A DNA stretch of 62,185 bases, filler included. It is 5 parts of 5 records of this genome, joined end to end, with 100 filler letters (N's around TTAATTAATTAA, not from the genome) between each part and the next. Parts side by side here need not be neighbours in the genome. Positions count along the whole stretch, not along the records: positions 34,599 to 44,696 come from SRR2962707_4801; 4 more parts are not named here. One strand, given 5' to 3'. Below, one piece after another: positions 1 through 62,185 of the stretch. Numbering within the stretch: the stretch's first letter is position 1; each line of letters starts with the position of its first letter. The position numbers were made by a program, and so were the translations under genes. The notes beneath the pieces are model-generated. The model was not told where the DNA came from. It saw only the letters and a program-made list of their open reading frames with translations, and did no database searches.

Positions 1-591
<591 letters not shown>

Positions 592-796
592 TTACCGCAT
601 CTGGCTTGCCCCTGATAGGGTGTCGGGTTTCGTGGGAGCGGTCGATCGACCGCGATATCGCGGCCCCTGGGCCGTTCCCACGGGCAGCGGCCGGGCGGCC
701 AATCACTACTGACAGAGGCTGTCGGGAGGCAGGTGGATACTGTCTCGCGCCGCCCTTTCCCTACAGCAGGACAGTCCCACAGGACAGCGATACACC

Positions 797-2812
797 ATGG
801 CAGACACCGCGTTTAAATTGCACTCGGATTACCAGCCCGCCGGGGATCAGCCCACCGCCATCGCGCAATTGGTGGAAGGGCTCGAGGATGGGCTTGGCCA
901 CCAGACTCTGCTCGGGGTGACCGGGTCGGGGAAGACGTTCACCATGGCCAATGTGATCCAGCAGGTGCAGCGCCCGACCCTGGTGATGGCGCACAATAAA
1001 ACCCTGGCCGCCCAGCTGTACGGCGAGTTCAAGGCATTCTTCCCGGAAAACGCGGTGGAGTATTTCGTTTCCTACTACGATTACTACCAGCCGGAAGCCT
1101 ACGTGCCCAGCTCGGACACCTTTATCGACAAGGACGCCTCGGTGAACGAGCACATCGAGCAGATGCGCCTGTCCGCCACCAAGGCCATTATCGAGCGCCC
1201 GGACACCATCATCGTTGCCACGGTGTCGGCCATTTACGGTCTGGGTGATCCCGCCAGCTACCATGCCATGGTGTTGCATCTGGTGCGTGGTGATCATATC
1301 GATCAGCGCGACCTGCTGCGGCGCCTGGCGGAGCTGCAGTACACCCGCAACGAGATGGACTTCCGCCGTGCCACCTACCGGGTGCGCGGTGACGTCATCG
1401 ACATCTTCCCGGCGGAAGAGGAGAGCAAAGCGGTACGTCTGGAGCTGTTCGATGACGAGATCGAGGATATCAGTATCTTCGATCCGCTCACCGGCGAGGT
1501 GATCAAGCGGGTGGGGCGCGTCACCATTTATCCCAAGAGCCACTATGTGACGCCCCGGGAGACCGTGCTCAAGGCCATCGAGATGATAAAGGAGGAGCTG
1601 GCCGACCGCCTCAAGCTGTTGCGGGACAGCAACAAGCTGGTGGAGGCACAGCGGCTGGAGCAGCGCACCCGTTTCGACATCGAGATGCTGCAGGAACTGG
1701 GCTACTGCAATGGCGTGGAGAACTACTCGCGGCTGTTCTCCGGCCGGCAGCCCGGCGAGGCGCCGCCGACGCTGTTCGACTATCTGCCACCGGACTCGTT
1801 GCTGATCATGGATGAGTCCCACGTCACCGTGCCGCAGCTGGGCGCCATGTACAAAGGCGACCGCTCCCGCAAGGAAACCCTGGTGGAATACGGCTTCCGG
1901 CTGCCCTCGGCGCTGGACAACCGGCCCCTCAAATTCGAGGAATGGGAGCGGCTGGCCCCGCAGATGGTGTTTGTCTCCGCCACGCCGGGCCCCTACGAGG
2001 AAAAACACGCCGGCCAGGTGGTGGAGCAGGTGGTGCGGCCCACCGGGCTGGTGGACCCGGCCATCGAAATCCGCCCCGCCGGCAGCCAGGTGGACGACCT
2101 GCTGGGCGAGGCCCGGGAATGCATCGCCAAGGGCGAACGGGTACTGGTAACCACGCTGACCAAACGGATGGCGGAAGACCTCACCGAATACCTGAACGAA
2201 AACGGCATCAAGGTGCGCTACCTGCACTCCGACATCGACACCGTGGAGCGGGTGGAAATCATCCGCGACCTGCGTCTGGGCAAGTTCGATGTGCTGGTGG
2301 GGATCAACCTGCTGCGGGAGGGCCTGGATATGCCGGAAGTGGCGCTGGTCGCCATTCTTGACGCTGACAAGGAAGGCTTCCTGCGCTCCGACCGTTCCCT
2401 GATCCAGACCATCGGCCGGGCGGCGCGTAACATCCAGGGGCGGGCCATTCTCTACGCCGACCAGGTCACCGGCTCCATGCGCCGCGCCATCGACGAAACC
2501 GAGCGCCGCCGGACCAAGCAGATCGAACATAACAAGGCGATGGGCATTACCCCGCAAGGGCTGGTCAAGCAGGTGCGGGACATCATGGATGACGCCTATA
2601 CCACTGGCGCCGGCCAGCCGGAGCGCAAGCGCACCCGCAAGGTAGCGGACGACCGCGAGAAATACGTGGCCCGCTCACCGGCGGAGGTAGCCAAGGAAAT
2701 CGATCAGCTGGAAGCGAAGATGATGGAGCACGCCAAGAATCTGGAGTTCGAGCAGGCCGCGGCCCTGCGCGACCGCATCCATCGCCTGCGGGAAGAAGGG
2801 TTTATGCGGTGA
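797..2812 (+). CDS. uvrB: Excinuclease ABC subunit B
   Basis: GVTGSGKT Walker [11 protein letters not shown] hairpin, DESH, GRAARN, C-terminal UVR domain ([13 protein letters not shown]). Confidence 0.99.
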
Positions 2813-2817
2813 GTTCC

Positions 2818-2888
2818 TTCGCCTGCGGGCAGGCTCCCACAGCGGCTTCGTCAGCACGGTTTTTTGTGGGAGCCTGCCCGCAGGCGAA
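2818..2888. repeat. REP-like inverted doublet between convergent uvrB and cysZ
   Basis: Perfect 24-bp inverted repeat (2818-2841 / 2865-2888). Each arm is GTGGGA followed by the internal palindrome GCCTGC-CC-GCAGGC. Confidence 0.8.
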
Positions 2889-2908
2889 TAGTCGGCCGTG
2901 AAGTCTCG

Positions 2909-3685
2909 CTACACCACCTCCGGCATCACCTCCGGGCTCAACTCCTTCACCCAGATCAGCGTCCCGGCAATCACCGCCACCGGCATGATGAACAGATTCA
3001 CCAGCGGCAGCATGGTCAGCCCCATCACCAGCGAGCCGAACGTCAGCACCAGCCAGCGCTTGCGCTTGAGCCGCACCAGCATCTCCTCGAACGACACCTG
3101 ACGGTTATCCGCGCCATAGTCGATGTACTGCATGCCCAGCAACCAGCCGGACCACAGGAACCACACCGCCGACGCGAAGACGTTCACCACCGGAATGAAA
3201 TAAAGCACCACCACCACGAACAGCACCAGGAGCGCCCGCCACAACCAGTACAGTGTCTTGCGGATCTCCCGCTTGAAGGTCCGCCAGATCATCGCGCCGA
3301 TGGACTCATCCGGCATCGGCCGGCTGGTGACCTGGATATCCACCTTCTCCGCCAGAAAACCCATGAACGGCGCCGCGATCAACTGTACGCCCAGGGTGAA
3401 GACGCTGGCGAACACCCCCAACAACAGAATCCACACCAGTACCACCGCCGCGTTGGCCAGAAACTGGATCAGCCCGTTGAGAAAGCTCAACCCGCCATCA
3501 AGCGCCCAGCCCGCCGTCACCGCCGAAATCCAGCCCCCGATCCAGGTCGCGGAGAGCCAGTACAGCACCCCGAACACCAGCACGTTAAAGGCCATCGGCA
3601 CCATGACATACCAACGCAGGCCCGGGCTGCGCGCCAGACTGAAGGCCTGACTCAAATAGGAAAACGCACGACTGATCTGCTGCAC
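2909..3685 (-). CDS. cysZ: CysZ / EI24-family membrane protein
   Basis: LIAAPFMGFLAEKV, YIDYGADNR and LPLVNLFIMPVAVIAGT motifs; several TM helices. Confidence 0.85.
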   Translation of the reverse strand: MQQISRAFSYLSQAFSLARSPGLRWYVMVPMAFNVLVFGVLYWLSATWIGGWISAVTAGWALDGGLSFLNGLIQFLANAAVVLVWILLLGVFASVFTLGVQLIAAPFMGFLAEKVDIQVTSRPMPDESIGAMIWRTFKREIRKTLYWLWRALLVLFVVVVLYFIPVVNVFASAVWFLWSGWLLGMQYIDYGADNRQVSFEEMLVRLKRKRWLVLTFGSLVMGLTMLPLVNLFIMPVAVIAGTLIWVKELSPEVMPEVV

Positions 3686-3872
3686 GGTCCACCCTGTCTT
3701 CGGCTACGGAAACATCGCGGAGTCTAGCGGGGTGGGAGGGTATGCGCCAATTTGTCGTGAAATGACAATTGAAAAATATTGTGGAGAAGTAGTAGTTATT
3801 AGTGTCGTGCAAGGGAGCATAACTGCACAGCAACATTGGGGCTAAAATAACTGACATGGAGATTGTCGACGT

Positions 3873-4211
3873 ATGAACAGGGTGAAGTCATTTCTTGCGT
3901 TTATCTTGATCGCCTTTTGTGCTCAATCCGTTTTTGCTGCTCCTCAGTGGTATAGAGGTGAGGTGACCCGCATCTATCAATATGGTGCCGCCGGTCAATT
4001 CACCATTACCATGGATCCCCCCCTTAATTTCTGCAAATACAATTACGCCTATTTCTCTGGAGAGAAATTCGAAGATCCAGAGCGTCTTCAGGTCGCGTTA
4101 TCCATCGTTCTGTCCGCCATGCATGGCGGGCGCACGATCGGTGTTGTTATTGATCCTGAGGATCTGACATCCGATGGCTTGTGTTTGGTGCGTAGCCTGG
4201 ACATACGGTAA
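3873..4211 (+). CDS. Small secreted protein, putative OB-fold (AB5 B-subunit-like) #1
   Basis: Signal peptide ending SVFA|AP; ~90-aa mature chain with 2 Cys; YRGEVTRIY...ALSIVLSAMHGGRTIGVVI. The fold is inferred. Confidence 0.6.
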   Translation: MNRVKSFLAFILIAFCAQSVFAAPQWYRGEVTRIYQYGAAGQFTITMDPPLNFCKYNYAYFSGEKFEDPERLQVALSIVLSAMHGGRTIGVVIDPEDLTSDGLCLVRSLDIR

Positions 4212-4245
4212 GTCTCTCTGACAAGGATGAAAAAAGGGGTGGGGT

Positions 4246-7200
4246 ATGTTCACGCGCTGTATCGCGGGTTTGTTGCTCTTATGTCTTCGAGGCTCGAATC
4301 AAGTAGCAGTTCGAGTCCATCGTAAATGTCTTCGTGTTCTTCTTGTGGTTTTGTTTGCCGTTGCGGGCTCCGCAATGGCGGCTCTTCCCTTGAATGAAAA
4401 CAGGTATGACATTTACTACGGTGATATCGACAGCGTGGAAAATGGATTGGATGGGCTCCCGGATATCCTGCTTAAGCCTCGTCAGCAGTATGTTCTGATA
4501 TCGACCAAGGTTTCGTTTCCCGCTCCGATTGATTCTGGTTATCAACCATTGCTGTTTTGTGGAACCAGTAGTGGCAACTTCGTTGCCTGTACGATGCGTG
4601 AAGGGGCTGACTTGCCCGGATCGCCAAGCAGCGAATTCGAGTTCCTGATCGGGGATCTTGACAATGATGGCACTCCCGACGTTCTTCTGAAGTCCAATTC
4701 TCCCAATGAAAACAGCCTCTTCCTGAGGAACAAGGGTGATGGAACTTTCCAGCTGGCGGACCAGTTCACCCATATCGGTGATGAATTGGTGTCGGGGGGC
4801 GCCGAAGTCGATATAGGGCAAAATCGGGACGCTGATGGTGATGTCATTCAGTTCGACGTTAATAAATACTCTCAGTGGACAGGATCTGGGTTCTCGGAAC
4901 CCAAATCGATTGAGCTGAGCACATCTCTGGTCGGGTCCTCCGCCTCTTCCTTCTCTGTGGAATTGGGGCAGGCCCAGTTTTCCTTACCTATCCAGCTCCC
5001 CAAAGGCGGCGCTGGCGTTGATCCTTCATTCTCCGTCCAGTACTCCAGCGGCTCGGGTTATGGCCAGGCGGGCATGGGATTCAACATATCCGGGACTTCC
5101 GCCATTGAGCGTTGCGGAAAGAGTTATGAGCGGGATGGCCTGGTAACCGGCGTTAAGGGGAACGATCAGGATCTGGCCTGCCTTGATGGCAACCGACTGG
5201 TACTGGTATCTGGTGCCTATTGGGGTAACGGCTCTGTTTATCAGACCGAGGCGGAGTCCGATCGTAAGATCGTCTACAGCCAGGGAGGCTTTACCGTCCA
5301 TGGGAAGAACGGTGATGTCATGTATTACGGCAGCCGGGCGGATACCCGTATCACTGGCCGCTTGTCCAGCAACGCGGTTGGGCGTTGGGTTCTGGATGGC
5401 GTGGAAGACCGCTTGGGGTATGGATATCGGGTAACGTACCAGCCTGGCTCCGCCGGCTACTTCCCCCAGAAGATCGAGTACACGGTCAAGGACGGCCAGG
5501 CCGGCAGTGGGGATGCGGAGGTGGAGTTCACCTATGAGCCGGACCCCTATGGCTGGCACACCGCGGTGCTTGGCAAGGTGTATAAGGTGGGGCTTCGTTT
5601 GGCCAGTGTGACCTCTCGAAGTCACGGTTCCGTGGCACGCCAATATCATTTCCGCTATGAAACCAGCCCAGCGACCAAACGCTCGCTGTTGGCTCAATTC
5701 TTCGAGTGCGATGCCTCGGTTCGCTGTTTCGAACCCATCACTTTGAACTGGAAGAAAGAGCGTCAACCGGATTTTTCCAAGACCACTTACTCCCGCTTCC
5801 CTGGAACTCCTTCGACCGATTATGTGTTCGAAGAGGGACTGCATTATCCAGGCTTTGCCCGCTGGGTGGATATCAATCGGGATAAGTATGACGACTATTG
5901 CCGGATATCAGGTACCGGGGCTGGCTATGGCTCCGCCGCCGAAATTATATGTTATCTGAGCGATGGAAACGGGGGCTTTGGATCGCAGGTCGAAATTGAT
6001 GCCGGACTGGTGGGAACACGCTTGCAACAAGATTCGGAGTCTCCGGTTCCTGATTGGGGGCGCCATAACTGGAATGTGGACCCTGCCTGGATCGATATCA
6101 ACGATGACGGTCTGGTGGATCTGTGCTACTCCACTATCCAGGGTGATAATGACCGGCTGACCTGCCGCTTGAATAAACCCAATCTGCAGAATGCGTTCAA
6201 AGAGCTCATTACTTTTGACGTGTCCCGCCCCGTCGGCAAGTTTTATGTCGGTCCCCGCTCCTGGATGGACTTTAACGGTAATGGCAAGATCGACTATTGC
6301 TATACCTATTTGAAAGACAACAAGAAGTATATTCGCTGTCTGGTTCAATCGGTCAACGGGTTCACGTTCTCACAAGCCTTCACCAAGGAAATCACCGACA
6401 TGGCCGGCTACTGGGCCGATGTCAATGGTGATGGGCTGCCAGACTATTGTATTACCACCAAAACCAAAGTTACCTGCCATATCAACAATCAGGGAGAGAA
6501 TCTGAACGGTGGGGTTTGGTCGAAGGTCGGTACTCATTTCCAGACCAGTGAAAAGAACTGGCCCTACAAAGGTAGCTCCACTCGGTATTTTAGCGCGCTG
6601 TTTACCGACTTCACGGGCAACGGGTTTTCTGATTTCTGCCGCATCTATTGGACCAAGGAAGGCGGGAAAGATGGTTATCGCGCATCCTGCCTGGAGTCTC
6701 TTGGGAATGGTTGGGGCAATGAAATTTACTCCGCTTTTCTACCGGTCCATCAGAGATTTGACGGTGACCTGGAATCGATGGCGGAGGCTACTCAGTTCAT
6801 GGACGTGAACCAGGACGGCCGCATGGACTGGTGTGTGGAAAACAGCCTTCCCACCGCCTATACAGATACACACCTGACCTGTTTTATTTCCACGCCAGAC
6901 GGATTCGGTACGTCTCCGGTGAAGTATCGTCTGCCCTATCTTGGATCAAACATTCGCGGTATGCGGGACATCAATCGGGGCTGGGCGGACATCAATGGTG
7001 ATGGCCACGATGCCTATTGCGCCCTGTATTGGAAGTCTCTAGTCCCCCGAAATCGCGGCATGGCCTGCTTCGGTCCCCAGGTGCCGGAGCAAGGAGACCT
7101 GCTCACCGGCGTCACCAACGGCTTTGGGCTTGAGTACGGGGTTACCTACAAAGATATCGCTGATCCGTCGGTGTACGCCTATGGAGACCCCACCGGCAGT

Positions 7201-10200
7201 CACGGCCAGGTCTTCCTGACCAAAGGCATGAACGTGGTTTCGGAGCTGGAGGCCTCCGACGGCATCGGCGGCTACAACACCCAGCAATATTTCTACCGGA
7301 ACTACGGCTACTACCCCAATGAGTTCGGTGGCGTCGGCTTCGAGATGCTCAGGGTGACCTCGGAGAACGGCAGAAAACGCCATGACATCTGGTTCAATCA
7401 GGACGTCCGCAATCATACCGTCGGTCAGGTGGATCGCTCCGAAACCTATTACAAGGTCGGTGGCGGCTTCCAACTGGTCTCCAGCGAAGAAAATGAGTGG
7501 CAGACCCAGGTTTACCGGGGCCAGGGATTCCCGTTGCAGTCCGCTTCCAATATATGGAACCGCAATGCCGCTATCTCCCTGCGTTACCGGTCTTTGCTCA
7601 AAGGCAGCGTCAGCAAGGAGTATGAGCTCGACGGCAGCCTGATCAAGACGGTGGAATCCAGCAATACCTACAAAAACACCGGTGACCTGGCGATGCAGGA
7701 GGTCACCACTTCCGGAACGGGCCAGACGTTCAGCAAACGACTGGTCAACCAGTATCTGACCAACAACCTGACCTACTGGATCCTCGGCCGTCAGTCCCGT
7801 TCCGAAGCCACTTACTCTGGTTCGTATCAGGGACAGGCGACGCCCACCATTACCAGAACGTCGGCCTGGACCTACTATTCAGCGTCGCAGCCCGGTATCG
7901 GCGGCATGCTGCAATCCGAGATCGTGGAGCCGGATCAGCCGCAATTACGCAAGGAAACCCGCTATACCTACAACGCCTATGGGCTGACGGAAACACGGGT
8001 GGAGAAGGGCGCTGGCGGCGCGGAACGAAGCACGCAATTCACCTATGATCCCACCGGCCGCTTCGTGGTGGAGAGCCGCAATACTCTGGGGCACACCTCG
8101 AAAGCGACCTATGACCCGGTGCTGGGTGTCAAGCTGACGGAGAGTGACCCGAACAACGTCACCACCCGTTGGGACTACGACTCTCTCGGACGCCCGCTGA
8201 CCGAATTCAGCGCGGATGGGCAGCGCCGGGAGACCCGCATCAAGGCTTGCATAAGCAATTGCCCGGCCAACGCGGTGTACTACACCGAAAGCTGGCTGGC
8301 AGGCCGTAACGGCACGCCGATCAGCGGCCCGACCCGGGAATACACGGACTTGCTTGGCCGTACCATCGAAACCCGGGCCACCGGCTTCGCCGGCGAAACC
8401 ATCGTGGCGAAGACGGAATATGACGCCAACGGCGACGTGACCCGCACCTCCGAGCCGCATGAGCTGGGCGGAGCGGTGTACTGGAATCAGGTGATGTCCC
8501 GTGATGTCCTGGGGCGCCCCCTGGTGGAGCGGTCCGCGTCCGGTTTGACGTCCAACCATCAGTACAGCGGACTCACCACGCAACAAACGGTGTCCTGGAG
8601 CGATCCCGTGGGAGGTGGTCAGACCACCCAGGTGACCGTTCACACCAACGATGTTCAGGACCGCTTGCGCCGGGTGGTGGACGCAGCCAATCGGCAGCTT
8701 ACCTACCAATACGATGCTTCAGGCAAGCTGCTGAAGGTGGTGCTTCCGGACCAGGTGGAGCTGGTTAACACTTATGACGCCCTGGGCCGTAAGGTCGGCT
8801 CCCAGGATCCGAATATTGGTCAATGGCAGTACGCCTATGACGATTTTGACCAGATCGTTCTGCAACAGAACGGCAGTGGCGCCCGGACCTGTTCGGCCTA
8901 TGACGAGCTCGGGCGGCTGATTTCTCGCACCGATGATTATCGGCCTTCTCTGAGCTGGGCCCAGGCATCACAGGCCGCCTTGAACGGCTGCGCGGGGCAG
9001 ACCGCGACCCATAGCTGGAGCTATGACGCCCCGGCCAAAGGGGTGGGGCGCCTGGCTCTGGTGACCGCCAACAATGGCTATCGGGAAGAGCCCTTCTACG
9101 ATGGGATTGGCCGGGTGGTGCAGGTGGACACCCGTTTCGATGGCCGTCAGTTCACCCGTTCAAGCCAGTTCGACAGCAATACCGGCCGCCTTGTACAAGA
9201 GACGTTGCCGCACCGGATCAACGGCCCGAGCCTGAGCGTGGAATACCGCTACAACGCTCAGGGCGAACTCCATGAGATCGGCAAGCCCGGTGAGGAAGAT
9301 TATTACTGGCGGGCCAATGCCAAGACCGTGCGTGGTCAGATCAAGGATGTGTACCAGGGTAACGGCATCATCCGCAAACTGTACGACCATGATTCGGCGT
9401 CCGGTTTCCTGACCCAGATCCGCTCCAAGATGATGTTCGACGCCGGCTGGAATATCCAGAACGAGTTCTACGACTTCGACGCCAAGGGGCTGATGCGCAA
9501 GCGTACCCAGCAGGCGGTGGGTAACCTGGAGCAAGTGGAGGAAACCTTCGAGTACGATGTGGTGGACCGCCTGGTGCAAGCCACGGTGGCCAACATGACC
9601 ACCCCGGGGAACTCCTTCGAGCAGTCCATCGACTACGACGTCGGCGGCAACATCCTGCAGCGCAACGACGTCGGCCAGTACCAGTATGGCGAAAGCTGCG
9701 AAGTAGGCGGTACCCAATACACGCCGGGACCCCATGCCGTTACCAGTGTTACAGGAGCCCGCAACGCCAGCTACTGCTATGACAGTGGCGGCAACATGCT
9801 TTCTGGCGGTGGCAAGACTATCTCCTACACCGCTTTCAACAAGCCGGACCGGATTCAGGGGACCAGTGCGACGGTGGACCTGGTCTATGGCCCGGACCGC
9901 GCCATCCTGAAACAAGTCACCACCACCTCCGGGAAAACCACCAGCAAGATCTCTCTGGGTGGGTACGAGTACCTGGATATCCAGAAGAACGGGCAGACCA
10001 CCATCAAGGAACGCTTCCGGATCACCGGCGACGTGGTGGTGTCCTTCGAAAACGGGGATGCCTCTTCGCCCAACGAAGAGCACCTGTTCATGGACGGTAT
10101 GGGCTCCGTGGTGGCCGTGGCCCACGGCCTCGGCGGTGTCACCGAACGCTACCGCTACGACCCCTGGGGCCGGCCACGCAAAGACGTGGATTGGACGGCG

Positions 10201-11484
10201 ATCAGCGACGCCGCCTGGTTCGGCATGGAGCGCGCGGAAAAGGCCACCAGCAAAGGTTACACCGGCCACGAAATGCTCGACGACGTCGGCATTATCCACA
10301 TGGGCGGCCGCATCTACGACCCCACCATCGGCCGCTTCCTCAGCGCCGACCCGGTGATCAAGGGCCTGGACCAGGTGGAAAGCTACAACCGCTACAGTTA
10401 TGCCCTCAACAACCCCATGAGCATCACCGACCCCAGCGGCTATTCCTGGCTGAGCAAGACCTGGAAGAAGCTGCGGAACTCGATTAAGAAGCGGATGGGG
10501 ATTGTGGCTTTGGCGTTTATCAATCCCCAACTGGCGTTCAATACCACGGCGTATAGTAAGGGAGGCAAAGAGCTCGCCCGCTTTGCCGCAAGAAATAAGT
10601 ATGCAGGGGAAGTATTCGGCGTTGTAGGTATAGCTGGTTGTTCTTTCTTTTCCGCCGGGGCCGCGACTAGCGCCTGTGTCGCCGGGTATCAAGGGTGGGT
10701 ATCCTCAAGTGTCGCGTATGGCAGTGGCGCCCCCATTGAGAAGGCGTTGGTGGCTGGTGCCAAATCAGCGGCGTTAGCCTACGCGGACATAAGTGCAGCC
10801 GGTGCCATCGGTAGTCTCAGGCTTGGTGAGATGGGCAGTGGGATCGCCCACGGTGCCCGTGGTGCCGCCTTCGCCCGCCTGCGAGGTGCTGACGTTAAGT
10901 CCGGTATCATTGGTGGTATGACCGAAGGGATGATCGGCACCAGAATCAAGGGATGGACCGATGGTGAGCGGGGCTCTGGGACCGTACTGGCAGGGCTGGT
11001 CAGTGGTACTGTATCCGAGGCTACGGGTGGCAAGTTCATGGTTGGGGCTGCTACCGGGGCTATGGGGTATTTGTTTAATCAGATGTCACAGGAATCAGCT
11101 GACCCTAATGGGGAGCCTTTTGTTGAGAATGAATATTTAAACAGAGCTGCACGAGACATATTGGCTCCGGAAGGAAGTTACAGAATGCTAGATAAAGATG
11201 GCCGACTAATATACTCACTTCCTCAAGACTGGGAGGCGTACACTCTTCCGGAAGGAGGAGGGTTTGTTATCGCGAGGCCTGGATGGCGGCCAATGCATGG
11301 GCTTCAAAATGTTGTTAGAGTTCAACCGCCTGGGACCGGCTCTTTCAAGCACAATCCGAAGGGATATTATGTTGTTTATAATAAAAATGGTCAGCCTATC
11401 AGCCCGTATTCGGGGAGAACGGTGAGTAGGAAGAAGTGGCACAATGAATTCTCAATAATTATTCCTGGACGGTATGGAGAATAG
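4246..11484 (+). CDS. Secreted SpvB/FG-GAP/RHS (YD-repeat) polymorphic toxin, 2412 aa
   Basis: Hydrophobic leader ending AMA|A; FG-GAP-like DxDxDG motifs; SpvB-like FSLPIQLPKG..PSFSVQYSS..GMGF; YD repeats; RHS core GYTGHE..RIYDPTIGRFLSADP..NNPMSITDPSG (DPSG at 10429-10440); variable C-terminus. Confidence 0.93.
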   Translation: MFTRCIAGLLLLCLRGSNQVAVRVHRKCLRVLLVVLFAVAGSAMAALPLNENRYDIYYGDIDSVENGLDGLPDILLKPRQQYVLISTKVSFPAPIDSGYQPLLFCGTSSGNFVACTMREGADLPGSPSSEFEFLIGDLDNDGTPDVLLKSNSPNENSLFLRNKGDGTFQLADQFTHIGDELVSGGAEVDIGQNRDADGDVIQFDVNKYSQWTGSGFSEPKSIELSTSLVGSSASSFSVELGQAQFSLPIQLPKGGAGVDPSFSVQYSSGSGYGQAGMGFNISGTSAIERCGKSYERDGLVTGVKGNDQDLACLDGNRLVLVSGAYWGNGSVYQTEAESDRKIVYSQGGFTVHGKNGDVMYYGSRADTRITGRLSSNAVGRWVLDGVEDRLGYGYRVTYQPGSAGYFPQKIEYTVKDGQAGSGDAEVEFTYEPDPYGWHTAVLGKVYKVGLRLASVTSRSHGSVARQYHFRYETSPATKRSLLAQFFECDASVRCFEPITLNWKKERQPDFSKTTYSRFPGTPSTDYVFEEGLHYPGFARWVDINRDKYDDYCRISGTGAGYGSAAEIICYLSDGNGGFGSQVEIDAGLVGTRLQQDSESPVPDWGRHNWNVDPAWIDINDDGLVDLCYSTIQGDNDRLTCRLNKPNLQNAFKELITFDVSRPVGKFYVGPRSWMDFNGNGKIDYCYTYLKDNKKYIRCLVQSVNGFTFSQAFTKEITDMAGYWADVNGDGLPDYCITTKTKVTCHINNQGENLNGGVWSKVGTHFQTSEKNWPYKGSSTRYFSALFTDFTGNGFSDFCRIYWTKEGGKDGYRASCLESLGNGWGNEIYSAFLPVHQRFDGDLESMAEATQFMDVNQDGRMDWCVENSLPTAYTDTHLTCFISTPDGFGTSPVKYRLPYLGSNIRGMRDINRGWADINGDGHDAYCALYWKSLVPRNRGMACFGPQVPEQGDLLTGVTNGFGLEYGVTYKDIADPSVYAYGDPTGSHGQVFLTKGMNVVSELEASDGIGGYNTQQYFYRNYGYYPNEFGGVGFEMLRVTSENGRKRHDIWFNQDVRNHTVGQVDRSETYYKVGGGFQLVSSEENEWQTQVYRGQGFPLQSASNIWNRNAAISLRYRSLLKGSVSKEYELDGSLIKTVESSNTYKNTGDLAMQEVTTSGTGQTFSKRLVNQYLTNNLTYWILGRQSRSEATYSGSYQGQATPTITRTSAWTYYSASQPGIGGMLQSEIVEPDQPQLRKETRYTYNAYGLTETRVEKGAGGAERSTQFTYDPTGRFVVESRNTLGHTSKATYDPVLGVKLTESDPNNVTTRWDYDSLGRPLTEFSADGQRRETRIKACISNCPANAVYYTESWLAGRNGTPISGPTREYTDLLGRTIETRATGFAGETIVAKTEYDANGDVTRTSEPHELGGAVYWNQVMSRDVLGRPLVERSASGLTSNHQYSGLTTQQTVSWSDPVGGGQTTQVTVHTNDVQDRLRRVVDAANRQLTYQYDASGKLLKVVLPDQVELVNTYDALGRKVGSQDPNIGQWQYAYDDFDQIVLQQNGSGARTCSAYDELGRLISRTDDYRPSLSWAQASQAALNGCAGQTATHSWSYDAPAKGVGRLALVTANNGYREEPFYDGIGRVVQVDTRFDGRQFTRSSQFDSNTGRLVQETLPHRINGPSLSVEYRYNAQGELHEIGKPGEEDYYWRANAKTVRGQIKDVYQGNGIIRKLYDHDSASGFLTQIRSKMMFDAGWNIQNEFYDFDAKGLMRKRTQQAVGNLEQVEETFEYDVVDRLVQATVANMTTPGNSFEQSIDYDVGGNILQRNDVGQYQYGESCEVGGTQYTPGPHAVTSVTGARNASYCYDSGGNMLSGGGKTISYTAFNKPDRIQGTSATVDLVYGPDRAILKQVTTTSGKTTSKISLGGYEYLDIQKNGQTTIKERFRITGDVVVSFENGDASSPNEEHLFMDGMGSVVAVAHGLGGVTERYRYDPWGRPRKDVDWTAISDAAWFGMERAEKATSKGYTGHEMLDDVGIIHMGGRIYDPTIGRFLSADPVIKGLDQVESYNRYSYALNNPMSITDPSGYSWLSKTWKKLRNSIKKRMGIVALAFINPQLAFNTTAYSKGGKELARFAARNKYAGEVFGVVGIAGCSFFSAGAATSACVAGYQGWVSSSVAYGSGAPIEKALVAGAKSAALAYADISAAGAIGSLRLGEMGSGIAHGARGAAFARLRGADVKSGIIGGMTEGMIGTRIKGWTDGERGSGTVLAGLVSGTVSEATGGKFMVGAATGAMGYLFNQMSQESADPNGEPFVENEYLNRAARDILAPEGSYRMLDKDGRLIYSLPQDWEAYTLPEGGGFVIARPGWRPMHGLQNVVRVQPPGTGSFKHNPKGYYVVYNKNGQPISPYSGRTVSRKKWHNEFSIIIPGRYGE

Positions 11485-11486
11485 GC

Positions 11487-11855
11487 GTGAAAAGAAATAT
11501 AAAGCTTGAGAAGCTGATGAATGCTTCTTTAGAGTTTGGGGAGGAGGTCGAATATGTCTGTTTCCATAAGAATTCAATTGTCGTTGGCTTTGGGGGGTTT
11601 GATGTAAAGATATATACTAATATTGGGTTCGATAACGGAAAAGGTAAGATGATTCGGGCTTATGCCGATTTTGAGGAAAGGGGCGTGAAGGGGTTTGAGA
11701 TAGCTTTGATGATAGGGAAAGTTGTTGAGTCTGTTAGATGTACAGAGGGAGAAATAATGGTTGCCTTAGATGGCGGATTTGCCGTTATTTCAATATCAGG
11801 TGAGGGTGAGAGCTGCGAAGTACATGGTGATGATTTTGGGGTTTTTATTTTATGA
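11487..11855 (+). CDS. Putative cognate immunity protein
   Basis: GTG start 2 bp after the toxin stop; AT-rich like the toxin tip; 122 aa with no signal peptide. Confidence 0.7.
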   Translation: MKRNIKLEKLMNASLEFGEEVEYVCFHKNSIVVGFGGFDVKIYTNIGFDNGKGKMIRAYADFEERGVKGFEIALMIGKVVESVRCTEGEIMVALDGGFAVISISGEGESCEVHGDDFGVFIL

Positions 11856-12002
11856 AAATCTGGGGCATGGGGGTAAGTCTTGCCCTTTGCCTTTCTTGGC
11901 TGGAAAGAGTGACCGCGGACCTAGCTCCCATAGCCCGTTTCTGATCGCGGTTGGCTACGGATTGATTTGATTTTTTTACTCTCGAAATCCAGAGGAAAGG
12001 GT

Positions 12003-12353
12003 ATGAATAGGGGAATATCGATCAGGGTTGTGTTGTTGGGGACTTTTCTCATCTGGTCAGTGATCGCCAGAGCGGAGCTGGTCTGGTCTGGCAATCTTGG
12101 CGTCTCTGAAATCATTACGGTAGATAACGGTGGCTTTCTGATTGGCTTTACGGCTCCGGTTGATCCCGCGTGCACGCAGTGGAGCACCAAGCATCTCTAT
12201 GTGTATCCCGGCGAGCAGGGACTGACACTGGATGTCATTCCCTCCTATCTTGCTCTGGGGCTGAGCGCACTGACCACGGGAGCAGAGGTGAAGGCGCATT
12301 ACGATAATGCTACTCCGCTCTGCCATGTGAAGTATCTCCAGATTACCCGCTAG
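12003..12353 (+). CDS. Small secreted protein, putative OB-fold (AB5 B-subunit-like) #2
   Basis: ATG 12003 follows GAGGAAAGGGT; signal peptide ending IARA|E; 2 Cys; SYLALGLSALTTGAEVKAHYD...CHVKYLQI. Confidence 0.6.
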   Translation: MNRGISIRVVLLGTFLIWSVIARAELVWSGNLGVSEIITVDNGGFLIGFTAPVDPACTQWSTKHLYVYPGEQGLTLDVIPSYLALGLSALTTGAEVKAHYDNATPLCHVKYLQITR

Positions 12354-12428
12354 GCATCGATCTTGGAGTTATGGTCTCAGTCCCGAATGGCACTTAACGG
12401 CAATGTTCTAAATAGGGAGGGAAAGGGT

Positions 12429-12830
12429 ATGCGAAGAAGTAAGCGAATCGTAGCGGCGACTTTGATTGCGGCCTTTCTTGTGATGGGTGCCGCGGGAACG
12501 GGCTACGCCAACGAGCCGGCATGTCATGTCTCCAGCGCGGCTCCCTATTGCTCATACAAAGGAAAAGTGAAGCGGGTTTATGTCAACGAGAAAGGCATGA
12601 TCCTTGTGTACTTCGATACGCCAATACCTTCTGGTGCCCCATCGAATGTCGGCATCGGAGGCGTTTCGAATTACGCCGCCGGTGCGGTGTCTTATCAGGA
12701 TAAGCCCGAATTCGCGAATTTCCTTTACAGTACGGTACTGGCGGCTCAAACGACGGAGCGCGATGTTCAGATTCAAATGCGCGGAACGATCGGCGGATAT
12801 TTGAAGATTGATCGCATCTGGACTGAATGA
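12429..12830 (+). CDS. Small secreted protein, putative OB-fold (AB5 B-subunit-like) #3
   Basis: ATG 12429 follows GAGGGAAAGGGT; signal peptide ending GYA|N; CSYKGKVKRVYVN...FLYSTVLAAQTTERDVQIQM. Confidence 0.62.
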   Translation: MRRSKRIVAATLIAAFLVMGAAGTGYANEPACHVSSAAPYCSYKGKVKRVYVNEKGMILVYFDTPIPSGAPSNVGIGGVSNYAAGAVSYQDKPEFANFLYSTVLAAQTTERDVQIQMRGTIGGYLKIDRIWTE

Positions 12831-12869
12831 TGCGGGCATGGAGTGGCATTTAAGTGGGGGATTGGAGCC

Positions 12870-13349
12870 TCATTCCTCCAACCCCAACCTCCGATGCCAC
12901 TCGGCAATACTCTCCTCCGGATAGCCGTCAAAGCATTTGTCGTTCTTTCCGGCTTCCACCTCCACCCAGTTGGCTTTGCTGTCCAGTAGCAGATGCACCC
13001 GTTCGGGCGGGATTGGCAGGTCGGTGTCGATGGCCGAGGCGAACGGGTGGACCAGTTCCGGCCAGCGCGGATCGAATACCCACAGGGCGCTGGCGCAATG
13101 CCGGCAGAAGTGGCGCTCTCCCGGGCTTTTCCCTCCATTCTCCCCATTGATGACGGCGTGGTAGATGCTTTTGTGCTCGGCGCCTTCCACGGAGAGCGTT
13201 TCGGCGCGGCCGCTGAGGTTGATGGCGTAGCCGCCACCGCCGGCGGTTTTGCGGCAGATGGAGCAATAGCAGCGTTGATAGGGATAGGGGTGTGGTGACT
13301 CGACGCTGAAATGTACCGCGCCGCAGTGGCAGGAACCGTGAAGCAACAT
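12870..13349 (-). CDS. GFA / CENP-V family zinc protein
   Basis: GSCHCGAV, CYCSICRK, RHFCRHCAS; ATG 13349 with GGAGG RBS. Confidence 0.92.
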   Translation of the reverse strand: MLLHGSCHCGAVHFSVESPHPYPYQRCYCSICRKTAGGGGYAINLSGRAETLSVEGAEHKSIYHAVINGENGGKSPGERHFCRHCASALWVFDPRWPELVHPFASAIDTDLPIPPERVHLLLDSKANWVEVEAGKNDKCFDGYPEESIAEWHRRLGLEE

Positions 13350-13559
13350 GACTTTCCCTCCCGAGGTCCGGGCCGTCACTGACGATGGTGTCAGCACGGC
13401 AGGGGGTAATGCCGATGGCTATGGCACGAGGGTAAGTCGATCAATCTGGACAGGCAATGGGAGAGCACGGAACTCCCCGGGTGAAGGAGCCTCCAACGTG
13501 ATGAAGGAGGAAATGTCGTGTTTACCTTCTATACATTTTTCATTTGGGAGGAGAGTGCC

Positions 13560-14591
13560 ATGTCCATGGGGGCCCGATTCGTAGCCACGGGATTCGCTAT
13601 GTTCGCTTCGATTTTGTCCACTGCCGGCGCCTGGGCGTCGGAAGGGCAGCCGGAAAAGGCCGTCTATGACGGTGAGCTCTCCGGTTTCGACTACGCTTAT
13701 CCGGTGAACCGGTTCGAATTTACTTCCCAAGGTGTGCCGATGCGGATGGCTTATCTGGATGTCGCGCCGGAGACGCCGAACGGGCGCGCGGTGGTGTTGA
13801 TGCACGGCAAGAATTTCTGCGCGGGCACGTGGGAGGGCACCATTGAAGCGCTCTCCGAGGCCGGGTACCGGGTGGTGGCGCCGGATCAGATCGGCTTTTG
13901 CAAATCCACCAAGCCCGAGAATTATCATTTCAGCTTTCATCAGTTGGCCGCTAACACTCACTCCTTGCTCGCGAATCTCGATATCGACAAGGCCACGGTG
14001 ATGGGGCATTCCATGGGCGGCATGCTGGCCACCCGTTATGCGCTGATGTACCCGGATGGGGTGGAGCAGTTGGTGCTGGCCAATCCTATCGGGTTGGAGG
14101 ATTGGAAAGCGAAAGGCGTGCCGTATCAGGGCATCGACCAGGCCTACCAGTCGGAATTGAAGAAGAGCGCGGAGGGCATCCGGGCGTATCAGCAATCCAC
14201 TTATTACGCCGGCCACTGGGAGCCGCGTTATGACCGTTGGGTGGAGATGCAGGCCGGGATGTATCGCGGCAAGGACCGGGAACGGGTGGCGTGGAATCAG
14301 GCGCTGACCTCCGACATGGTGTTCACGCAACCGGTGGTTTATGAGTTCAATCAGTTGCGGGTACCGACTCTGCTGCTGATCGGCGAGCAGGACAACACGG
14401 CGATCGGCAAGGCGTTGGCCAGCGAAGAGGTTAAAAAGGAACTGGGCCGCTATGAGGTGCTGGGTGAGCAGGCCGCCGAGCGGATTCCCGATGCCACTTT
14501 GGTGGAGTTCCCGGATCTGGGCCATTCTCCGCAGATTCAGGCACCGGAGAAGTTTCACAAGGCGCTGTTGGAAGGGCTGAGCGAGCTGTAG
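13560..14591 (+). CDS. Secreted alpha/beta hydrolase
   Basis: Signal peptide, HGKNF, GHSMGG nucleophile elbow, C-terminal GHSP. Confidence 0.92.
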   Translation: MSMGARFVATGFAMFASILSTAGAWASEGQPEKAVYDGELSGFDYAYPVNRFEFTSQGVPMRMAYLDVAPETPNGRAVVLMHGKNFCAGTWEGTIEALSEAGYRVVAPDQIGFCKSTKPENYHFSFHQLAANTHSLLANLDIDKATVMGHSMGGMLATRYALMYPDGVEQLVLANPIGLEDWKAKGVPYQGIDQAYQSELKKSAEGIRAYQQSTYYAGHWEPRYDRWVEMQAGMYRGKDRERVAWNQALTSDMVFTQPVVYEFNQLRVPTLLLIGEQDNTAIGKALASEEVKKELGRYEVLGEQAAERIPDATLVEFPDLGHSPQIQAPEKFHKALLEGLSEL

Positions 14592-14702
14592 CGGAGTCTG
14601 CTCGGGACGGGGGCGTCGGCCGTCGATGCGGTGCCGGCGGTCCCCAATCCGGTGGCGCGATGTTAGGATGCGCGCCTTGCCGACTGTATCGATGGAGCGC
14701 TG

Positions 14703-15317
14703 ATGTTATCGAAACGGACCTTCCTGCTTCCGCTTGCCTGCCTGATCTCGCTTGCCCCGCTTGGTGCCAAGGCCGCTCCCGAATGGGCGGATCCGGATTA
14801 CCCGGAGATCGATTACGGCGGCACCTATGGCATGCTGGCCAGTGAAAACGGGTTCAAGGAAATGATGGGCTGGTGGGCCTACGGCGATAGCGGGGCGGCC
14901 TACAGCAACATCGACTCCCTGAAGAGCGCCGCTAATAAATCCCTGCTCATGCGCGAGCATGATCACACCCGGTTCGAGGCCGAGTGCACGGACGGGAAAC
15001 TGGCTTTCGTGGTGACCCACGCATCAGGTATGGGAAAAGGGCCGAGTGCCTTCGCGGTGACCGACAGTGGCGATATCGAGGTGGTCTACAGCTTCGATGG
15101 TGGTGAGGCCCATAAAGCCGCCTGGCCGGACCTGTTCGAGGGGAGATCCACGGGGTTGCGCCAGGATCAGGCGTATCGGTTCATGAAAGCCCTGGAAAAG
15201 GCGGATGACGTGGCCTTGCGGATGCACAGCTCCGACGGCTCACCACTGGAGCTGAATTTCGCCCTGGCCGGCGCGGAAGAGGCGTTTGCTCCGGTGCTGG
15301 AGGCTTGTGGTTACTAA
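14703..15317 (+). CDS. Secreted hypothetical protein; C-terminal half resembles VasI/TagO-like domains
   Basis: Signal peptide ending AKA|A; ECTDGK...VYSFDG...FMKALEKAD...FALAGAEEAFAPVLEAC pattern. The resemblance is by eye only. Confidence 0.5.
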   Translation: MLSKRTFLLPLACLISLAPLGAKAAPEWADPDYPEIDYGGTYGMLASENGFKEMMGWWAYGDSGAAYSNIDSLKSAANKSLLMREHDHTRFEAECTDGKLAFVVTHASGMGKGPSAFAVTDSGDIEVVYSFDGGEAHKAAWPDLFEGRSTGLRQDQAYRFMKALEKADDVALRMHSSDGSPLELNFALAGAEEAFAPVLEACGY

Positions 15318-15431
15318 TAGCCAGGAAAATTGTGATTCATCGGGCACTGGTGTCCCATAATTTCAGGAGAATCTGAGGCTCTGGCTTGTGAATTTCTGCA
15401 ATGCCATGAATTCAGAGAGGGCTCGAAGCCG

Positions 15432-15531
15432 NNNNNNNNNNNNNNNNNNNNNNNNNNNNNNNNNNNNNNNNNNNNTTAATTAATTAANNNNNNNNNNNNN
15501 NNNNNNNNNNNNNNNNNNNNNNNNNNNNNNN
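15432..15531. other. Artificial contig-join spacer
   Basis: 100-bp N run with a central TTAATTAATTAA (stops in all six frames). Confidence 0.98.
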
Positions 15532-15556
15532 CTGCTGCTGCTGCTGCTGCTGCTGC
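15532..15556 (+). repeat. (CTG)8 microsatellite at contig start
   Basis: Directly visible. Confidence 0.9.
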
Positions 15557-18500
15557 CACAATTGTTCGCCCGACAGGCCTTTGCCGCATTGATCACGGAC
15601 GGCCACGACAGCTATCAGGCGGAAGATGCCGACAAGCAGGACGGGACGCTTTCGCGCCACTTTGTGGATCGTTTTGAGTGCGCCAGCCGGTCTATTCGCG
15701 GGATGTACGAGAAATGCCCTGCGTCCCTCCGTGACCACTTGCGGCGTGCCTTTGGCGCGGCTGAGGCTGAAGCAAGTGACCCCCTCGCTCCAGTGATCGT
15801 GCACGCTCTCGTGGGCGAACTGGTGAGTGCCGTCTACATTCCCACCCACAGCTTAACTCCGCATGGGCACAAGCAGGGTTTCTCGTGTTCCTCGTCGTTG
15901 CTGTCGTCGAGTTTTGCTGCACACGGAATCCTTGTCCGTGCGGTGCACAAGAACAACAACAAGTACGTGGGTGCCCGTTGCTCGTCAGTGCCTCAACTTT
16001 CTCACGCGATGCTTGCATGGTGCCGTCCGTGAATTTGCAGGTGGATGCCAAAGGTGGAACCCGAAAGTCCGATGCAGTGCCGATCGACGCTGCGGAGCTG
16101 GAACGTGCACTCTTGCGACTTTTTGTCGCCCGGCACGTTTCACCCAAGCAAGCGCGGGGCTCGGTCGTGGGCAACTTCGCTTTCTCTGGCCTTCTCCGCG
16201 TTTTGTCCCCCGAAGCATTTGACGAGGTCTTGCGTGACGCCCTGACGCGCGCTGCGGCCCGCAACCCGGAAGTCGGAGTGCACGCGCTGTTGGCGCTTGT
16301 GGAGCACTGCGGTCGCAGCGCTGCCGTGCAAGCGTGCCTGGAATCCGTTGTGCACCCAGAGTCCAAGTTTGGCGGTGCATTGCAGCTGCTGCGCTCTGAC
16401 AAAGCCGCCAACAGGCGTTTTGCTGTCTCGTTCCTGGGCGCCTTCGCCGCTCGAGCGACCAACACATTCGAGACGCTTGGTGGGCTCTTTCGCGAGATCG
16501 GCGCGCTCGTCGATGCGCCCAAGGCCCAGGTACGAACAGAAAACATTTCATCACACGTTATACCACACGCACGCACGCTTGCACCCGCACTCTTTTGCTG
16601 GCCGCCGATTTGCCTTCGAGTTCTTTTGCGACGAGCCGATGATCTTTGAACCTTTTGCTCGCTCGTTTGCTTCGGTTTGCATTGCGCCCCGCGTGTTGCG
16701 TCGCCAACTCCTGCGTCTGCTTGGCAGGGCCTCAAAGCGTACGTGCACCGTGCGGCAGCAGTAGACGCGGTGGAGGCGATCCTGCCGCGCATTCGCAGCG
16801 CTGGCGTGGCTCTGGCTCCCGAAGAGCTGCAGGAGCTGTGCGAGCTTGCGTCTGCTCCTGTGCGGACGATCGTGGGCGACGAAGATCACGTGCCCACGAA
16901 AGCCCGCGCTCTGGAGGTAAGCCGTTGCATCGTGCAAGCAGGTGCCACTCGCTCGGCCACGAGGCGGTGCCTCTGTTTCATTGTTCCCTCTGGTTTTCGG
17001 TACTTTTCGTCTAGGTTCTTGGGCGTTGCGCTGCAGCTGGCGGCAAGGACTTTGGAGCTCTTGCAGGGGCCAATGCTGCCTGCGTGGGCGAATGTTTGTC
17101 GTCGAAGGGGTTGGAGGGCGCTGCAATTCATGCTCTCGCTCAGGCGTACGTAGCTTTCGAAAGCTAGCGTCACTTTTCTGTGGCCCACGCACTTTCAGAT
17201 TGGAGTGCTCGTCGTGCGATTGGTGTATGCAGCGATACTCGTAATGCAATTGCTTGACTGCTTGGGTTTTTTTTTTGTGTTGGTTTCATCTTTGCGAAAC
17301 TATCGTAGTTGTGCCAACGGCGCTGTGGCATCATGCGCGGCGGTCTCCGATGCGTTCAAGAAGATCGTTGAAAATCTGCTCAAGGAGCGTCTGGCGAAGC
17401 CGTCGCCCACGACCGTTTCGGAGGTTGCGGAGCTCGGCTTTGTGCTGATGTCTTTGGCCAAGGCTGCTGGTATGTGTGGGGTCGTGGCCGATGCTATTTT
17501 GTTTGCTGTACCAACCTATCAGTGCCGCACCCCTGTGTCGAGCGAGGACATCACGGCCATCGCCCTGCTTCTCGAACTGTTTTGCGCTTTCGCAGGCACC
17601 CTCGACGACGATTTGGCAGCTGGTGGCGCAGGTCTGCGCAAGTTCTTAGCTCCCTCGTCAGACATTTACAGTTTCGGTATGCACAAAAAGGTTGCACAGC
17701 AAGGCACCGACGCACTTCGTAGCTTTCAGGTTTGGCCGCCTTCGTTTTTCACGACGTAGAGTGCTGGAGCATTGCAAGGGCGGTTCGCGCGGCGTTGTGC
17801 TGAATTGCGTATCTGTTGTTGACTGTGCCAGACTGCACTGGCTGGCGTGCTCGAGATGTTTTTGGCGTCCCCTTCGAACGCAAAGGTTTTCGACCCGCGG
17901 GAATTTTTTGATGCTGTTGACGACGCTGCAGGTGGCGCCACCAGTGCCATTTTGAACGCCGCAACTCCTCATCCAATGATTGACCTTGCTGTCATTCTTC
18001 TTCACAGTCCGCTGGCTGACATTCGTCGCCGCCTGGTATGATCCGCGCGCATTCTGGTGGCAGGCAGCGAACTTGCCTCGAAAGGTTGTGAAAGGATGAT
18101 TGTTGCGTTGTTTATTGGTTTTCATGATGACGGTGATTCTAGATTGACCAGTCGCTGGCGAAGGGCGTGCTCCGCACCGCATATGGCGTGGATGCGTCCG
18201 TGCAGTTGCTTCGTCGCCTCATCAGCTTCTTTGCCGAGCTTCGGCCCGACGACGCCTGGCGCCAGAGACCCGAAGTGCACCTCGCTGCTGTGAAGGCCTG
18301 CTTGGTAAGCTTTGATGGCTAAGCTGCATGCTGTTCTTTTTGTGGTTTGCGGTCTCTACGTAGCAAGTGGCGTTTCGTGCCGAGTGGGGCGTGAAGTAGT
18401 GCATCCGATTGCTGTGTTGCAATGCTGAAACGGTGACGTTGCAGGTTCCGTCTCGCAACGGTGGCGTTGGCACTTACGCCAAAAAACAGCCTGCTCGCTC

Positions 18501-21500
18501 GGTGTTGGACATTTCTGAAAGTCGGTCTGCGCGGTTCGCATTAGCTGCTTCGTTGGTAGCCTCCTGCCACCCGTTCTGCGTCCCGTGCAGTGATCCAGCT
18601 TCGATCGGGTGCGTGTGTTTAGTGGCACGAGGTTGTTTCGATGGCGGTCGCCGCTTTGACGGTAGTGTTGCCGTTTTGGCTTCTGGCTTGATGGATCGAT
18701 CTTCGGAAATAAGTGGGCTTGGTTGTTTGTTGCTGCCACTTTTTTACCAACCACAGGCACAATCTTGGTGACGATGCAGTGACGAGCTCGGACAACCCGT
18801 TCGGGCGTATTGTGGTCGATGACGAAGCTTTGGTGCATGCGGCTCCTCCAGCCCCAGCGGCACACGTGACGCGGCAGGATTGGACCCGTGGCGGGCCCGC
18901 CGGCCCGTGGCGCTGGGTTGTTGCACGCCTCGGTGGACGCGTTGCTGCCGAAGAGCTGCTGCGCGGAGACGGAGCATGCGTCAGCCAGTTTGACGATGAC
19001 GAAACTGAGACCACCAACACCGTGGTTGCAGAGCTCGAGCGCATGTTGCTAGCCGGAGGCAGCGGCTTGGCGTGGAACGGCGACAAATGCCTTCGCAGCA
19101 TGGCGCAGGCGGCACTTCGTGCGCTTTTGCGCCTGCCTGGTCTCGGTGCTGCGCTTGCCAAGCGAGCGCTGCACACAGTTCTGTACGTCACGGACGATGA
19201 GGCAAGTGGACTCAACGCAGTCACGGTGACCGACATGTGGCAGTATCTGCGAAACCAAGGGCTTGGCGTGGCTGCTCTCGAGGCGGCGTCTGAGTCGCTG
19301 CGCGCGATTGCTGCTGCGGAACGCAAGGCTGCGAAAGAGGCCGAAGAGAAAAAGGCGAAGGAGTCAGCGGCGGCTGCGCAGCGAAGTGCAGTCAAGCACT
19401 TCACAACGTCAAAGGGTGACTCAGGATCGGGGGGCAGCAGCGACAAGAGCAAGAAGTCGTCGAAGTCGAAGGCCCCCAAAAAGGCCGGCAAGGCTGGCAA
19501 AGGCGGCGGCAAAAAGGGTAACAAGCTCGACTTTGTCACGTTTGATGATGCCCCCTCCAAGAAGGGTAAAAAGGGAAAGGGAAAAGGTGACGCTGGAACG
19601 AAGAAGAAGAAGAAACCGAGTGCAGCCAAAAAGGGCGCGTCCACCGCGGCCGCCGGAGACGCCGCTGTTGCCGGTGGCGCGAGTGGTTCAGCCGCCGGTG
19701 GCGCATCAGAGTCCGTGCCGGAGCTTTCCCCCCGAGACCAAGCAGTTCAGCGCGTCGAAGCTGTGCTTGTCCGCTTCCGAAGGGCGCTTGTTATTGTGCA
19801 TACTGTGGCGACTGCGTGCAGCGTTGATGACTTTCATCCTTTGGTCGCCCCAGTCTTGCGTGCGCTTCAGAAGTGCATGACGAGCACGCGCCTTTTCTCG
19901 CTCGAGTCCCAGGTCATGACCACAACTGCTGCCTTCGTGGCCGCAATCGGGTGTTCGCAGCCAGCGCTGGTTGCCAGGGCACTGCAGGTGGTCGCCGGAG
20001 TTGGAGACAACTCCGCGCAGTTTGCTGTGACGCGGCTGGCCGAGGAAGCAAAAGCCGATGCTGCCGTTGAGGCGGCAGCAGCCGCGGGGCTGAGCGTTGA
20101 GGACAACGCGGATAAAACAGAACGCACAGTGCCTGTGCTGGAAGCCGCGGCCAAGAGAGCAGCGCATGTGCACAGTGGCTTGATGGAGCGGCTTCTGAAG
20201 CCGTTGTTCGATAGCAAGGCGATGGTGACTGGCCCACAATTCCGCTGTCTGTTTCCCATCCTCGATGCCACGGTGCGGAGCGAACCTCTCGGAGCAAACT
20301 TTCACAAGGCTTTGTTGGTAACTGCTGTGCACTGCAACCCGTCGATGAGGGAGCAAGCGGCCGCTGTGGGCACAACCAATGCGTTTGTTGATCTGCGAGC
20401 GGACACAATTGGAACAGTTCTGTTTGCGGTGCGGCAGTTGCCAGATGCGTTTCCACGTCCTGCGGACGTGCTGCAGGCGCTATGTGCTGGCGCGCCTCTG
20501 TCGAAGACGGAGCTCGAGGTGCTGTGTGGACCGTCCGGATTCCGATGCCCCGTCCAGGCAGTGCGTGCCGCCGCTCTTAATGCCGCCGCGCCAAACAACG
20601 AGGTTGTTATGCCGAGCGATGCCGAACAAGATGATGCTGGTACAACCCTGCTGGCCAGCGCCATGTGGATGGCCTGCTACGATCCAGACGAAGACACGTC
20701 TGGCAAAGCCCTGGCCGTTTGGGAAGCAGCCGGTTTCGAGATTACTGCAGAGCTGGCCGACTACGCCATGCAGTTTCTTGATGACCCAGACGAGGGCTTG
20801 CGCGGCATCGCGGCCTTTGCTGTCGCGGGCGTGTTGGAAAGTCTCCCCGACCTGCAGGACTCGTTGTTGACGCGTCTGGCCAACGCTTTTGCTACCTCAC
20901 TCGAGGCACAGGTGAAAGCGTCGAAGGTTCGCCAGATCGAGGTTGTGCAACGTGATGGCAGCGTTCAACTTGTCGACGACACCCTGCACGCGGCCCGGCT
21001 TGCGGCTCGTGGTGGGCCGTTTGCCAAAAGCCCTCACCGCTGCGGCGTTGCACAAACAATTCAAGGATTTGCCGAGCTTGGTGTGTTGGACTCTGACGGT
21101 GTTGAGCGGCTGGTTGGACTGGTTGTCCAGCAAGGACTCAACGATCCAGTGAAAGACGTTCGATCGGCGATGCGCGAGGCTGGAATGGCGTTGGTCAACG
21201 CACATGGCGCGGAAGAGACCGCCACCATCTTTTCGACGCTGGAAGGCACACTGCGTGCTTGCACGTCACAGGCTGCAGAAATTGCCGATCCTACCAGCCA
21301 CGCCATGGATGTGCTTATGTGGCAAAAACAGGGTGTGGTGGTGATGCTTGGTGCTCTGGGACTGGCGGTTGTGGGGGGCGAAGAAGCTGCAGAAGCGGCC
21401 GATGGCGGCGATGCGTCGGCGCAGGACACCGTGAACTCGATCGCCACATTGCTGACAAGTGAGCTCGAGACCCCAGACGAGGCTGTTCAGATGGCTGTGG

Positions 21501-24500
21501 CCGACGGCTTGCAGTCATTGGCAAAAGCACTCACTCTGGCTCAGCAGACGCCGCTGATAAATGCGCTTCTCGCACGCCTGGTCGGTGGTGGCAAGGACGA
21601 AATTGGCGCTCGGCGTGGCGCTGCCTACGGTCTGGCTGCCATTGTCAAGGGGGTGGGCATCGTGGTGCTACAACGTCACAACATTGTGAAAAAGCTGCAA
21701 GAAGCTTTCGAAAGCAGGAAATGGGAGTCCAAACAGGGCGCTCTCTTTGCATTTGAGCTAATGTCGAGCCGCTTGGGCATCTTGTTTGAGCCGTATGCCA
21801 TCGTTATTTTAGACCTGCTCTTGCAAAGTTTTGCAGACGGCTCGGGGTATGTCCAGACCTCAGCCAGTGCTGCCGCGCGAGTGCTCATGGGCCAGCTGAG
21901 TGGACACGGTGTGAAAATGATCCTTCCGAAGATTCTTGGCAACATGCAGGTTGGTTTGGGGTCGTGCTGCATCGTGTCGGTGGTGATCGCCGCGTGTTTT
22001 CATTTTAAGTTGCTGGAGCCATGCAGCTGACACTGACCCGGTGACAACTTTGGCGCTTTGTTCCTGATTCACGTGTAGGACACCCGTGCAAAATGGCAAA
22101 CTTTGAGGGCTTCCATTGTCATGCTTGGCGCCATGTCTCATTGCGCTCCTAAGCAACTATCAACGTGCCTGCCTGCTATCGTACCTAATTTGGTGGAAGC
22201 GTTCCATAACACGCACAAGAAGGTGCGCGAGTCTGCGAAAGCAGCCTTGGTGGAAGTCGCGCAGGTGGTTCGAAACCCAGAGATCTCGTCATTGACGGAG
22301 GTGCTCATCGAGGCGTTGACAAATCCAGTGGAAAAGACAGGCTCAGCCTTGACATCCCTGACGGAGACGTCGTTTGTGCACGCCATTGACTCACCCTCGC
22401 TCGCATTGATTGTTCCAATCTTGCAACGTGGGTTGCGTGCAAAGAAGACCGAGGTGAAGCGCCCAGCTGCCGTGATCGTTGGCTCCATGTGCTCTCTTAT
22501 TAGCTCAAACAAAGATCTTGAACCGTACCTTGATGCTCTCATGCCACATATTCGCGCCATTGTAAGTGTTGCAACTTGTGCACGGTGGCGTTTTGTGCCT
22601 GTGTTTGCCTTCACTAAGGCGCTCACGTATTTTGCGTGTCATCCACGGTGGACAGGTGCTGGATCCCATTCCCGAGGTGCGCATGGTTGCTGCGACCGCC
22701 ATCAGCAGCCTCTACGATGCCATGGGAGAGACAACGTTCCCGGACTTGGTCCCGTGGCTGCTTGAAACCTTGATGTCGGACCAAGGAAATGTCGAACGTT
22801 CAGGCGCAGCCCAGTCTTTGTCACAAATCCTTGCGCACGTGGAGGAGGAGAAGGCGACCGAAGTGGTGTCAACCGTACTGGCGGCTTCGACTCATCCCAA
22901 GGACCACGTCCGGGAAGGCGTGATGTGGATGTTGACATTTTTGCCTGGAGCACTCCCAGACGCTCGGTACTCGCGCATGTTGCGACGTCTGTTGGAGGTT
23001 GTAGTTGTGGGGTTGAGTGACGAAGAAGACGCGGTGCGCACAGTGGCCATGAAGGCCGGCGAGATGTGCGTGGTGCAAAATGCAGCGCGCCATGCAGCCA
23101 CCATCATTCCTGTCCTCGAGGAAGGACTCCAAGACCCAAAGTGGCGTATTCGCGTTGCAACCATCAAGCTGCTGGGCGATTTGTTGTTCGAGGTCGGCGA
23201 AACGCATGCAATCGGCGATTTGGGTCAGGAGGAGGGCGAGGCCAATATGGCCAGTGTGCAAACAGCCGGAAACATCTTGCGGGTCCTTGGCCGCGAGCTC
23301 CGCGATTTGGTCATTGCAAGCGTGTATATTGCAAAATCCGACTCGAACCTCCCTGTGCGTCAACACGCCACTTTGGTCTGGAAGAGTGTGGTGTACAACA
23401 CGCCAGCCACAATTCGCGACACGTTGCATATCATTATGGACAAGCTCTTTGTTGGACTTGTCCACACTGATCAAGGTCAAAAGGCACAGGCCGGTCGCTG
23501 CTTGGGAGAGATCGTGGCAAAACTCGGCGAGCGAGTCATGTCAAGCATTCTGCCAGTGCTCGAGGATGGCCTGCGTGCTCCAGATGCGGCTCGTCGCCAA
23601 GGCGTTTGCTTTGGTCTGGGCGAAGTCATTCGCGCTCTCCCTGAGCGCAATGGCGAATCCTTCTTGCCGCAGTTGGCTCCACCCATTCGGCAAGCCCTTT
23701 GCGATGAAGCTCCAGGTGTTCGCGCCGCAGCTGCACAGGTGTGTACTCGTGGGTGCCAAGCTTGGTGTTGTCGACGGCGTGATCACCCCTTCTTTTGCCC
23801 AGCCGGGTGTTCCACTTGCTGTTTAATAACGTGTGGGTTGGCGGATGTGAATGATGTGTCAGGCTTACAAAAACCTTTTCCGGTTGAGTGGACAAATGGC
23901 TATTTCCAACATGGTGCAAGGGCTTTTGCAACCGCTTGGGCAGTCCGCGGACAGCTCAAACTCGCATGTGCAAAAAGCCACGGCTGGCATGGCTGAGGTC
24001 GTTTCCGCACTGCCAACGGCTGTCCTCAAATATTTGGTTCCAATTGCGTGTGACATGTCAAGCGGGCAGTCCTTGTCGTGGGCTCAGTGCCGCGCCATTT
24101 CTGCCATTGCACGGTCGAGTGCCGCGGTGGATACAGCGTTCAACTCGTTGTTCAATGCCTTGTTCCGTTCGATTGCCGCTTTGGATAAAGGAGAAGGTGC
24201 CCCGAAGTCTGACGACACCAGCGGTGGCGGCGGTGTTTCGGCAGCGGATTCCATTGACTTTGGCGAAGGCCCCGGTGGACCAGACGAGGACGCATTGCTG
24301 GAAGTTGCGGTAGAGTTGGCCGAGCGCACGGACTCTGAGGCAAGCGCCACCCGCTTTGTGGCCGCGCTGGTTGCGCACATCAATGATGCAAGCTGTGCTC
24401 GAGTTCGTGCACGAGCGCTCGAAGTTCTTGGGCGTGCCGTCAAAACCTACTCCTCGCAGCAGTCTGGAAGTGGAGCTGACGCAGCGGGCGAAGGCGGCGG

Positions 24501-26902
24501 TGCCCCTGCTGAGGCGCAAGACAATGCGTTTGAGCCAATGCTGGCGGTAATCTTCCGCGAACTTGTTGGCAAGTACAACGACCGTGATGCCGGAGTACTG
24601 CGCGCCGCTGCAAACGCATTCACAGCTGTCATCAGCAGCATGGACAAAGGACTCTTGGCTGAAAATATTGGATATGTGCGCAACCAATTCAACACCGTCG
24701 TGTCGGCTGCACGGCACCGTACCGGAGGCGTTGGCTCGTCGGGCGTGTTCTTGTTGCCTGGGCTCAATCAGGTGCGTTTCAATGGCGATATGTTGAATCG
24801 CGTGCTTGGCTTGCCTGGGCAGCTCGCTCTTGAACTCCGTCATGTTCGTGACTATCCCCTTTTCCTTTTGGCAGACGAAGGGCATCGATCCGCTTGTGCC
24901 AATGCTACAGCACGGCCTTACAAAAGGAACAGCTGAACAGAAGCGAGAAGCCGCGCAAGCGTAAGAGAATTTTAAGCCATGATGCATCGAGGTGTGCAAC
25001 ATCGTAGATGCTCGACAAGTGTGGCCATGACTTATTTTGGTGTACTGGTCTTGCAGGTATGCCGATCTGTTGCGGTTGGTGGACGGAAAGTACATCCAAA
25101 AGGTGGTGATCAAGATCACAGGTCCACTGATCCGCATCTTGGGCGACCGGTTCGTGGCCCCTTCTTGATCCCTTTTTATTTTTTTATTTTTGCTGGTCTG
25201 TGTTTGCACGTCTGTTTTTTGCATTTGGGAATCTTGACCGTGCAACTGCTTTTTCCATTCACTGCACACCCACCAGGTATTTGCCACAAGTGCGCTCCTC
25301 GGTGCTCGACGCCTTGGTGCTTTTGCTGGACAAGGGCGGACGCATGCTCAAGGCTTTTGTGCCGCAGATGCAGACAAGTCTGGTGAAAAATCTCAAGGAT
25401 GCTTACGCGCCAGTACGCGCGACGGCACTCAAGGCGCTGAAGAGGCTGCTCCGGCTGAGCACCCGTATTGACCCACTGGTGAGTGTGCGCACAGCGTGGG
25501 GCGAAGTTGCTGCCAGGTTGCATTGCCAATAATGTGACTGTGCTTCGAGCTCATCCCATGCATTTCTACTGGTTCACTGTGTGAAGGTGAGAGAGCTTTG
25601 TGCGGGCATCTCCGGCATCGCCGTTACCCCCGGAGAGCCTGGGCCCCAGGACAGCCTCGTGCGCGCACTTCGCCTAATTTTGGAGCAAGCGCCAAGCAAA
25701 GTGTCTGACAAGATGTCGGGCGTCGTCGAAACTACATTGCAGGAGGTGGGTTCGCGGGAGCAGGGTGTGGGGTTGGTGGCGGTCACGATGTTAGAGGCAG
25801 TGGGAGTACGCTTGGCCTGCACGGCATGCCTGATGTGTGCGCACGCTGACAAGCCTGTGTGCTTTTTTTTATACCTTGGACAGGTCCTTGACGAGCTTGC
25901 CGCCGAGCTCGGAGGCAGCGCTGGATTGGAAGCCGCCAGTGCTCAGCTGGTGACCAATGTGGCATTTTCTGCGGGCGCCCTTGCTGGGTGCGATGCGAGT
26001 AGCGCTGGTGCAGAGAACGCAGCAGCCGAAGCTGCTTCCGAATTGGCAAGCGCTGCTTCAGGGGATGCTTTTGCTGCGTTGTCTGCAGCATGCCGCTTGC
26101 AAGGCACATTGCAGACGCTCACCAAGGGTCCCCTTAGCGCTGCCACACTTGCGAGCGCCAAAGAGGCAGCTTTGGTGGCACTGAAAGCTGGCGAACCCGT
26201 TGTTGCAGCAAAGGCTGCGGCAGTTCTCATTGCCTGCGCACAGCACTCACACCGGCACCCGGTACGGTTGTTGTTGCTTCCTTTTTGAATGATATTGAGC
26301 TGGCAATGCCACATCTGTCCGCTGATTCGGGTCTTGTCTTTTTTTGTACGGGTTGGGGCGTAGAGCGAGCTTGGAAGTGCAGCGGGTGTGACCATCGCTG
26401 ATGCTTTCCGGACTGTTGAAAACGCGTTTATGACGGATCGCGATCGGTTGCTGCAGCGCCAAGTGTTGGCTGCGATTCTGTCGCTTGTTCGTGCCTTGGA
26501 CGGTAAGTTTGGGGGAAATGGGATGTTCTGCGCTGCCTGTTGTTTTGACCAAGGGCGAGCTTAGGACAACAACTTGCGGCTGAAGGCAGTTTGAATGCTT
26601 GTGTTGGACTGTGTTTGGCAGGGCCCAAGTCTGCAATGGATCAAGCCGTGCGCGATGAGCTTGTCATCTTTTTGGGCAAGTGTGTGCAAGGCGCCAAACG
26701 CAAGTCAGACATCCAGCGTATGCGCAACGTTTTGTCCCGTGTGCTGCAGCGGCAGACTTCGCCCGCTCTGTTCACGAACTATCCGGGCAGTCCAGCGGCG
26801 CGGCGTGTTGTTGCCGAGCTGCGTGACGCTGAGGAGGGTGAGAATGCAGCGGCTGATGAGTTTGTTTACGACACAGACGATGAGGAATTCAGCTGGCTGT
26901 AG
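15532..26902 (+). CDS. GCN1: Eukaryotic GCN1 (HEAT-repeat eIF2-alpha kinase activator), spliced, 5'-truncated
   Basis: KQGALFAFE..LFEPY, LGAMSHCAPKQLSTCLP, DPIPEVR, VERSGAAQ, WRIRVATIKLLGDLLF, VWKSVVYNTP, KITGPLIRILGDR. Frame-consistent GT-AG introns include 21950-22078, 22562-22655, 23739-23862, 24772-24874, 24961-25056, 25150-25276 and 25479-25586. Exon structure upstream of ~18760 and near the 3' end is not fully resolved. Confidence 0.88.
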
Positions 26903-27103
26903 GCGACTGGTGCACTCGCCGGCACTGGCTGGCAGATTCATCGTTCATAACATTATATCGCAACGACCATTTGGTTGAAGCCGTTTTAAGAGCGTTTTCA
27001 ACTCGATGGACAAAAAAATGCATGCGAGGCGGGGCGGCACGCACGCATACACATGTCCACGTAGCCGTTACGGATCCGTTGACTAGTTGTGGCTTTGGGC
27101 AGA

Positions 27104-27619
27104 TCAGCCCAGCAGCTTTTGGATGGCCGCCTGGACATCTCCTCCGCACACATCAAGCGCACGCTGGGCGTCGGCTTGCGGAAACCCCATTTCTACAATT
27201 TGAGCGACTTCCTTGGACACCTTTTTCTCCTGTTACGAAAGAAAACAGAATCGCAAGCATGCCACGGTGTTTGAAGCGGACGCGTTGTTGCGGGGGGCAT
27301 GCACGAAACAGTTTGTTTCGACCAGCCAGCGCGCACGTACCACTTCTGCACTTGCTGCTGTTGCGTACATCTTGGTCCAGTACGCAGCGGTTTTGTCGTA
27401 GAGCTTGCGGTTTGACATGTACATTTTGGCAACTTCCGCATCCTGTAGGGGAGACGTCGACCATCACAACCGTCACTTGCAGCCAATAGACACTGCCATA
27501 AAAGTCGCGCACCCATCCTGTCATGCCATGCGTACCTGTGGGTCCTTGGGTTCGGCGGCCGTGAGCAGCGCAACGATGGAGAGTAGCATTGTCTTGAGCG
27601 TGAGAGCTGGAGACCATGC
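27104..27619 (-). CDS. UBE2K: Ubiquitin-conjugating enzyme E2 with C-terminal UBA (UBE2K/Ubc1 type), last three exons
   Basis: Exons 27619-27536 (AWSPALTLKTMLLSIVALLTAAEPKDPQ), 27442-27341 (DAEVAKMY..TAAYWTKMYA) and 27229-27104 (VAQIVEMGFPQADAQRAL..GDVQAAIQKLLG*), joined by GT-AG introns. Confidence 0.88.
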
Positions 27620-27717
27620 CTAGACAGGCGGGTTAACAAGATAGCGGGTGACGGGGGAGTTGTGGAGCAGGGAAGCCACGTTGCGGCACTGCAGCCACAC
27701 AGAATCAGGAAGATTGG

Positions 27718-27773
27718 GCACGCGCAAAGGCACACTGCGCGTGCACGCACGCACACACGCACGCACACACGCA
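27718..27773. repeat. (GCAC)/(CA) low-complexity repeat at contig end, intronic
   Basis: Directly visible. Confidence 0.8.
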
Positions 27774-27873
27774 NNNNNNNNNNNNNNNNNNNNNNNNNNN
27801 NNNNNNNNNNNNNNNNNTTAATTAATTAANNNNNNNNNNNNNNNNNNNNNNNNNNNNNNNNNNNNNNNNNNNN
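27774..27873. other. Artificial contig-join spacer
   Basis: N run with TTAATTAATTAA. Confidence 0.98.
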
Positions 27874-28292
27874 GCGACCGCTATGTCGTCGAGCATATGC
27901 GCCAGCACGGGTTCAATGTGGGCGGCGAGCAGTCCGGCCATATCGTGCTCAAGGATTTCTCGACCACGGGCGATGGGCTCATCGCCGCGCTGCAGGTGCT
28001 TGCCGTCCTCAAGGCGAGTGACAGGCCGGTGAGCGAACTCACCCATGTTTTCGATCCGCTGCCGCAGCTCCTGAAGAATGTCCGGTTCAAGAAGGGCGAG
28101 CCCCTGAAGGACAAGGATGTGCAGGAAGCGATCCGCGAGGGCGAAAACCGTCTCGGTTCGGGTGGCCGTCTCGTGATCCGCAAGTCGGGCACGGAGCCCT
28201 TGATCCGCGTCATGGCGGAAGGCGACGACGAAAAGCTCGTCACCGCCGTCGTCAACGACATTGCCGCCGTGATCGAGCATAATGCCGCCTGA
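27874..28292 (+). CDS. glmM: Phosphoglucosamine mutase, 5'-truncated
   Basis: [39 protein letters not shown]. Confidence 0.96.
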
Positions 28293-28323
28293 CTTTCTGC
28301 GGCATCAGGTTCGGACAACTTCA

Positions 28324-29139
28324 ATGACATCTTCTCTTCAAGGCCGCGTACTGATCGTGGCGGGCTCGGATTCCGGCGGCGGCGCGGGCATTCAGGCGGA
28401 TATCAAGAGCGTCACGGCGATGGGCGGTTTCGCCATGACCGCCGTCACCGCGATTACGGTTCAGAACACGCTCGGCGTCAGCGGTATTCACGAAGTCCCG
28501 CTCGACATCGTCGTCGGCCAGATGCGCGCCGTGATGGAAGACCTCGGCGCGGACGCGATCAAGACGGGCATGCTCCACAATGCCGAAATCGTGGAAGCGG
28601 TCGCCGAAGAGCTTTCCCGCACGGAAGAAACTCCCATTCTGGTTGTCGATCCGGTGATGATCGCGAAGGGCGGCGCGTCGCTTCTTGAATCCTCCGCCAT
28701 CTCCGCGCTCAAGGAAGTTCTGATCCCGCTCGCAACGCTCGTCACGCCCAACGTGCCGGAGGCGGAAGCCCTCACCGGCCGCAAGATCGTCGATGTGGAG
28801 GGGCAGAAGGCTGCCGCTGACGCGCTGCTCGGACTCGGCGCGGATGCCGTGCTCATCAAGGGCGGGCATCTCTCGGGTGACCTCATCTTCGATGTGCTCG
28901 CGACGCAGGAAACGATCCAGACCTTCTCTTCGCCGCGCATCGACACGCGCCATACGCATGGTACGGGCTGCACGCTCGCTTCCGCCATCGCCGCGCTGCT
29001 CGCGCAGGGGATCGAACTCACAGCAGCCGTCGCCGCCGCGCGCGATTATGTGCATGAGGCGATCCGCACGGCGCCTGGTTTCGGCCAGGGCCACGGGCCG
29101 CTCAATTTCCTCGCCGCCGTGGACGACGACGAACTCTAG
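28324..29139 (+). CDS. thiD: Hydroxymethylpyrimidine/phosphomethylpyrimidine kinase
   Basis: AGSDSGGGAGIQADIK, TPNVPEAE, THGTGCTLAS, GHGPLN. Confidence 0.97.
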   Translation: MTSSLQGRVLIVAGSDSGGGAGIQADIKSVTAMGGFAMTAVTAITVQNTLGVSGIHEVPLDIVVGQMRAVMEDLGADAIKTGMLHNAEIVEAVAEELSRTEETPILVVDPVMIAKGGASLLESSAISALKEVLIPLATLVTPNVPEAEALTGRKIVDVEGQKAAADALLGLGADAVLIKGGHLSGDLIFDVLATQETIQTFSSPRIDTRHTHGTGCTLASAIAALLAQGIELTAAVAAARDYVHEAIRTAPGFGQGHGPLNFLAAVDDDEL

Positions 29140-29606
29140 AAACTGATCTCGAGCACCGGTAGTTTGCGTCCGGGTATCGAGCCCGAAGGCGCTTCGCCGC
29201 ACAGGCTGAAGCCTTCGCGCTCGTAGAAGCCTGCGGCGTTCGGGTCCGCCTCGACATGGACGAGGCGAATGCCGTGGCGGCGCGCATGGCCCAGCATGTC
29301 TTCCATCAGCCTGTGGGCGATGCCCTGCCCCATGAAGCGGGGCGAGACGAACAGGTCTTCGACATCGGCGGCATTGCCCTCGGCATTCATCGCCGAGAAG
29401 CCGGCAATCTCCTGGCCCACCTGCGCGACGCGGATGCGGTAGTGTCCCATCTTCGCAAGCGTAATGGTCAGTTCCTCGCGGCAGAGTTCCATGAAGTCGT
29501 CGTCATAACCCCAATGCGCCTTCGCTTCGAGTGCGATCCCGGTGAGCGCGTCGGTTTCGTCGGGCAGGGCGGGGCGGATAAGCAGGGAAGCGGTATGTGG
29601 GGGCAT
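29136..29606 (-). CDS. GNAT-family N-acetyltransferase
   Basis: LFVSPRFMGQGIA motif A, ADPNAAGFY; ATG 29606 with GAGGAGG RBS. Confidence 0.9.
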   Translation of the reverse strand: MPPHTASLLIRPALPDETDALTGIALEAKAHWGYDDDFMELCREELTITLAKMGHYRIRVAQVGQEIAGFSAMNAEGNAADVEDLFVSPRFMGQGIAHRLMEDMLGHARRHGIRLVHVEADPNAAGFYEREGFSLCGEAPSGSIPGRKLPVLEISF

Positions 29607-29690
29607 GGCCGTTCCTCCTCTGGGGGAGAGGGAGCCTAACACAGCATCTGTGCCCGTGAAGATGCCTCGCACGCAAATCGCTGAGATGGC

Positions 29691-31121
29691 TCACGCAGGC
29701 GCGGCGATCCCGATATGAGATTCGGAGAGCAACGCCGCAATGGTGTCGAGCCCGCGCTGCAACTCGTCTCTCGTTTGCGGCTGGCCGATCGCGAAACGTA
29801 CATGCCGCGAGGCGCGGTCCGTACGGCCCACCATGAAATCCTCACCTGCCGCGATGGCGACGCCGCGCGCGCGGGCCGCCTCCACGAAAGCATGGGCGCG
29901 CCACGTCTCGGGCAATGCCGACCAGACATAGAGCGACGCCGGATGGGCCGACAGGCGATGGCCGTTCAGCGCTCTCGCCGTCATCTCATGCCGGGCCTGC
30001 ATTTCCGCCGCGATGCGATTGCAGATCGTGGCGGCGTCTCCCGTTTCAATGAGGCGGGTGGCCAGTTCCGCCATCAGCGGCGGCACCGTCTGCCCTTGTC
30101 CGTGCAGGATTGCGCGGGCACGCTCGAAAAGCGCGGGCGGCGGGATCAGGAAGCCGACGCGCAGCCCGCAGCCGACCGATTTCGCGAGGCTCGTCGCATG
30201 GAAAGTAATGTCGGGCGCGAAATGTGCGAGCGGCAGCGGCCTGTCCGCGGCGAGCTTACCGTAAATGTCGTCTTCGATGATGGCGAAGCCCTGCGCGCGC
30301 GCGATCTCCGCGATCCGCCGTCGCCGCGCCTCGCTCATGATCGCGCTTGTCGGGTTTTGCAGCGTCGGCACGATGAAAAGCGCCGCCGGTTTCGTTTCCC
30401 GTGCCGCGCGTTCCAGCGCCTCGGGTATCAGTCCCTCTTCGTCGATGTCGACAGGCGCCACGCGCCGGCCCATCAGCGCCGCCTGGTTCACCATCGCATG
30501 ATAGGTCATTGCCTCCGTCAGGATGGTATTGCCCGGCTCCGTCGCCGAGAGGATCGCCGTCAGGATTGCCTGCTGCGTGCCCGAGCAGACGAGAAGTCCC
30601 TCCGCCTGCGGAATAAAGTCGCCATGCGTGAGCCATTCCGCCGCCGCCTGCCGGTGGTGCATTGCGCCGCCGGGTGCGAGATAGGTGTTGAAGAGCGATG
30701 GCTCCGTGCGCTCGGGCAATTCGGCCAGAAGTGCCCTCATCGCCGCGCTCGCGATCTCCGTCTGCCCGGCGGGCGGGGCGAGCGCCGCCTTCATCGCGGC
30801 CTCGGTTGCGTCGGGCAGGGTCAGGAAAGCGGCCGAGCCGACCCCCGTTTCGTTCCGTGCGTGATTGCCGGTGCCCAGCACATAGGTGCCGCGGCCGACT
30901 TCGCCCGCGACCTCCCCCCGGCTCGCCGCCAGCGCATAGGCGCGCGACACCGTGCCGACGGTTACGCCGAGTGCATAGGCGAGGTCGCGGAGCGGCGGCA
31001 GTTTGGCGCCCGGCGCGAGGCTCCCCATCTTCAAGGCATCGCGCAGCGCGTCGGCGATGGCGCGGTAGCGCGGACCGGGGCGGGTGCTGATGTCTGAAGG
31101 GTCGAACGGCGAAATTGTCAT
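29691..31121 (-). CDS. MocR/GabR-family regulator (GntR HTH plus PLP aminotransferase-like domain)
   Basis: LPPLRDLAYALGVTVGTVSRAY HTH; QNPT, IIEDDIY, SLAKSVGCGLRVG. Confidence 0.94.
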   Translation of the reverse strand: MTISPFDPSDISTRPGPRYRAIADALRDALKMGSLAPGAKLPPLRDLAYALGVTVGTVSRAYALAASRGEVAGEVGRGTYVLGTGNHARNETGVGSAAFLTLPDATEAAMKAALAPPAGQTEIASAAMRALLAELPERTEPSLFNTYLAPGGAMHHRQAAAEWLTHGDFIPQAEGLLVCSGTQQAILTAILSATEPGNTILTEAMTYHAMVNQAALMGRRVAPVDIDEEGLIPEALERAARETKPAALFIVPTLQNPTSAIMSEARRRRIAEIARAQGFAIIEDDIYGKLAADRPLPLAHFAPDITFHATSLAKSVGCGLRVGFLIPPPALFERARAILHGQGQTVPPLMAELATRLIETGDAATICNRIAAEMQARHEMTARALNGHRLSAHPASLYVWSALPETWRAHAFVEAARARGVAIAAGEDFMVGRTDRASRHVRFAIGQPQTRDELQRGLDTIAALLSESHIGIAAPA

Positions 31122-31236
31122 GGGTACAATAAACTCATTGAATCCGTTTTCTGACTCAATCATGTTCAGTGAACGATGACAATACGCTCATTTCTGCAGT
31201 TTTGATGCAGTTTCGAGCAAATTGTACCAATACAAT
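31114..31236. promoter_or_regulatory. Candidate MocR operators in the divergent promoter
   Basis: ATTGT-N7-ACAAT (31114-31130), half-site TGACAAT (31177-31183), ATTGT-N6-ACAAT (31221-31236). Confidence 0.65.
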
Positions 31237-31253
31237 AAATGCCGGAGGCAGAG

Positions 31254-32045
31254 ATGAAGGCGGTTCTTTATCAGGTCGATGCGTTCGCGGATCGCGTCTT
31301 CGAGGGCAATCCGGCGGCCATCGTGCCGCTTGATGCGTGGCCTTCGGACGAAGTCATGCAGGCGGTGGCTGCCGAGAACAATCTCGCCGAGACGGCTTTC
31401 CTTGCTCCCGAAGGCGAGGGCTACCGGCTGCGCTGGTTCACGCCGACCGTCGAAGTCGATCTGTGCGGCCACGCGACGCTCGCCTCCGCCCATGTCCTTT
31501 TCACGCATCTCGGTTTCGCAAAGCCCGAAATCCGCTTCGAGACGCGGAGCGGCACGCTCGTCGTCAGCCGCGAGGGCGACAAGCTCGCGATGGATTTCCC
31601 GGCTGCGAAGCCCAAGCCCTATCCGGCGCCGGAAGGCATCGCGGCTGCGCTTGGCGGCAATGCACGCGCCTGGCTCAAGACCTCGAACCTCATGGCCGTG
31701 TTCGATACGGCGGAAGAGGTCGTCGCGCTCAAGCCCGATTTCCCGCAGCTCGCCCGTCTGCTGACGCCGCTCAACGCCGGGCTCATCGCGACCGCGCCGG
31801 GAAGCGACGGCATCGACTTCGTCTCGCGCTTCTTCGCGCCGTCGCACGGGATAGACGAGGACCCGGTCACGGGCTCGGCCCATTGCACCTCCGTTCCCTA
31901 CTGGTCGAAGAAGCTCGGGAAAAGCGATCTCGTGGCGCGGCAGGTGTCGAAGCGCGGCGGCACGCTCTGGTGCAGCGATGCCAGCGAACGTGTCGTCATT
32001 CGCGGCCGCGCCGCTGACTACATGAAAGCCGAAATCTCCTTCTGA
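31254..32045 (+). CDS. PhzF-family isomerase/epimerase
   Basis: VDAF..GNPA, ETAF, EVDLCGHATLA, EDPVTGSAH. Confidence 0.94.
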   Translation: MKAVLYQVDAFADRVFEGNPAAIVPLDAWPSDEVMQAVAAENNLAETAFLAPEGEGYRLRWFTPTVEVDLCGHATLASAHVLFTHLGFAKPEIRFETRSGTLVVSREGDKLAMDFPAAKPKPYPAPEGIAAALGGNARAWLKTSNLMAVFDTAEEVVALKPDFPQLARLLTPLNAGLIATAPGSDGIDFVSRFFAPSHGIDEDPVTGSAHCTSVPYWSKKLGKSDLVARQVSKRGGTLWCSDASERVVIRGRAADYMKAEISF

Positions 32046-32070
32046 ATTTCCTTCACATGGCAGTGCCGTC

Positions 32071-32664
32071 ATGCTCAACGATGCCGTCTTGCTCGGCGCG
32101 CTCTTCATCGCGACCATGAGTTTCACGCCGGGTCCGGCCAATCTCAGCCTTCTCTCCGTCGGGGCGTCGATCGGTCTCGCTCGCGCGTTTCCCTATCTCG
32201 TCGGCGTCTGGGTGGGCGGACTTTTCGTCATCCTTGCAGGAGCGGCGGGGCTCGGCGCGCTTTTCCTCGCGCTGCCGGAAGCATTCCTCGGGCTCAAGTT
32301 TCTCGGCTTCGCCTATATCTGCTGGCTCGCCTGGAAGCTTGCGCGCGCGGGTTTCGCCACAGGGGTTCACGCCGTCGCGCCGTCTTTCTGGTTAGGCGTC
32401 GGGCTCCATCCGGTGAACCCAAAAGCCTATGTCCAGTGCGTCATGGTGTTCTCGGTTTTCGTTTCACCCGACATCCCCTATCTGCCGCAGGCGGCGATCC
32501 TCGCCTTGCTCAGTCTTGTGCTGATGATGATGGCGACCTCACTCTGGGGCTTCGGCGGCGATGCGATCCGTCTCTTCGTGCGCGACCCCCGTGTCATGCG
32601 GTTCGTCGCGGTCGCGGCGTCCTGCCTCATGGTCGCGAGCGTCGGCGTCGCGCTCATTCTTTAG
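32071..32664 (+). CDS. LysE/RhtB-family exporter
   Basis: TPGPAN and NPKA motifs; about six TM helices. Confidence 0.92.
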   Translation: MLNDAVLLGALFIATMSFTPGPANLSLLSVGASIGLARAFPYLVGVWVGGLFVILAGAAGLGALFLALPEAFLGLKFLGFAYICWLAWKLARAGFATGVHAVAPSFWLGVGLHPVNPKAYVQCVMVFSVFVSPDIPYLPQAAILALLSLVLMMMATSLWGFGGDAIRLFVRDPRVMRFVAVAASCLMVASVGVALIL

Positions 32665-33553
32665 TCTGAATGTTCCGCCATTCGCTGATCGCGATGCCCG
32701 CGAGGATGAGGACAAGTCCGGCGAGCACGCGGATCTTCAACTCTTCGCCGAAGACGAGGAAGCCTGTCACGGCCGCGAAAACGGGGACGAGATAGTTGGA
32801 GAGCGAGACGAAAGTCGGTCCCGTCTTGCGGACCAGATGGAAGAAGACGAGCGCGGCAAATCCCGTCGAGAAGACGCCGAGCCCCGCTACGCCGAGAAGC
32901 GACGCCGTGCTCGCTTCGCCAAGCGAGGCGGGCGGCGTCGCGGTGCTCGCCATCGCCGTTCCGATCAGCGCTCCGGCCAGCATGACGCCGGATGATTTCG
33001 CGACGAGCGGCATGTCGGGCGCGCGCCGCGCCATCACATTGTTGCAGGCGAAGAAGAAGGCGCCGGCCAGCACGGCAAGCTGCCCCCATATCTTGTTGCC
33101 GCCGTCCGCCAGACCGGCGAGCGCGCCCGGGCCGATCACGACGACGAGCCCGGCAAAGCCGACGAGAAATCCGGCGGTCCGCATCGGCGTGATCCGGTCT
33201 TCCGGTACGAAGAAGCGGGCGATGACGAGCGTCGCAAGCGGCGTGAAGCCGATCAGGATGCCGGCAAGCGCGGAGGAGACATGCTGCTGTCCCCAGCTGA
33301 TGACGAAGAACGGCGCGATGTTGCCGACCAGCGCCAGCGCCGCGAACCAGCCCCATGCCTTCGCGCCGAGGGCGAGGCTTTCGCGCATCGCGAAGGCAAG
33401 CGGCAGGAGCAAGGCCGCGCCTGCGATCAGCCGTCCCGCCATCGTCCATTCCGGCGCAACCGTTTCCACCGCGATCTTGGCGAAGGCGAAGGCCGAGCCC
33501 CAAAGCGCGACGAGCAGGCCGAGCATGAGCCAATGTGACAATTTCTGCGCCAA
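32654..33553 (-). CDS. DMT/EamA-family transporter (start uncertain)
   Basis: LWGSAF, two EamA repeats, YLVPVFA..FGE. Confidence 0.88.
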   Translation of the reverse strand: MAQKLSHWLMLGLLVALWGSAFAFAKIAVETVAPEWTMAGRLIAGAALLLPLAFAMRESLALGAKAWGWFAALALVGNIAPFFVISWGQQHVSSALAGILIGFTPLATLVIARFFVPEDRITPMRTAGFLVGFAGLVVVIGPGALAGLADGGNKIWGQLAVLAGAFFFACNNVMARRAPDMPLVAKSSGVMLAGALIGTAMASTATPPASLGEASTASLLGVAGLGVFSTGFAALVFFHLVRKTGPTFVSLSNYLVPVFAAVTGFLVFGEELKIRVLAGLVLILAGIAISEWRNIQTKE

Positions 33554-33659
33554 GGCGATTCCCGTCAGGCTGGTTTTTCCGGTTCGCGTCCTAACACACT
33601 CAATGCCGCGGAATCCCACGGGTTCCGTGCAATGCGATTTTCCGCCACGGGACTGTCAT

Positions 33660-33688
33660 TTGACTTGCCCCCGGCACAGGCATATACG
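33660..33688 (+). promoter_or_regulatory. Putative sigma70 promoter of serC
   Basis: TTGACT-N17-TATACG, about 57 bp upstream of the ATG. Confidence 0.55.
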
Positions 33689-33745
33689 CAGCGGCGGGAC
33701 ACCCCTCCCCACCGAGGGGCAGCTATCTGAAAGGGTAGGTTGCAA

Positions 33746-34498
<753 letters not shown>

Positions 34499-34598
34499 NN
34501 NNNNNNNNNNNNNNNNNNNNNNNNNNNNNNNNNNNNNNNNNNTTAATTAATTAANNNNNNNNNNNNNNNNNNNNNNNNNNNNNNNNNNNNNNNNNNNN
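34499..34598. other. Artificial contig-join spacer
   Basis: N run with TTAATTAATTAA. Confidence 0.98.
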
Positions 34599-34679
34599 CA
34601 GGGATAACTTCAACGCGTTGTATTACACATGCTCTCTCCTCCTCTGCCTGCAGATCTGCAACTGGGCGTTCAGCTTCAA

Positions 34680-34719
34680 GAGAGAGAGGGAGGGAGGGAG
34701 TGAGTGAGAGCGAGAGAGA
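34680..34719. repeat. GA-rich simple repeat
   Basis: gagagagagggagggagggagtgagtgagagcgagagaga. Confidence 0.75.
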
Positions 34720-35160
34720 TTGCCCCACAAAGTCTCAGCATCCGCTAAACTTCTAAACTCTCCAGAAGCCTTTTCCCACCGGGCCCTGTACTTTGCCTTG
34801 ACAATCCGGCAAATAGTGAGTATATTATTAATTTTGCACTTTTGGTAGTTACTGAAACTTGGTCGCTTGCTCACGGGCGCTCAAGCGCTCGCTCGCTCGC
34901 TCACGCACGTCATCACTCTCGCTCCAGCGCTCTTCACTCAAGGTGCGGTGCGTTCGTTCGACTTCGACTTGAAGACAGCGCGGTGAACTGCTGCTGCTTC
35001 GACTTCCTTCGACTTTCAAAAGGAAGTCGGTGGGTGGCTTCGGACTGCGGCGTCGAGACCAACGCTGAATCGGCGTCAACTTCCGACCGACTTCAACTCG
35101 ACGACGGCGAGGACGCGGAGTGTGCGAGACGTTAGGTGAGGGTTCGATGTGACATACTCT

Positions 35161-35200
35161 TACATACATACATACAGACAGACATACAGACATACACACA
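35161..35200. repeat. (CATA)/(CAGA) microsatellite, possibly inside a 5'-UTR intron
   Basis: Directly visible; GT at ~35136 and CAG at 35344 flank it. Confidence 0.7.
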
Positions 35201-35394
35201 TTCATCATGTGAAATTGGTCGCTCGATGTTAAGGCACGACTGGCTAGCTTATTCGAGTGTCTTCTGTCTTTGCTTTTTTCTCTTTTTTTTTTCATTTGTA
35301 AATCGGGCGGAGTGACCGGAAGCACAGTTGAGAGTATTGTGCAGGTGATGCGGGGCGTTGCGTTCTTGGCAACGAAAAGTGAGACACTTTGAAG

Positions 35395-38300
35395 ATGCCT
35401 GAAATACGGCATGCAGTCGCTGTGGCAACTGTCACCCTGTTTTTGTTTTGTGGAGCGCTGCTGGACACCATTGACTCCACCGAGGCGGCGTATGTACCGT
35501 CCATGAGCCAAACTCCGTTGTCGTTCACTGTCCGAGCTCTGCTGGTTGTGCGCGGAGCCAAAGCGTTGTCAGAGTACAAGCACCTTTTTCCCAACGGTCG
35601 CGACATCGACGACAAGTACTTTGGTCACACCGGCAGTTATTCCCTCGGCGAGGATCCAGACTTAGGAGGAGAGTACTTTGGCCACAACGAATTGGGCCGT
35701 GATTTTTGTGCCTTTGATCGCTCTTGGAATGTGCGGCTTTGCGCAGCTGACAGCGATGCGGACGGCCAGACCAATGCTCTTGAAATGGGAGATCCGTGTT
35801 GTGGCTGGACAACAAGCAACACCTGGTACAGCACAACTGGCTACACGTCGTCTGACCTCGGGCATCCAGGAGACGCATCTCTGCAATCAACGCGAACCCC
35901 GCCACTTGCATGTCAAGATACTTGGGGGGGGCAGTGCCCTCTGCTCGAATGGTCTGCTCCAACCGTGTCTGGGCCAGGGCCGCCCGCCAAGAGTGCGGGA
36001 CTCCGGGCCATCAGCATTCGCTCATCCTCTGGAAACCGCGACGACGTTCTGGTCTTCGGCTTGGACGGATCTGCCGCGAACAAAAGCGCAAGTGCCTGTA
36101 CATGGTCCCTCACACTTGACAATGACGCTGAAACAGCTAAGTGGTCGCTGTTGTCCTCAGAGCAGAGCGCACCCATCCAAGCGAGTGTTGTCGGTCACCA
36201 TTCAGCGTTTGCTTACGATGCTGTCGCACACCGTGTTGTGTCCTTTGGTGGCCTAATGGCCAGTGGTGAAGCAATTGGGAGAACAGGGAGCTACAATATC
36301 GACACCAACACATGGAACATTGTTGGCGAACCAGATGATGTTGTGCCAGAACCCCGGTACAACTGTGCTCTTTTTTGTGGCCTGCGAAATACCGCTGCGC
36401 ATGTGCCTGCTATTGTTTGCCACCTTGGTGCCTAGCTAACGCAAGGGGCGCCCCGACACCTTTGACCTGAATTTTTCGGAAATGTCCTTTTAGGTATGGT
36501 GCCTCAGCAGGTGTCATTGGAAATGTCATGGTCATTATCGGGGGTCGCCATGCTAACGGTGGCGGGTTTTTCAATGACATTTGGGGGTTTAACATGTCGA
36601 CCAACACCTGGCTGAGGCTCTCGTCGTCAGCTCCTGTACCGGGCATTGACATTTTGAGCAATCCTGCAGCTGTTCTCTCCACGACGCGCCAAGTGTTGGT
36701 GACAAGCCGCAACCCACGTCAACAATGGCTTTGGAGCTATGATACACACCTTTGGGAGCGTACTTACTTCGGGTTAATTCCTGATACCGGTTCTGAAGTC
36801 TTCGCACTTAGCAGCTCTGGCAGCTCTGTGTACGTGCTGGATTGCAACAGTTCATCCAATGGTGCTGTAATTTGGGCAACATCGAACCGCACAATGCGCG
36901 GGGAGCAACGCAGTAGTACTCCAACGCGATGGGAAATGCTTAGTATTGCTGCTGACACCTCGCTCACGTTCAACGTTTCAGTTGCCGAGAGAACTCCAAG
37001 TGTGCTTAGCTACATTTGGGGGAGTGGTGACCTCATTGCTGGAGCGGGGCGTATGGTCGCCCTCGGGAGAAAAATTGACTCACGTTCGCAAAATGATGTT
37101 GACGGGGATGCAGTTGTTGACGTCACACTTTTTCAGCCGGCGGGCGATGGCTCTATTGCCAACTGCTGGTTTGCGCCCCCAGACGAAGGGGAAGAAACAA
37201 ACACGTCCATTACCAAGCTCCTTGTGCGCGGGTATGACGCGAGCACACTGCTCAAAGATGAGGCTGGGTAAGTTTAAGTCTATTGCCACAGAGTTTACCG
37301 TTGGAAATGTTTGTGCTCACGTGCGGAAGTCGCATCCTGTCCAGGTTTTACAAGGTGGGACTCTCCTGGACACTCCATCCCGATGGACGTGGCGCACGAT
37401 ATGCACTTCGCGCGGAAACGAACGGCTACGTCAGCTTTGCTTGGGTAAATGCTAATTGGCCCATGACCGATGATTTTCAGTACGAAGGTAAAATGTACGG
37501 AGCGGATGGCGTCTTTGGGTGGTTCGATGATGATGGCATTGGCCACGTGGAATCGTACGTTGGACGACATGTCGACGCATGTTTAATGAGAAGCTAGCGA
37601 AAAAGTATACATTTGCAATACAGTGTTGATGGTGCGCATCGGTCACGCTTTCTCCGTTCCCCCGCTTACCAAACGTTGAAATAGGTACTTTATGCCAACG
37701 TACGAATCAGCCGACATTTTGGCAGCAAAGAAAAGCAATGATTACGTTAACAACGTCACGCTTTACCGCGAAAATGGCTTCACAACGCTTGAATTTGAGC
37801 GAGCCTTTGAAGCAGCTGACGAAAGTCAGGACGTCGCCGTCGATCCAGATGGATCGTGGATGATGTGGGCCTTTGCACACGAAGGCTTGTTTCCCAATTG
37901 GGCTTCGGAGGGCGACCTAATGATCACGCACAGTGATCGCCACGAAGCTTTCATTGAGTGGGTTCATGTTGATCGATACCACGCTGAGCAAGATTTGGCC
38001 ATACTGCTTGGCGAGGTAACAACTGCGCCTCCAATGTTCTGCGACGCCCTTCACGACGACAGTGCCTTCGAACTGGGAGCCCCGTACGGTGCTAATGTTG
38101 GAAACTGTTCAGGAGCTTCAAATGGGGACACCTGTGTGCTCATTTGCAATGTTACACAAGGATTCAAACCCTTGACATCGACTGCAGAGTGTGTTGGGGG
38201 ACAATGGTGCGTGATGTGTCACTGGCTGGTATTCTATTCGCCCATATCCTGGAGCGAGAAGTGGACCAAAATTAATGCTGCACTCTCCGTTTTGACCTTG

Positions 38301-41300
38301 AAGGTATTTTCCGGCCGTATTTGAGTGCGAAGCGCTCCAGTGTCGCGAGCTTGACTTGTTTGTTTTGCTAGAAAACGCCGGTCTCAGCGACTACGTCACC
38401 GTTCCGATCCATCACGAGCAAAATGTTGTGAATTTTGTTTCTGGCGTCAACTATTCACTCCCCTGTCGCCCTGGCTTGAATCGCGACCCGAGTGTCAACG
38501 CACTCGCGGTGCTGTCCTGTTCCGGGTTTCAAAACATCAACGGTGACGTGTTTGGTGTGTGGAGTTTCCCTTCGGCTCGTTCGCTTGACGCAGCTCGAGC
38601 ATGTGAGCCAGTGACGAATTACTGTGCTCCGTTTGAAGCTGGCAACTTTGCTGGAGCATTTCCAACCACGATGGCCGCAACCTGTTCTGGCAACGCTTTG
38701 GGAGACACGTGCGAATTCAGTTGCCCCGCCTTCGGATACCAACCTGCATCCGCTCTTGCCACATGCGTCACCTCTTTCTCGGACACGAACGTCGGCGAGT
38801 GGTCGAACTCACACCTTGAGTGCGTCAAGATTACTGGCTTCTGTGCAAACACCGTGGAAACGGACATTGCAGGCGCACTGAACGCTGTCTTTCCCGCATG
38901 TGTTGGCCCAAACGCCACCGTGGATGCCGCTTGCATTGGGCAATGCTTACCTGGGTCAGTGAAAAGCGAAAAATATTCTGCATTCAAAGTGTGCCTTGTG
39001 GCTTGAGCCTGCAAAATAGTGAGGGTGTTAATTTTTGATTCGTTGCTACAGATTTGACTCTCCGACCCCCTCTGTCAATGTGACATGCGGGGTCAATGGA
39101 AGATGGGAGAACAGCTATGCCATCGAGAACTGCACTGAGATTGCTGGATTTTGTGCAGCCGCAACACTCCCTCTGGTGCTTGGCTCATTTCAGTGGTTCA
39201 ACAAGACTCAGTGTATGGAACAGTCAACAGTGGGCTCAAAGTGTCACGGAAGCTGCACAGGGTCTGACAAACTGGTCACTATTTCGTGCTTGTCAGATGG
39301 TTCCTGGTCAGTCCCCGAAACTTTTAATTGCGAGGGCCGATGTTCAACCAAGCTGGAGTTAAATGCAACGCTGTCAGGCCCTGCTTGCGATGGCGCTGCA
39401 ACGGACGACTCTTGGGAAATTGTGGTTGGGGACGAGTGCTCATTGACAACACCGATTGGTATTCAATGCGTTGCATACTCTGGTGACCTGGTGGTCGATG
39501 GTCCAGTTCTCTGTGGAAGCGTTGACTTTCCTGCCTCCTGCAGCGCGATGCCAGACTATTGCCCTCCACTTGAGCGTCAGCTGGTTCCCAATGCTACTGA
39601 CTGGGGCTGTGATCCCCCGGACAATTCTGTCGAGTCAATCTGTACGTCGCAGTGCGCGACTGGTTTTTTTCCATCCGGGTCTCCAGGCGTCATAGGTGGC
39701 AGTTTGTCTGCAAAAATTCGCATGCAGTGTGGATTGGATGGCATGTGGGTGGCACTGGGAAACAACCCAACCCGCTGTGACCCAATTCCTGATTTTTGCC
39801 CTGTTGCTTCCGAGTTCTTTGCTGCTACAGAAGATCAGCATTGGTCATGGTCAGCTCCATGTGATATTGGAGTTGTTGGCCAAGTGTGTAGAACGTCTTG
39901 TGCGTTTGGATACTACGACGCCGAGTCCACATCCAAATGTGTCGCCGATGGTACTTGGAGCCCTGGAAATATTTCGGTTGCATGCGAGCTTGTGGTGGAC
40001 TACTGTGATTTGCAAGACCTCGCTGCAATGGCAGCCATCACTGGTGTAATTAATCACGGGCGTATTCTGTGCACGCCGTCAAGTTTAAAGGATGTTGATG
40101 TCCTCGACCCCTTTGGTGACGCTGGTTTTGGAGTACCGCTGGGAACCAATTGCTCGCTTGTTTGTGACGCTGGATATCACCTATCCAACGGTGCAGACGC
40201 GGGGTATTCCCGGTGCGCGACCAATTTACAGTTGGAAGGCCAATGGGAGGTGCAGTCGTCAGACCCACCAACTTGCATAGCCGATGCAAACTATTGCCCT
40301 GCTGCTCCTGAATTAGAGTTTCAGAATGCCGACTGGTTCTGTGAGGATTCACGTTCAATTGGTGAAGCGTGCTATTCTGCATGCAGTCTGGGATTCGAGG
40401 GCCCAGGGTATGTTCCATCAAATTCATGCACGTCGAGTTGAACTAAAATGCCCGGTACCTCGCGCAACGAGGATTTGCATTGATTCTGCTGTTGCTGTCT
40501 GCGTTTCCTGTTTCGTTCATGTATTGGATGCCGCTGAACTAGGTTTTCTTTTTGGCACTCTCTCAACCTTTTCAACAACCGGAGTGCCAACGCAGTTGCT
40601 CTATGCGACACTGACGGCAATTGGAGAGTGGACGATCTTCTCGCAATGGATTGTGTTCGCTCGCCAAGCATTTGTTCCCGCGCTCCTCCCAGTTCCCTTG
40701 GACGAGTGTGGGCTGATTGTAGTGGTCGATCGGCAGGCGACAATTGTTCGGCTTTTTGCGACACTGGTTACCGGTACGACTGTGAAAGATGTTCATCATG
40801 TCTCACATGCCAAAAACGCACATGTGCCCGAAACGCTCAGCTCTGGTCTTGAATCCATAGGTATGGCGACAGCAAAGGGGTCTCCGCGCATCCAGAAATT
40901 GAGCTGTACGGGGAGCTTTCGTTTTGCAACGCAACGACGCAGCAATGGACCGCCGTGCGGCAAACATGCAGCCTGGAGCCAGAATTTTGCCCTGGATCTA
41001 TCAGTGAGTCGGTCGTCGACTTTGAAGAAAAGGGATGGCATGCGAAAGGACTGGGTTTTTCGTCAATCCCGTGCTTGGAGCGCTCTCTTGGGTCTGTATG
41101 TGCGGTGCGCTGTGCGGACGAATACGTCTCAAATGATGCAGTCGCTGTATGTGAGTCATCGGGGCAGTGGAAGCTTCCTCGCTTGGAGTGCGTCCTCGCG
41201 ACTTCTGAAGACGAGCTCAATGTTCCAGGAATGGCCCAGTTCCTCACGATTTCGGGGGAACGGGGACGCCTGCTTGGTTTATCGTGGAACCGTTTGAACG

Positions 41301-44300
41301 GCGATGAGATGCAACCAGCTGGGTTGGTTAAATTTTGCCACAGTCTGCTTTCATTGTGTTCTTGTGTTTGCGCCCATCAGAGGCACTTTTCAACCAGCTT
41401 CGTCACTGGTACGTTTGTATTCTTTGTGCAGGTACCTTGACCTCGCCATTCGCACGCGTCAAGACCAAGGGTATCTGGGCGTGGCATTTGGGGCAGTTGA
41501 AGAACTCATGATACCCGGCGATGGGGTGTGGGGTTGGGTTGATACCAGCGGCGAGGCCCACATTCTCGCAAATCGAATGGAGTCGTGCGTCTAGAATTGG
41601 CTGGCGGGCACCTGAACTTGTGGCGTGCGCACGCGTTTAGTAACAGTGGTTTACCGTGCGATGCACGCGATTGTTACGTGCAGGTACTTGGTCAGTGAAC
41701 TGGAGCTCACAGGTCTGAGCGATGACTACGTGGTTGACTGGGAGATTTCCGTTGAAGACGGATTTCAGGTAGTTTTCTTCTCCATTGCAAATTACTTCGG
41801 TGCTGCTCCGCTTGGGACCTAGCCTGGCTTCACAGTGCTGCGTTCTCATGCCCGGCTTTTCTAGACCTTTCGTGTCATCCTGCGCTTGGACGAAGTGGGT
41901 TTTTCTGGGAATCTAGTTCCCATCAAGTATGCCGCACTGACGCACTTTCAGTGGGCACTCAGTGACACTGAGGGGCTTACCATGCACACTGAGTGGGGAG
42001 CACTGGACGTAAATTTCTCGCACAACTACACCGGCGAAGGCGCAATCGCTACAGAGCAACATGATGAGCTCGATACAGTTGAAGTGACATACGTTGCGCT
42101 TGTTTGCGTGTGCTACGTCGGCCTTGTTACAACACTTGGCGTCATTTCATTCTTGCTTCCTCGCACGTTTCTTGCCTGCAATCATTCCTGTGGTCAGCTT
42201 CGTTGCTGCCGCGGCTCCACACTGGCAAATGTTCCTGACTCGACTGCGCACGGCACAATTCGACACCCTCGCAGCAACTGCTGGGCCGAAGGCTGGGCTC
42301 GAGTTGCAAGGTGGCCCATGTGGGCACGCACTGTGACATTCGATGGCATTTTGGTTGCGATGGACTGGTCTTTTATGGTTTGGACGTTCTATGGTGCAAC
42401 GCTTGCCGTGCTCGTCGCCTTTTTCTGGATGCTCAACAAGACAGGCGTTGAGGCAGCGAGATCGACCGGATGGATTTGTGTCGCTGTATTTGCGCTCTTG
42501 ATGATTCCCGCCAGTCGCGACTCATTTGTGCTGAAGATGATGCGGCTACCTTTTGACCGGGCAGTTGCGCACCATCGTGCCCTTGGCCGGGCTTTTGTGG
42601 TTTGTGAGATTGCTCATCTCAGCGTCATTCTTCGGGACTGGGGATTGACAGTCAGCAAGGCTCAAGAAAATTTTGGAACCGGCAATGTCATTCCTGTTTG
42701 GGGTTGGGTTACATTTGCGCTAACTTTGGCTGGAGCGGTACTTTCCGTGGAATGGTTTCGGCGTCGTTTGTTTGAAGTGTTCTACTACTCGCACCTTGTC
42801 ATGTTCTTTATGGCGTTGTGGTCCATGGCCGTGCACATCAACATTGTGCCGTTCCTTACTCTGTTTGGTGTTGAGCAAGAGCTCACAAAAACCAGTCTCA
42901 ATTCGTTTCTTGGGTTTTATGGGGGGATTGGACTACCCGTGCTGCTGTCCGTTAAGAAGTTTGCTGGATGTGCAAACGTTTCACTTGTTCTGCTGCGTTG
43001 TGTCGTGCATGCAGTCACGAAGTGGGGTATTTTCTGTAACGTAGGTATATCATTGATCGAGTACATCGCGGCATCGTTGCAGACGGTGCGTGCGGTCGGC
43101 CGGCTGGCTATCGCGTCATTCGCGCGGAAGTGCAAAAGTCTGGTGGCGGTGAACACGTTGTGTTCCTCGTCGTTCGACAACCTCGCGCACGGCACAAAGA
43201 CGGTGTAGTGCCGAGGATTCAATACCATGCTGGACAATACGTTTTTTTGGCGTTTCCTCAACTTTCGAGACTTGAATCCCATCCGTACACGATATCCTCT
43301 GCGCCGCCTTCCGACCACGATTGGGCGATCGCCAGCAATCCAGCCCTTGTGCGAAGAGCAAAAGTTGACCCGGATGATCAGACAGGTGAAGCTCAATGGA
43401 CCAACGACCAATTTGACATGAAATTTCACATCAAGACTCTTGGAGATCACACACTGGCCCTTGCCCGGTTGGTGCGTGAGTACTCTCGAAACCCCGAAGG
43501 CATCGATGTCCGGGTTCAGGGCCCTTACGGCAGCGTGCGCTTCGACCCGTTCATGTATCCCCGCATAATTCTTGTTGCGGGCGGCATCGGTGTGACCCCT
43601 TTGATCAGTATTGTTGAAACGGTTGTTCGGGAGGCGCGCTTCCGGGAGCAAATGAAGACCGCCGGTGTTGAAACGGGTGAGATTGCAGAGTTCTCTGGCC
43701 GTCAGAAAAACAAGCTGGCCAGGCCGATGCGACAGGAAGTCATACTGTTATGGTCCACGCGTTCTCTGCAAGAAGTCAAACTGTTTGAGCGCGTTTTGAA
43801 TGGAGCACTGTCGCTTCCTCCTGTTGATGGAAGTGCTCAAGAGGCCCAAGGGCCGTGTGTTTCAGTGATGACTCGGGTTTTCTTGACAACTGGGCGTGGG
43901 AAACCGGCTCAACCAAAGCCACCGAAAAGCGTCAATATTGTGCCGGTCAGTCGTACGTATGTCACCAACATGGCCGATGCCGACGTGGACACCACCAAAA
44001 ATCCAAACGAAAGTGACGAAGACGGCTTGCAACATGCGTCAAATAGAACTGCACAAATCGCAACTTCACCAGGTGCTAGCCGTCGACAACCAAGGAGAGG
44101 TGGCGGCCGGGGAATCAATGGGGATGAAGAGGGCGACACGGAGTTGTCCCCCAGCTTGCGCGCGTGCGTACAACGTGGGCGCCCCGACTATGAAGTCGAA
44201 TTTGACCGGTTCCTACATATGGATCCGCCTCTCACAAACACAGGCTTGAATAGTGCTGAAGCCACCGTGGACAACAACACGCACCAGCCAAGCAGGCCAA

Positions 44301-44446
44301 CCACGGCTGCCGCAAAAACGAAAGACGCTGTGGACCCCGAGTCGTGCTGTGTGCTGGCGTGTGGACCGTGGCAGATGATTGTGGCTGCACAGTGCGCTGC
44401 CTACCGCCGTGGATTCATTTTCCACAAAGAAGTATTTGACTTATAG
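35395..44446 (+). CDS. Spliced multidomain ferric-reductase-superfamily protein: SP-temptin-Kelch-DOMON-(Cys-rich CCP-like)n-DOMON-FRD-FAD-NADPH, ~2629 aa
   Basis: Eleven GT-AG introns (36357-36493, 37268-37344, 37555-37684, 38207-38303, 38955-39051, 40408-40542, 40774-40860, 41323-41431, 41585-41683, 41769-41864, 42947-43044) join the ORF fragments into a 7890-nt frame. Motifs: DSDADGQTNALEMGDPCC, HHRALGR..H, FYYSH..H, GQYVFL..HPYTISS, GPYG, AGGIGVTP, CGP, HKEVF. Confidence 0.85.
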
Positions 44447-44696
44447 CATGCCTGTCTGTCTCCCGCACGGCCCATTCCGACCCGCAGCGCAGGCGTTCAT
44501 TGCGAGTCGGCGCGCCACCGCATTATTTGACAGGGTTTGTCTGTCTGGAAAAGCTGCGTGGCGAGGAATTTCTTTAAAATACGATTTTACAATAGCATTC
44601 AGCACAGTATCCAGAATAGTTTTACAGAATACTACTTTAGACCACTACCGGTATTTTACGGCTCTTGCCCAACCACTTATTATGCGTCCTCACCAA

Positions 44697-44796
44697 NNNN
44701 NNNNNNNNNNNNNNNNNNNNNNNNNNNNNNNNNNNNNNNNTTAATTAATTAANNNNNNNNNNNNNNNNNNNNNNNNNNNNNNNNNNNNNNNNNNNN
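44697..44796. other. Artificial contig-join spacer
   Basis: N run with TTAATTAATTAA. Confidence 0.98.
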
Positions 44797-44797
44797 C

Positions 44798-45628
44798 ATG
44801 CAGATGATCGCCGAGATCTACGGCATCATGCGCGACGGGCTGGGCATGAGCCCGACGGACTGCGCCAAGGTTTTCGAGGAATGGGACAAGGGACCGCTCG
44901 ACAGCTATCTCATCGAAATCACCGGCCATGTGCTCAATGCGATGGATGACGAGTCCGGCAAGCCGCTGGTCGAAGTGATCCTCGACGCCGCCGGGCAGAA
45001 GGGCACCGGCCGCTGGTCGGCCATCGAAGCGCTCAATCTGGGCATTTCGGCCACCACGATCGAAGGTGCTGTCGCCGCGCGGTCGATTTCGGCCATGAAG
45101 GACGAACGCGTCCGGGGCGAGGAAATCTACGGCGCCGGGGCAAAGGGCAACGCCACCATTTCGCTTGAGGCGCTGGAAAAGGCGCTGCTGGCCGGCAAGA
45201 TCGCCGCTTATGCGCAGGGCTTTGCCGTCATGGCCAAGGCATCTGAGGAAAACGGCTGGAACCTGCCGCTGGCGACAATCGCCAAGATCTGGCGGGCCGG
45301 CTGCATCATCCGTTCGCGCTTCCTCGATCAGATTTCCCAGGCGTTCGACAGTGGTGGGGCGGCCAATCTTCTGACCCAGCCAGCCTTTATCGACATGATG
45401 AAGGACAGCAATGGCGCATTGCGTGCGGTGGTTGCGACCTGCGCGATCAACGAATTGCCCGCGCCGTGCCTCTCGTCGGCCCTGGCCTATTTCGATGCTT
45501 ACCGGCAGGGACGGGGAACGACAAACCTGACCCAGGGGCAGCGCGACTTCTTCGGCGCCCACGGGTTCAAGCGTTTGGACAAGGATGGTGACTTCCACCA
45601 CACCTGGCCGAGCCTGATCGGTAAATGA
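44798..45628 (+). CDS. gnd: 6-phosphogluconate dehydrogenase (decarboxylating), 5'-truncated
   Basis: MQMIAE, GQKGTGRW, WRAGCIIRS, QRDFFGAHGF. Confidence 0.97.
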   Translation: MQMIAEIYGIMRDGLGMSPTDCAKVFEEWDKGPLDSYLIEITGHVLNAMDDESGKPLVEVILDAAGQKGTGRWSAIEALNLGISATTIEGAVAARSISAMKDERVRGEEIYGAGAKGNATISLEALEKALLAGKIAAYAQGFAVMAKASEENGWNLPLATIAKIWRAGCIIRSRFLDQISQAFDSGGAANLLTQPAFIDMMKDSNGALRAVVATCAINELPAPCLSSALAYFDAYRQGRGTTNLTQGQRDFFGAHGFKRLDKDGDFHHTWPSLIGK

Positions 45629-45652
45629 ACCAGAGGCCGGGGCAACCCGGCC

Positions 45653-47029
45653 TTATTTGCTTGCGGGCCGTGCGGCGGTTGTCTCGTCGTTTTCGACCCC
45701 ATTGCCATTCTCATCTTCAGGCAATTCGGTTTCCGGCGGATTGACGGCCTGACCGCTCGGCTGAGCATAGCGCGGCTTTTCACGTGCTTCATCGTAGGGC
45801 CGGTGCGAGAAGTCGTATCTGACAGCGGCATAGATAAAGAGCGCCATGGCGGCCGCGATGATGAGCCCGGCCGCAAAGAACGGCGCACCGGGAAACGTGA
45901 ACGGCCGCAGATCGTTGGTGGTGAAAAAGGAAAACATCTGGGTCGCGGCGAGCGGCGCGATGATGGCAGTTAGCGAATTTGAGGCGTTGACGGCACCCTG
46001 GAGTTCGCCTTGCTGGTTGGCGCGTGCGTTGTTGGCCAGAAGTCCGGTGAGGGCCGGGGCCGCGATGCCCGAAAAAGCGCCGACGACAAGGAACGTCCAA
46101 AGGCCCAGTTCGGTGTGGATCATCGAGACGCCGATAAAGGCGACCATGGCCAGCGCCAGCCCGATGATCACGGTGGCCGTGACCCCAAGATAGCGGGTAG
46201 AAAATCCCACCAGAAGCGCCTGGCTCAGCGCAAACAGGATGCCGAATATGGCCAGCGAACGACCGACCTGGGATGGGCCCCAGTCGAATTGCTCGATGGT
46301 GAAGAAGTTCCAGACGTTGGGATAAGTCTGTCCTGCCAGCGAAAACAGGAACACGCAGCCGAGAAGGACAAAGATCACCGGCGTATTCCGGAAGGCCCAG
46401 AGTGCGCCGAAGGGATTGGCGCGCTTCCAGTTGAACCGGCGGCGGCGGAATTTCGAAAGGCTCTCGGGCAGGACGAAAAACCCGAACACCACATTGGCGG
46501 CGGCCAGCGCCGAGGCGAGGTAGAAGGGCGCACGGGGCCCGAACTCGCCCAACTCGCCGCCGATCACTGGTCCGACGATGAAGCCCAGCCCGAAGGCGGC
46601 CCCGATCAGCCCGAACCGCTGGGAGCGCTTTTCCTGGGGCGTGATGTCGGCGACATAGGCGGTCGCCGTGCCCATCGCCGCGCCGCAAATCCCCGAGAGC
46701 ACGCGGCCCACAAAGAGCCAGACGAGCGTGGGCGCCCAGGCCATGATGAGGTAGTCGAGCGAAAGGCCCACCAGCGAGAGCAGCAGGATCGGCCGTCGCC
46801 CCCATCTGTCGGACAGATTGCCCAGGATGGGGGAGAAGATGAACTGCATGGACGCATAAACGAAGATCAGATAGCCGCCGATCTTGGCAGCATCGGTTAT
46901 CGCTTCGTGCGAAAGCTCCACGATCAGCCCCGGAAGCACCGGCAGTATGATGCCCAGTCCCACGATGTCGAGAAATACCGTGAGAAGGATAAAAACGAGC
47001 GTTAGCTTGGACTGGGGATTAACGCGCAT
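45653..47029 (-). CDS. TCR/Tet-like DHA1 MFS transporter
   Basis: GIILPVLP, GNLSDRWGRRP, GFIVGPVIGG, LPES, QGELQG. Confidence 0.92.
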   Translation of the reverse strand: MRVNPQSKLTLVFILLTVFLDIVGLGIILPVLPGLIVELSHEAITDAAKIGGYLIFVYASMQFIFSPILGNLSDRWGRRPILLLSLVGLSLDYLIMAWAPTLVWLFVGRVLSGICGAAMGTATAYVADITPQEKRSQRFGLIGAAFGLGFIVGPVIGGELGEFGPRAPFYLASALAAANVVFGFFVLPESLSKFRRRRFNWKRANPFGALWAFRNTPVIFVLLGCVFLFSLAGQTYPNVWNFFTIEQFDWGPSQVGRSLAIFGILFALSQALLVGFSTRYLGVTATVIIGLALAMVAFIGVSMIHTELGLWTFLVVGAFSGIAAPALTGLLANNARANQQGELQGAVNASNSLTAIIAPLAATQMFSFFTTNDLRPFTFPGAPFFAAGLIIAAAMALFIYAAVRYDFSHRPYDEAREKPRYAQPSGQAVNPPETELPEDENGNGVENDETTAARPASK

Positions 47030-47120
47030 GAGATTGTACTGCGGCCTTTGGACAAGGGTTCAGTTGGCATATAGGCGGGGGGAAAGGCAAGAACCAACGG
47101 GCTGGTTCCGGGTTCTCCGA

Positions 47121-48311
47121 TCAACTCTTTCCCGATTGAACGGCATCATACCCATAAAGCCATGCCAGGCGTTTGAAATGTCCCTCTGGGCCTTCACTTC
47201 TGATGACCGCGTTGCGGGCCAAAGCGAACGGAAAGCCCATATGAAAGACTTTTCCGTTGCTGGCGGAAACGTCCTGCACACGCTTGACGCGCTCCTGCCG
47301 CAGCGCGGCAAAGCGGGAAAAGGCGTGTCCGGCGCTCGGCGATGCCGCGAGCAGGGGTGCCAGAACCGCCGCATCCTCGATGCCCATGGCCGCGCCCTGC
47401 GCCTGGAACGGCAGCGTGGCGTGCGCAGCGTCACCGATCAGCCCGATGGCGCCCTTGTGCCAGATTGGTGTCTGGACGCTCGACAGGACCCAGGGGGTCC
47501 AGCCCTCGCCCACTGATTCCAGAATACGGGCCAACCGGTTGTCCTTGCCCGGCTTTATGCGCGGAGTGCGTTGGTCGAGGACGGAAAGATCGCGTTCTTT
47601 TTCCTGCGTGAACAGCGCCAGATTGACCGCGTTGCGGTGCGGCAGGGGATAGGCCACCAGGTGAAAACGGGGATCAAGGAACAGGCTGGTTCGGTCAAGA
47701 TCCAGAACCCCGGCGAGCGCCTCGGGTGGGACCAGTGCCCGCCATGCGACCTTGCCGGAGTATTGTGGGTCCGGTCCACCGAGATCGCGTGTTCGGGTTA
47801 CCGAGCGCACGCCGTCGGCGCCGACAAATGCGAAGGGCTTTGCCTTGCGCGTCTTTCCGTCGGGCTCCTGCGCGGTCACCGTCAGGGCATCGCCTGAACG
47901 CTCCAGCGTAAAATCGGTGACGGAAAAGACGATGTCGATATTGGCGAAACGCCTGGCGGCCGCATGGAGCGCTTCGAGCAGGTCGGACCGGTGCATCACG
48001 GCATAGGGCGCGCCGAAGCGGGCTTCGATGGCCTTGCCAAGCGTGAGGGTTTGCAGCGGCTTTGCCCGGGCGTCGGGAAAGATGTCGATGCCCTCGGGGG
48101 TAAAGCTTTTTTCCGCAATCGCCTGGGAAAGCCCCAGATTATCGAGCACTTTTCGCGCGTTTGCGCTGATCTGAAGTCCGGCGCCGAATTCAGAAACCGA
48201 CTCGTTACGTTCGAGCACCACCACGTGCAGGCCGAATTTGGCGAGCGCCAATGCAAGGGTCAGTCCGGCGATGCCAGCGCCCGCGATATAGATCGTGCGA
48301 GGAGCGCCCAT
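47121..48311 (-). CDS. FAD-dependent monooxygenase (salicylate-hydroxylase-like)
   Basis: GAGIAG, GADGVRS, GDAAHATLPFQAQGAAMGIEDA. Confidence 0.92.
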   Translation of the reverse strand: MGAPRTIYIAGAGIAGLTLALALAKFGLHVVVLERNESVSEFGAGLQISANARKVLDNLGLSQAIAEKSFTPEGIDIFPDARAKPLQTLTLGKAIEARFGAPYAVMHRSDLLEALHAAARRFANIDIVFSVTDFTLERSGDALTVTAQEPDGKTRKAKPFAFVGADGVRSVTRTRDLGGPDPQYSGKVAWRALVPPEALAGVLDLDRTSLFLDPRFHLVAYPLPHRNAVNLALFTQEKERDLSVLDQRTPRIKPGKDNRLARILESVGEGWTPWVLSSVQTPIWHKGAIGLIGDAAHATLPFQAQGAAMGIEDAAVLAPLLAASPSAGHAFSRFAALRQERVKRVQDVSASNGKVFHMGFPFALARNAVIRSEGPEGHFKRLAWLYGYDAVQSGKS

Positions 48312-48317
48312 GGGGCT

Positions 48318-48563
48318 CTAGGCGTGTTCGACCTCGAACACCGCGCTGGGCGGGTTGGCCGCGCCATGGGGCAGGGCGGGGCTGAAAACATAGAGCGTCG
48401 AGCAATAGGGGCAGACGATCTCGGTGTCGTGGCCCATGTCAAGAAACACATGCGGGTGGTCGAAAGGTGGCTTGGCGCCGACGCACTGGAATTCCTTGGC
48501 GCCGATCTCGATACGGGCCAATCCTTCGGAATTGTGGAAGTGAGGGGTTCCGTGCTGTGCCAT
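48318..48563 (-). CDS. zf-CHCC zinc-finger protein
   Basis: C..PFDHPHVFL..CPYC. Confidence 0.9.
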   Translation of the reverse strand: MAQHGTPHFHNSEGLARIEIGAKEFQCVGAKPPFDHPHVFLDMGHDTEIVCPYCSTLYVFSPALPHGAANPPSAVFEVEHA

Positions 48564-48699
48564 GAAAGCGACCATCCGGCTGGGCTTGTTTGAAATCGGG
48601 CGGACCATACCGATTTGGGCCGGTCATGGCCAGAGGCATGTTGGCGCTGAGGTGCGGGGTTGGTAAGAGAGGACGATTTCAGAATCGAAAGAATCCCTT

Positions 48700-49458
48700 A
48701 TGCCGGTTTTCCAATCCGAAGGTTTCGCTCTTGCCTATGAGGTCCATGGCGAGGGCCGGCCCATCGTTGCCGTCCATGGCTTTGCATCGAATGGCAACGT
48801 CAACTGGGTGGCGACCGGCTGGGTCAAGGAGCTGACCGAGGCGGGCTATCAGGTCATAACCCTGGATAATCGCGGTCACGGCGCGTCGGAAAAGATCTAC
48901 GATCCGTCTGTTTACGGTGCGCCGGACATGGCGCGGGACGTTGCCAATCTCATCGACCATCTGGGGTTCGAGAAGGCCGCGCTGATCGGCTATTCAATGG
49001 GCGCACGGATCAGCGCTTTCGTTTGCATCCAGAACCCGGAAAAAGTCGCCTGCGCAATTTTCGGCGGGTTGGGTGGTAACATGGTCAAGCCGATGCTCGA
49101 CAGCGACGAGATCATCGCCGGGCTCAATGCGCCGACCTTGGCGGAAGTGACCCACAAGACCGGGCGGCAATTCCGCATTTTTGCCGAGCACACAAAGAGC
49201 GACCTCAAGGCGCTTTCGGCCTGTATGGCCGGTTCGCGCACGCGGATGTCGCCGGAGCAGGTCCGGCAGATCGACGTGCCGGTTCTGGTGGCCGTCGGCA
49301 GCGAGGACGATGTGGGGGGCGACCCCCAAGCGCTCGCCGCGCTGATGACGCATGGCGAAGCGCTGACCATCGAACGCCGCGACCACATGCGGGCGACCGG
49401 GGACCCCCAGTTCAAGCGCGGAGCGCTGGACTTCCTGGCGCGGGTTTATCCGGCATAA
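48700..49458 (+). CDS. Alpha/beta hydrolase
   Basis: HGFAS, DNRGHG, GYSMGA, RDH. Confidence 0.92.
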   Translation: MPVFQSEGFALAYEVHGEGRPIVAVHGFASNGNVNWVATGWVKELTEAGYQVITLDNRGHGASEKIYDPSVYGAPDMARDVANLIDHLGFEKAALIGYSMGARISAFVCIQNPEKVACAIFGGLGGNMVKPMLDSDEIIAGLNAPTLAEVTHKTGRQFRIFAEHTKSDLKALSACMAGSRTRMSPEQVRQIDVPVLVAVGSEDDVGGDPQALAALMTHGEALTIERRDHMRATGDPQFKRGALDFLARVYPA

Positions 49459-49555
49459 GGCAAAAGTGAACCAATTTGCTTTGGAACCCTTTGTTTGAGA
49501 CAATGGGTTCGCCTATATGTGGCAACCTGAAAAAATCGCAGAGTGCGGAGAAGTC

Positions 49556-50377
49556 ATGTCCTCGAGCGTCAAGAAGCCCGGCAATATCAAGGCCGTCGAT
49601 CCCATATGGGATGCGATGACAGCCGAGGCCGAGCGCATCTGCGCGGACGAGCCCTTTCTCACGCAACTGGCGATATCGAGCGTTCTCAACCATTCGAGCT
49701 TCGAATCGGCGCTGGCCCACCGGCTGGCGGCGCGGCTCGATCACTCGGACGTGCCGGCCGATCTGATCCGCCAGGCGTTCGATGAAATGCTTGAGGACCA
49801 TCCTGAGATAACCGCCTCTGCGCGCGCCGATCTGGCCGCGACGCTGGAGCGCGATCCGGCCTGCCATCGGGTGATCGAGCCCTTCCTGTTCTTCAAGGGT
49901 TTTCAGGCCATCCAGACCCATCGCTTTGCCCACGCGCTTTGGGGTACCGGCCGTCGCGATTTTGCGCTCTATCTCCAAAGCCGGTCGAGCCAGGTGTTCC
50001 AGACGGACATCAATCCCGCCGCCCGCATCGGCAAGGGCATAATGCTCGATCACGGCACCGGCTTTGTCGTCGGTGAAACCGCGTCGATCGGCGATCATTG
50101 TTCGATCCTGCATGCTGTCACGCTCGGCGGCACCGGCAAGGCCGATCAGGACCGCCACCCAAAGATCGGCAATGGCGTTCTGATCGGGGCAGGGGCCAAG
50201 ATTTTGGGCAACATCAAGGTGGGCGATTGCTCGCGCATCGCCGCCGGTTCGGTGGTGCTCAAGGAAGTGCCCGAGCGTACGACGGTGGCCGGCGTTCCGG
50301 CCAAGGTTGTGGGCGAGGCCGGTTGCAACCAGCCGGCCACGGTCATGGACCAGATCGTCATGGTTTCGCGCGACTAG
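49556..50377 (+). CDS. cysE: Serine O-acetyltransferase
   Basis: RDPAC, FKGFQA, DHGTG, VTLGGTGK..DRHPK, hexapeptide repeats. Confidence 0.97.
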   Translation: MSSSVKKPGNIKAVDPIWDAMTAEAERICADEPFLTQLAISSVLNHSSFESALAHRLAARLDHSDVPADLIRQAFDEMLEDHPEITASARADLAATLERDPACHRVIEPFLFFKGFQAIQTHRFAHALWGTGRRDFALYLQSRSSQVFQTDINPAARIGKGIMLDHGTGFVVGETASIGDHCSILHAVTLGGTGKADQDRHPKIGNGVLIGAGAKILGNIKVGDCSRIAAGSVVLKEVPERTTVAGVPAKVVGEAGCNQPATVMDQIVMVSRD

Positions 50378-50563
50378 AGCGCTTCCAGGAGCAATCGAGG
50401 CGATTGCTCTGATGGTGTGACCAGCGGGGAAAAATCATTCCCGTTCTTGCGTTCGCCGTCGTGATGGCTAAAGTCGCGCCGACCTCGAAATGATTGTAAT
50501 CGATAGCGTTCCCGGCGGCGGGCGTTGGTTTCGCCGAGCGATAGCGCGCAATGGAGACTTTTT

Positions 50564-50782
50564 GTGAAGCACGAAGAAATCATCAAGCTGCAGAAATACC
50601 TGCAACAGAAGTTCGGCAACCGCACCATCGATGTTCGCCCCCGCCCCAAGCAGGACGACTCGGTCGAACTCTACCTCGGTGATGAGTTCATCGGGCTGAT
50701 CTACCTCGACGAAGACGAGGGCGAACGCTCCTATATGGTACAGATTTCCATTCTCGATATCGATCTCGACGAAGTCAGCTAA
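50564..50782 (+). CDS. DUF3126-family small protein
   Basis: GTG start after GGAG; KLQKYL..FGN..DDSVELY.GDEFIG..DEDEGERSY; sits directly after cysE. Confidence 0.8.
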   Translation: MKHEEIIKLQKYLQQKFGNRTIDVRPRPKQDDSVELYLGDEFIGLIYLDEDEGERSYMVQISILDIDLDEVS

Positions 50783-50811
50783 TTCGCTGAAAACAATTGC
50801 AGTATTTTGAG

Positions 50812-50838
50812 AAGGCTTCCCGCTTGGGGAGCCTTTTT
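50812..50838 (+). terminator. Rho-independent terminator
   Basis: AAGGCTTCCC-GCTT-GGGGAGCCTT followed by a T run. Confidence 0.75.
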
Positions 50839-50911
50839 GCATTTGGGCCGTTAGCCGTGCATGCTTCCCTGATGGGGGAATTTTGTTGTGGGCTAAGAGA
50901 GGGAGGCTCCT

Positions 50912-52525
50912 ATGCAAGGCTGGGCCGAACGGTTGGGTTTGAAGACAGACCCGGCCATTTTCTTCGTTTCGGCAGGACTCACTGCCGTGTTTGTTCTGCT
51001 GCTCGTTGTCATTCCCGAACCGATCGGCAATTTCTTTGCGGTGACGCGGGCCTGGATCGTCACCAATCTGGGTTGGTTCTTCATCATCGGCGTCAATGCC
51101 TGGCTGGGCTTTCTGATCTGGGCCGCCGTCAGCCGGCACGGGCATATCAAGCTCGGCCCGCGCGACAGCACGCCCGATTACTCGAACCTTTCATGGTTCA
51201 CCATGCTGTTTGCCGGTGGCATCGGCACCGTGCTCATGTTCTGGGGCGTGGCCGAACCGATCAGCCATTTTTCAAACCCGCCACTGGCGGGCGTGGAGCC
51301 GTTCAGCGAACAGGCGGCCAAGGACGCCATCTCGATCTCGGTCTATCATCTGGGTCTGCACACCTGGACGATCTTTACGCTGCCCGGGCTGGCTTTCGGC
51401 TATTTCATCAACCGCTATGACCTTCCGGTGCGGGTGAGCTCGGTGTTTTATCCGTTGCTCAAGGAAGGCATTCACGGCCCTGTCGGCAAAGCCATCGACA
51501 TCGCTTCGATCCTCGGCACGCTGTTTGGCGTGGCCGTATCGCTGGGCCTCGGTGCCTCGCAGATTTCGGCGGGCATCGCGGCGCTGACCGGACTGGCCGA
51601 CGACGTGCCCTTGACCGTGGCCATACTTGTCGTCCTGACCGCCGTCGCTGTCGTTTCGATCGTTGCCGGTCTCGATAAGGGCGTGAAATTCCTGTCCAAC
51701 CTCAATATCGGCATGGCCGTCGGTCTTATGGTCTTTGTGCTGGTGACTGGCTCTACGCTGTTTCTGCTGCGGGCCATCGTCGAGACGTTCGGGCTCTATT
51801 TCTACAATCTGCCCAGGCTGGCCTTCTGGAACGACATGCTGGCCAACATAAATCCCACCAATGATCCGTGGGGCTGGCAGGGAGACTGGACTGTCTTTTA
51901 CTGGGCATGGACAGTGACCTGGTCGCCGTTCATCGGCCTGTTCGTTGCCCGCATTTCGCGTGGGCGGACCATCCGCGAGTTCGTGTTCGGCGTTCTTCTG
52001 GCGCCGTCATTGTTCACGCTGATCTGGTTTGCGATCTTTGGCTGGCAGGCCATGGCAATCGACGGCATCGGGCTGGCCCTGCGCGAGCAGATGGGACCGG
52101 CGGCGGGCGCATTGAGTCAGGCGGTCGGCGATTCGGTGCCGCTGGCCATGTTCGCGTTCTTCGAGAACTTTCCTCTCGCGACCTTCGTTCAGGGCATCGC
52201 AATTGTCGTGGTCGCCATCTTTTTCGCGACGTCCTCGGACTCGGCCTCGCTTGTCGTCGATATGCTGTGCACTGGCGAAGCCGAACCGGGCCCGGTGCGT
52301 CAGCGCGTGTTCTGGGGCGTGGCGGAAGGCACGGTGGCCGTGATGCTCATCATCCTTGCGGGCGATCTGGGTCTTACGGCGCTGCAACAGGTGATCACGG
52401 TGGTCGGGCTGCCGATCTTTTGTCTGGTGTTCATGATGATCCCCTCGATCATCATGGGTTTCCAGATCGAAGATATCGACCACGTCACAGTGGGCCGAAG
52501 GCCAAAGCTCCACCAGTTCGAGTAG
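50912..52525 (+). CDS. BCCT-family transporter
   Basis: WFTMLFAGGIG, WGVAEP, WTVFYWAW..WSPF..ARISRGRTIREF, TSSDS. Confidence 0.95.
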   Translation: MQGWAERLGLKTDPAIFFVSAGLTAVFVLLLVVIPEPIGNFFAVTRAWIVTNLGWFFIIGVNAWLGFLIWAAVSRHGHIKLGPRDSTPDYSNLSWFTMLFAGGIGTVLMFWGVAEPISHFSNPPLAGVEPFSEQAAKDAISISVYHLGLHTWTIFTLPGLAFGYFINRYDLPVRVSSVFYPLLKEGIHGPVGKAIDIASILGTLFGVAVSLGLGASQISAGIAALTGLADDVPLTVAILVVLTAVAVVSIVAGLDKGVKFLSNLNIGMAVGLMVFVLVTGSTLFLLRAIVETFGLYFYNLPRLAFWNDMLANINPTNDPWGWQGDWTVFYWAWTVTWSPFIGLFVARISRGRTIREFVFGVLLAPSLFTLIWFAIFGWQAMAIDGIGLALREQMGPAAGALSQAVGDSVPLAMFAFFENFPLATFVQGIAIVVVAIFFATSSDSASLVVDMLCTGEAEPGPVRQRVFWGVAEGTVAVMLIILAGDLGLTALQQVITVVGLPIFCLVFMMIPSIIMGFQIEDIDHVTVGRRPKLHQFE

Positions 52526-52530
52526 CGGAG

Positions 52531-53226
52531 TTACTTTCGAAGCGGCGATAGCGCCGCTTCGATTCTGGCGTCAAAGCTCCGCCAGTTGTCCAGAACGGCC
52601 GGATCGAAGGCCACAATGGCTGTGTTGCGATCGGAAAGGGCCAGAACGCGCAGGCAGGTCCTGTCACCGAGTGTCATGGCGACCGGCGTCATGCATTTGG
52701 CGACGAACGGGTTGGCGGTCAGTGGATCGTACCACACGGTTTCGCCCGTGGTGCCGGCGTCGAGTTCAAGCGGCTTGCCGACAAGGCCGGGAACCCCCGA
52801 GAGCTGGGTGGGCGCAAACTGATGCAGATAGACGCTATCGAGCAGCGCCGCGCTGGTGCGCATTCGTCCGCGCGGCATGATGGTGATTGCGACCTCGCTC
52901 AGTGTCCCACCTTCACCCAGCGGCAGGGCCAGGGTGAAATCCATGCGCTCGGCAAAGCCGTCCCGCCGCTGGATGGGGTCGGCCAGGAGCGCCGCGGGCA
53001 TCACGTAGCGCTGGGCGCCGATGGTGATGATGTGGCTGGCCGAAAGCTCGGCGGGCGCCGCGTCATGGGCCATCGAATCGAGCCAGCTTCGCACGCCGTA
53101 CGCAGCGCCAAGCGCGGCCATGGCTACAATCAGCCCGACAGCAACAACCGTATAAAGCGCCGCGCCCGCCGTGCGGGCAGGGGGAGCGTCCTGGCGAGTG
53201 TCTGACAGGCTGTTCACATTAACCAT
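52531..53226 (-). CDS. Hypothetical single-pass membrane protein
   Basis: N-terminal TM helix and a likely periplasmic domain with two Cys; start uncertain. Confidence 0.65.
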   Translation of the reverse strand: MVNVNSLSDTRQDAPPARTAGAALYTVVAVGLIVAMAALGAAYGVRSWLDSMAHDAAPAELSASHIITIGAQRYVMPAALLADPIQRRDGFAERMDFTLALPLGEGGTLSEVAITIMPRGRMRTSAALLDSVYLHQFAPTQLSGVPGLVGKPLELDAGTTGETVWYDPLTANPFVAKCMTPVAMTLGDRTCLRVLALSDRNTAIVAFDPAVLDNWRSFDARIEAALSPLRK

Positions 53227-53321
53227 AGAAGCGCGTGAGCGATGACAACGAGTTTGGGGGTGCTTATGCTTAATAAATCGTAAAATCCGGCCATCTGCGC
53301 CGTTCGGCGTTGGAGGAAAGC

Positions 53322-53648
53322 GTGACGCATCTGATTTTGGCGCTGTTTCTGATTGCTGTCGGCATGAGCGTTGCCGGCACCGGCACGCATCTCTACCAGC
53401 AGATAGCCCGCAAGGTGGCCGAGTTCCGCGTCGAGGGCGCCAATGCGCTCGACAGCCTCATCAATCTGTTCGTGATGTTCATTTGCGGTCCCTACATGAT
53501 GCTGCGGCTGGGGTTGCGCGCCGATGCAAGCGGCAAGTCCTCGACCATCAACGTGCTGCTGGCTGCGGTCATCGCGTTCGGCTGGAGCTTTGTGACCGGG
53601 ATGATGGTCGTGGGCACCTATATTTCGGTTCTCAAGGTCGGTGCCTGA
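53322..53648 (+). CDS. Small three-TM membrane protein (DUF6949-like)
   Basis: GTG start after GGAGG; FICGPYMM and WSFVTG motifs. Confidence 0.65.
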   Translation: MTHLILALFLIAVGMSVAGTGTHLYQQIARKVAEFRVEGANALDSLINLFVMFICGPYMMLRLGLRADASGKSSTINVLLAAVIAFGWSFVTGMMVVGTYISVLKVGA

Positions 53649-53719
53649 CGCCATGTGCTGACTGCATGGCAGTAATGCCTTGCACTGGCACCCGTTTTCG
53701 GGGCAAACGATGGCTTACA

Positions 53720-53780
53720 AACCCTGGACCCGGTGAAAATCCGGGTGGCTCTTCCGGCCGCCAACCCGTCGGACAACTAA
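53720..53780 (+). ncRNA. Candidate cis-regulatory leader of sulP (sul1-motif-like)
   Basis: Hairpin ACCCGG-TGAAAAT-CCGGGT, then TGGC..CGGCCGCCA..GTCGGA, upstream of sulP. The family assignment is from memory. Confidence 0.5.
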
Positions 53781-53853
53781 ATCAAGTTTCCAGCACTTCT
53801 GGACCGGAGCGCCTCGCTCCGCTGGTTTGGTTCTCAAAACATTCGGATAATAA

Positions 53854-55338
53854 ATGACCTCATTGACCGCCTATCGCGCGCAGTGGCTTGGCAATGTGCG
53901 CGGCGACCTTCTGGCCGGGCTCGTCGTGGCGCTCGCACTCATTCCTGAAGCCATCGCGTTTTCAATCATTGCCGGGGTCGACCCCAAAATCGGGCTCTAC
54001 GCTTCGTTTTCAATCGCCGTCATCACCGCCATCGCCGGCGGGCGCCCCGGGATGATCTCGGCGGCGACAGCGGCAACTGCCGTCCTGATGGTCACCCTGG
54101 TGCGCGATTACGGGCTGCAATATCTGCTCGCCGCCACCGTTTTGGCCGGGCTGCTGCAGATCGGCATGGGGATGCTCAAGCTGGGCAATCTCATGCGGTT
54201 CGTGTCGCGCTCGGTGATGACGGGCTTCGTCAACGCGTTGGCTATCCTGATCTTCATGGCGCAATTGCCCGAGCTGATCGGCGTGCCAGGGCTGACTTAT
54301 GTCATGGTGGCGGCTGGGCTTGCCATCATCTACCTTTTTCCCCGCCTGACGCGGGCTGTGCCGTCGCCGCTGGTCTGTATCGTTGTCCTCACCGTCGTTA
54401 GCCTCTCCTTCGGCCTCGATGTGCGCACGGTGGGTGATATGGGCGAACTGCCCTCAACGCTGCCTGTGTTTCTGATTCCGGATATTCCGCTAAACCTCGA
54501 TACGCTCATGATAATCCTGCCTTATTCGGCAGCAGTGGCCGTGGTCGGACTGCTCGAATCGCTGATGACGGCGCAGATCGTTGACGAGCTGACCGATACG
54601 CCTTCGGACAAGAACCAGGAGTGTATCGGCCAGGGCATGGCCAACACCGTTACCGGCTTTATGGGCGGCATGGCGGGCTGTGCGATGATCGGCCAATCGG
54701 TCATCAACGTGAAATCGGGCGGCCGGGGGCGCCTTTCGTGCTTTGCCGCGGGCGTGCTGTTGTTGTTCATGATTGTCGTGCTCGGCGATCTTGTGGCGCA
54801 GATCCCCATGCCGGCGCTGGTCGCCATCATGATCATGGTTTCGGTGGGCACCTTCTCATGGTCCTCGATTCTCAACCTGCGCACCCATCCGCGGTCGTCA
54901 TCGGTCGTGATGCTGGCGACGGTGGTGAGCGTTGTTTACACCCACAACCTCGCCATCGGCGTCCTGGTGGGTGTGCTGCTCTCGGGCATTTTCTTTGCCT
55001 GGAAGATCGCGCAGCTCTTTCACGTGCGCTCGGAGATTTCCGAGGACGGGCGGCACCGCACCTATATGATCGAAGGGCAATTGTTCTTTGCCTCTGCCGA
55101 CGATTTCATGGCAGCCTTCAACTTCAGGGAGGTGCTGGAAACCGTGACCATCGATGTCAGCCGGGCCCATATCTGGGATATTTCCAGTGTGGCCGCACTC
55201 GACATGGCGGTGCTCAAGTTCCGCCGCGAGGGCGCGACGGTCGAGATCATCGGGTTGAACGAAGCGAGCGAAACGATCGTCGATCAACTGGCCGAGCACA
55301 ACAAGCCGGGCGCCGCCGACAAGCTCATGGCGCACTAG
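53854..55338 (+). CDS. sulP: SulP/SLC26 anion transporter with STAS domain
   Basis: [39 protein letters not shown]. Confidence 0.96.
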
Positions 55339-55602
55339 GGTCAGGACCTATAAATTGCGTGCTCACGATGGAGACGAAAATGGCCAAATGGCAGGAAAGA
55401 GATGAAGAGCGTATCGAGATACGGTCGAATTTCTTGACGCACCAGTTGGCCATTTTCGTCCCACCCCGCAGGGGCGCGCCGAATTTGCCCATCCGGTGCG
55501 TCAAGACGCTTGCCCGTGTATGGACACGGGCTGCGCGCCTTTCCTGCCGGACTGGCCAAATTCACCTGCGTCGTGAGCACGCAATTTTTAGGTCCTGACC
55601 CT
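55337..55602. mobile_element. 266-bp MITE-like element
   Basis: 32-bp terminal inverted repeats with 1 mismatch (55337-55368 / 55571-55602); internal perfect 15-bp IR (55373-55387 / 55446-55460); no transposase. Confidence 0.72.
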
Positions 55603-55614
55603 CGGGAGGAAGCA

Positions 55615-56466
55615 ATGGGAAACAAACTCGTCGCGCTGGTTGACGGCTCGATCTATTCTAAAAGCGTTTGTGAAAACGCGGCCTGGCTTGCACGGCGCGC
55701 CGGCACACCGGTCGAGGTGTTGCATGTGCTTGGTCGCCGCGACGTTCCGGTCACCGATCTGAGCGGGTCGATTGCGCTGGGGGCGCGTTCGGCGCTGCTG
55801 GCCGATCTTGCCGAACTCGACGAACGCCGGGCCAAGCTCTCCCAGCAGAAGGGCAGGGCGATCCTCGAGGATGCCAAGGCCATTCTGACCGAGGGCGGCG
55901 TTGCCGATGTCTCCACGCGCCTGATGAATGGCGATATCGTCGAGACGCTGGGCGATTTCGAAGCAGATGCCGAGCTGATTGTCATCGGCAAGCGCGGCGA
56001 GGGCGCCGATTTCGCCAAGATGCATCTGGGGTCCAATCTGGAGCGTGTGGTGCGGTCCTCCAAGCGTCCGGTGTTCGTCGCGGCCCGGGGCTTTTCTGAA
56101 ATCGGCAGTGTGCTTGTTGCCTTCGATGGCGGCCCGAGCGCCATGAAGGCCGTGGATTACATAGCCACGAGCCCGGTCTTTGCGGGCGTCAGCATTCGTT
56201 TGCTCACTGTCGGAAACGAGAGTGCAGAGGCGGCGGCAAAGCTCGAAAGCGCCAGGGCCAGGCTGGCAGCTGCCGGGCTGGACGTTGCGGCCGGCATTCA
56301 GCCCGGACAGCCCGAAACCGTCATCGCTGAGATTGTGGAGCAGGGTGGTGTCGATCTGCTCGTTATGGGCGCCTACGGCCATTCGCGCATCCGGAGCCTG
56401 TTTATCGGTTCGACCACGTCGGAAATGATCCGGTCCTGCAAGATCCCGGTTTTGCTGTTCCGATAG
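55615..56466 (+). CDS. Tandem-domain universal stress protein
   Basis: VDGSIYS, GKRGE..LGSNLERV, MGAYGHSRIRSLFIGSTT. Confidence 0.95.
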   Translation: MGNKLVALVDGSIYSKSVCENAAWLARRAGTPVEVLHVLGRRDVPVTDLSGSIALGARSALLADLAELDERRAKLSQQKGRAILEDAKAILTEGGVADVSTRLMNGDIVETLGDFEADAELIVIGKRGEGADFAKMHLGSNLERVVRSSKRPVFVAARGFSEIGSVLVAFDGGPSAMKAVDYIATSPVFAGVSIRLLTVGNESAEAAAKLESARARLAAAGLDVAAGIQPGQPETVIAEIVEQGGVDLLVMGAYGHSRIRSLFIGSTTSEMIRSCKIPVLLFR

Positions 56467-56473
56467 CTGGACA

Positions 56474-56506
56474 GAAAAATGCCGGCATTCGGGGTGGAAT
56501 GCCGGC
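56474..56506 (-). terminator. Hairpin terminator between convergent genes
   Basis: GCCGGCATTC-N6-GAATGCCGGC with an A run on its left. Confidence 0.65.
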
Positions 56507-56570
56507 TCAGTGAACACTCCTGTCGGGGAGTGAGAACGTGTGCCCCGGCGGATCAGTGCCGGGGCAAATT

Positions 56571-57200
56571 TCAGTATCCGGCAGTCGCCGTCACGACTTC
56601 GTCGCGGCCATCGAGAATGTCGACCCACTGGCCGGAATGGGCCTGCGACTGACGCTTGAGATACGTGTAGGGTGTATCGGTCCAGAGCTTGATCAGCCCT
56701 TCCTGATTGTCGAGCACCAGATCGCCCCGGTCGGTGCGCACCATCAGCACCGCATGACCTTCGCCATCGGGCTGCTTGACCACCGAAATCAGAAGGTTGG
56801 CGGGGTTCCAGCCGCCTTCGATCAGGGCGGCGCGCTTGGCGAGGACGAAATCCTCGCAATCGCCATAGCCCGACGTGGGGTAGGTCCAGAATTCCTCGGT
56901 GCCGTAGAGGTCGTAATCGCTCACGGCGGTAATCGTCGTGTTGTAGAGATTGTTGACGTCCTGGAGCTGGCGCCACCGATCGTCATTGAGCGCGGCCGGC
57001 GCAGCAGCGGCCAGAGGCTGGCACTCGTATGGGCGCTTCTGGCAAAATTCCATGTGACCGACCGGAATGGACGTCACACCAGCCGCGACCTCGGCATAAG
57101 CGAGTTGAAGGCGGCCATCCTGAGCGAGCGCCGGCGCAGTTGCCCCGACGGACGCCATGAGGGCAACAAGGCCCGAAATAAGGATCGATTTGTTTTTCAT
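56571..57200 (-). CDS. Transglutaminase-like cysteine peptidase (BTLCP, peptidase C93)
   Basis: Signal peptide; GDCEDF, GHAVL and LVLDN triad motifs. Confidence 0.93.
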   Translation of the reverse strand: MKNKSILISGLVALMASVGATAPALAQDGRLQLAYAEVAAGVTSIPVGHMEFCQKRPYECQPLAAAAPAALNDDRWRQLQDVNNLYNTTITAVSDYDLYGTEEFWTYPTSGYGDCEDFVLAKRAALIEGGWNPANLLISVVKQPDGEGHAVLMVRTDRGDLVLDNQEGLIKLWTDTPYTYLKRQSQAHSGQWVDILDGRDEVVTATAGY

Positions 57201-57333
57201 TATCGTAATCTCCCCGACGGAGACCACGATAAGGGGCGGCAATTGCCCTGATAGAAAAATTGCCGCGCAGTTTTTAAGCGTGTTTTATCGGCTTGTTTTA
57301 CAACCCGTTAGGCATAAGCCTTCCGGTATTGAA

Positions 57334-57792
57334 TCAGCGCCGCGCGTAAAACGCGTTGCCGCCTGCCACCAGCACGTAATGCATGTTGCGATAGGGGAAG
57401 CTCAGGCCCGCTGTATGGAAATACATGGCGTCCTGCACACCGGGGTGCCGCTCGCCGCGCAGTACGCGGGTTGCCATCTGGGCCGCCAGATTGAGGCTGC
57501 GCTGCTCGGTCATCTGCCGCGATAGCACACCATCGGCAAACTGGTTCTTCTGACCCACCACGCCGCAAACGTCTGAGGGGAACTGGTGGGAAGCGGCACG
57601 GTTCATGACCACTGTGCCAACGGCCAGCATGCCGTCGGGGCTCGAGCGGTTGGACTCGAAATACATGACGCGTGTCATGCATTCGTGCGGTGTTTTCGAT
57701 CCAAACAATCCGAACAGCGAGACGCAGCCGGAAAGGGAGGTGAGGGCGGCAAGGCTGACGGCAATCGCCGCAACCTTTTTTACGATACGCAT
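57334..57792 (-). CDS. SleB/Hydrolase_2 cell-wall hydrolase, lipoprotein
   Basis: LSGC lipobox; MYFES..GMLAVGTVVMNR..FP..VCGVV.Q..QF. Confidence 0.9.
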   Translation of the reverse strand: MRIVKKVAAIAVSLAALTSLSGCVSLFGLFGSKTPHECMTRVMYFESNRSSPDGMLAVGTVVMNRAASHQFPSDVCGVVGQKNQFADGVLSRQMTEQRSLNLAAQMATRVLRGERHPGVQDAMYFHTAGLSFPYRNMHYVLVAGGNAFYARR

Positions 57793-57998
57793 GACTGACT
57801 ACCATCCAGAATACGCGGGTGGTTGCGCTTTCCGATCCCGCCCCCCAACGACCGGTCTCGCGCACATAGGCCGACTTTAGGGTAGGCGGGTTAAGGATCG
57901 GTTCACTACGAAAATTTCAGGATTGATAATCCGGCTGCTCGATCCCAAATCAATTCAATGACATACCAGCCCTACCGAAGGGGCGGGGAGACTTTAGA

Positions 57999-58841
57999 AT
58001 GACCAAATCGGGATCGATCGCCTGGCGCGTCGGGGCCATGTGGCTGGCGGTTGTCGGTATCTGGCTGTTTCTGGGTTGGATCCGCGATGCCGTTTGGGGC
58101 TCGGGCCATGCCGGCTATACGCTGGGCGGGCATATGTTGAGTGCGGCGCTCGCCACGCTCCTGACGGTGCCGCTGGTTATCGTTATGCTGCGTGCTTTGG
58201 ATCGAACCACGCTGGAGAGTATCGGCTTTCCGTTCCCGGCCAACGCGGCCCGGCCGTTTCTGATTGGCATCCTGGCATGGTCGGCCCCATTCGCGCTGGG
58301 GCTTGCGATCTGCCTGGCGGCGGGTTGGGTCACAGTGACGCCAACTGCGGATTGGTCCGAAATACTGGCCTTCCTGCCCGTATTGGTGGTTCTGGTCTTC
58401 CTGCTCGAAGCGTTGCCCGAGGAATTGGTATTCCGCGGCTATATCTACGGGCAGCTCGCATCGGGGATGAGCCGGTTGTGGGCCGTTGTGCTTCAGGCAG
58501 TGCTGTTTTCAGCCTGGGGTGCGGCGCTCTGGACGATTGCTGTGGGGACGGTTCCCATCGACCGGATCGCCATGTTCTTTTTCATGGGGCTGGTTCTGGG
58601 CATGCTGCGCGTCGTTTCCGGGTCGGTGTGGGCAAGCATCGGCTTGCACGTCGCGTTCCAGAGCGTGGCGCAATTGCTGCTCAACGGGCCGCGCGGACAT
58701 TTCGCGATTACCGGCGTCGAGACGCTGCAACTCGTGGCGCTGGGCATCGTGCCCTTTTCGCTGGCAATGATGATCGCCGAGGTTTTTTACAAGGGTCCGC
58801 ACGGGTGGATGGAGCGTGCGGGCCGACCCGTGGTCAGTTGA
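57999..58841 (+). CDS. CPBP/Abi intramembrane glutamic endopeptidase
   Basis: EELVFRGY, SGSVWASIGLH; multiple TM helices. Confidence 0.9.
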   Translation: MTKSGSIAWRVGAMWLAVVGIWLFLGWIRDAVWGSGHAGYTLGGHMLSAALATLLTVPLVIVMLRALDRTTLESIGFPFPANAARPFLIGILAWSAPFALGLAICLAAGWVTVTPTADWSEILAFLPVLVVLVFLLEALPEELVFRGYIYGQLASGMSRLWAVVLQAVLFSAWGAALWTIAVGTVPIDRIAMFFFMGLVLGMLRVVSGSVWASIGLHVAFQSVAQLLLNGPRGHFAITGVETLQLVALGIVPFSLAMMIAEVFYKGPHGWMERAGRPVVS

Positions 58842-58965
58842 TCCGCAGGTTCTGCTGTACCCCCAGCGCGCGCAGCGAAAGTGGATGCCGGTTTCGCGGT
58901 TCGCGCGCGCGTCAAAAAGAACGGTGGTGCGGGCGATTTGGTCAGTTGATCCGCAGGTTCTGCTG
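58831..58965. repeat. 27-bp direct repeat flanking a palindromic insert
   Basis: TGGTCAGTTGATCCGCAGGTTCTGCTG at 58831-58857 and 58939-58965. Confidence 0.9.
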
Positions 58966-59574
58966 CACCACCGTGAGCATTTCCTGCACCGAGGCGAATT
59001 CGACGGCGATGCCGTCGGAGAAATGCCGGACGACGCGGGCCCGCATGCGGCCGAGTGAAATCGGCGTACCGAGCGCGGGCCGAACCTCGATTTCGACGGC
59101 GGCGCCCGAAAGCGAGATGTCGGTGATCTTGCAATTGTAGCGCCGCCCATCCTCGAGCACGATGGAGGAATGGCGGATATCGGGCACAACGCGCTCGTGG
59201 CGCCGGTCTTCGGGCAGATTCAGGATATCCTTGTTGGCGAGCCAGGTCAGCTGGGCGGCCATCTTGTCGCGACGCCTGGCCGACGCCACGATATCCATAT
59301 GAAAACCGCCATCGATCAATTCGAAGATCGTGCCTTCGACACGGCCGAGATAATCGAGATAGATGATGACTTTTTCACCGACGCGCCCGGAAACCGGGGC
59401 AATGACCATCGCGTCGCCGGGCGACATTTCGATGACCTGACAGGGAAATTCGCGGCGGTCGGCCAGCATGTACCGGCCGAGCACGGAGACCAGGACGCGC
59501 TGGAAACGGTCGGCATCCTCGCGCGGAACGGCATTGGCCAGTGTCGTCCGAAGCGTTGTGTCTTCGCCTAACAT
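58942..59574 (-). CDS. Tandem PilZ-domain protein
   Basis: DRFQRV..EMSPGD and RRHERV..DISLSG motif pairs. Confidence 0.92.
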   Translation of the reverse strand: MLGEDTTLRTTLANAVPREDADRFQRVLVSVLGRYMLADRREFPCQVIEMSPGDAMVIAPVSGRVGEKVIIYLDYLGRVEGTIFELIDGGFHMDIVASARRRDKMAAQLTWLANKDILNLPEDRRHERVVPDIRHSSIVLEDGRRYNCKITDISLSGAAVEIEVRPALGTPISLGRMRARVVRHFSDGIAVEFASVQEMLTVVQQNLRIN

Positions 59575-59668
59575 GTTGCGCGCCGCCCTTGTCTGCCGGT
59601 TTTCACGCCAACAATATGGGCAATAGCGTTAACGGACGGTAAGGGTGTGGGGCAAATGCCGGTGTTCT

Positions 59669-60325
59669 TTAATTCTTTCCGCCATCGATGACCGACAGGT
59701 GCGCATAGCGGCGGGCCGAGTAACCGGCCACCGTCGCCGGCATTGGTGCTGCGGCGGGCCCGTCATTCATCGCCGCGGCGATATCGTCGAGCATGGCGCT
59801 GCGGTAGCCTTCGGGCGTCACCGTATCCTTGTCATCGGGCCAGATCAGCCGAAGGCCGGTGATGCGCTGGTCGACGATGGGGTGGATGCCCAGCCAATAG
59901 GGCGTATCGAGCGCCGAAAGCCCGCCCATCATGCGCGATGTTGTGACGCCGTTGTGGCGCAGCGGAAACAGCGCCAGTTCGAACGATAGCTTTTCGCCGC
60001 GCTCGGTGCTGCCTTCAAAGGTCACCAGCGCCACGGCGTGGTCCTCGGTGACGGCCCGCATCAGGGTTTCCAGCGCGTCGTGATCGCGCACCGACCACAG
60101 GGCCGAGAAGGGGCGGGACTTGAGCTCGCGGCAATAGGTGGCGCAGATATGGGAACCGGCGAGCCTGAAATTGAAATCGAGCCCGTCGCCGGATTCGAGA
60201 ATGAAGGTATGGGCCAGCGCGTCGCGAATCCGTGTAGGATCGATGTCCCGACGCTCGGGAGTGGAGCGCGCGCCACGGATTTCGTTCCAGTAGGAGTAGA
60301 GCGTTTTCGTAGAGCGCTGTTGCAT
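59669..60325 (-). CDS. PAS-like domain protein (PAS_5/DUF1457)
   Basis: LYSYWNEIRG..P.RRDIDP, FRLAGS. Confidence 0.88.
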   Translation of the reverse strand: MQQRSTKTLYSYWNEIRGARSTPERRDIDPTRIRDALAHTFILESGDGLDFNFRLAGSHICATYCRELKSRPFSALWSVRDHDALETLMRAVTEDHAVALVTFEGSTERGEKLSFELALFPLRHNGVTTSRMMGGLSALDTPYWLGIHPIVDQRITGLRLIWPDDKDTVTPEGYRSAMLDDIAAAMNDGPAAAPMPATVAGYSARRYAHLSVIDGGKN

Positions 60326-60418
60326 GCCGGCCAGACCTTAACAATACCATGCGGCGGCTCTTGATGAGCTTCCGCCAAGACAACGCTACACTGCCAAATC
60401 CGCATCGCAAAAGCGCTC

Positions 60419-60433
60419 TTAAACAATCATTAA
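60419..60433. promoter_or_regulatory. CtrA-binding box
   Basis: Perfect TTAA-N7-TTAA in the divergent PAS/rhomboid intergenic region of a GC-rich genome. Confidence 0.7.
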
Positions 60434-60508
60434 GGTTAATTTCCACCGGCTCGGTGTGGATAAGCCGCGGACCCGGTACAACGCCGCCGCAAAACAAGGG
60501 AAAACCCG

Positions 60509-61258
60509 ATGGCCGATACGCCGCAACAGCCACAGCGCGAGCCGATTTTCAACGTGCCGGGCGTCATCATGGTGCTGATCGGCCTGATGTGGGCGATCCA
60601 TATTGCCGCCGATCTGGTGCTCGACGAATACGGGCTGGGTAATCTGCGAATCTGGTTCGCGTTTATTCCCGACAGAATCGCCAATGGCGCGCAATGGCAG
60701 GGCGGGGCGCTGCCACTGCTGTGGACCGGGTTTACCCATGCGTTCCTGCATGTCGATTACATGCATCTGCTGGTCAATACGGCCTGGCTGATGGTGTTCG
60801 GAACCCCCGTGGGGCGCCGCTATGGCGCGGCCGGCGTGCTGATCGTCTTTCTGCTCGGCGCTTTGGCCGGCGCCATCGTCCAGTCGATAGCTTTGATGTT
60901 TTCGGTCAATCAGTTCGCCATTCTGCTCGGGGCTTCCGGCGGCGTTTCCGCGCTTACGGGCGCGGCCATGCGGTTCATTTTCGAGCCCATCGTGGTTGGC
61001 AAGGATCCAGAGACCGGCGACCCCGTTGCCCTTGGCCGCCGCACGTCGACCCTTGCTGGCGTGTTCGCCAATCCGCGCAGCCGGGCTTTCGTCTTGCTCT
61101 GGCTCGGGCTGAACCTGCTGATCGGGTTTGCACCCTTCATCCTGGGCACCAATGTCGCCATCGCATGGGAGGCCCATGTGGGGGGCTTCGTCGCCGGCCT
61201 CGTGCTGCCTTCGGTGCTCGATGGATTGGCGCGGCGTGGGTTACCAGATCGAGGGTAG
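60509..61258 (+). CDS. Rhomboid intramembrane serine protease
   Basis: HAFLH..HLLVN, GASG, WEAHVGG. Confidence 0.94.
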   Translation: MADTPQQPQREPIFNVPGVIMVLIGLMWAIHIAADLVLDEYGLGNLRIWFAFIPDRIANGAQWQGGALPLLWTGFTHAFLHVDYMHLLVNTAWLMVFGTPVGRRYGAAGVLIVFLLGALAGAIVQSIALMFSVNQFAILLGASGGVSALTGAAMRFIFEPIVVGKDPETGDPVALGRRTSTLAGVFANPRSRAFVLLWLGLNLLIGFAPFILGTNVAIAWEAHVGGFVAGLVLPSVLDGLARRGLPDRG

Positions 61259-61930
61259 CCAACGGAACCTGACGCGATTTGCGTAGTCGGAATAGCCCGG
61301 CAGCTCATTTCTGAGCATGCGGTCCTCGAGTATTGTGCGCAAGGCCAGCAAGGCGACTGCGGCAGCGGCGGGCAAAAGTGCCAGCGCCGATCCGAGCGCC
61401 AATGCCATACCCACGCTCAAGCCAGCGGCTGCGATGTAGCCCGGATGGCGAATATGTGCGTATGGGCCGGTATCGACAACCTTGTGATCCCGGTCGGACT
61501 GGATGCGCACTGTGGGTTCAAAGTGACGGTTGACGCCCTGCGCCCAGGCGGTCAGCGCAAACCCGCCGACAAACAGGACAAGGCCCAGAACGGCTGCCGG
61601 AATGGGCAGCGAGGTGCCGTCCCACCGGCCAATGTCGAGTGCGGCCACCGGCGCTATGGCGACAAGCGCAACAAGCATCCCCAGCAACAACGGTTTATCC
61701 CATTGTTTGGTGCCTTCGCCCACGCCTTGGCGAACGGCAATGATTTCGGGGTTTACGCGCTGAAGGTAAGCGAACGAAATCGTCATCGCGATGGTGAACG
61801 TAGCGACGAACCACCACGCCTGCGGCCAATCAAACGTGCCGGCGATGCCGAACAGCAGGGCTGCGACGATGACCACCACGAACCCGATCTGGACGGCAAC
61901 CTTCACGGGAGAGAGGGGAGCGGTTCGCAT
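61241..61930 (-). CDS. Isoprenylcysteine carboxylmethyltransferase-family membrane protein
   Basis: VVDTGPYAHIRHPGY, EDRML..ELPGY..Y. Confidence 0.9.
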   Translation of the reverse strand: MRTAPLSPVKVAVQIGFVVVIVAALLFGIAGTFDWPQAWWFVATFTIAMTISFAYLQRVNPEIIAVRQGVGEGTKQWDKPLLLGMLVALVAIAPVAALDIGRWDGTSLPIPAAVLGLVLFVGGFALTAWAQGVNRHFEPTVRIQSDRDHKVVDTGPYAHIRHPGYIAAAGLSVGMALALGSALALLPAAAAVALLALRTILEDRMLRNELPGYSDYANRVRFRWLPSIW

Positions 61931-61953
61931 GCCCTTCTGTCTTCCTCGCAGGA

Positions 61954-62185
61954 TCAGCCCCGATAAACCTCATCAGGATCGAACAATTGTGCTGCACCAG
62001 TATCGACCAATTGTGCAGCGCTGTCGATCATCTCGACCCGGCGGTAAAAACAGCTCTTGCGGCCTGTGTGGCACGCGGCGCCGTGACCGGTCTGTTTGAC
62101 CACCACAACCAGTGCGTCCTGGTCGCAATCGGTGCGCAGTTCCACGAGTTCCTGGAGTTCGCCCGAGGTCTCGCCCTTCTTCCAG
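61954..62185 (-). CDS. hisI: Phosphoribosyl-AMP cyclohydrolase, 5' part outside the window
   Basis: [24 protein letters not shown]. Confidence 0.96.

Follow-up and report, generated by a model that had tools for sequence, protein, structure and literature searches.

A twelve-exon marine-protist gene encoding an FRE-type membrane protein with two DOMON domains and an exceptionally long modular ectodomain

Results

The window, by which is meant the whole 62,185-nucleotide stretch of DNA that was analysed, filler included, holds at 35395..44446 on the forward strand (the strand of all coordinates below) a genuine 12-exon marine-protist gene for a membrane protein of 2629 residues. A spliced contig of 8046 nt from a public run (X1) covers window positions 35304-44511 (+) with 0 mismatches and 0 gaps in the contig-to-window alignment, giving a transcribed span (35304..44511) of 12 exons with a 5' UTR of 91 nt, which carries an in-frame stop upstream of the ATG at 35395, and a 3' UTR of 65 nt. 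Its 11 joints, GT..AG in 11/11, place introns 1-4 at 36357-36493, 37268-37344, 37555-37684 and 38207-38303, introns 5-8 at 38955-39051, 40408-40542, 40774-40860 and 41323-41431, and introns 9-11 at 41585-41683, 41769-41864 and 42947-43044. Although the RNA nature of the run is a guess only, the contig lacks exactly these 11 introns and thus represents a spliced form. The coding exons (1-4, 35395-36356, 36494-37267, 37345-37554 and 37685-38206; 5-8, 38304-38954, 39052-40407, 40543-40773 and 40861-41322; 9-12, 41432-41584, 41684-41768, 41865-42946 and 43045-44446) join into a single frame of 2630 codons, stop included, which opens with the ATG at 35395 and closes at 44444-44446. A preliminary description of this DNA had read one gene in one frame of 2630 codons with eleven canonical introns, and the single contig and uninterrupted joined frame agree with it, the limits it gave being exactly those of the CDS. 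It could be argued that more than one gene has been read as a single one, or that the contig is a chimera, as continuity in the window organism rests on a single assembled contig from a run guessed to be RNA, and a contig spanning two genes does not by itself prove one transcript. However, 2629 codons stay open through 11/11 joints, the same domain order recurs at two independent metagenome loci (L001 and L002), L001 has the stretch from Temptin to most of the stalk in one unbroken ORF of 1607 aa, and each remaining break is bridged by a frame-restoring GT..AG intron, leaving such an artefact a close to negligible probability.

From the N-terminus, the protein comprises a signal peptide, Temptin_C, Kelch, DOMON-1, 12 Sushi-like modules, DOMON-2, an extra transmembrane (TM) helix, a six-TM ferric-reductase domain (FRD), and FAD- and NADPH-binding domains. 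The preliminary description had proposed this order, the extra helix apart, and it is borne out by a Pfam scan of the exon ORFs, hydropathy, a Cys count and a profile made from relatives' DOMONs; the motifs it quoted were located (KMYGADG at residue 628, ITHSDR at 729, LMIPGDG at 1748, TMHTEW at 1841), and the long ectodomain it claimed measures about 1850 aa. The signal peptide (35395..35487) is predicted from a hydrophobic segment at residues 4-28 with a hydropathy peak of 2.09. Temptin_C (residues 56-159; 35560..35871) scored 68.7 bits against a Pfam cut-off of 27, and its core DSDxDG..N..E.GDP.C.W is invariant in the alignment; its structure model reached a pLDDT of only 46.6. The Kelch beta-propeller region (residues ~182-560; 35938..37211, across intron 1) was recognized by Pfam on the exon ORFs (Kelch_1, 31 bits; Kelch_4, 29.5; Kelch_3, 25.8) and is uninterrupted in the L001 homolog. 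Pfam and the Cys count define the Sushi/CCP-like stalk (residues ~760-1690; 38016..41224), in which the dozen or so Cys-rich CCP-like repeats noted beforehand were counted as 12 modules with 70 Cys in total, six in 11/12 modules and four in the other; Sushi scored 32.9 bits on exon 6 and 69.9 bits in the L001 homolog. The stalk has no cofactor site. In L002 it comprises only ~4-5 modules, and a long reach is thus not essential.

DOMON-1 (residues ~579-745; 37266..37973, across introns 2 and 3) was found by Pfam as two halves in exons 3 and 4 (profile positions 5-63 and 77-123) and by the relatives' profile at 47.1 bits. DOMON-2 (residues ~1700-1860; 41252..42038, across introns 8-10), which ends ~15 residues N-terminal of the extra TM helix, was missed by the Pfam scan of exon ORFs, its sequence being divided among four exons, and ORF2 of L001, containing two thirds of this domain, matched 0 Pfam families. 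It was matched by the relatives' profile (18.1 bits, E 1.1e-7), an hhalign comparison of the DOMON alignment with the N-terminal half of DOMON-2 in the L001 homolog gave a probability of 93.3%, and DOMON-1 and DOMON-2 cross-matched each other in the homology search of the metagenome loci. The family alignment identifies candidate heme ligands in each, namely Met629 (37493-37495) and His731 (37929-37931) in DOMON-1 and Met1749 (41508-41510) and His1843 (41985-41987) in DOMON-2, in keeping with the Met/His claimed earlier for both. These columns are kept in both DOMONs of the window protein and of both metagenome homologs; among 71 aligned DOMONs, Met is present in 47, His in 57 and both in 35, and the relatives P0137, P0095 and P0056 have tandem DOMONs (two or three) that keep them. 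In order and spacing the window residues match M90/H174, the DOMON heme ligands proposed for the CYBDOM protein HYP1 (PMC10784544). Since the DOMONs of the window protein are intron-split, the fold was tested on DOMON-1 of the L001 homolog only, whose AF2 model (pLDDT 82.1) matched in Foldseek the dopamine beta-hydroxylase DOMON (3.6e-7) and the cytochrome domains of cellobiose dehydrogenase (1pl3, 1d7b and 4qi3; 1.7e-6 to 3.9e-5). The DOMONs of the window protein probably bind heme.

The extra helix, TM0 (residues 1876-1900; 42084..42158; hydropathy peak 2.33), is predicted to place the N-terminal arm outside the cell and to leave the dehydrogenase domain on the cytosolic side. It is followed by a loop (42159..42362), predicted to be cytosolic, in which the alignment shows a conserved motif, CN.S.GQLRCCR, and by the six-TM ferric-reductase domain (42363..43051, across intron 11; Pfam Ferric_reduct, 59.1 bits), so that beyond the signal-like segment TM0 and the core make seven helices. 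Four further hydropathy peaks lie at 1970-1992, 1998-2025, 2077-2097 and 2107-2138, and the His-bearing helix at ~2037-2060 and the last helix at ~2145-2165 were assigned by eye from the sequence. The paired His already remarked on in this domain are the heme pairs 2039/2053 (helix 3) and 2112/2126 (helix 5), and all four columns are conserved to at least 90% in both of the alignments, of 77 and 73 sequences, that between them contain the 150 best relatives. The FAD-binding domain (43052..43546; FAD_binding_8, 40.7 bits), supported also by alignment with the NOX2 dehydrogenase domain, has HPYT at residue 2242; the NADPH-binding domain (43547..44443; NAD_binding_6, 32.6 bits) has GGIGVTP at 2342, ACGPW at 2601, the C-terminus FIFHKEVFDL and a poorly conserved insert at ~2441-2560. 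A clade profile aligned with the dehydrogenase domain of NOX2 at E 4.5e-22, and with its TM part over just 31 positions (13 bits), and a phmmer search of exon 11 against the PDB found neither NOX nor FRE chains, its two rows (E ~0.9) being chance matches. At the sequence level, the TM part is divergent.

Collinear homologs are encoded at two seawater-metagenome loci, L001 and L002, one with a far shorter stalk. Identity to L001 and L002, respectively, is 58 and 56% in DOMON-1, 67 and 58% in DOMON-2, 76 and 55% in the FRD, 39 and 39% in Kelch, and 40 and 34% in the stalk. Among the 150 nearest FRD relatives, at least one DOMON is present in 54 by the relatives' profile and in 39 by Pfam, and Pfam found Kelch or Sushi in 0/150. 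The preliminary description knew the full architecture from no described protein, and our searches found it outside the window only at these two loci; the simpler DOMON-FRD fusions it mentioned are already in print (PMC3591440; Zhang 2013). The DOMON-FRE fusion as such is therefore known, and the window protein is an unusually elaborate form of a little-studied enzyme class.

Discussion

We propose a model in which the window protein belongs to the DOMON-bearing class of eukaryotic FRE proteins, has an ectodomain of modular build and exceptional length, and would act at the cell surface as an NADPH-dependent metalloreductase with a DOMON heme relay, a reading to which a probability of about 0.6 may be given. 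We infer this function, together with the surface location, the direction of electron flow and the acceptor. Cytosolic NADPH would reduce FAD, from which electrons may be carried through the membrane by a pair of b hemes, the inner held by His2039/His2112 and the outer by His2053/His2126, to DOMON-2, which stands ~15 residues above the membrane and would hold a further b heme (Met1749/His1843). The acceptor that DOMON-2 could then reduce outside the cell would most likely be Fe(III) or Cu(II), in chelated or colloidal form. DOMON-1 lies at the distal end of the stalk, adjoining the Kelch propeller and Temptin. Without a cofactor site in the stalk, DOMON-1 would be reducible only through collision with the membrane-proximal DOMON-2, of its own or a neighbouring molecule, a relay that would need large movements, and the reduced DOMON-1 might hand on its electron to the binding target of the Kelch/Temptin head. 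This swinging-arm step is a tentative and rather doubtful part of the model. The enzyme class of the window protein may hand electrons to targets beyond the cell.

An alternate scenario would make the protein a ROS-producing NADPH oxidase, in which superoxide is formed from O2 at the surface by the outer heme or the DOMON hemes and is directed by the Kelch/Sushi arm at a contacted cell or particle. Of the two speculative roles suggested by the preliminary description, particulate-iron reduction and ROS production at prey contact, this scenario corresponds to the second. It is consistent with the shared NADPH-FAD-two-heme core, the FIFHKEVFDL and ACGPW motifs, the alignment of the dehydrogenase domain with NOX2 and a DUOX-like topology of extra helix and ectodomain, and some stramenopile and red-algal “preNOX” proteins lacking His-119 may yet make ROS, according to Zhang (2013). 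However, of the four-position signature in section 14 of that paper, which includes His-119 and Thr-178 in NOX, the former position is Ile2057 in the window protein, and Thr-178 is very likely absent, its position being Trp in an ungapped extension of the NOX2 alignment. No EF-hand or NADPH_Ox match was found in any exon ORF (Pfam, E up to 0.01), and the His spacing is 13/13, as in FRE-type relatives, with the helix-5 pair 14 apart in the window protein and its relatives versus 13 in NOX2 (209/222). Judged by these residues, the redox core is thus FRE-type, not NOX-type, and the “NOX-family” label of the preliminary description does not hold. The closest relatives, moreover, are FRE-type proteins with DOMON or Temptin, and an NADPH oxidase is unlikely.

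The same FRE-type core could instead serve the breakdown of polysaccharide or organic matter, rather than metal uptake, by supplying electrons to another redox enzyme, or to a substrate, outside the cell. The mobile cytochrome domain of cellobiose dehydrogenase passes electrons to copper monooxygenases, and Foldseek matches the L001 DOMON-1 model to the cytochrome domains of both cellobiose and pyranose dehydrogenases. DOMON-FRD is also joined to a GH5 cellulase in P0037 (Planoprotostelium), to a BBE-type oligosaccharide oxidase, with three DOMONs, in P0040 (Planoprotostelium), and to three cytochrome b5 domains in P0048 (Paulinella). However, Pfam recognizes no enzyme domain in the extracellular part of the window protein, and the gene, alone on its contig, has no known partner, which makes such a role quite improbable. 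Equally improbable is an adhesion or recognition receptor in which Kelch and Sushi bind, DOMON-1 binds sugar rather than heme, and the reductase is an anchor or signalling unit. Kelch and Sushi are typical binding modules, and in the PDB the DOMON profile matches best to a heme-free domain, the DOMON of dopamine beta-hydroxylase; sugar as well as heme binding has been reported for DOMONs (PMC3591440, PMC10784544). Against this, the Met column is Leu in dopamine beta-hydroxylase, whereas both window DOMONs keep Met and His, the redox domains are the best conserved and Kelch and stalk the least, and the cofactor motifs of the core are all intact.

The proposed metalloreductase may be compared with several known systems. 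Its nearest relatives belong to the DOMON-bearing kind of eukaryotic ferric reductase represented by model M10 of Zhang (2013), which includes seven Naegleria gruberi paralogs, F0X089 of Albugo laibachii and D0MUZ3 of Phytophthora infestans. In the forms given in the main text of that paper only the DOMON(s) lie outside, and these are in tandem, whereas the window protein adds Temptin, Kelch and 12 Sushi-like modules and has its two DOMONs ~950 residues apart. The metagenome protein P0033 (1943 aa) likewise has an N-terminal Temptin_C and a long ectodomain followed by FRD, FAD and NAD domains, with a single membrane-proximal DOMON keeping Met and His; unlike the window protein, it lacks Kelch, Sushi and the distal DOMON and has Fn3_assoc and CHB_HEX_C matches mid-protein. 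P0154, a second metagenome protein, has 1891 aa, bears the name “predicted ferric reductase” in its source, and is known only as a member of the 90%-identity cluster of P0042, which lacks a Pfam Temptin. Among CYBDOM proteins (cytochrome b561 plus DOMON; plant HYP1 and CRR), an extracellular Met/His DOMON similarly stands above a two-heme TM core, and HYP1 is described as reducing ferric and cupric acceptors with electrons moved across the plasma membrane (PMC10784544; see also PMC10784552 on CYBDOM trans-plasma-membrane electron flow), although the b561 core is unrelated, the donor is ascorbate rather than NADPH, and these proteins, as described there, have a single DOMON and lack both stalk and head. 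DUOX shares a signal peptide, large ectodomain, extra TM helix, six-TM core and cytosolic dehydrogenase domain (Zhang 2013). Its peroxidase-like ectodomain, cytosolic EF-hands and NOX signature are all three missing from the window protein. In cellobiose dehydrogenase, a tethered cytochrome takes electrons from a flavin domain. That enzyme differs in being soluble, secreted and fungal, with one short linker, and identity is only 11-13%, yet the fold of its cytochrome domain matches that of the L001 DOMON-1 model, and Met/His ligation of heme b is cited for it (PMC10784544).

Gene Structure and Surroundings

Between 35383 and 44446 on the + strand, stop-to-stop ORFs form a dozen pieces of changing frame, which the preliminary description had joined into a single gene at 35395..44446. 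These coordinates are exactly those of one CDS, and the joining itself is confirmed by a single 8046-nt contig of a public run, which contains 0.82 of the words sampled from the stretch. Compared with the gene's own contig (34599-44696), the 8046-nt contig matches 35304-44511 with 0 other letters and 0 gaps and omits 11 segments of 77-137 nt, every one GT..AG. The run is RNA by guess only, and it is the absence of precisely these 11 GT..AG segments that identifies the contig as the spliced form. Upon joining, the 12 exons yield one open frame across all 11 joints, from the ATG at 35395 to the stop at 44444-44446, encoding 2629 residues and flanked by a 91-nt leader with an in-frame stop and a 65-nt trailer. 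Exons 2-9 (36494-41584) are eight exons with lengths all divisible by three and one common intron phase; despite this common phase, the introns do not fall where one Sushi-like module meets the next.

The contig (10,098 bases) is filled by the gene of interest; the six other ORFs on its two strands match no Pfam family, and no Rfam family reaches threshold there. It is linked to the remaining pieces by four identical spacers (15432-15531, 27774-27873, 34499-34598, and 44697-44796), each made of 44 N, TTAATTAATTAA, and 44 N, and the five pieces differ in G+C, from 0.526 to 0.646. Two look clearly bacterial-type, namely 1-15431, with UvrB and a 2417-aa RHS/SpvB/FG-GAP ORF, and 27874-34498, with a GntR-aminotransferase and EamA; two look eukaryotic, namely the gene's own and 15532-27773, with HEAT/EF3-like ORFs; and 44797-62185 offers only transporter families (MFS, BCCT, and SulP), which alone cannot separate bacterial from eukaryotic. 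As bacterial-type and eukaryotic-looking contigs occur together, the source is a mixed assembly, and since the window is five separate contigs joined by spacers, genes on the other pieces provide no context; genomic context was thus dropped as evidence. The uninterrupted 2417-aa ORF on the first piece, at 4231-11484 (+), matches SpvB, FG-GAP, and RHS-repeat in Pfam, adjoins the UvrB gene at 713-2812, and resembles a toxin-complex protein of RHS/Tc type or a polymorphic toxin.

Homologous Loci and Conservation

An exhaustive search of exon 11 against 1.84 billion representative proteins returned 267 matches at E <=0.001, four of them below 1e-30 and all four fragments. Two of these four lie on seawater-metagenome contigs, the loci L001 and L002, and as the relatives P0003 and P0004 lie on neither, at least two further relatives exist. 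With the spliced window protein as tblastn query, residues 7-2629 align to L001 4373-12265 at 40-54% identity, while residues 2-1041 and 1400-2629 align to L002 3849-9774, with some 360 stalk residues missing. In L001, everything from Temptin to most of the stalk is one uninterrupted 1607-aa ORF, and the flanking genes are eukaryotic (COG7, a CCCH finger protein, and GH47). Pfam recovers Temptin_C, Kelch, DOMON, Sushi (69.9 bits, L001), Ferric_reduct, and the FAD and NAD domains in the ORFs of these loci, and every break between ORFs holds a frame-restoring GT..AG intron, two of which coincide with window introns 7 (40774-40860) and 10 (41769-41864). Introns number 11 in the window gene and apparently only two each in L001 and L002, those located being at 9109-9184 and 9924-10000 in L001 and 7443-7524 in L002; the position of intron 10 (after ..EDG.Q) is common to all three genes, and that of intron 7 to the window and L001.

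Identity to L001/L002 is highest in the FRD (76/55%) and in DOMON-2 (67/58%) and DOMON-1 (58/56%), and lower in Kelch (39/39%) and the stalk (40/34%). The ~1600-aa ectodomain ORF of L001, compared with proteins of 881-2806 aa, retrieved, besides itself, no more than the L002 ORF and a single unrelated Kelch protein, and among longer proteins exon 11 retrieved only the relative P0001. Exon 6, which encodes stalk, retrieved no longer protein, although this null is weak evidence because the same search missed L001's own ORF.

Class of the Reductase Core

Hydropathy analysis of the window protein places a signal-like segment at residues 4-28 and an extra helix at 1876-1900, followed by the reductase core, four of whose six helices appear as hydropathy peaks, the His-bearing third and the last having been read from the sequence by eye. 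This odd number of helices would leave an arm of ~1850 residues outside the cell and the FAD/NADPH part inside, the arrangement also given for DUOX in section 14 of Zhang et al. (2013; PMC3591440). Among the exon ORFs, Pfam identifies Ferric_reduct (59.1 bits, cut-off 28) and, both after the transmembrane domain, FAD_binding_8 (40.7 bits) and NAD_binding_6 (32.6 bits), with the motifs HPYT at 2242 and GGIGVTP at 2342. The putative heme-binding His pairs are 2039/2053 in helix 3 and 2112/2126 in helix 5, each spaced by 14, and these four positions recur at identical spacing and are at least 90% conserved in each of two alignments covering the 150 best relatives. Between the extra helix and the core, the predicted cytosolic loop (42159-42362, residues 1901-1968) contains a Cys-rich motif, CN.S.GQLRCCR, kept in all four relatives that cover it, which may serve in lipidation, metal binding, or regulation. 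A long charged Gly/Pro-rich insert that splits the NADPH-binding domain (43877-44236, residues ~2441-2560) is poorly conserved, with 41% identity to L001 and 31% to L002.

The preliminary description had placed the protein in the NOX family, and the dehydrogenase domain does speak for kinship, as a clade profile matches that of NOX2 at E 4.5e-22 and thereby points clearly to homology; in the PDB, phmmer with exon 11 as query retrieved chance rows only. In human NOX2 the heme His are 101/115 and 209/222, and the NOX signature further comprises His-119 and Thr-178/Gly-179 (Zhang et al., 2013, section 14; PMC3591440). The position corresponding to His-119, four residues beyond the outer helix-3 His2053, is Ile2057 in the window protein and V or I in four aligned relatives of the clade. 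Helix 5 is aligned by the clade profile to NOX2 187-219, and only by ungapped extension beyond that alignment, which starts at residue 187, would Trp2081-Gly2082 fall at NOX2 178-179, which would provide the Gly but no Thr. At an E threshold of 0.01, none of the 12 exon ORFs has a Pfam match to an EF-hand, NADPH_Ox, or peroxidase-like domain. The core is therefore filed as FRE-type, and the NOX-family label is unsupported despite the homology of the dehydrogenase domain; the preliminary interpretation is supported in part, the domain order included. With six transmembrane helices and their His pairs, the FAD/NADPH domains, and an outer DOMON, the sequence fits M10, the model of a DOMON-bearing eukaryotic FRE (Zhang et al., 2013), its NADPH-dependent ferric or cupric reductase activity being a prediction.

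DOMON Domains and Their Candidate Heme Ligands

Because intron 3 cuts it, DOMON-1 appears in Pfam as two partial matches, profile positions 5-63 on exon 3 and 77-123 on exon 4, and DOMON-2 has no Pfam match in the exon ORFs of the window protein because three introns cut it. Pfam scores DOMONs in the L001 and L002 ORFs at 44.6 and 44.1 bits, the former being the unsplit DOMON-1 of L001. Both domains of the window protein are recognized by a profile that combines ten DOMONs from relatives, with scores of 47.1 bits for DOMON-1 and 18.1 bits (E 1.1e-7) for DOMON-2, and tblastn gives cross-matches of DOMON-1 of one protein to DOMON-2 of another. In hhalign, a 19-row DOMON alignment matches the first two thirds of L001 DOMON-2 with 93.3% probability, Met on Met. 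DOMON-2 ends ~15 residues before the extra helix, and DOMON-1 lies farther out.

When both window DOMONs are aligned with those ten of relatives, one Met and one His column are invariant, and in the 19-row alignment His is nearly invariant and Met dominant. Across 71 DOMONs (the two of the window and 69 in the 150 relatives), Met is found in 47, His in 57, and both in 35, some misses being alignment shifts or truncations; both window DOMONs carry both residues, and DOMON-2 of L001 and L002 has kept both. The fold was examined on the uninterrupted DOMON-1 of L001, rather than on the intron-split domain of the window, and its AF2 model (pLDDT 82.1, pTM 0.81) retrieves in Foldseek the DOMON of dopamine beta-hydroxylase (3.6e-7), cytochrome domains of cellobiose dehydrogenase (1pl3, 1d7b, 1d7c, and 4qi3; 1.7e-6 to 3.9e-5), the cytochrome b domain of pyranose dehydrogenase (6.8e-6), and the heme subunit of ethylbenzene dehydrogenase (2.5e-3). 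The DOMON sequence profile likewise matches dopamine beta-hydroxylase (3.4e-8); however, that protein has Leu at the Met column, where the window DOMONs have Met. Transfer of electrons through the plasma membrane onto ferric and cupric acceptors has been demonstrated for the plant CYBDOM protein HYP1 (cytochrome b561 plus DOMON), whose M90 and H174 have been proposed, from a comparison with cellobiose dehydrogenase, to ligate heme (PMC10784544); the Met and His of the window DOMONs resemble this pair in order and spacing. In light of the Met/His columns, the cytochrome-like fold of the homolog, and the HYP1 ligands, it is likely that the window DOMONs bind heme b.

Head and Stalk

Temptin_C occupies residues 56-159 (68.7 bits in the exon ORFs, cut-off 27), and its core is invariant in all 11 aligned sequences; a structure model from an 11-row alignment reached a pLDDT of only 46.6. 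Exons 1 and 2 encode Kelch motifs that all exceed their Pfam cut-offs (Kelch_1, 31.0; Kelch_4, 29.5; and Kelch_3, 25.8 bits), and the Kelch region of L001 matches positions 5-221 of a 221-position KLHDC2-type model; the ESM Atlas returned no usable match for the L001 head. The stalk, which Pfam recognizes as Sushi on exon 6 (32.9 bits, cut-off 20.7), spans residues ~760-1690 and contains 70 regularly spaced Cys in 12 modules of the pattern C..C..C-x3-C..G[YF]..C..G.W..C, of which 11 contain six Cys each and the remaining one four. A consensus Sushi module has ~60 residues and four Cys, the last of them preceded by a Trp. By their pattern, the modules of the window protein thus represent a variant Sushi form with one extra Cys pair (C-x3-C) in 11 of the 12. 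About 12 modules are present in the window and L001 and ~4-5 in L002, so that stalk length within the clade varies approximately threefold. At L002 3849-9774, the stalk Cys number 25, as opposed to 70 in the window.

Modularity and Novelty of the Architecture

Among the 150 nearest relatives, at a Pfam E <=1e-5, Ferric_reduct is found in 147, DOMON in 39 (in 54 by the purpose-built profile), Temptin_C in 8, and Kelch and Sushi in none. The domains that accompany DOMON and the reductase core are diverse: Temptin in the 1943-aa P0033 (Temptin ... DOMON-FRD); a GH5 cellulase in P0037 and a BBE-type (oligosaccharide) oxidase with three DOMONs in P0040, both from Planoprotostelium; three cytochrome b5 domains with a DOMON in P0048, from Paulinella; Reeler and fn3 in P0007 and P0076; and PAP2 in P0100. 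Together with the window protein, these fusions to GH5, oligosaccharide oxidase, cytochrome b5, Reeler/fn3, and Temptin show the DOMON-FRD unit to be a modular platform, one that has had only brief mention in print (Zhang et al., 2013). In five relatives (P0137, P0095, P0056, P0047, and P0040), two to four tandem DOMONs, most with Met and His, precede the reductase core, and these look like putative short extracellular multi-heme chains.

The Temptin-FRD fusion recurs, in 8 of the 150 relatives. Within the literature matches listed, Temptin appears by title in animals or in unrelated contexts and not with reductases, and this fusion would be its first context outside mollusc pheromones among those matches. 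An N-terminal His together with a second His is a feature of copper "histidine brace" sites. The N-termini of short Temptin-FRD relatives recall such sites, as in four of eight (P0029, P0027, P0054, and P0023) the hydrophobic leader is followed directly by His, with junctions A|HEEY, A|HSDY, A|HSRY, and S|HSKY and a conserved GH farther on; the window protein, L001, and L002 are without a leader-adjacent His and have ~25 extra residues there.

The preliminary description had found the architecture in no described protein, and within the searches made this holds for the full combination, which was seen only in the window, L001, and L002, but not for its kind, as eukaryotic FREs with one or two extracellular DOMONs have been reported as a clade in Naegleria, Albugo, and Phytophthora (Zhang et al., 2013; PMC3591440). 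This was the only report of DOMON-FRD fusions, by title and abstract, among the literature matches listed. What is new is that a Sushi stalk lies between two DOMONs beneath a Kelch/Temptin head, longer forms being possible in the supplements of Zhang et al. (2013).

A Proposed Model for Electron Delivery Away from the Membrane

Taken together, these observations allow a model in which electrons would pass from NADPH to FAD, to the inner and then the outer heme of the core, to the heme of DOMON-2 just above the membrane, and from there to an outside acceptor, most likely Fe(III) or Cu(II). DOMON-1, whose conservation equals that of the core, is probably redox-active as well; as the stalk has no cofactor site, it could be loaded only via collision with a DOMON-2. 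A Sushi module is ~4 nm long. At this length per module, we estimate that a tether of 12 modules would give an effective concentration of roughly 10 micromolar, conjecturally enough for a tethered shuttle, and the Kelch/Temptin head presumably binds the target. The model would then amount to eukaryotic electron transfer over distance, in which the NADPH-heme chain loads a DOMON-1 held by the stalk, and DOMON-1 may deliver electrons tens of nm away to solid or colloidal iron or to a cell or surface caught by the head; we consider this tentative, with a probability of approximately 0.2.

It is an open question how marine protists access iron bound to colloids, to particles, or by strong chelates, and surface ferric reductases are one accepted route to bound iron. 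A protein in which a reductase core is joined to a long binding arm and to two extracellular domains that are probably cytochromes has been kept in at least three marine lineages and provides a testable candidate for reduction or electron delivery away from the membrane in marine protists. The window protein may be viewed as an NADPH-driven counterpart of a CYBDOM. If the model is true, the tandem multi-DOMON relatives (P0137, P0095, and P0056) would represent the short-range form of the tethered shuttle, and the window protein would itself be a tethered-shuttle counterpart, in marine protists, of the outer-surface cytochromes of metal-reducing bacteria.
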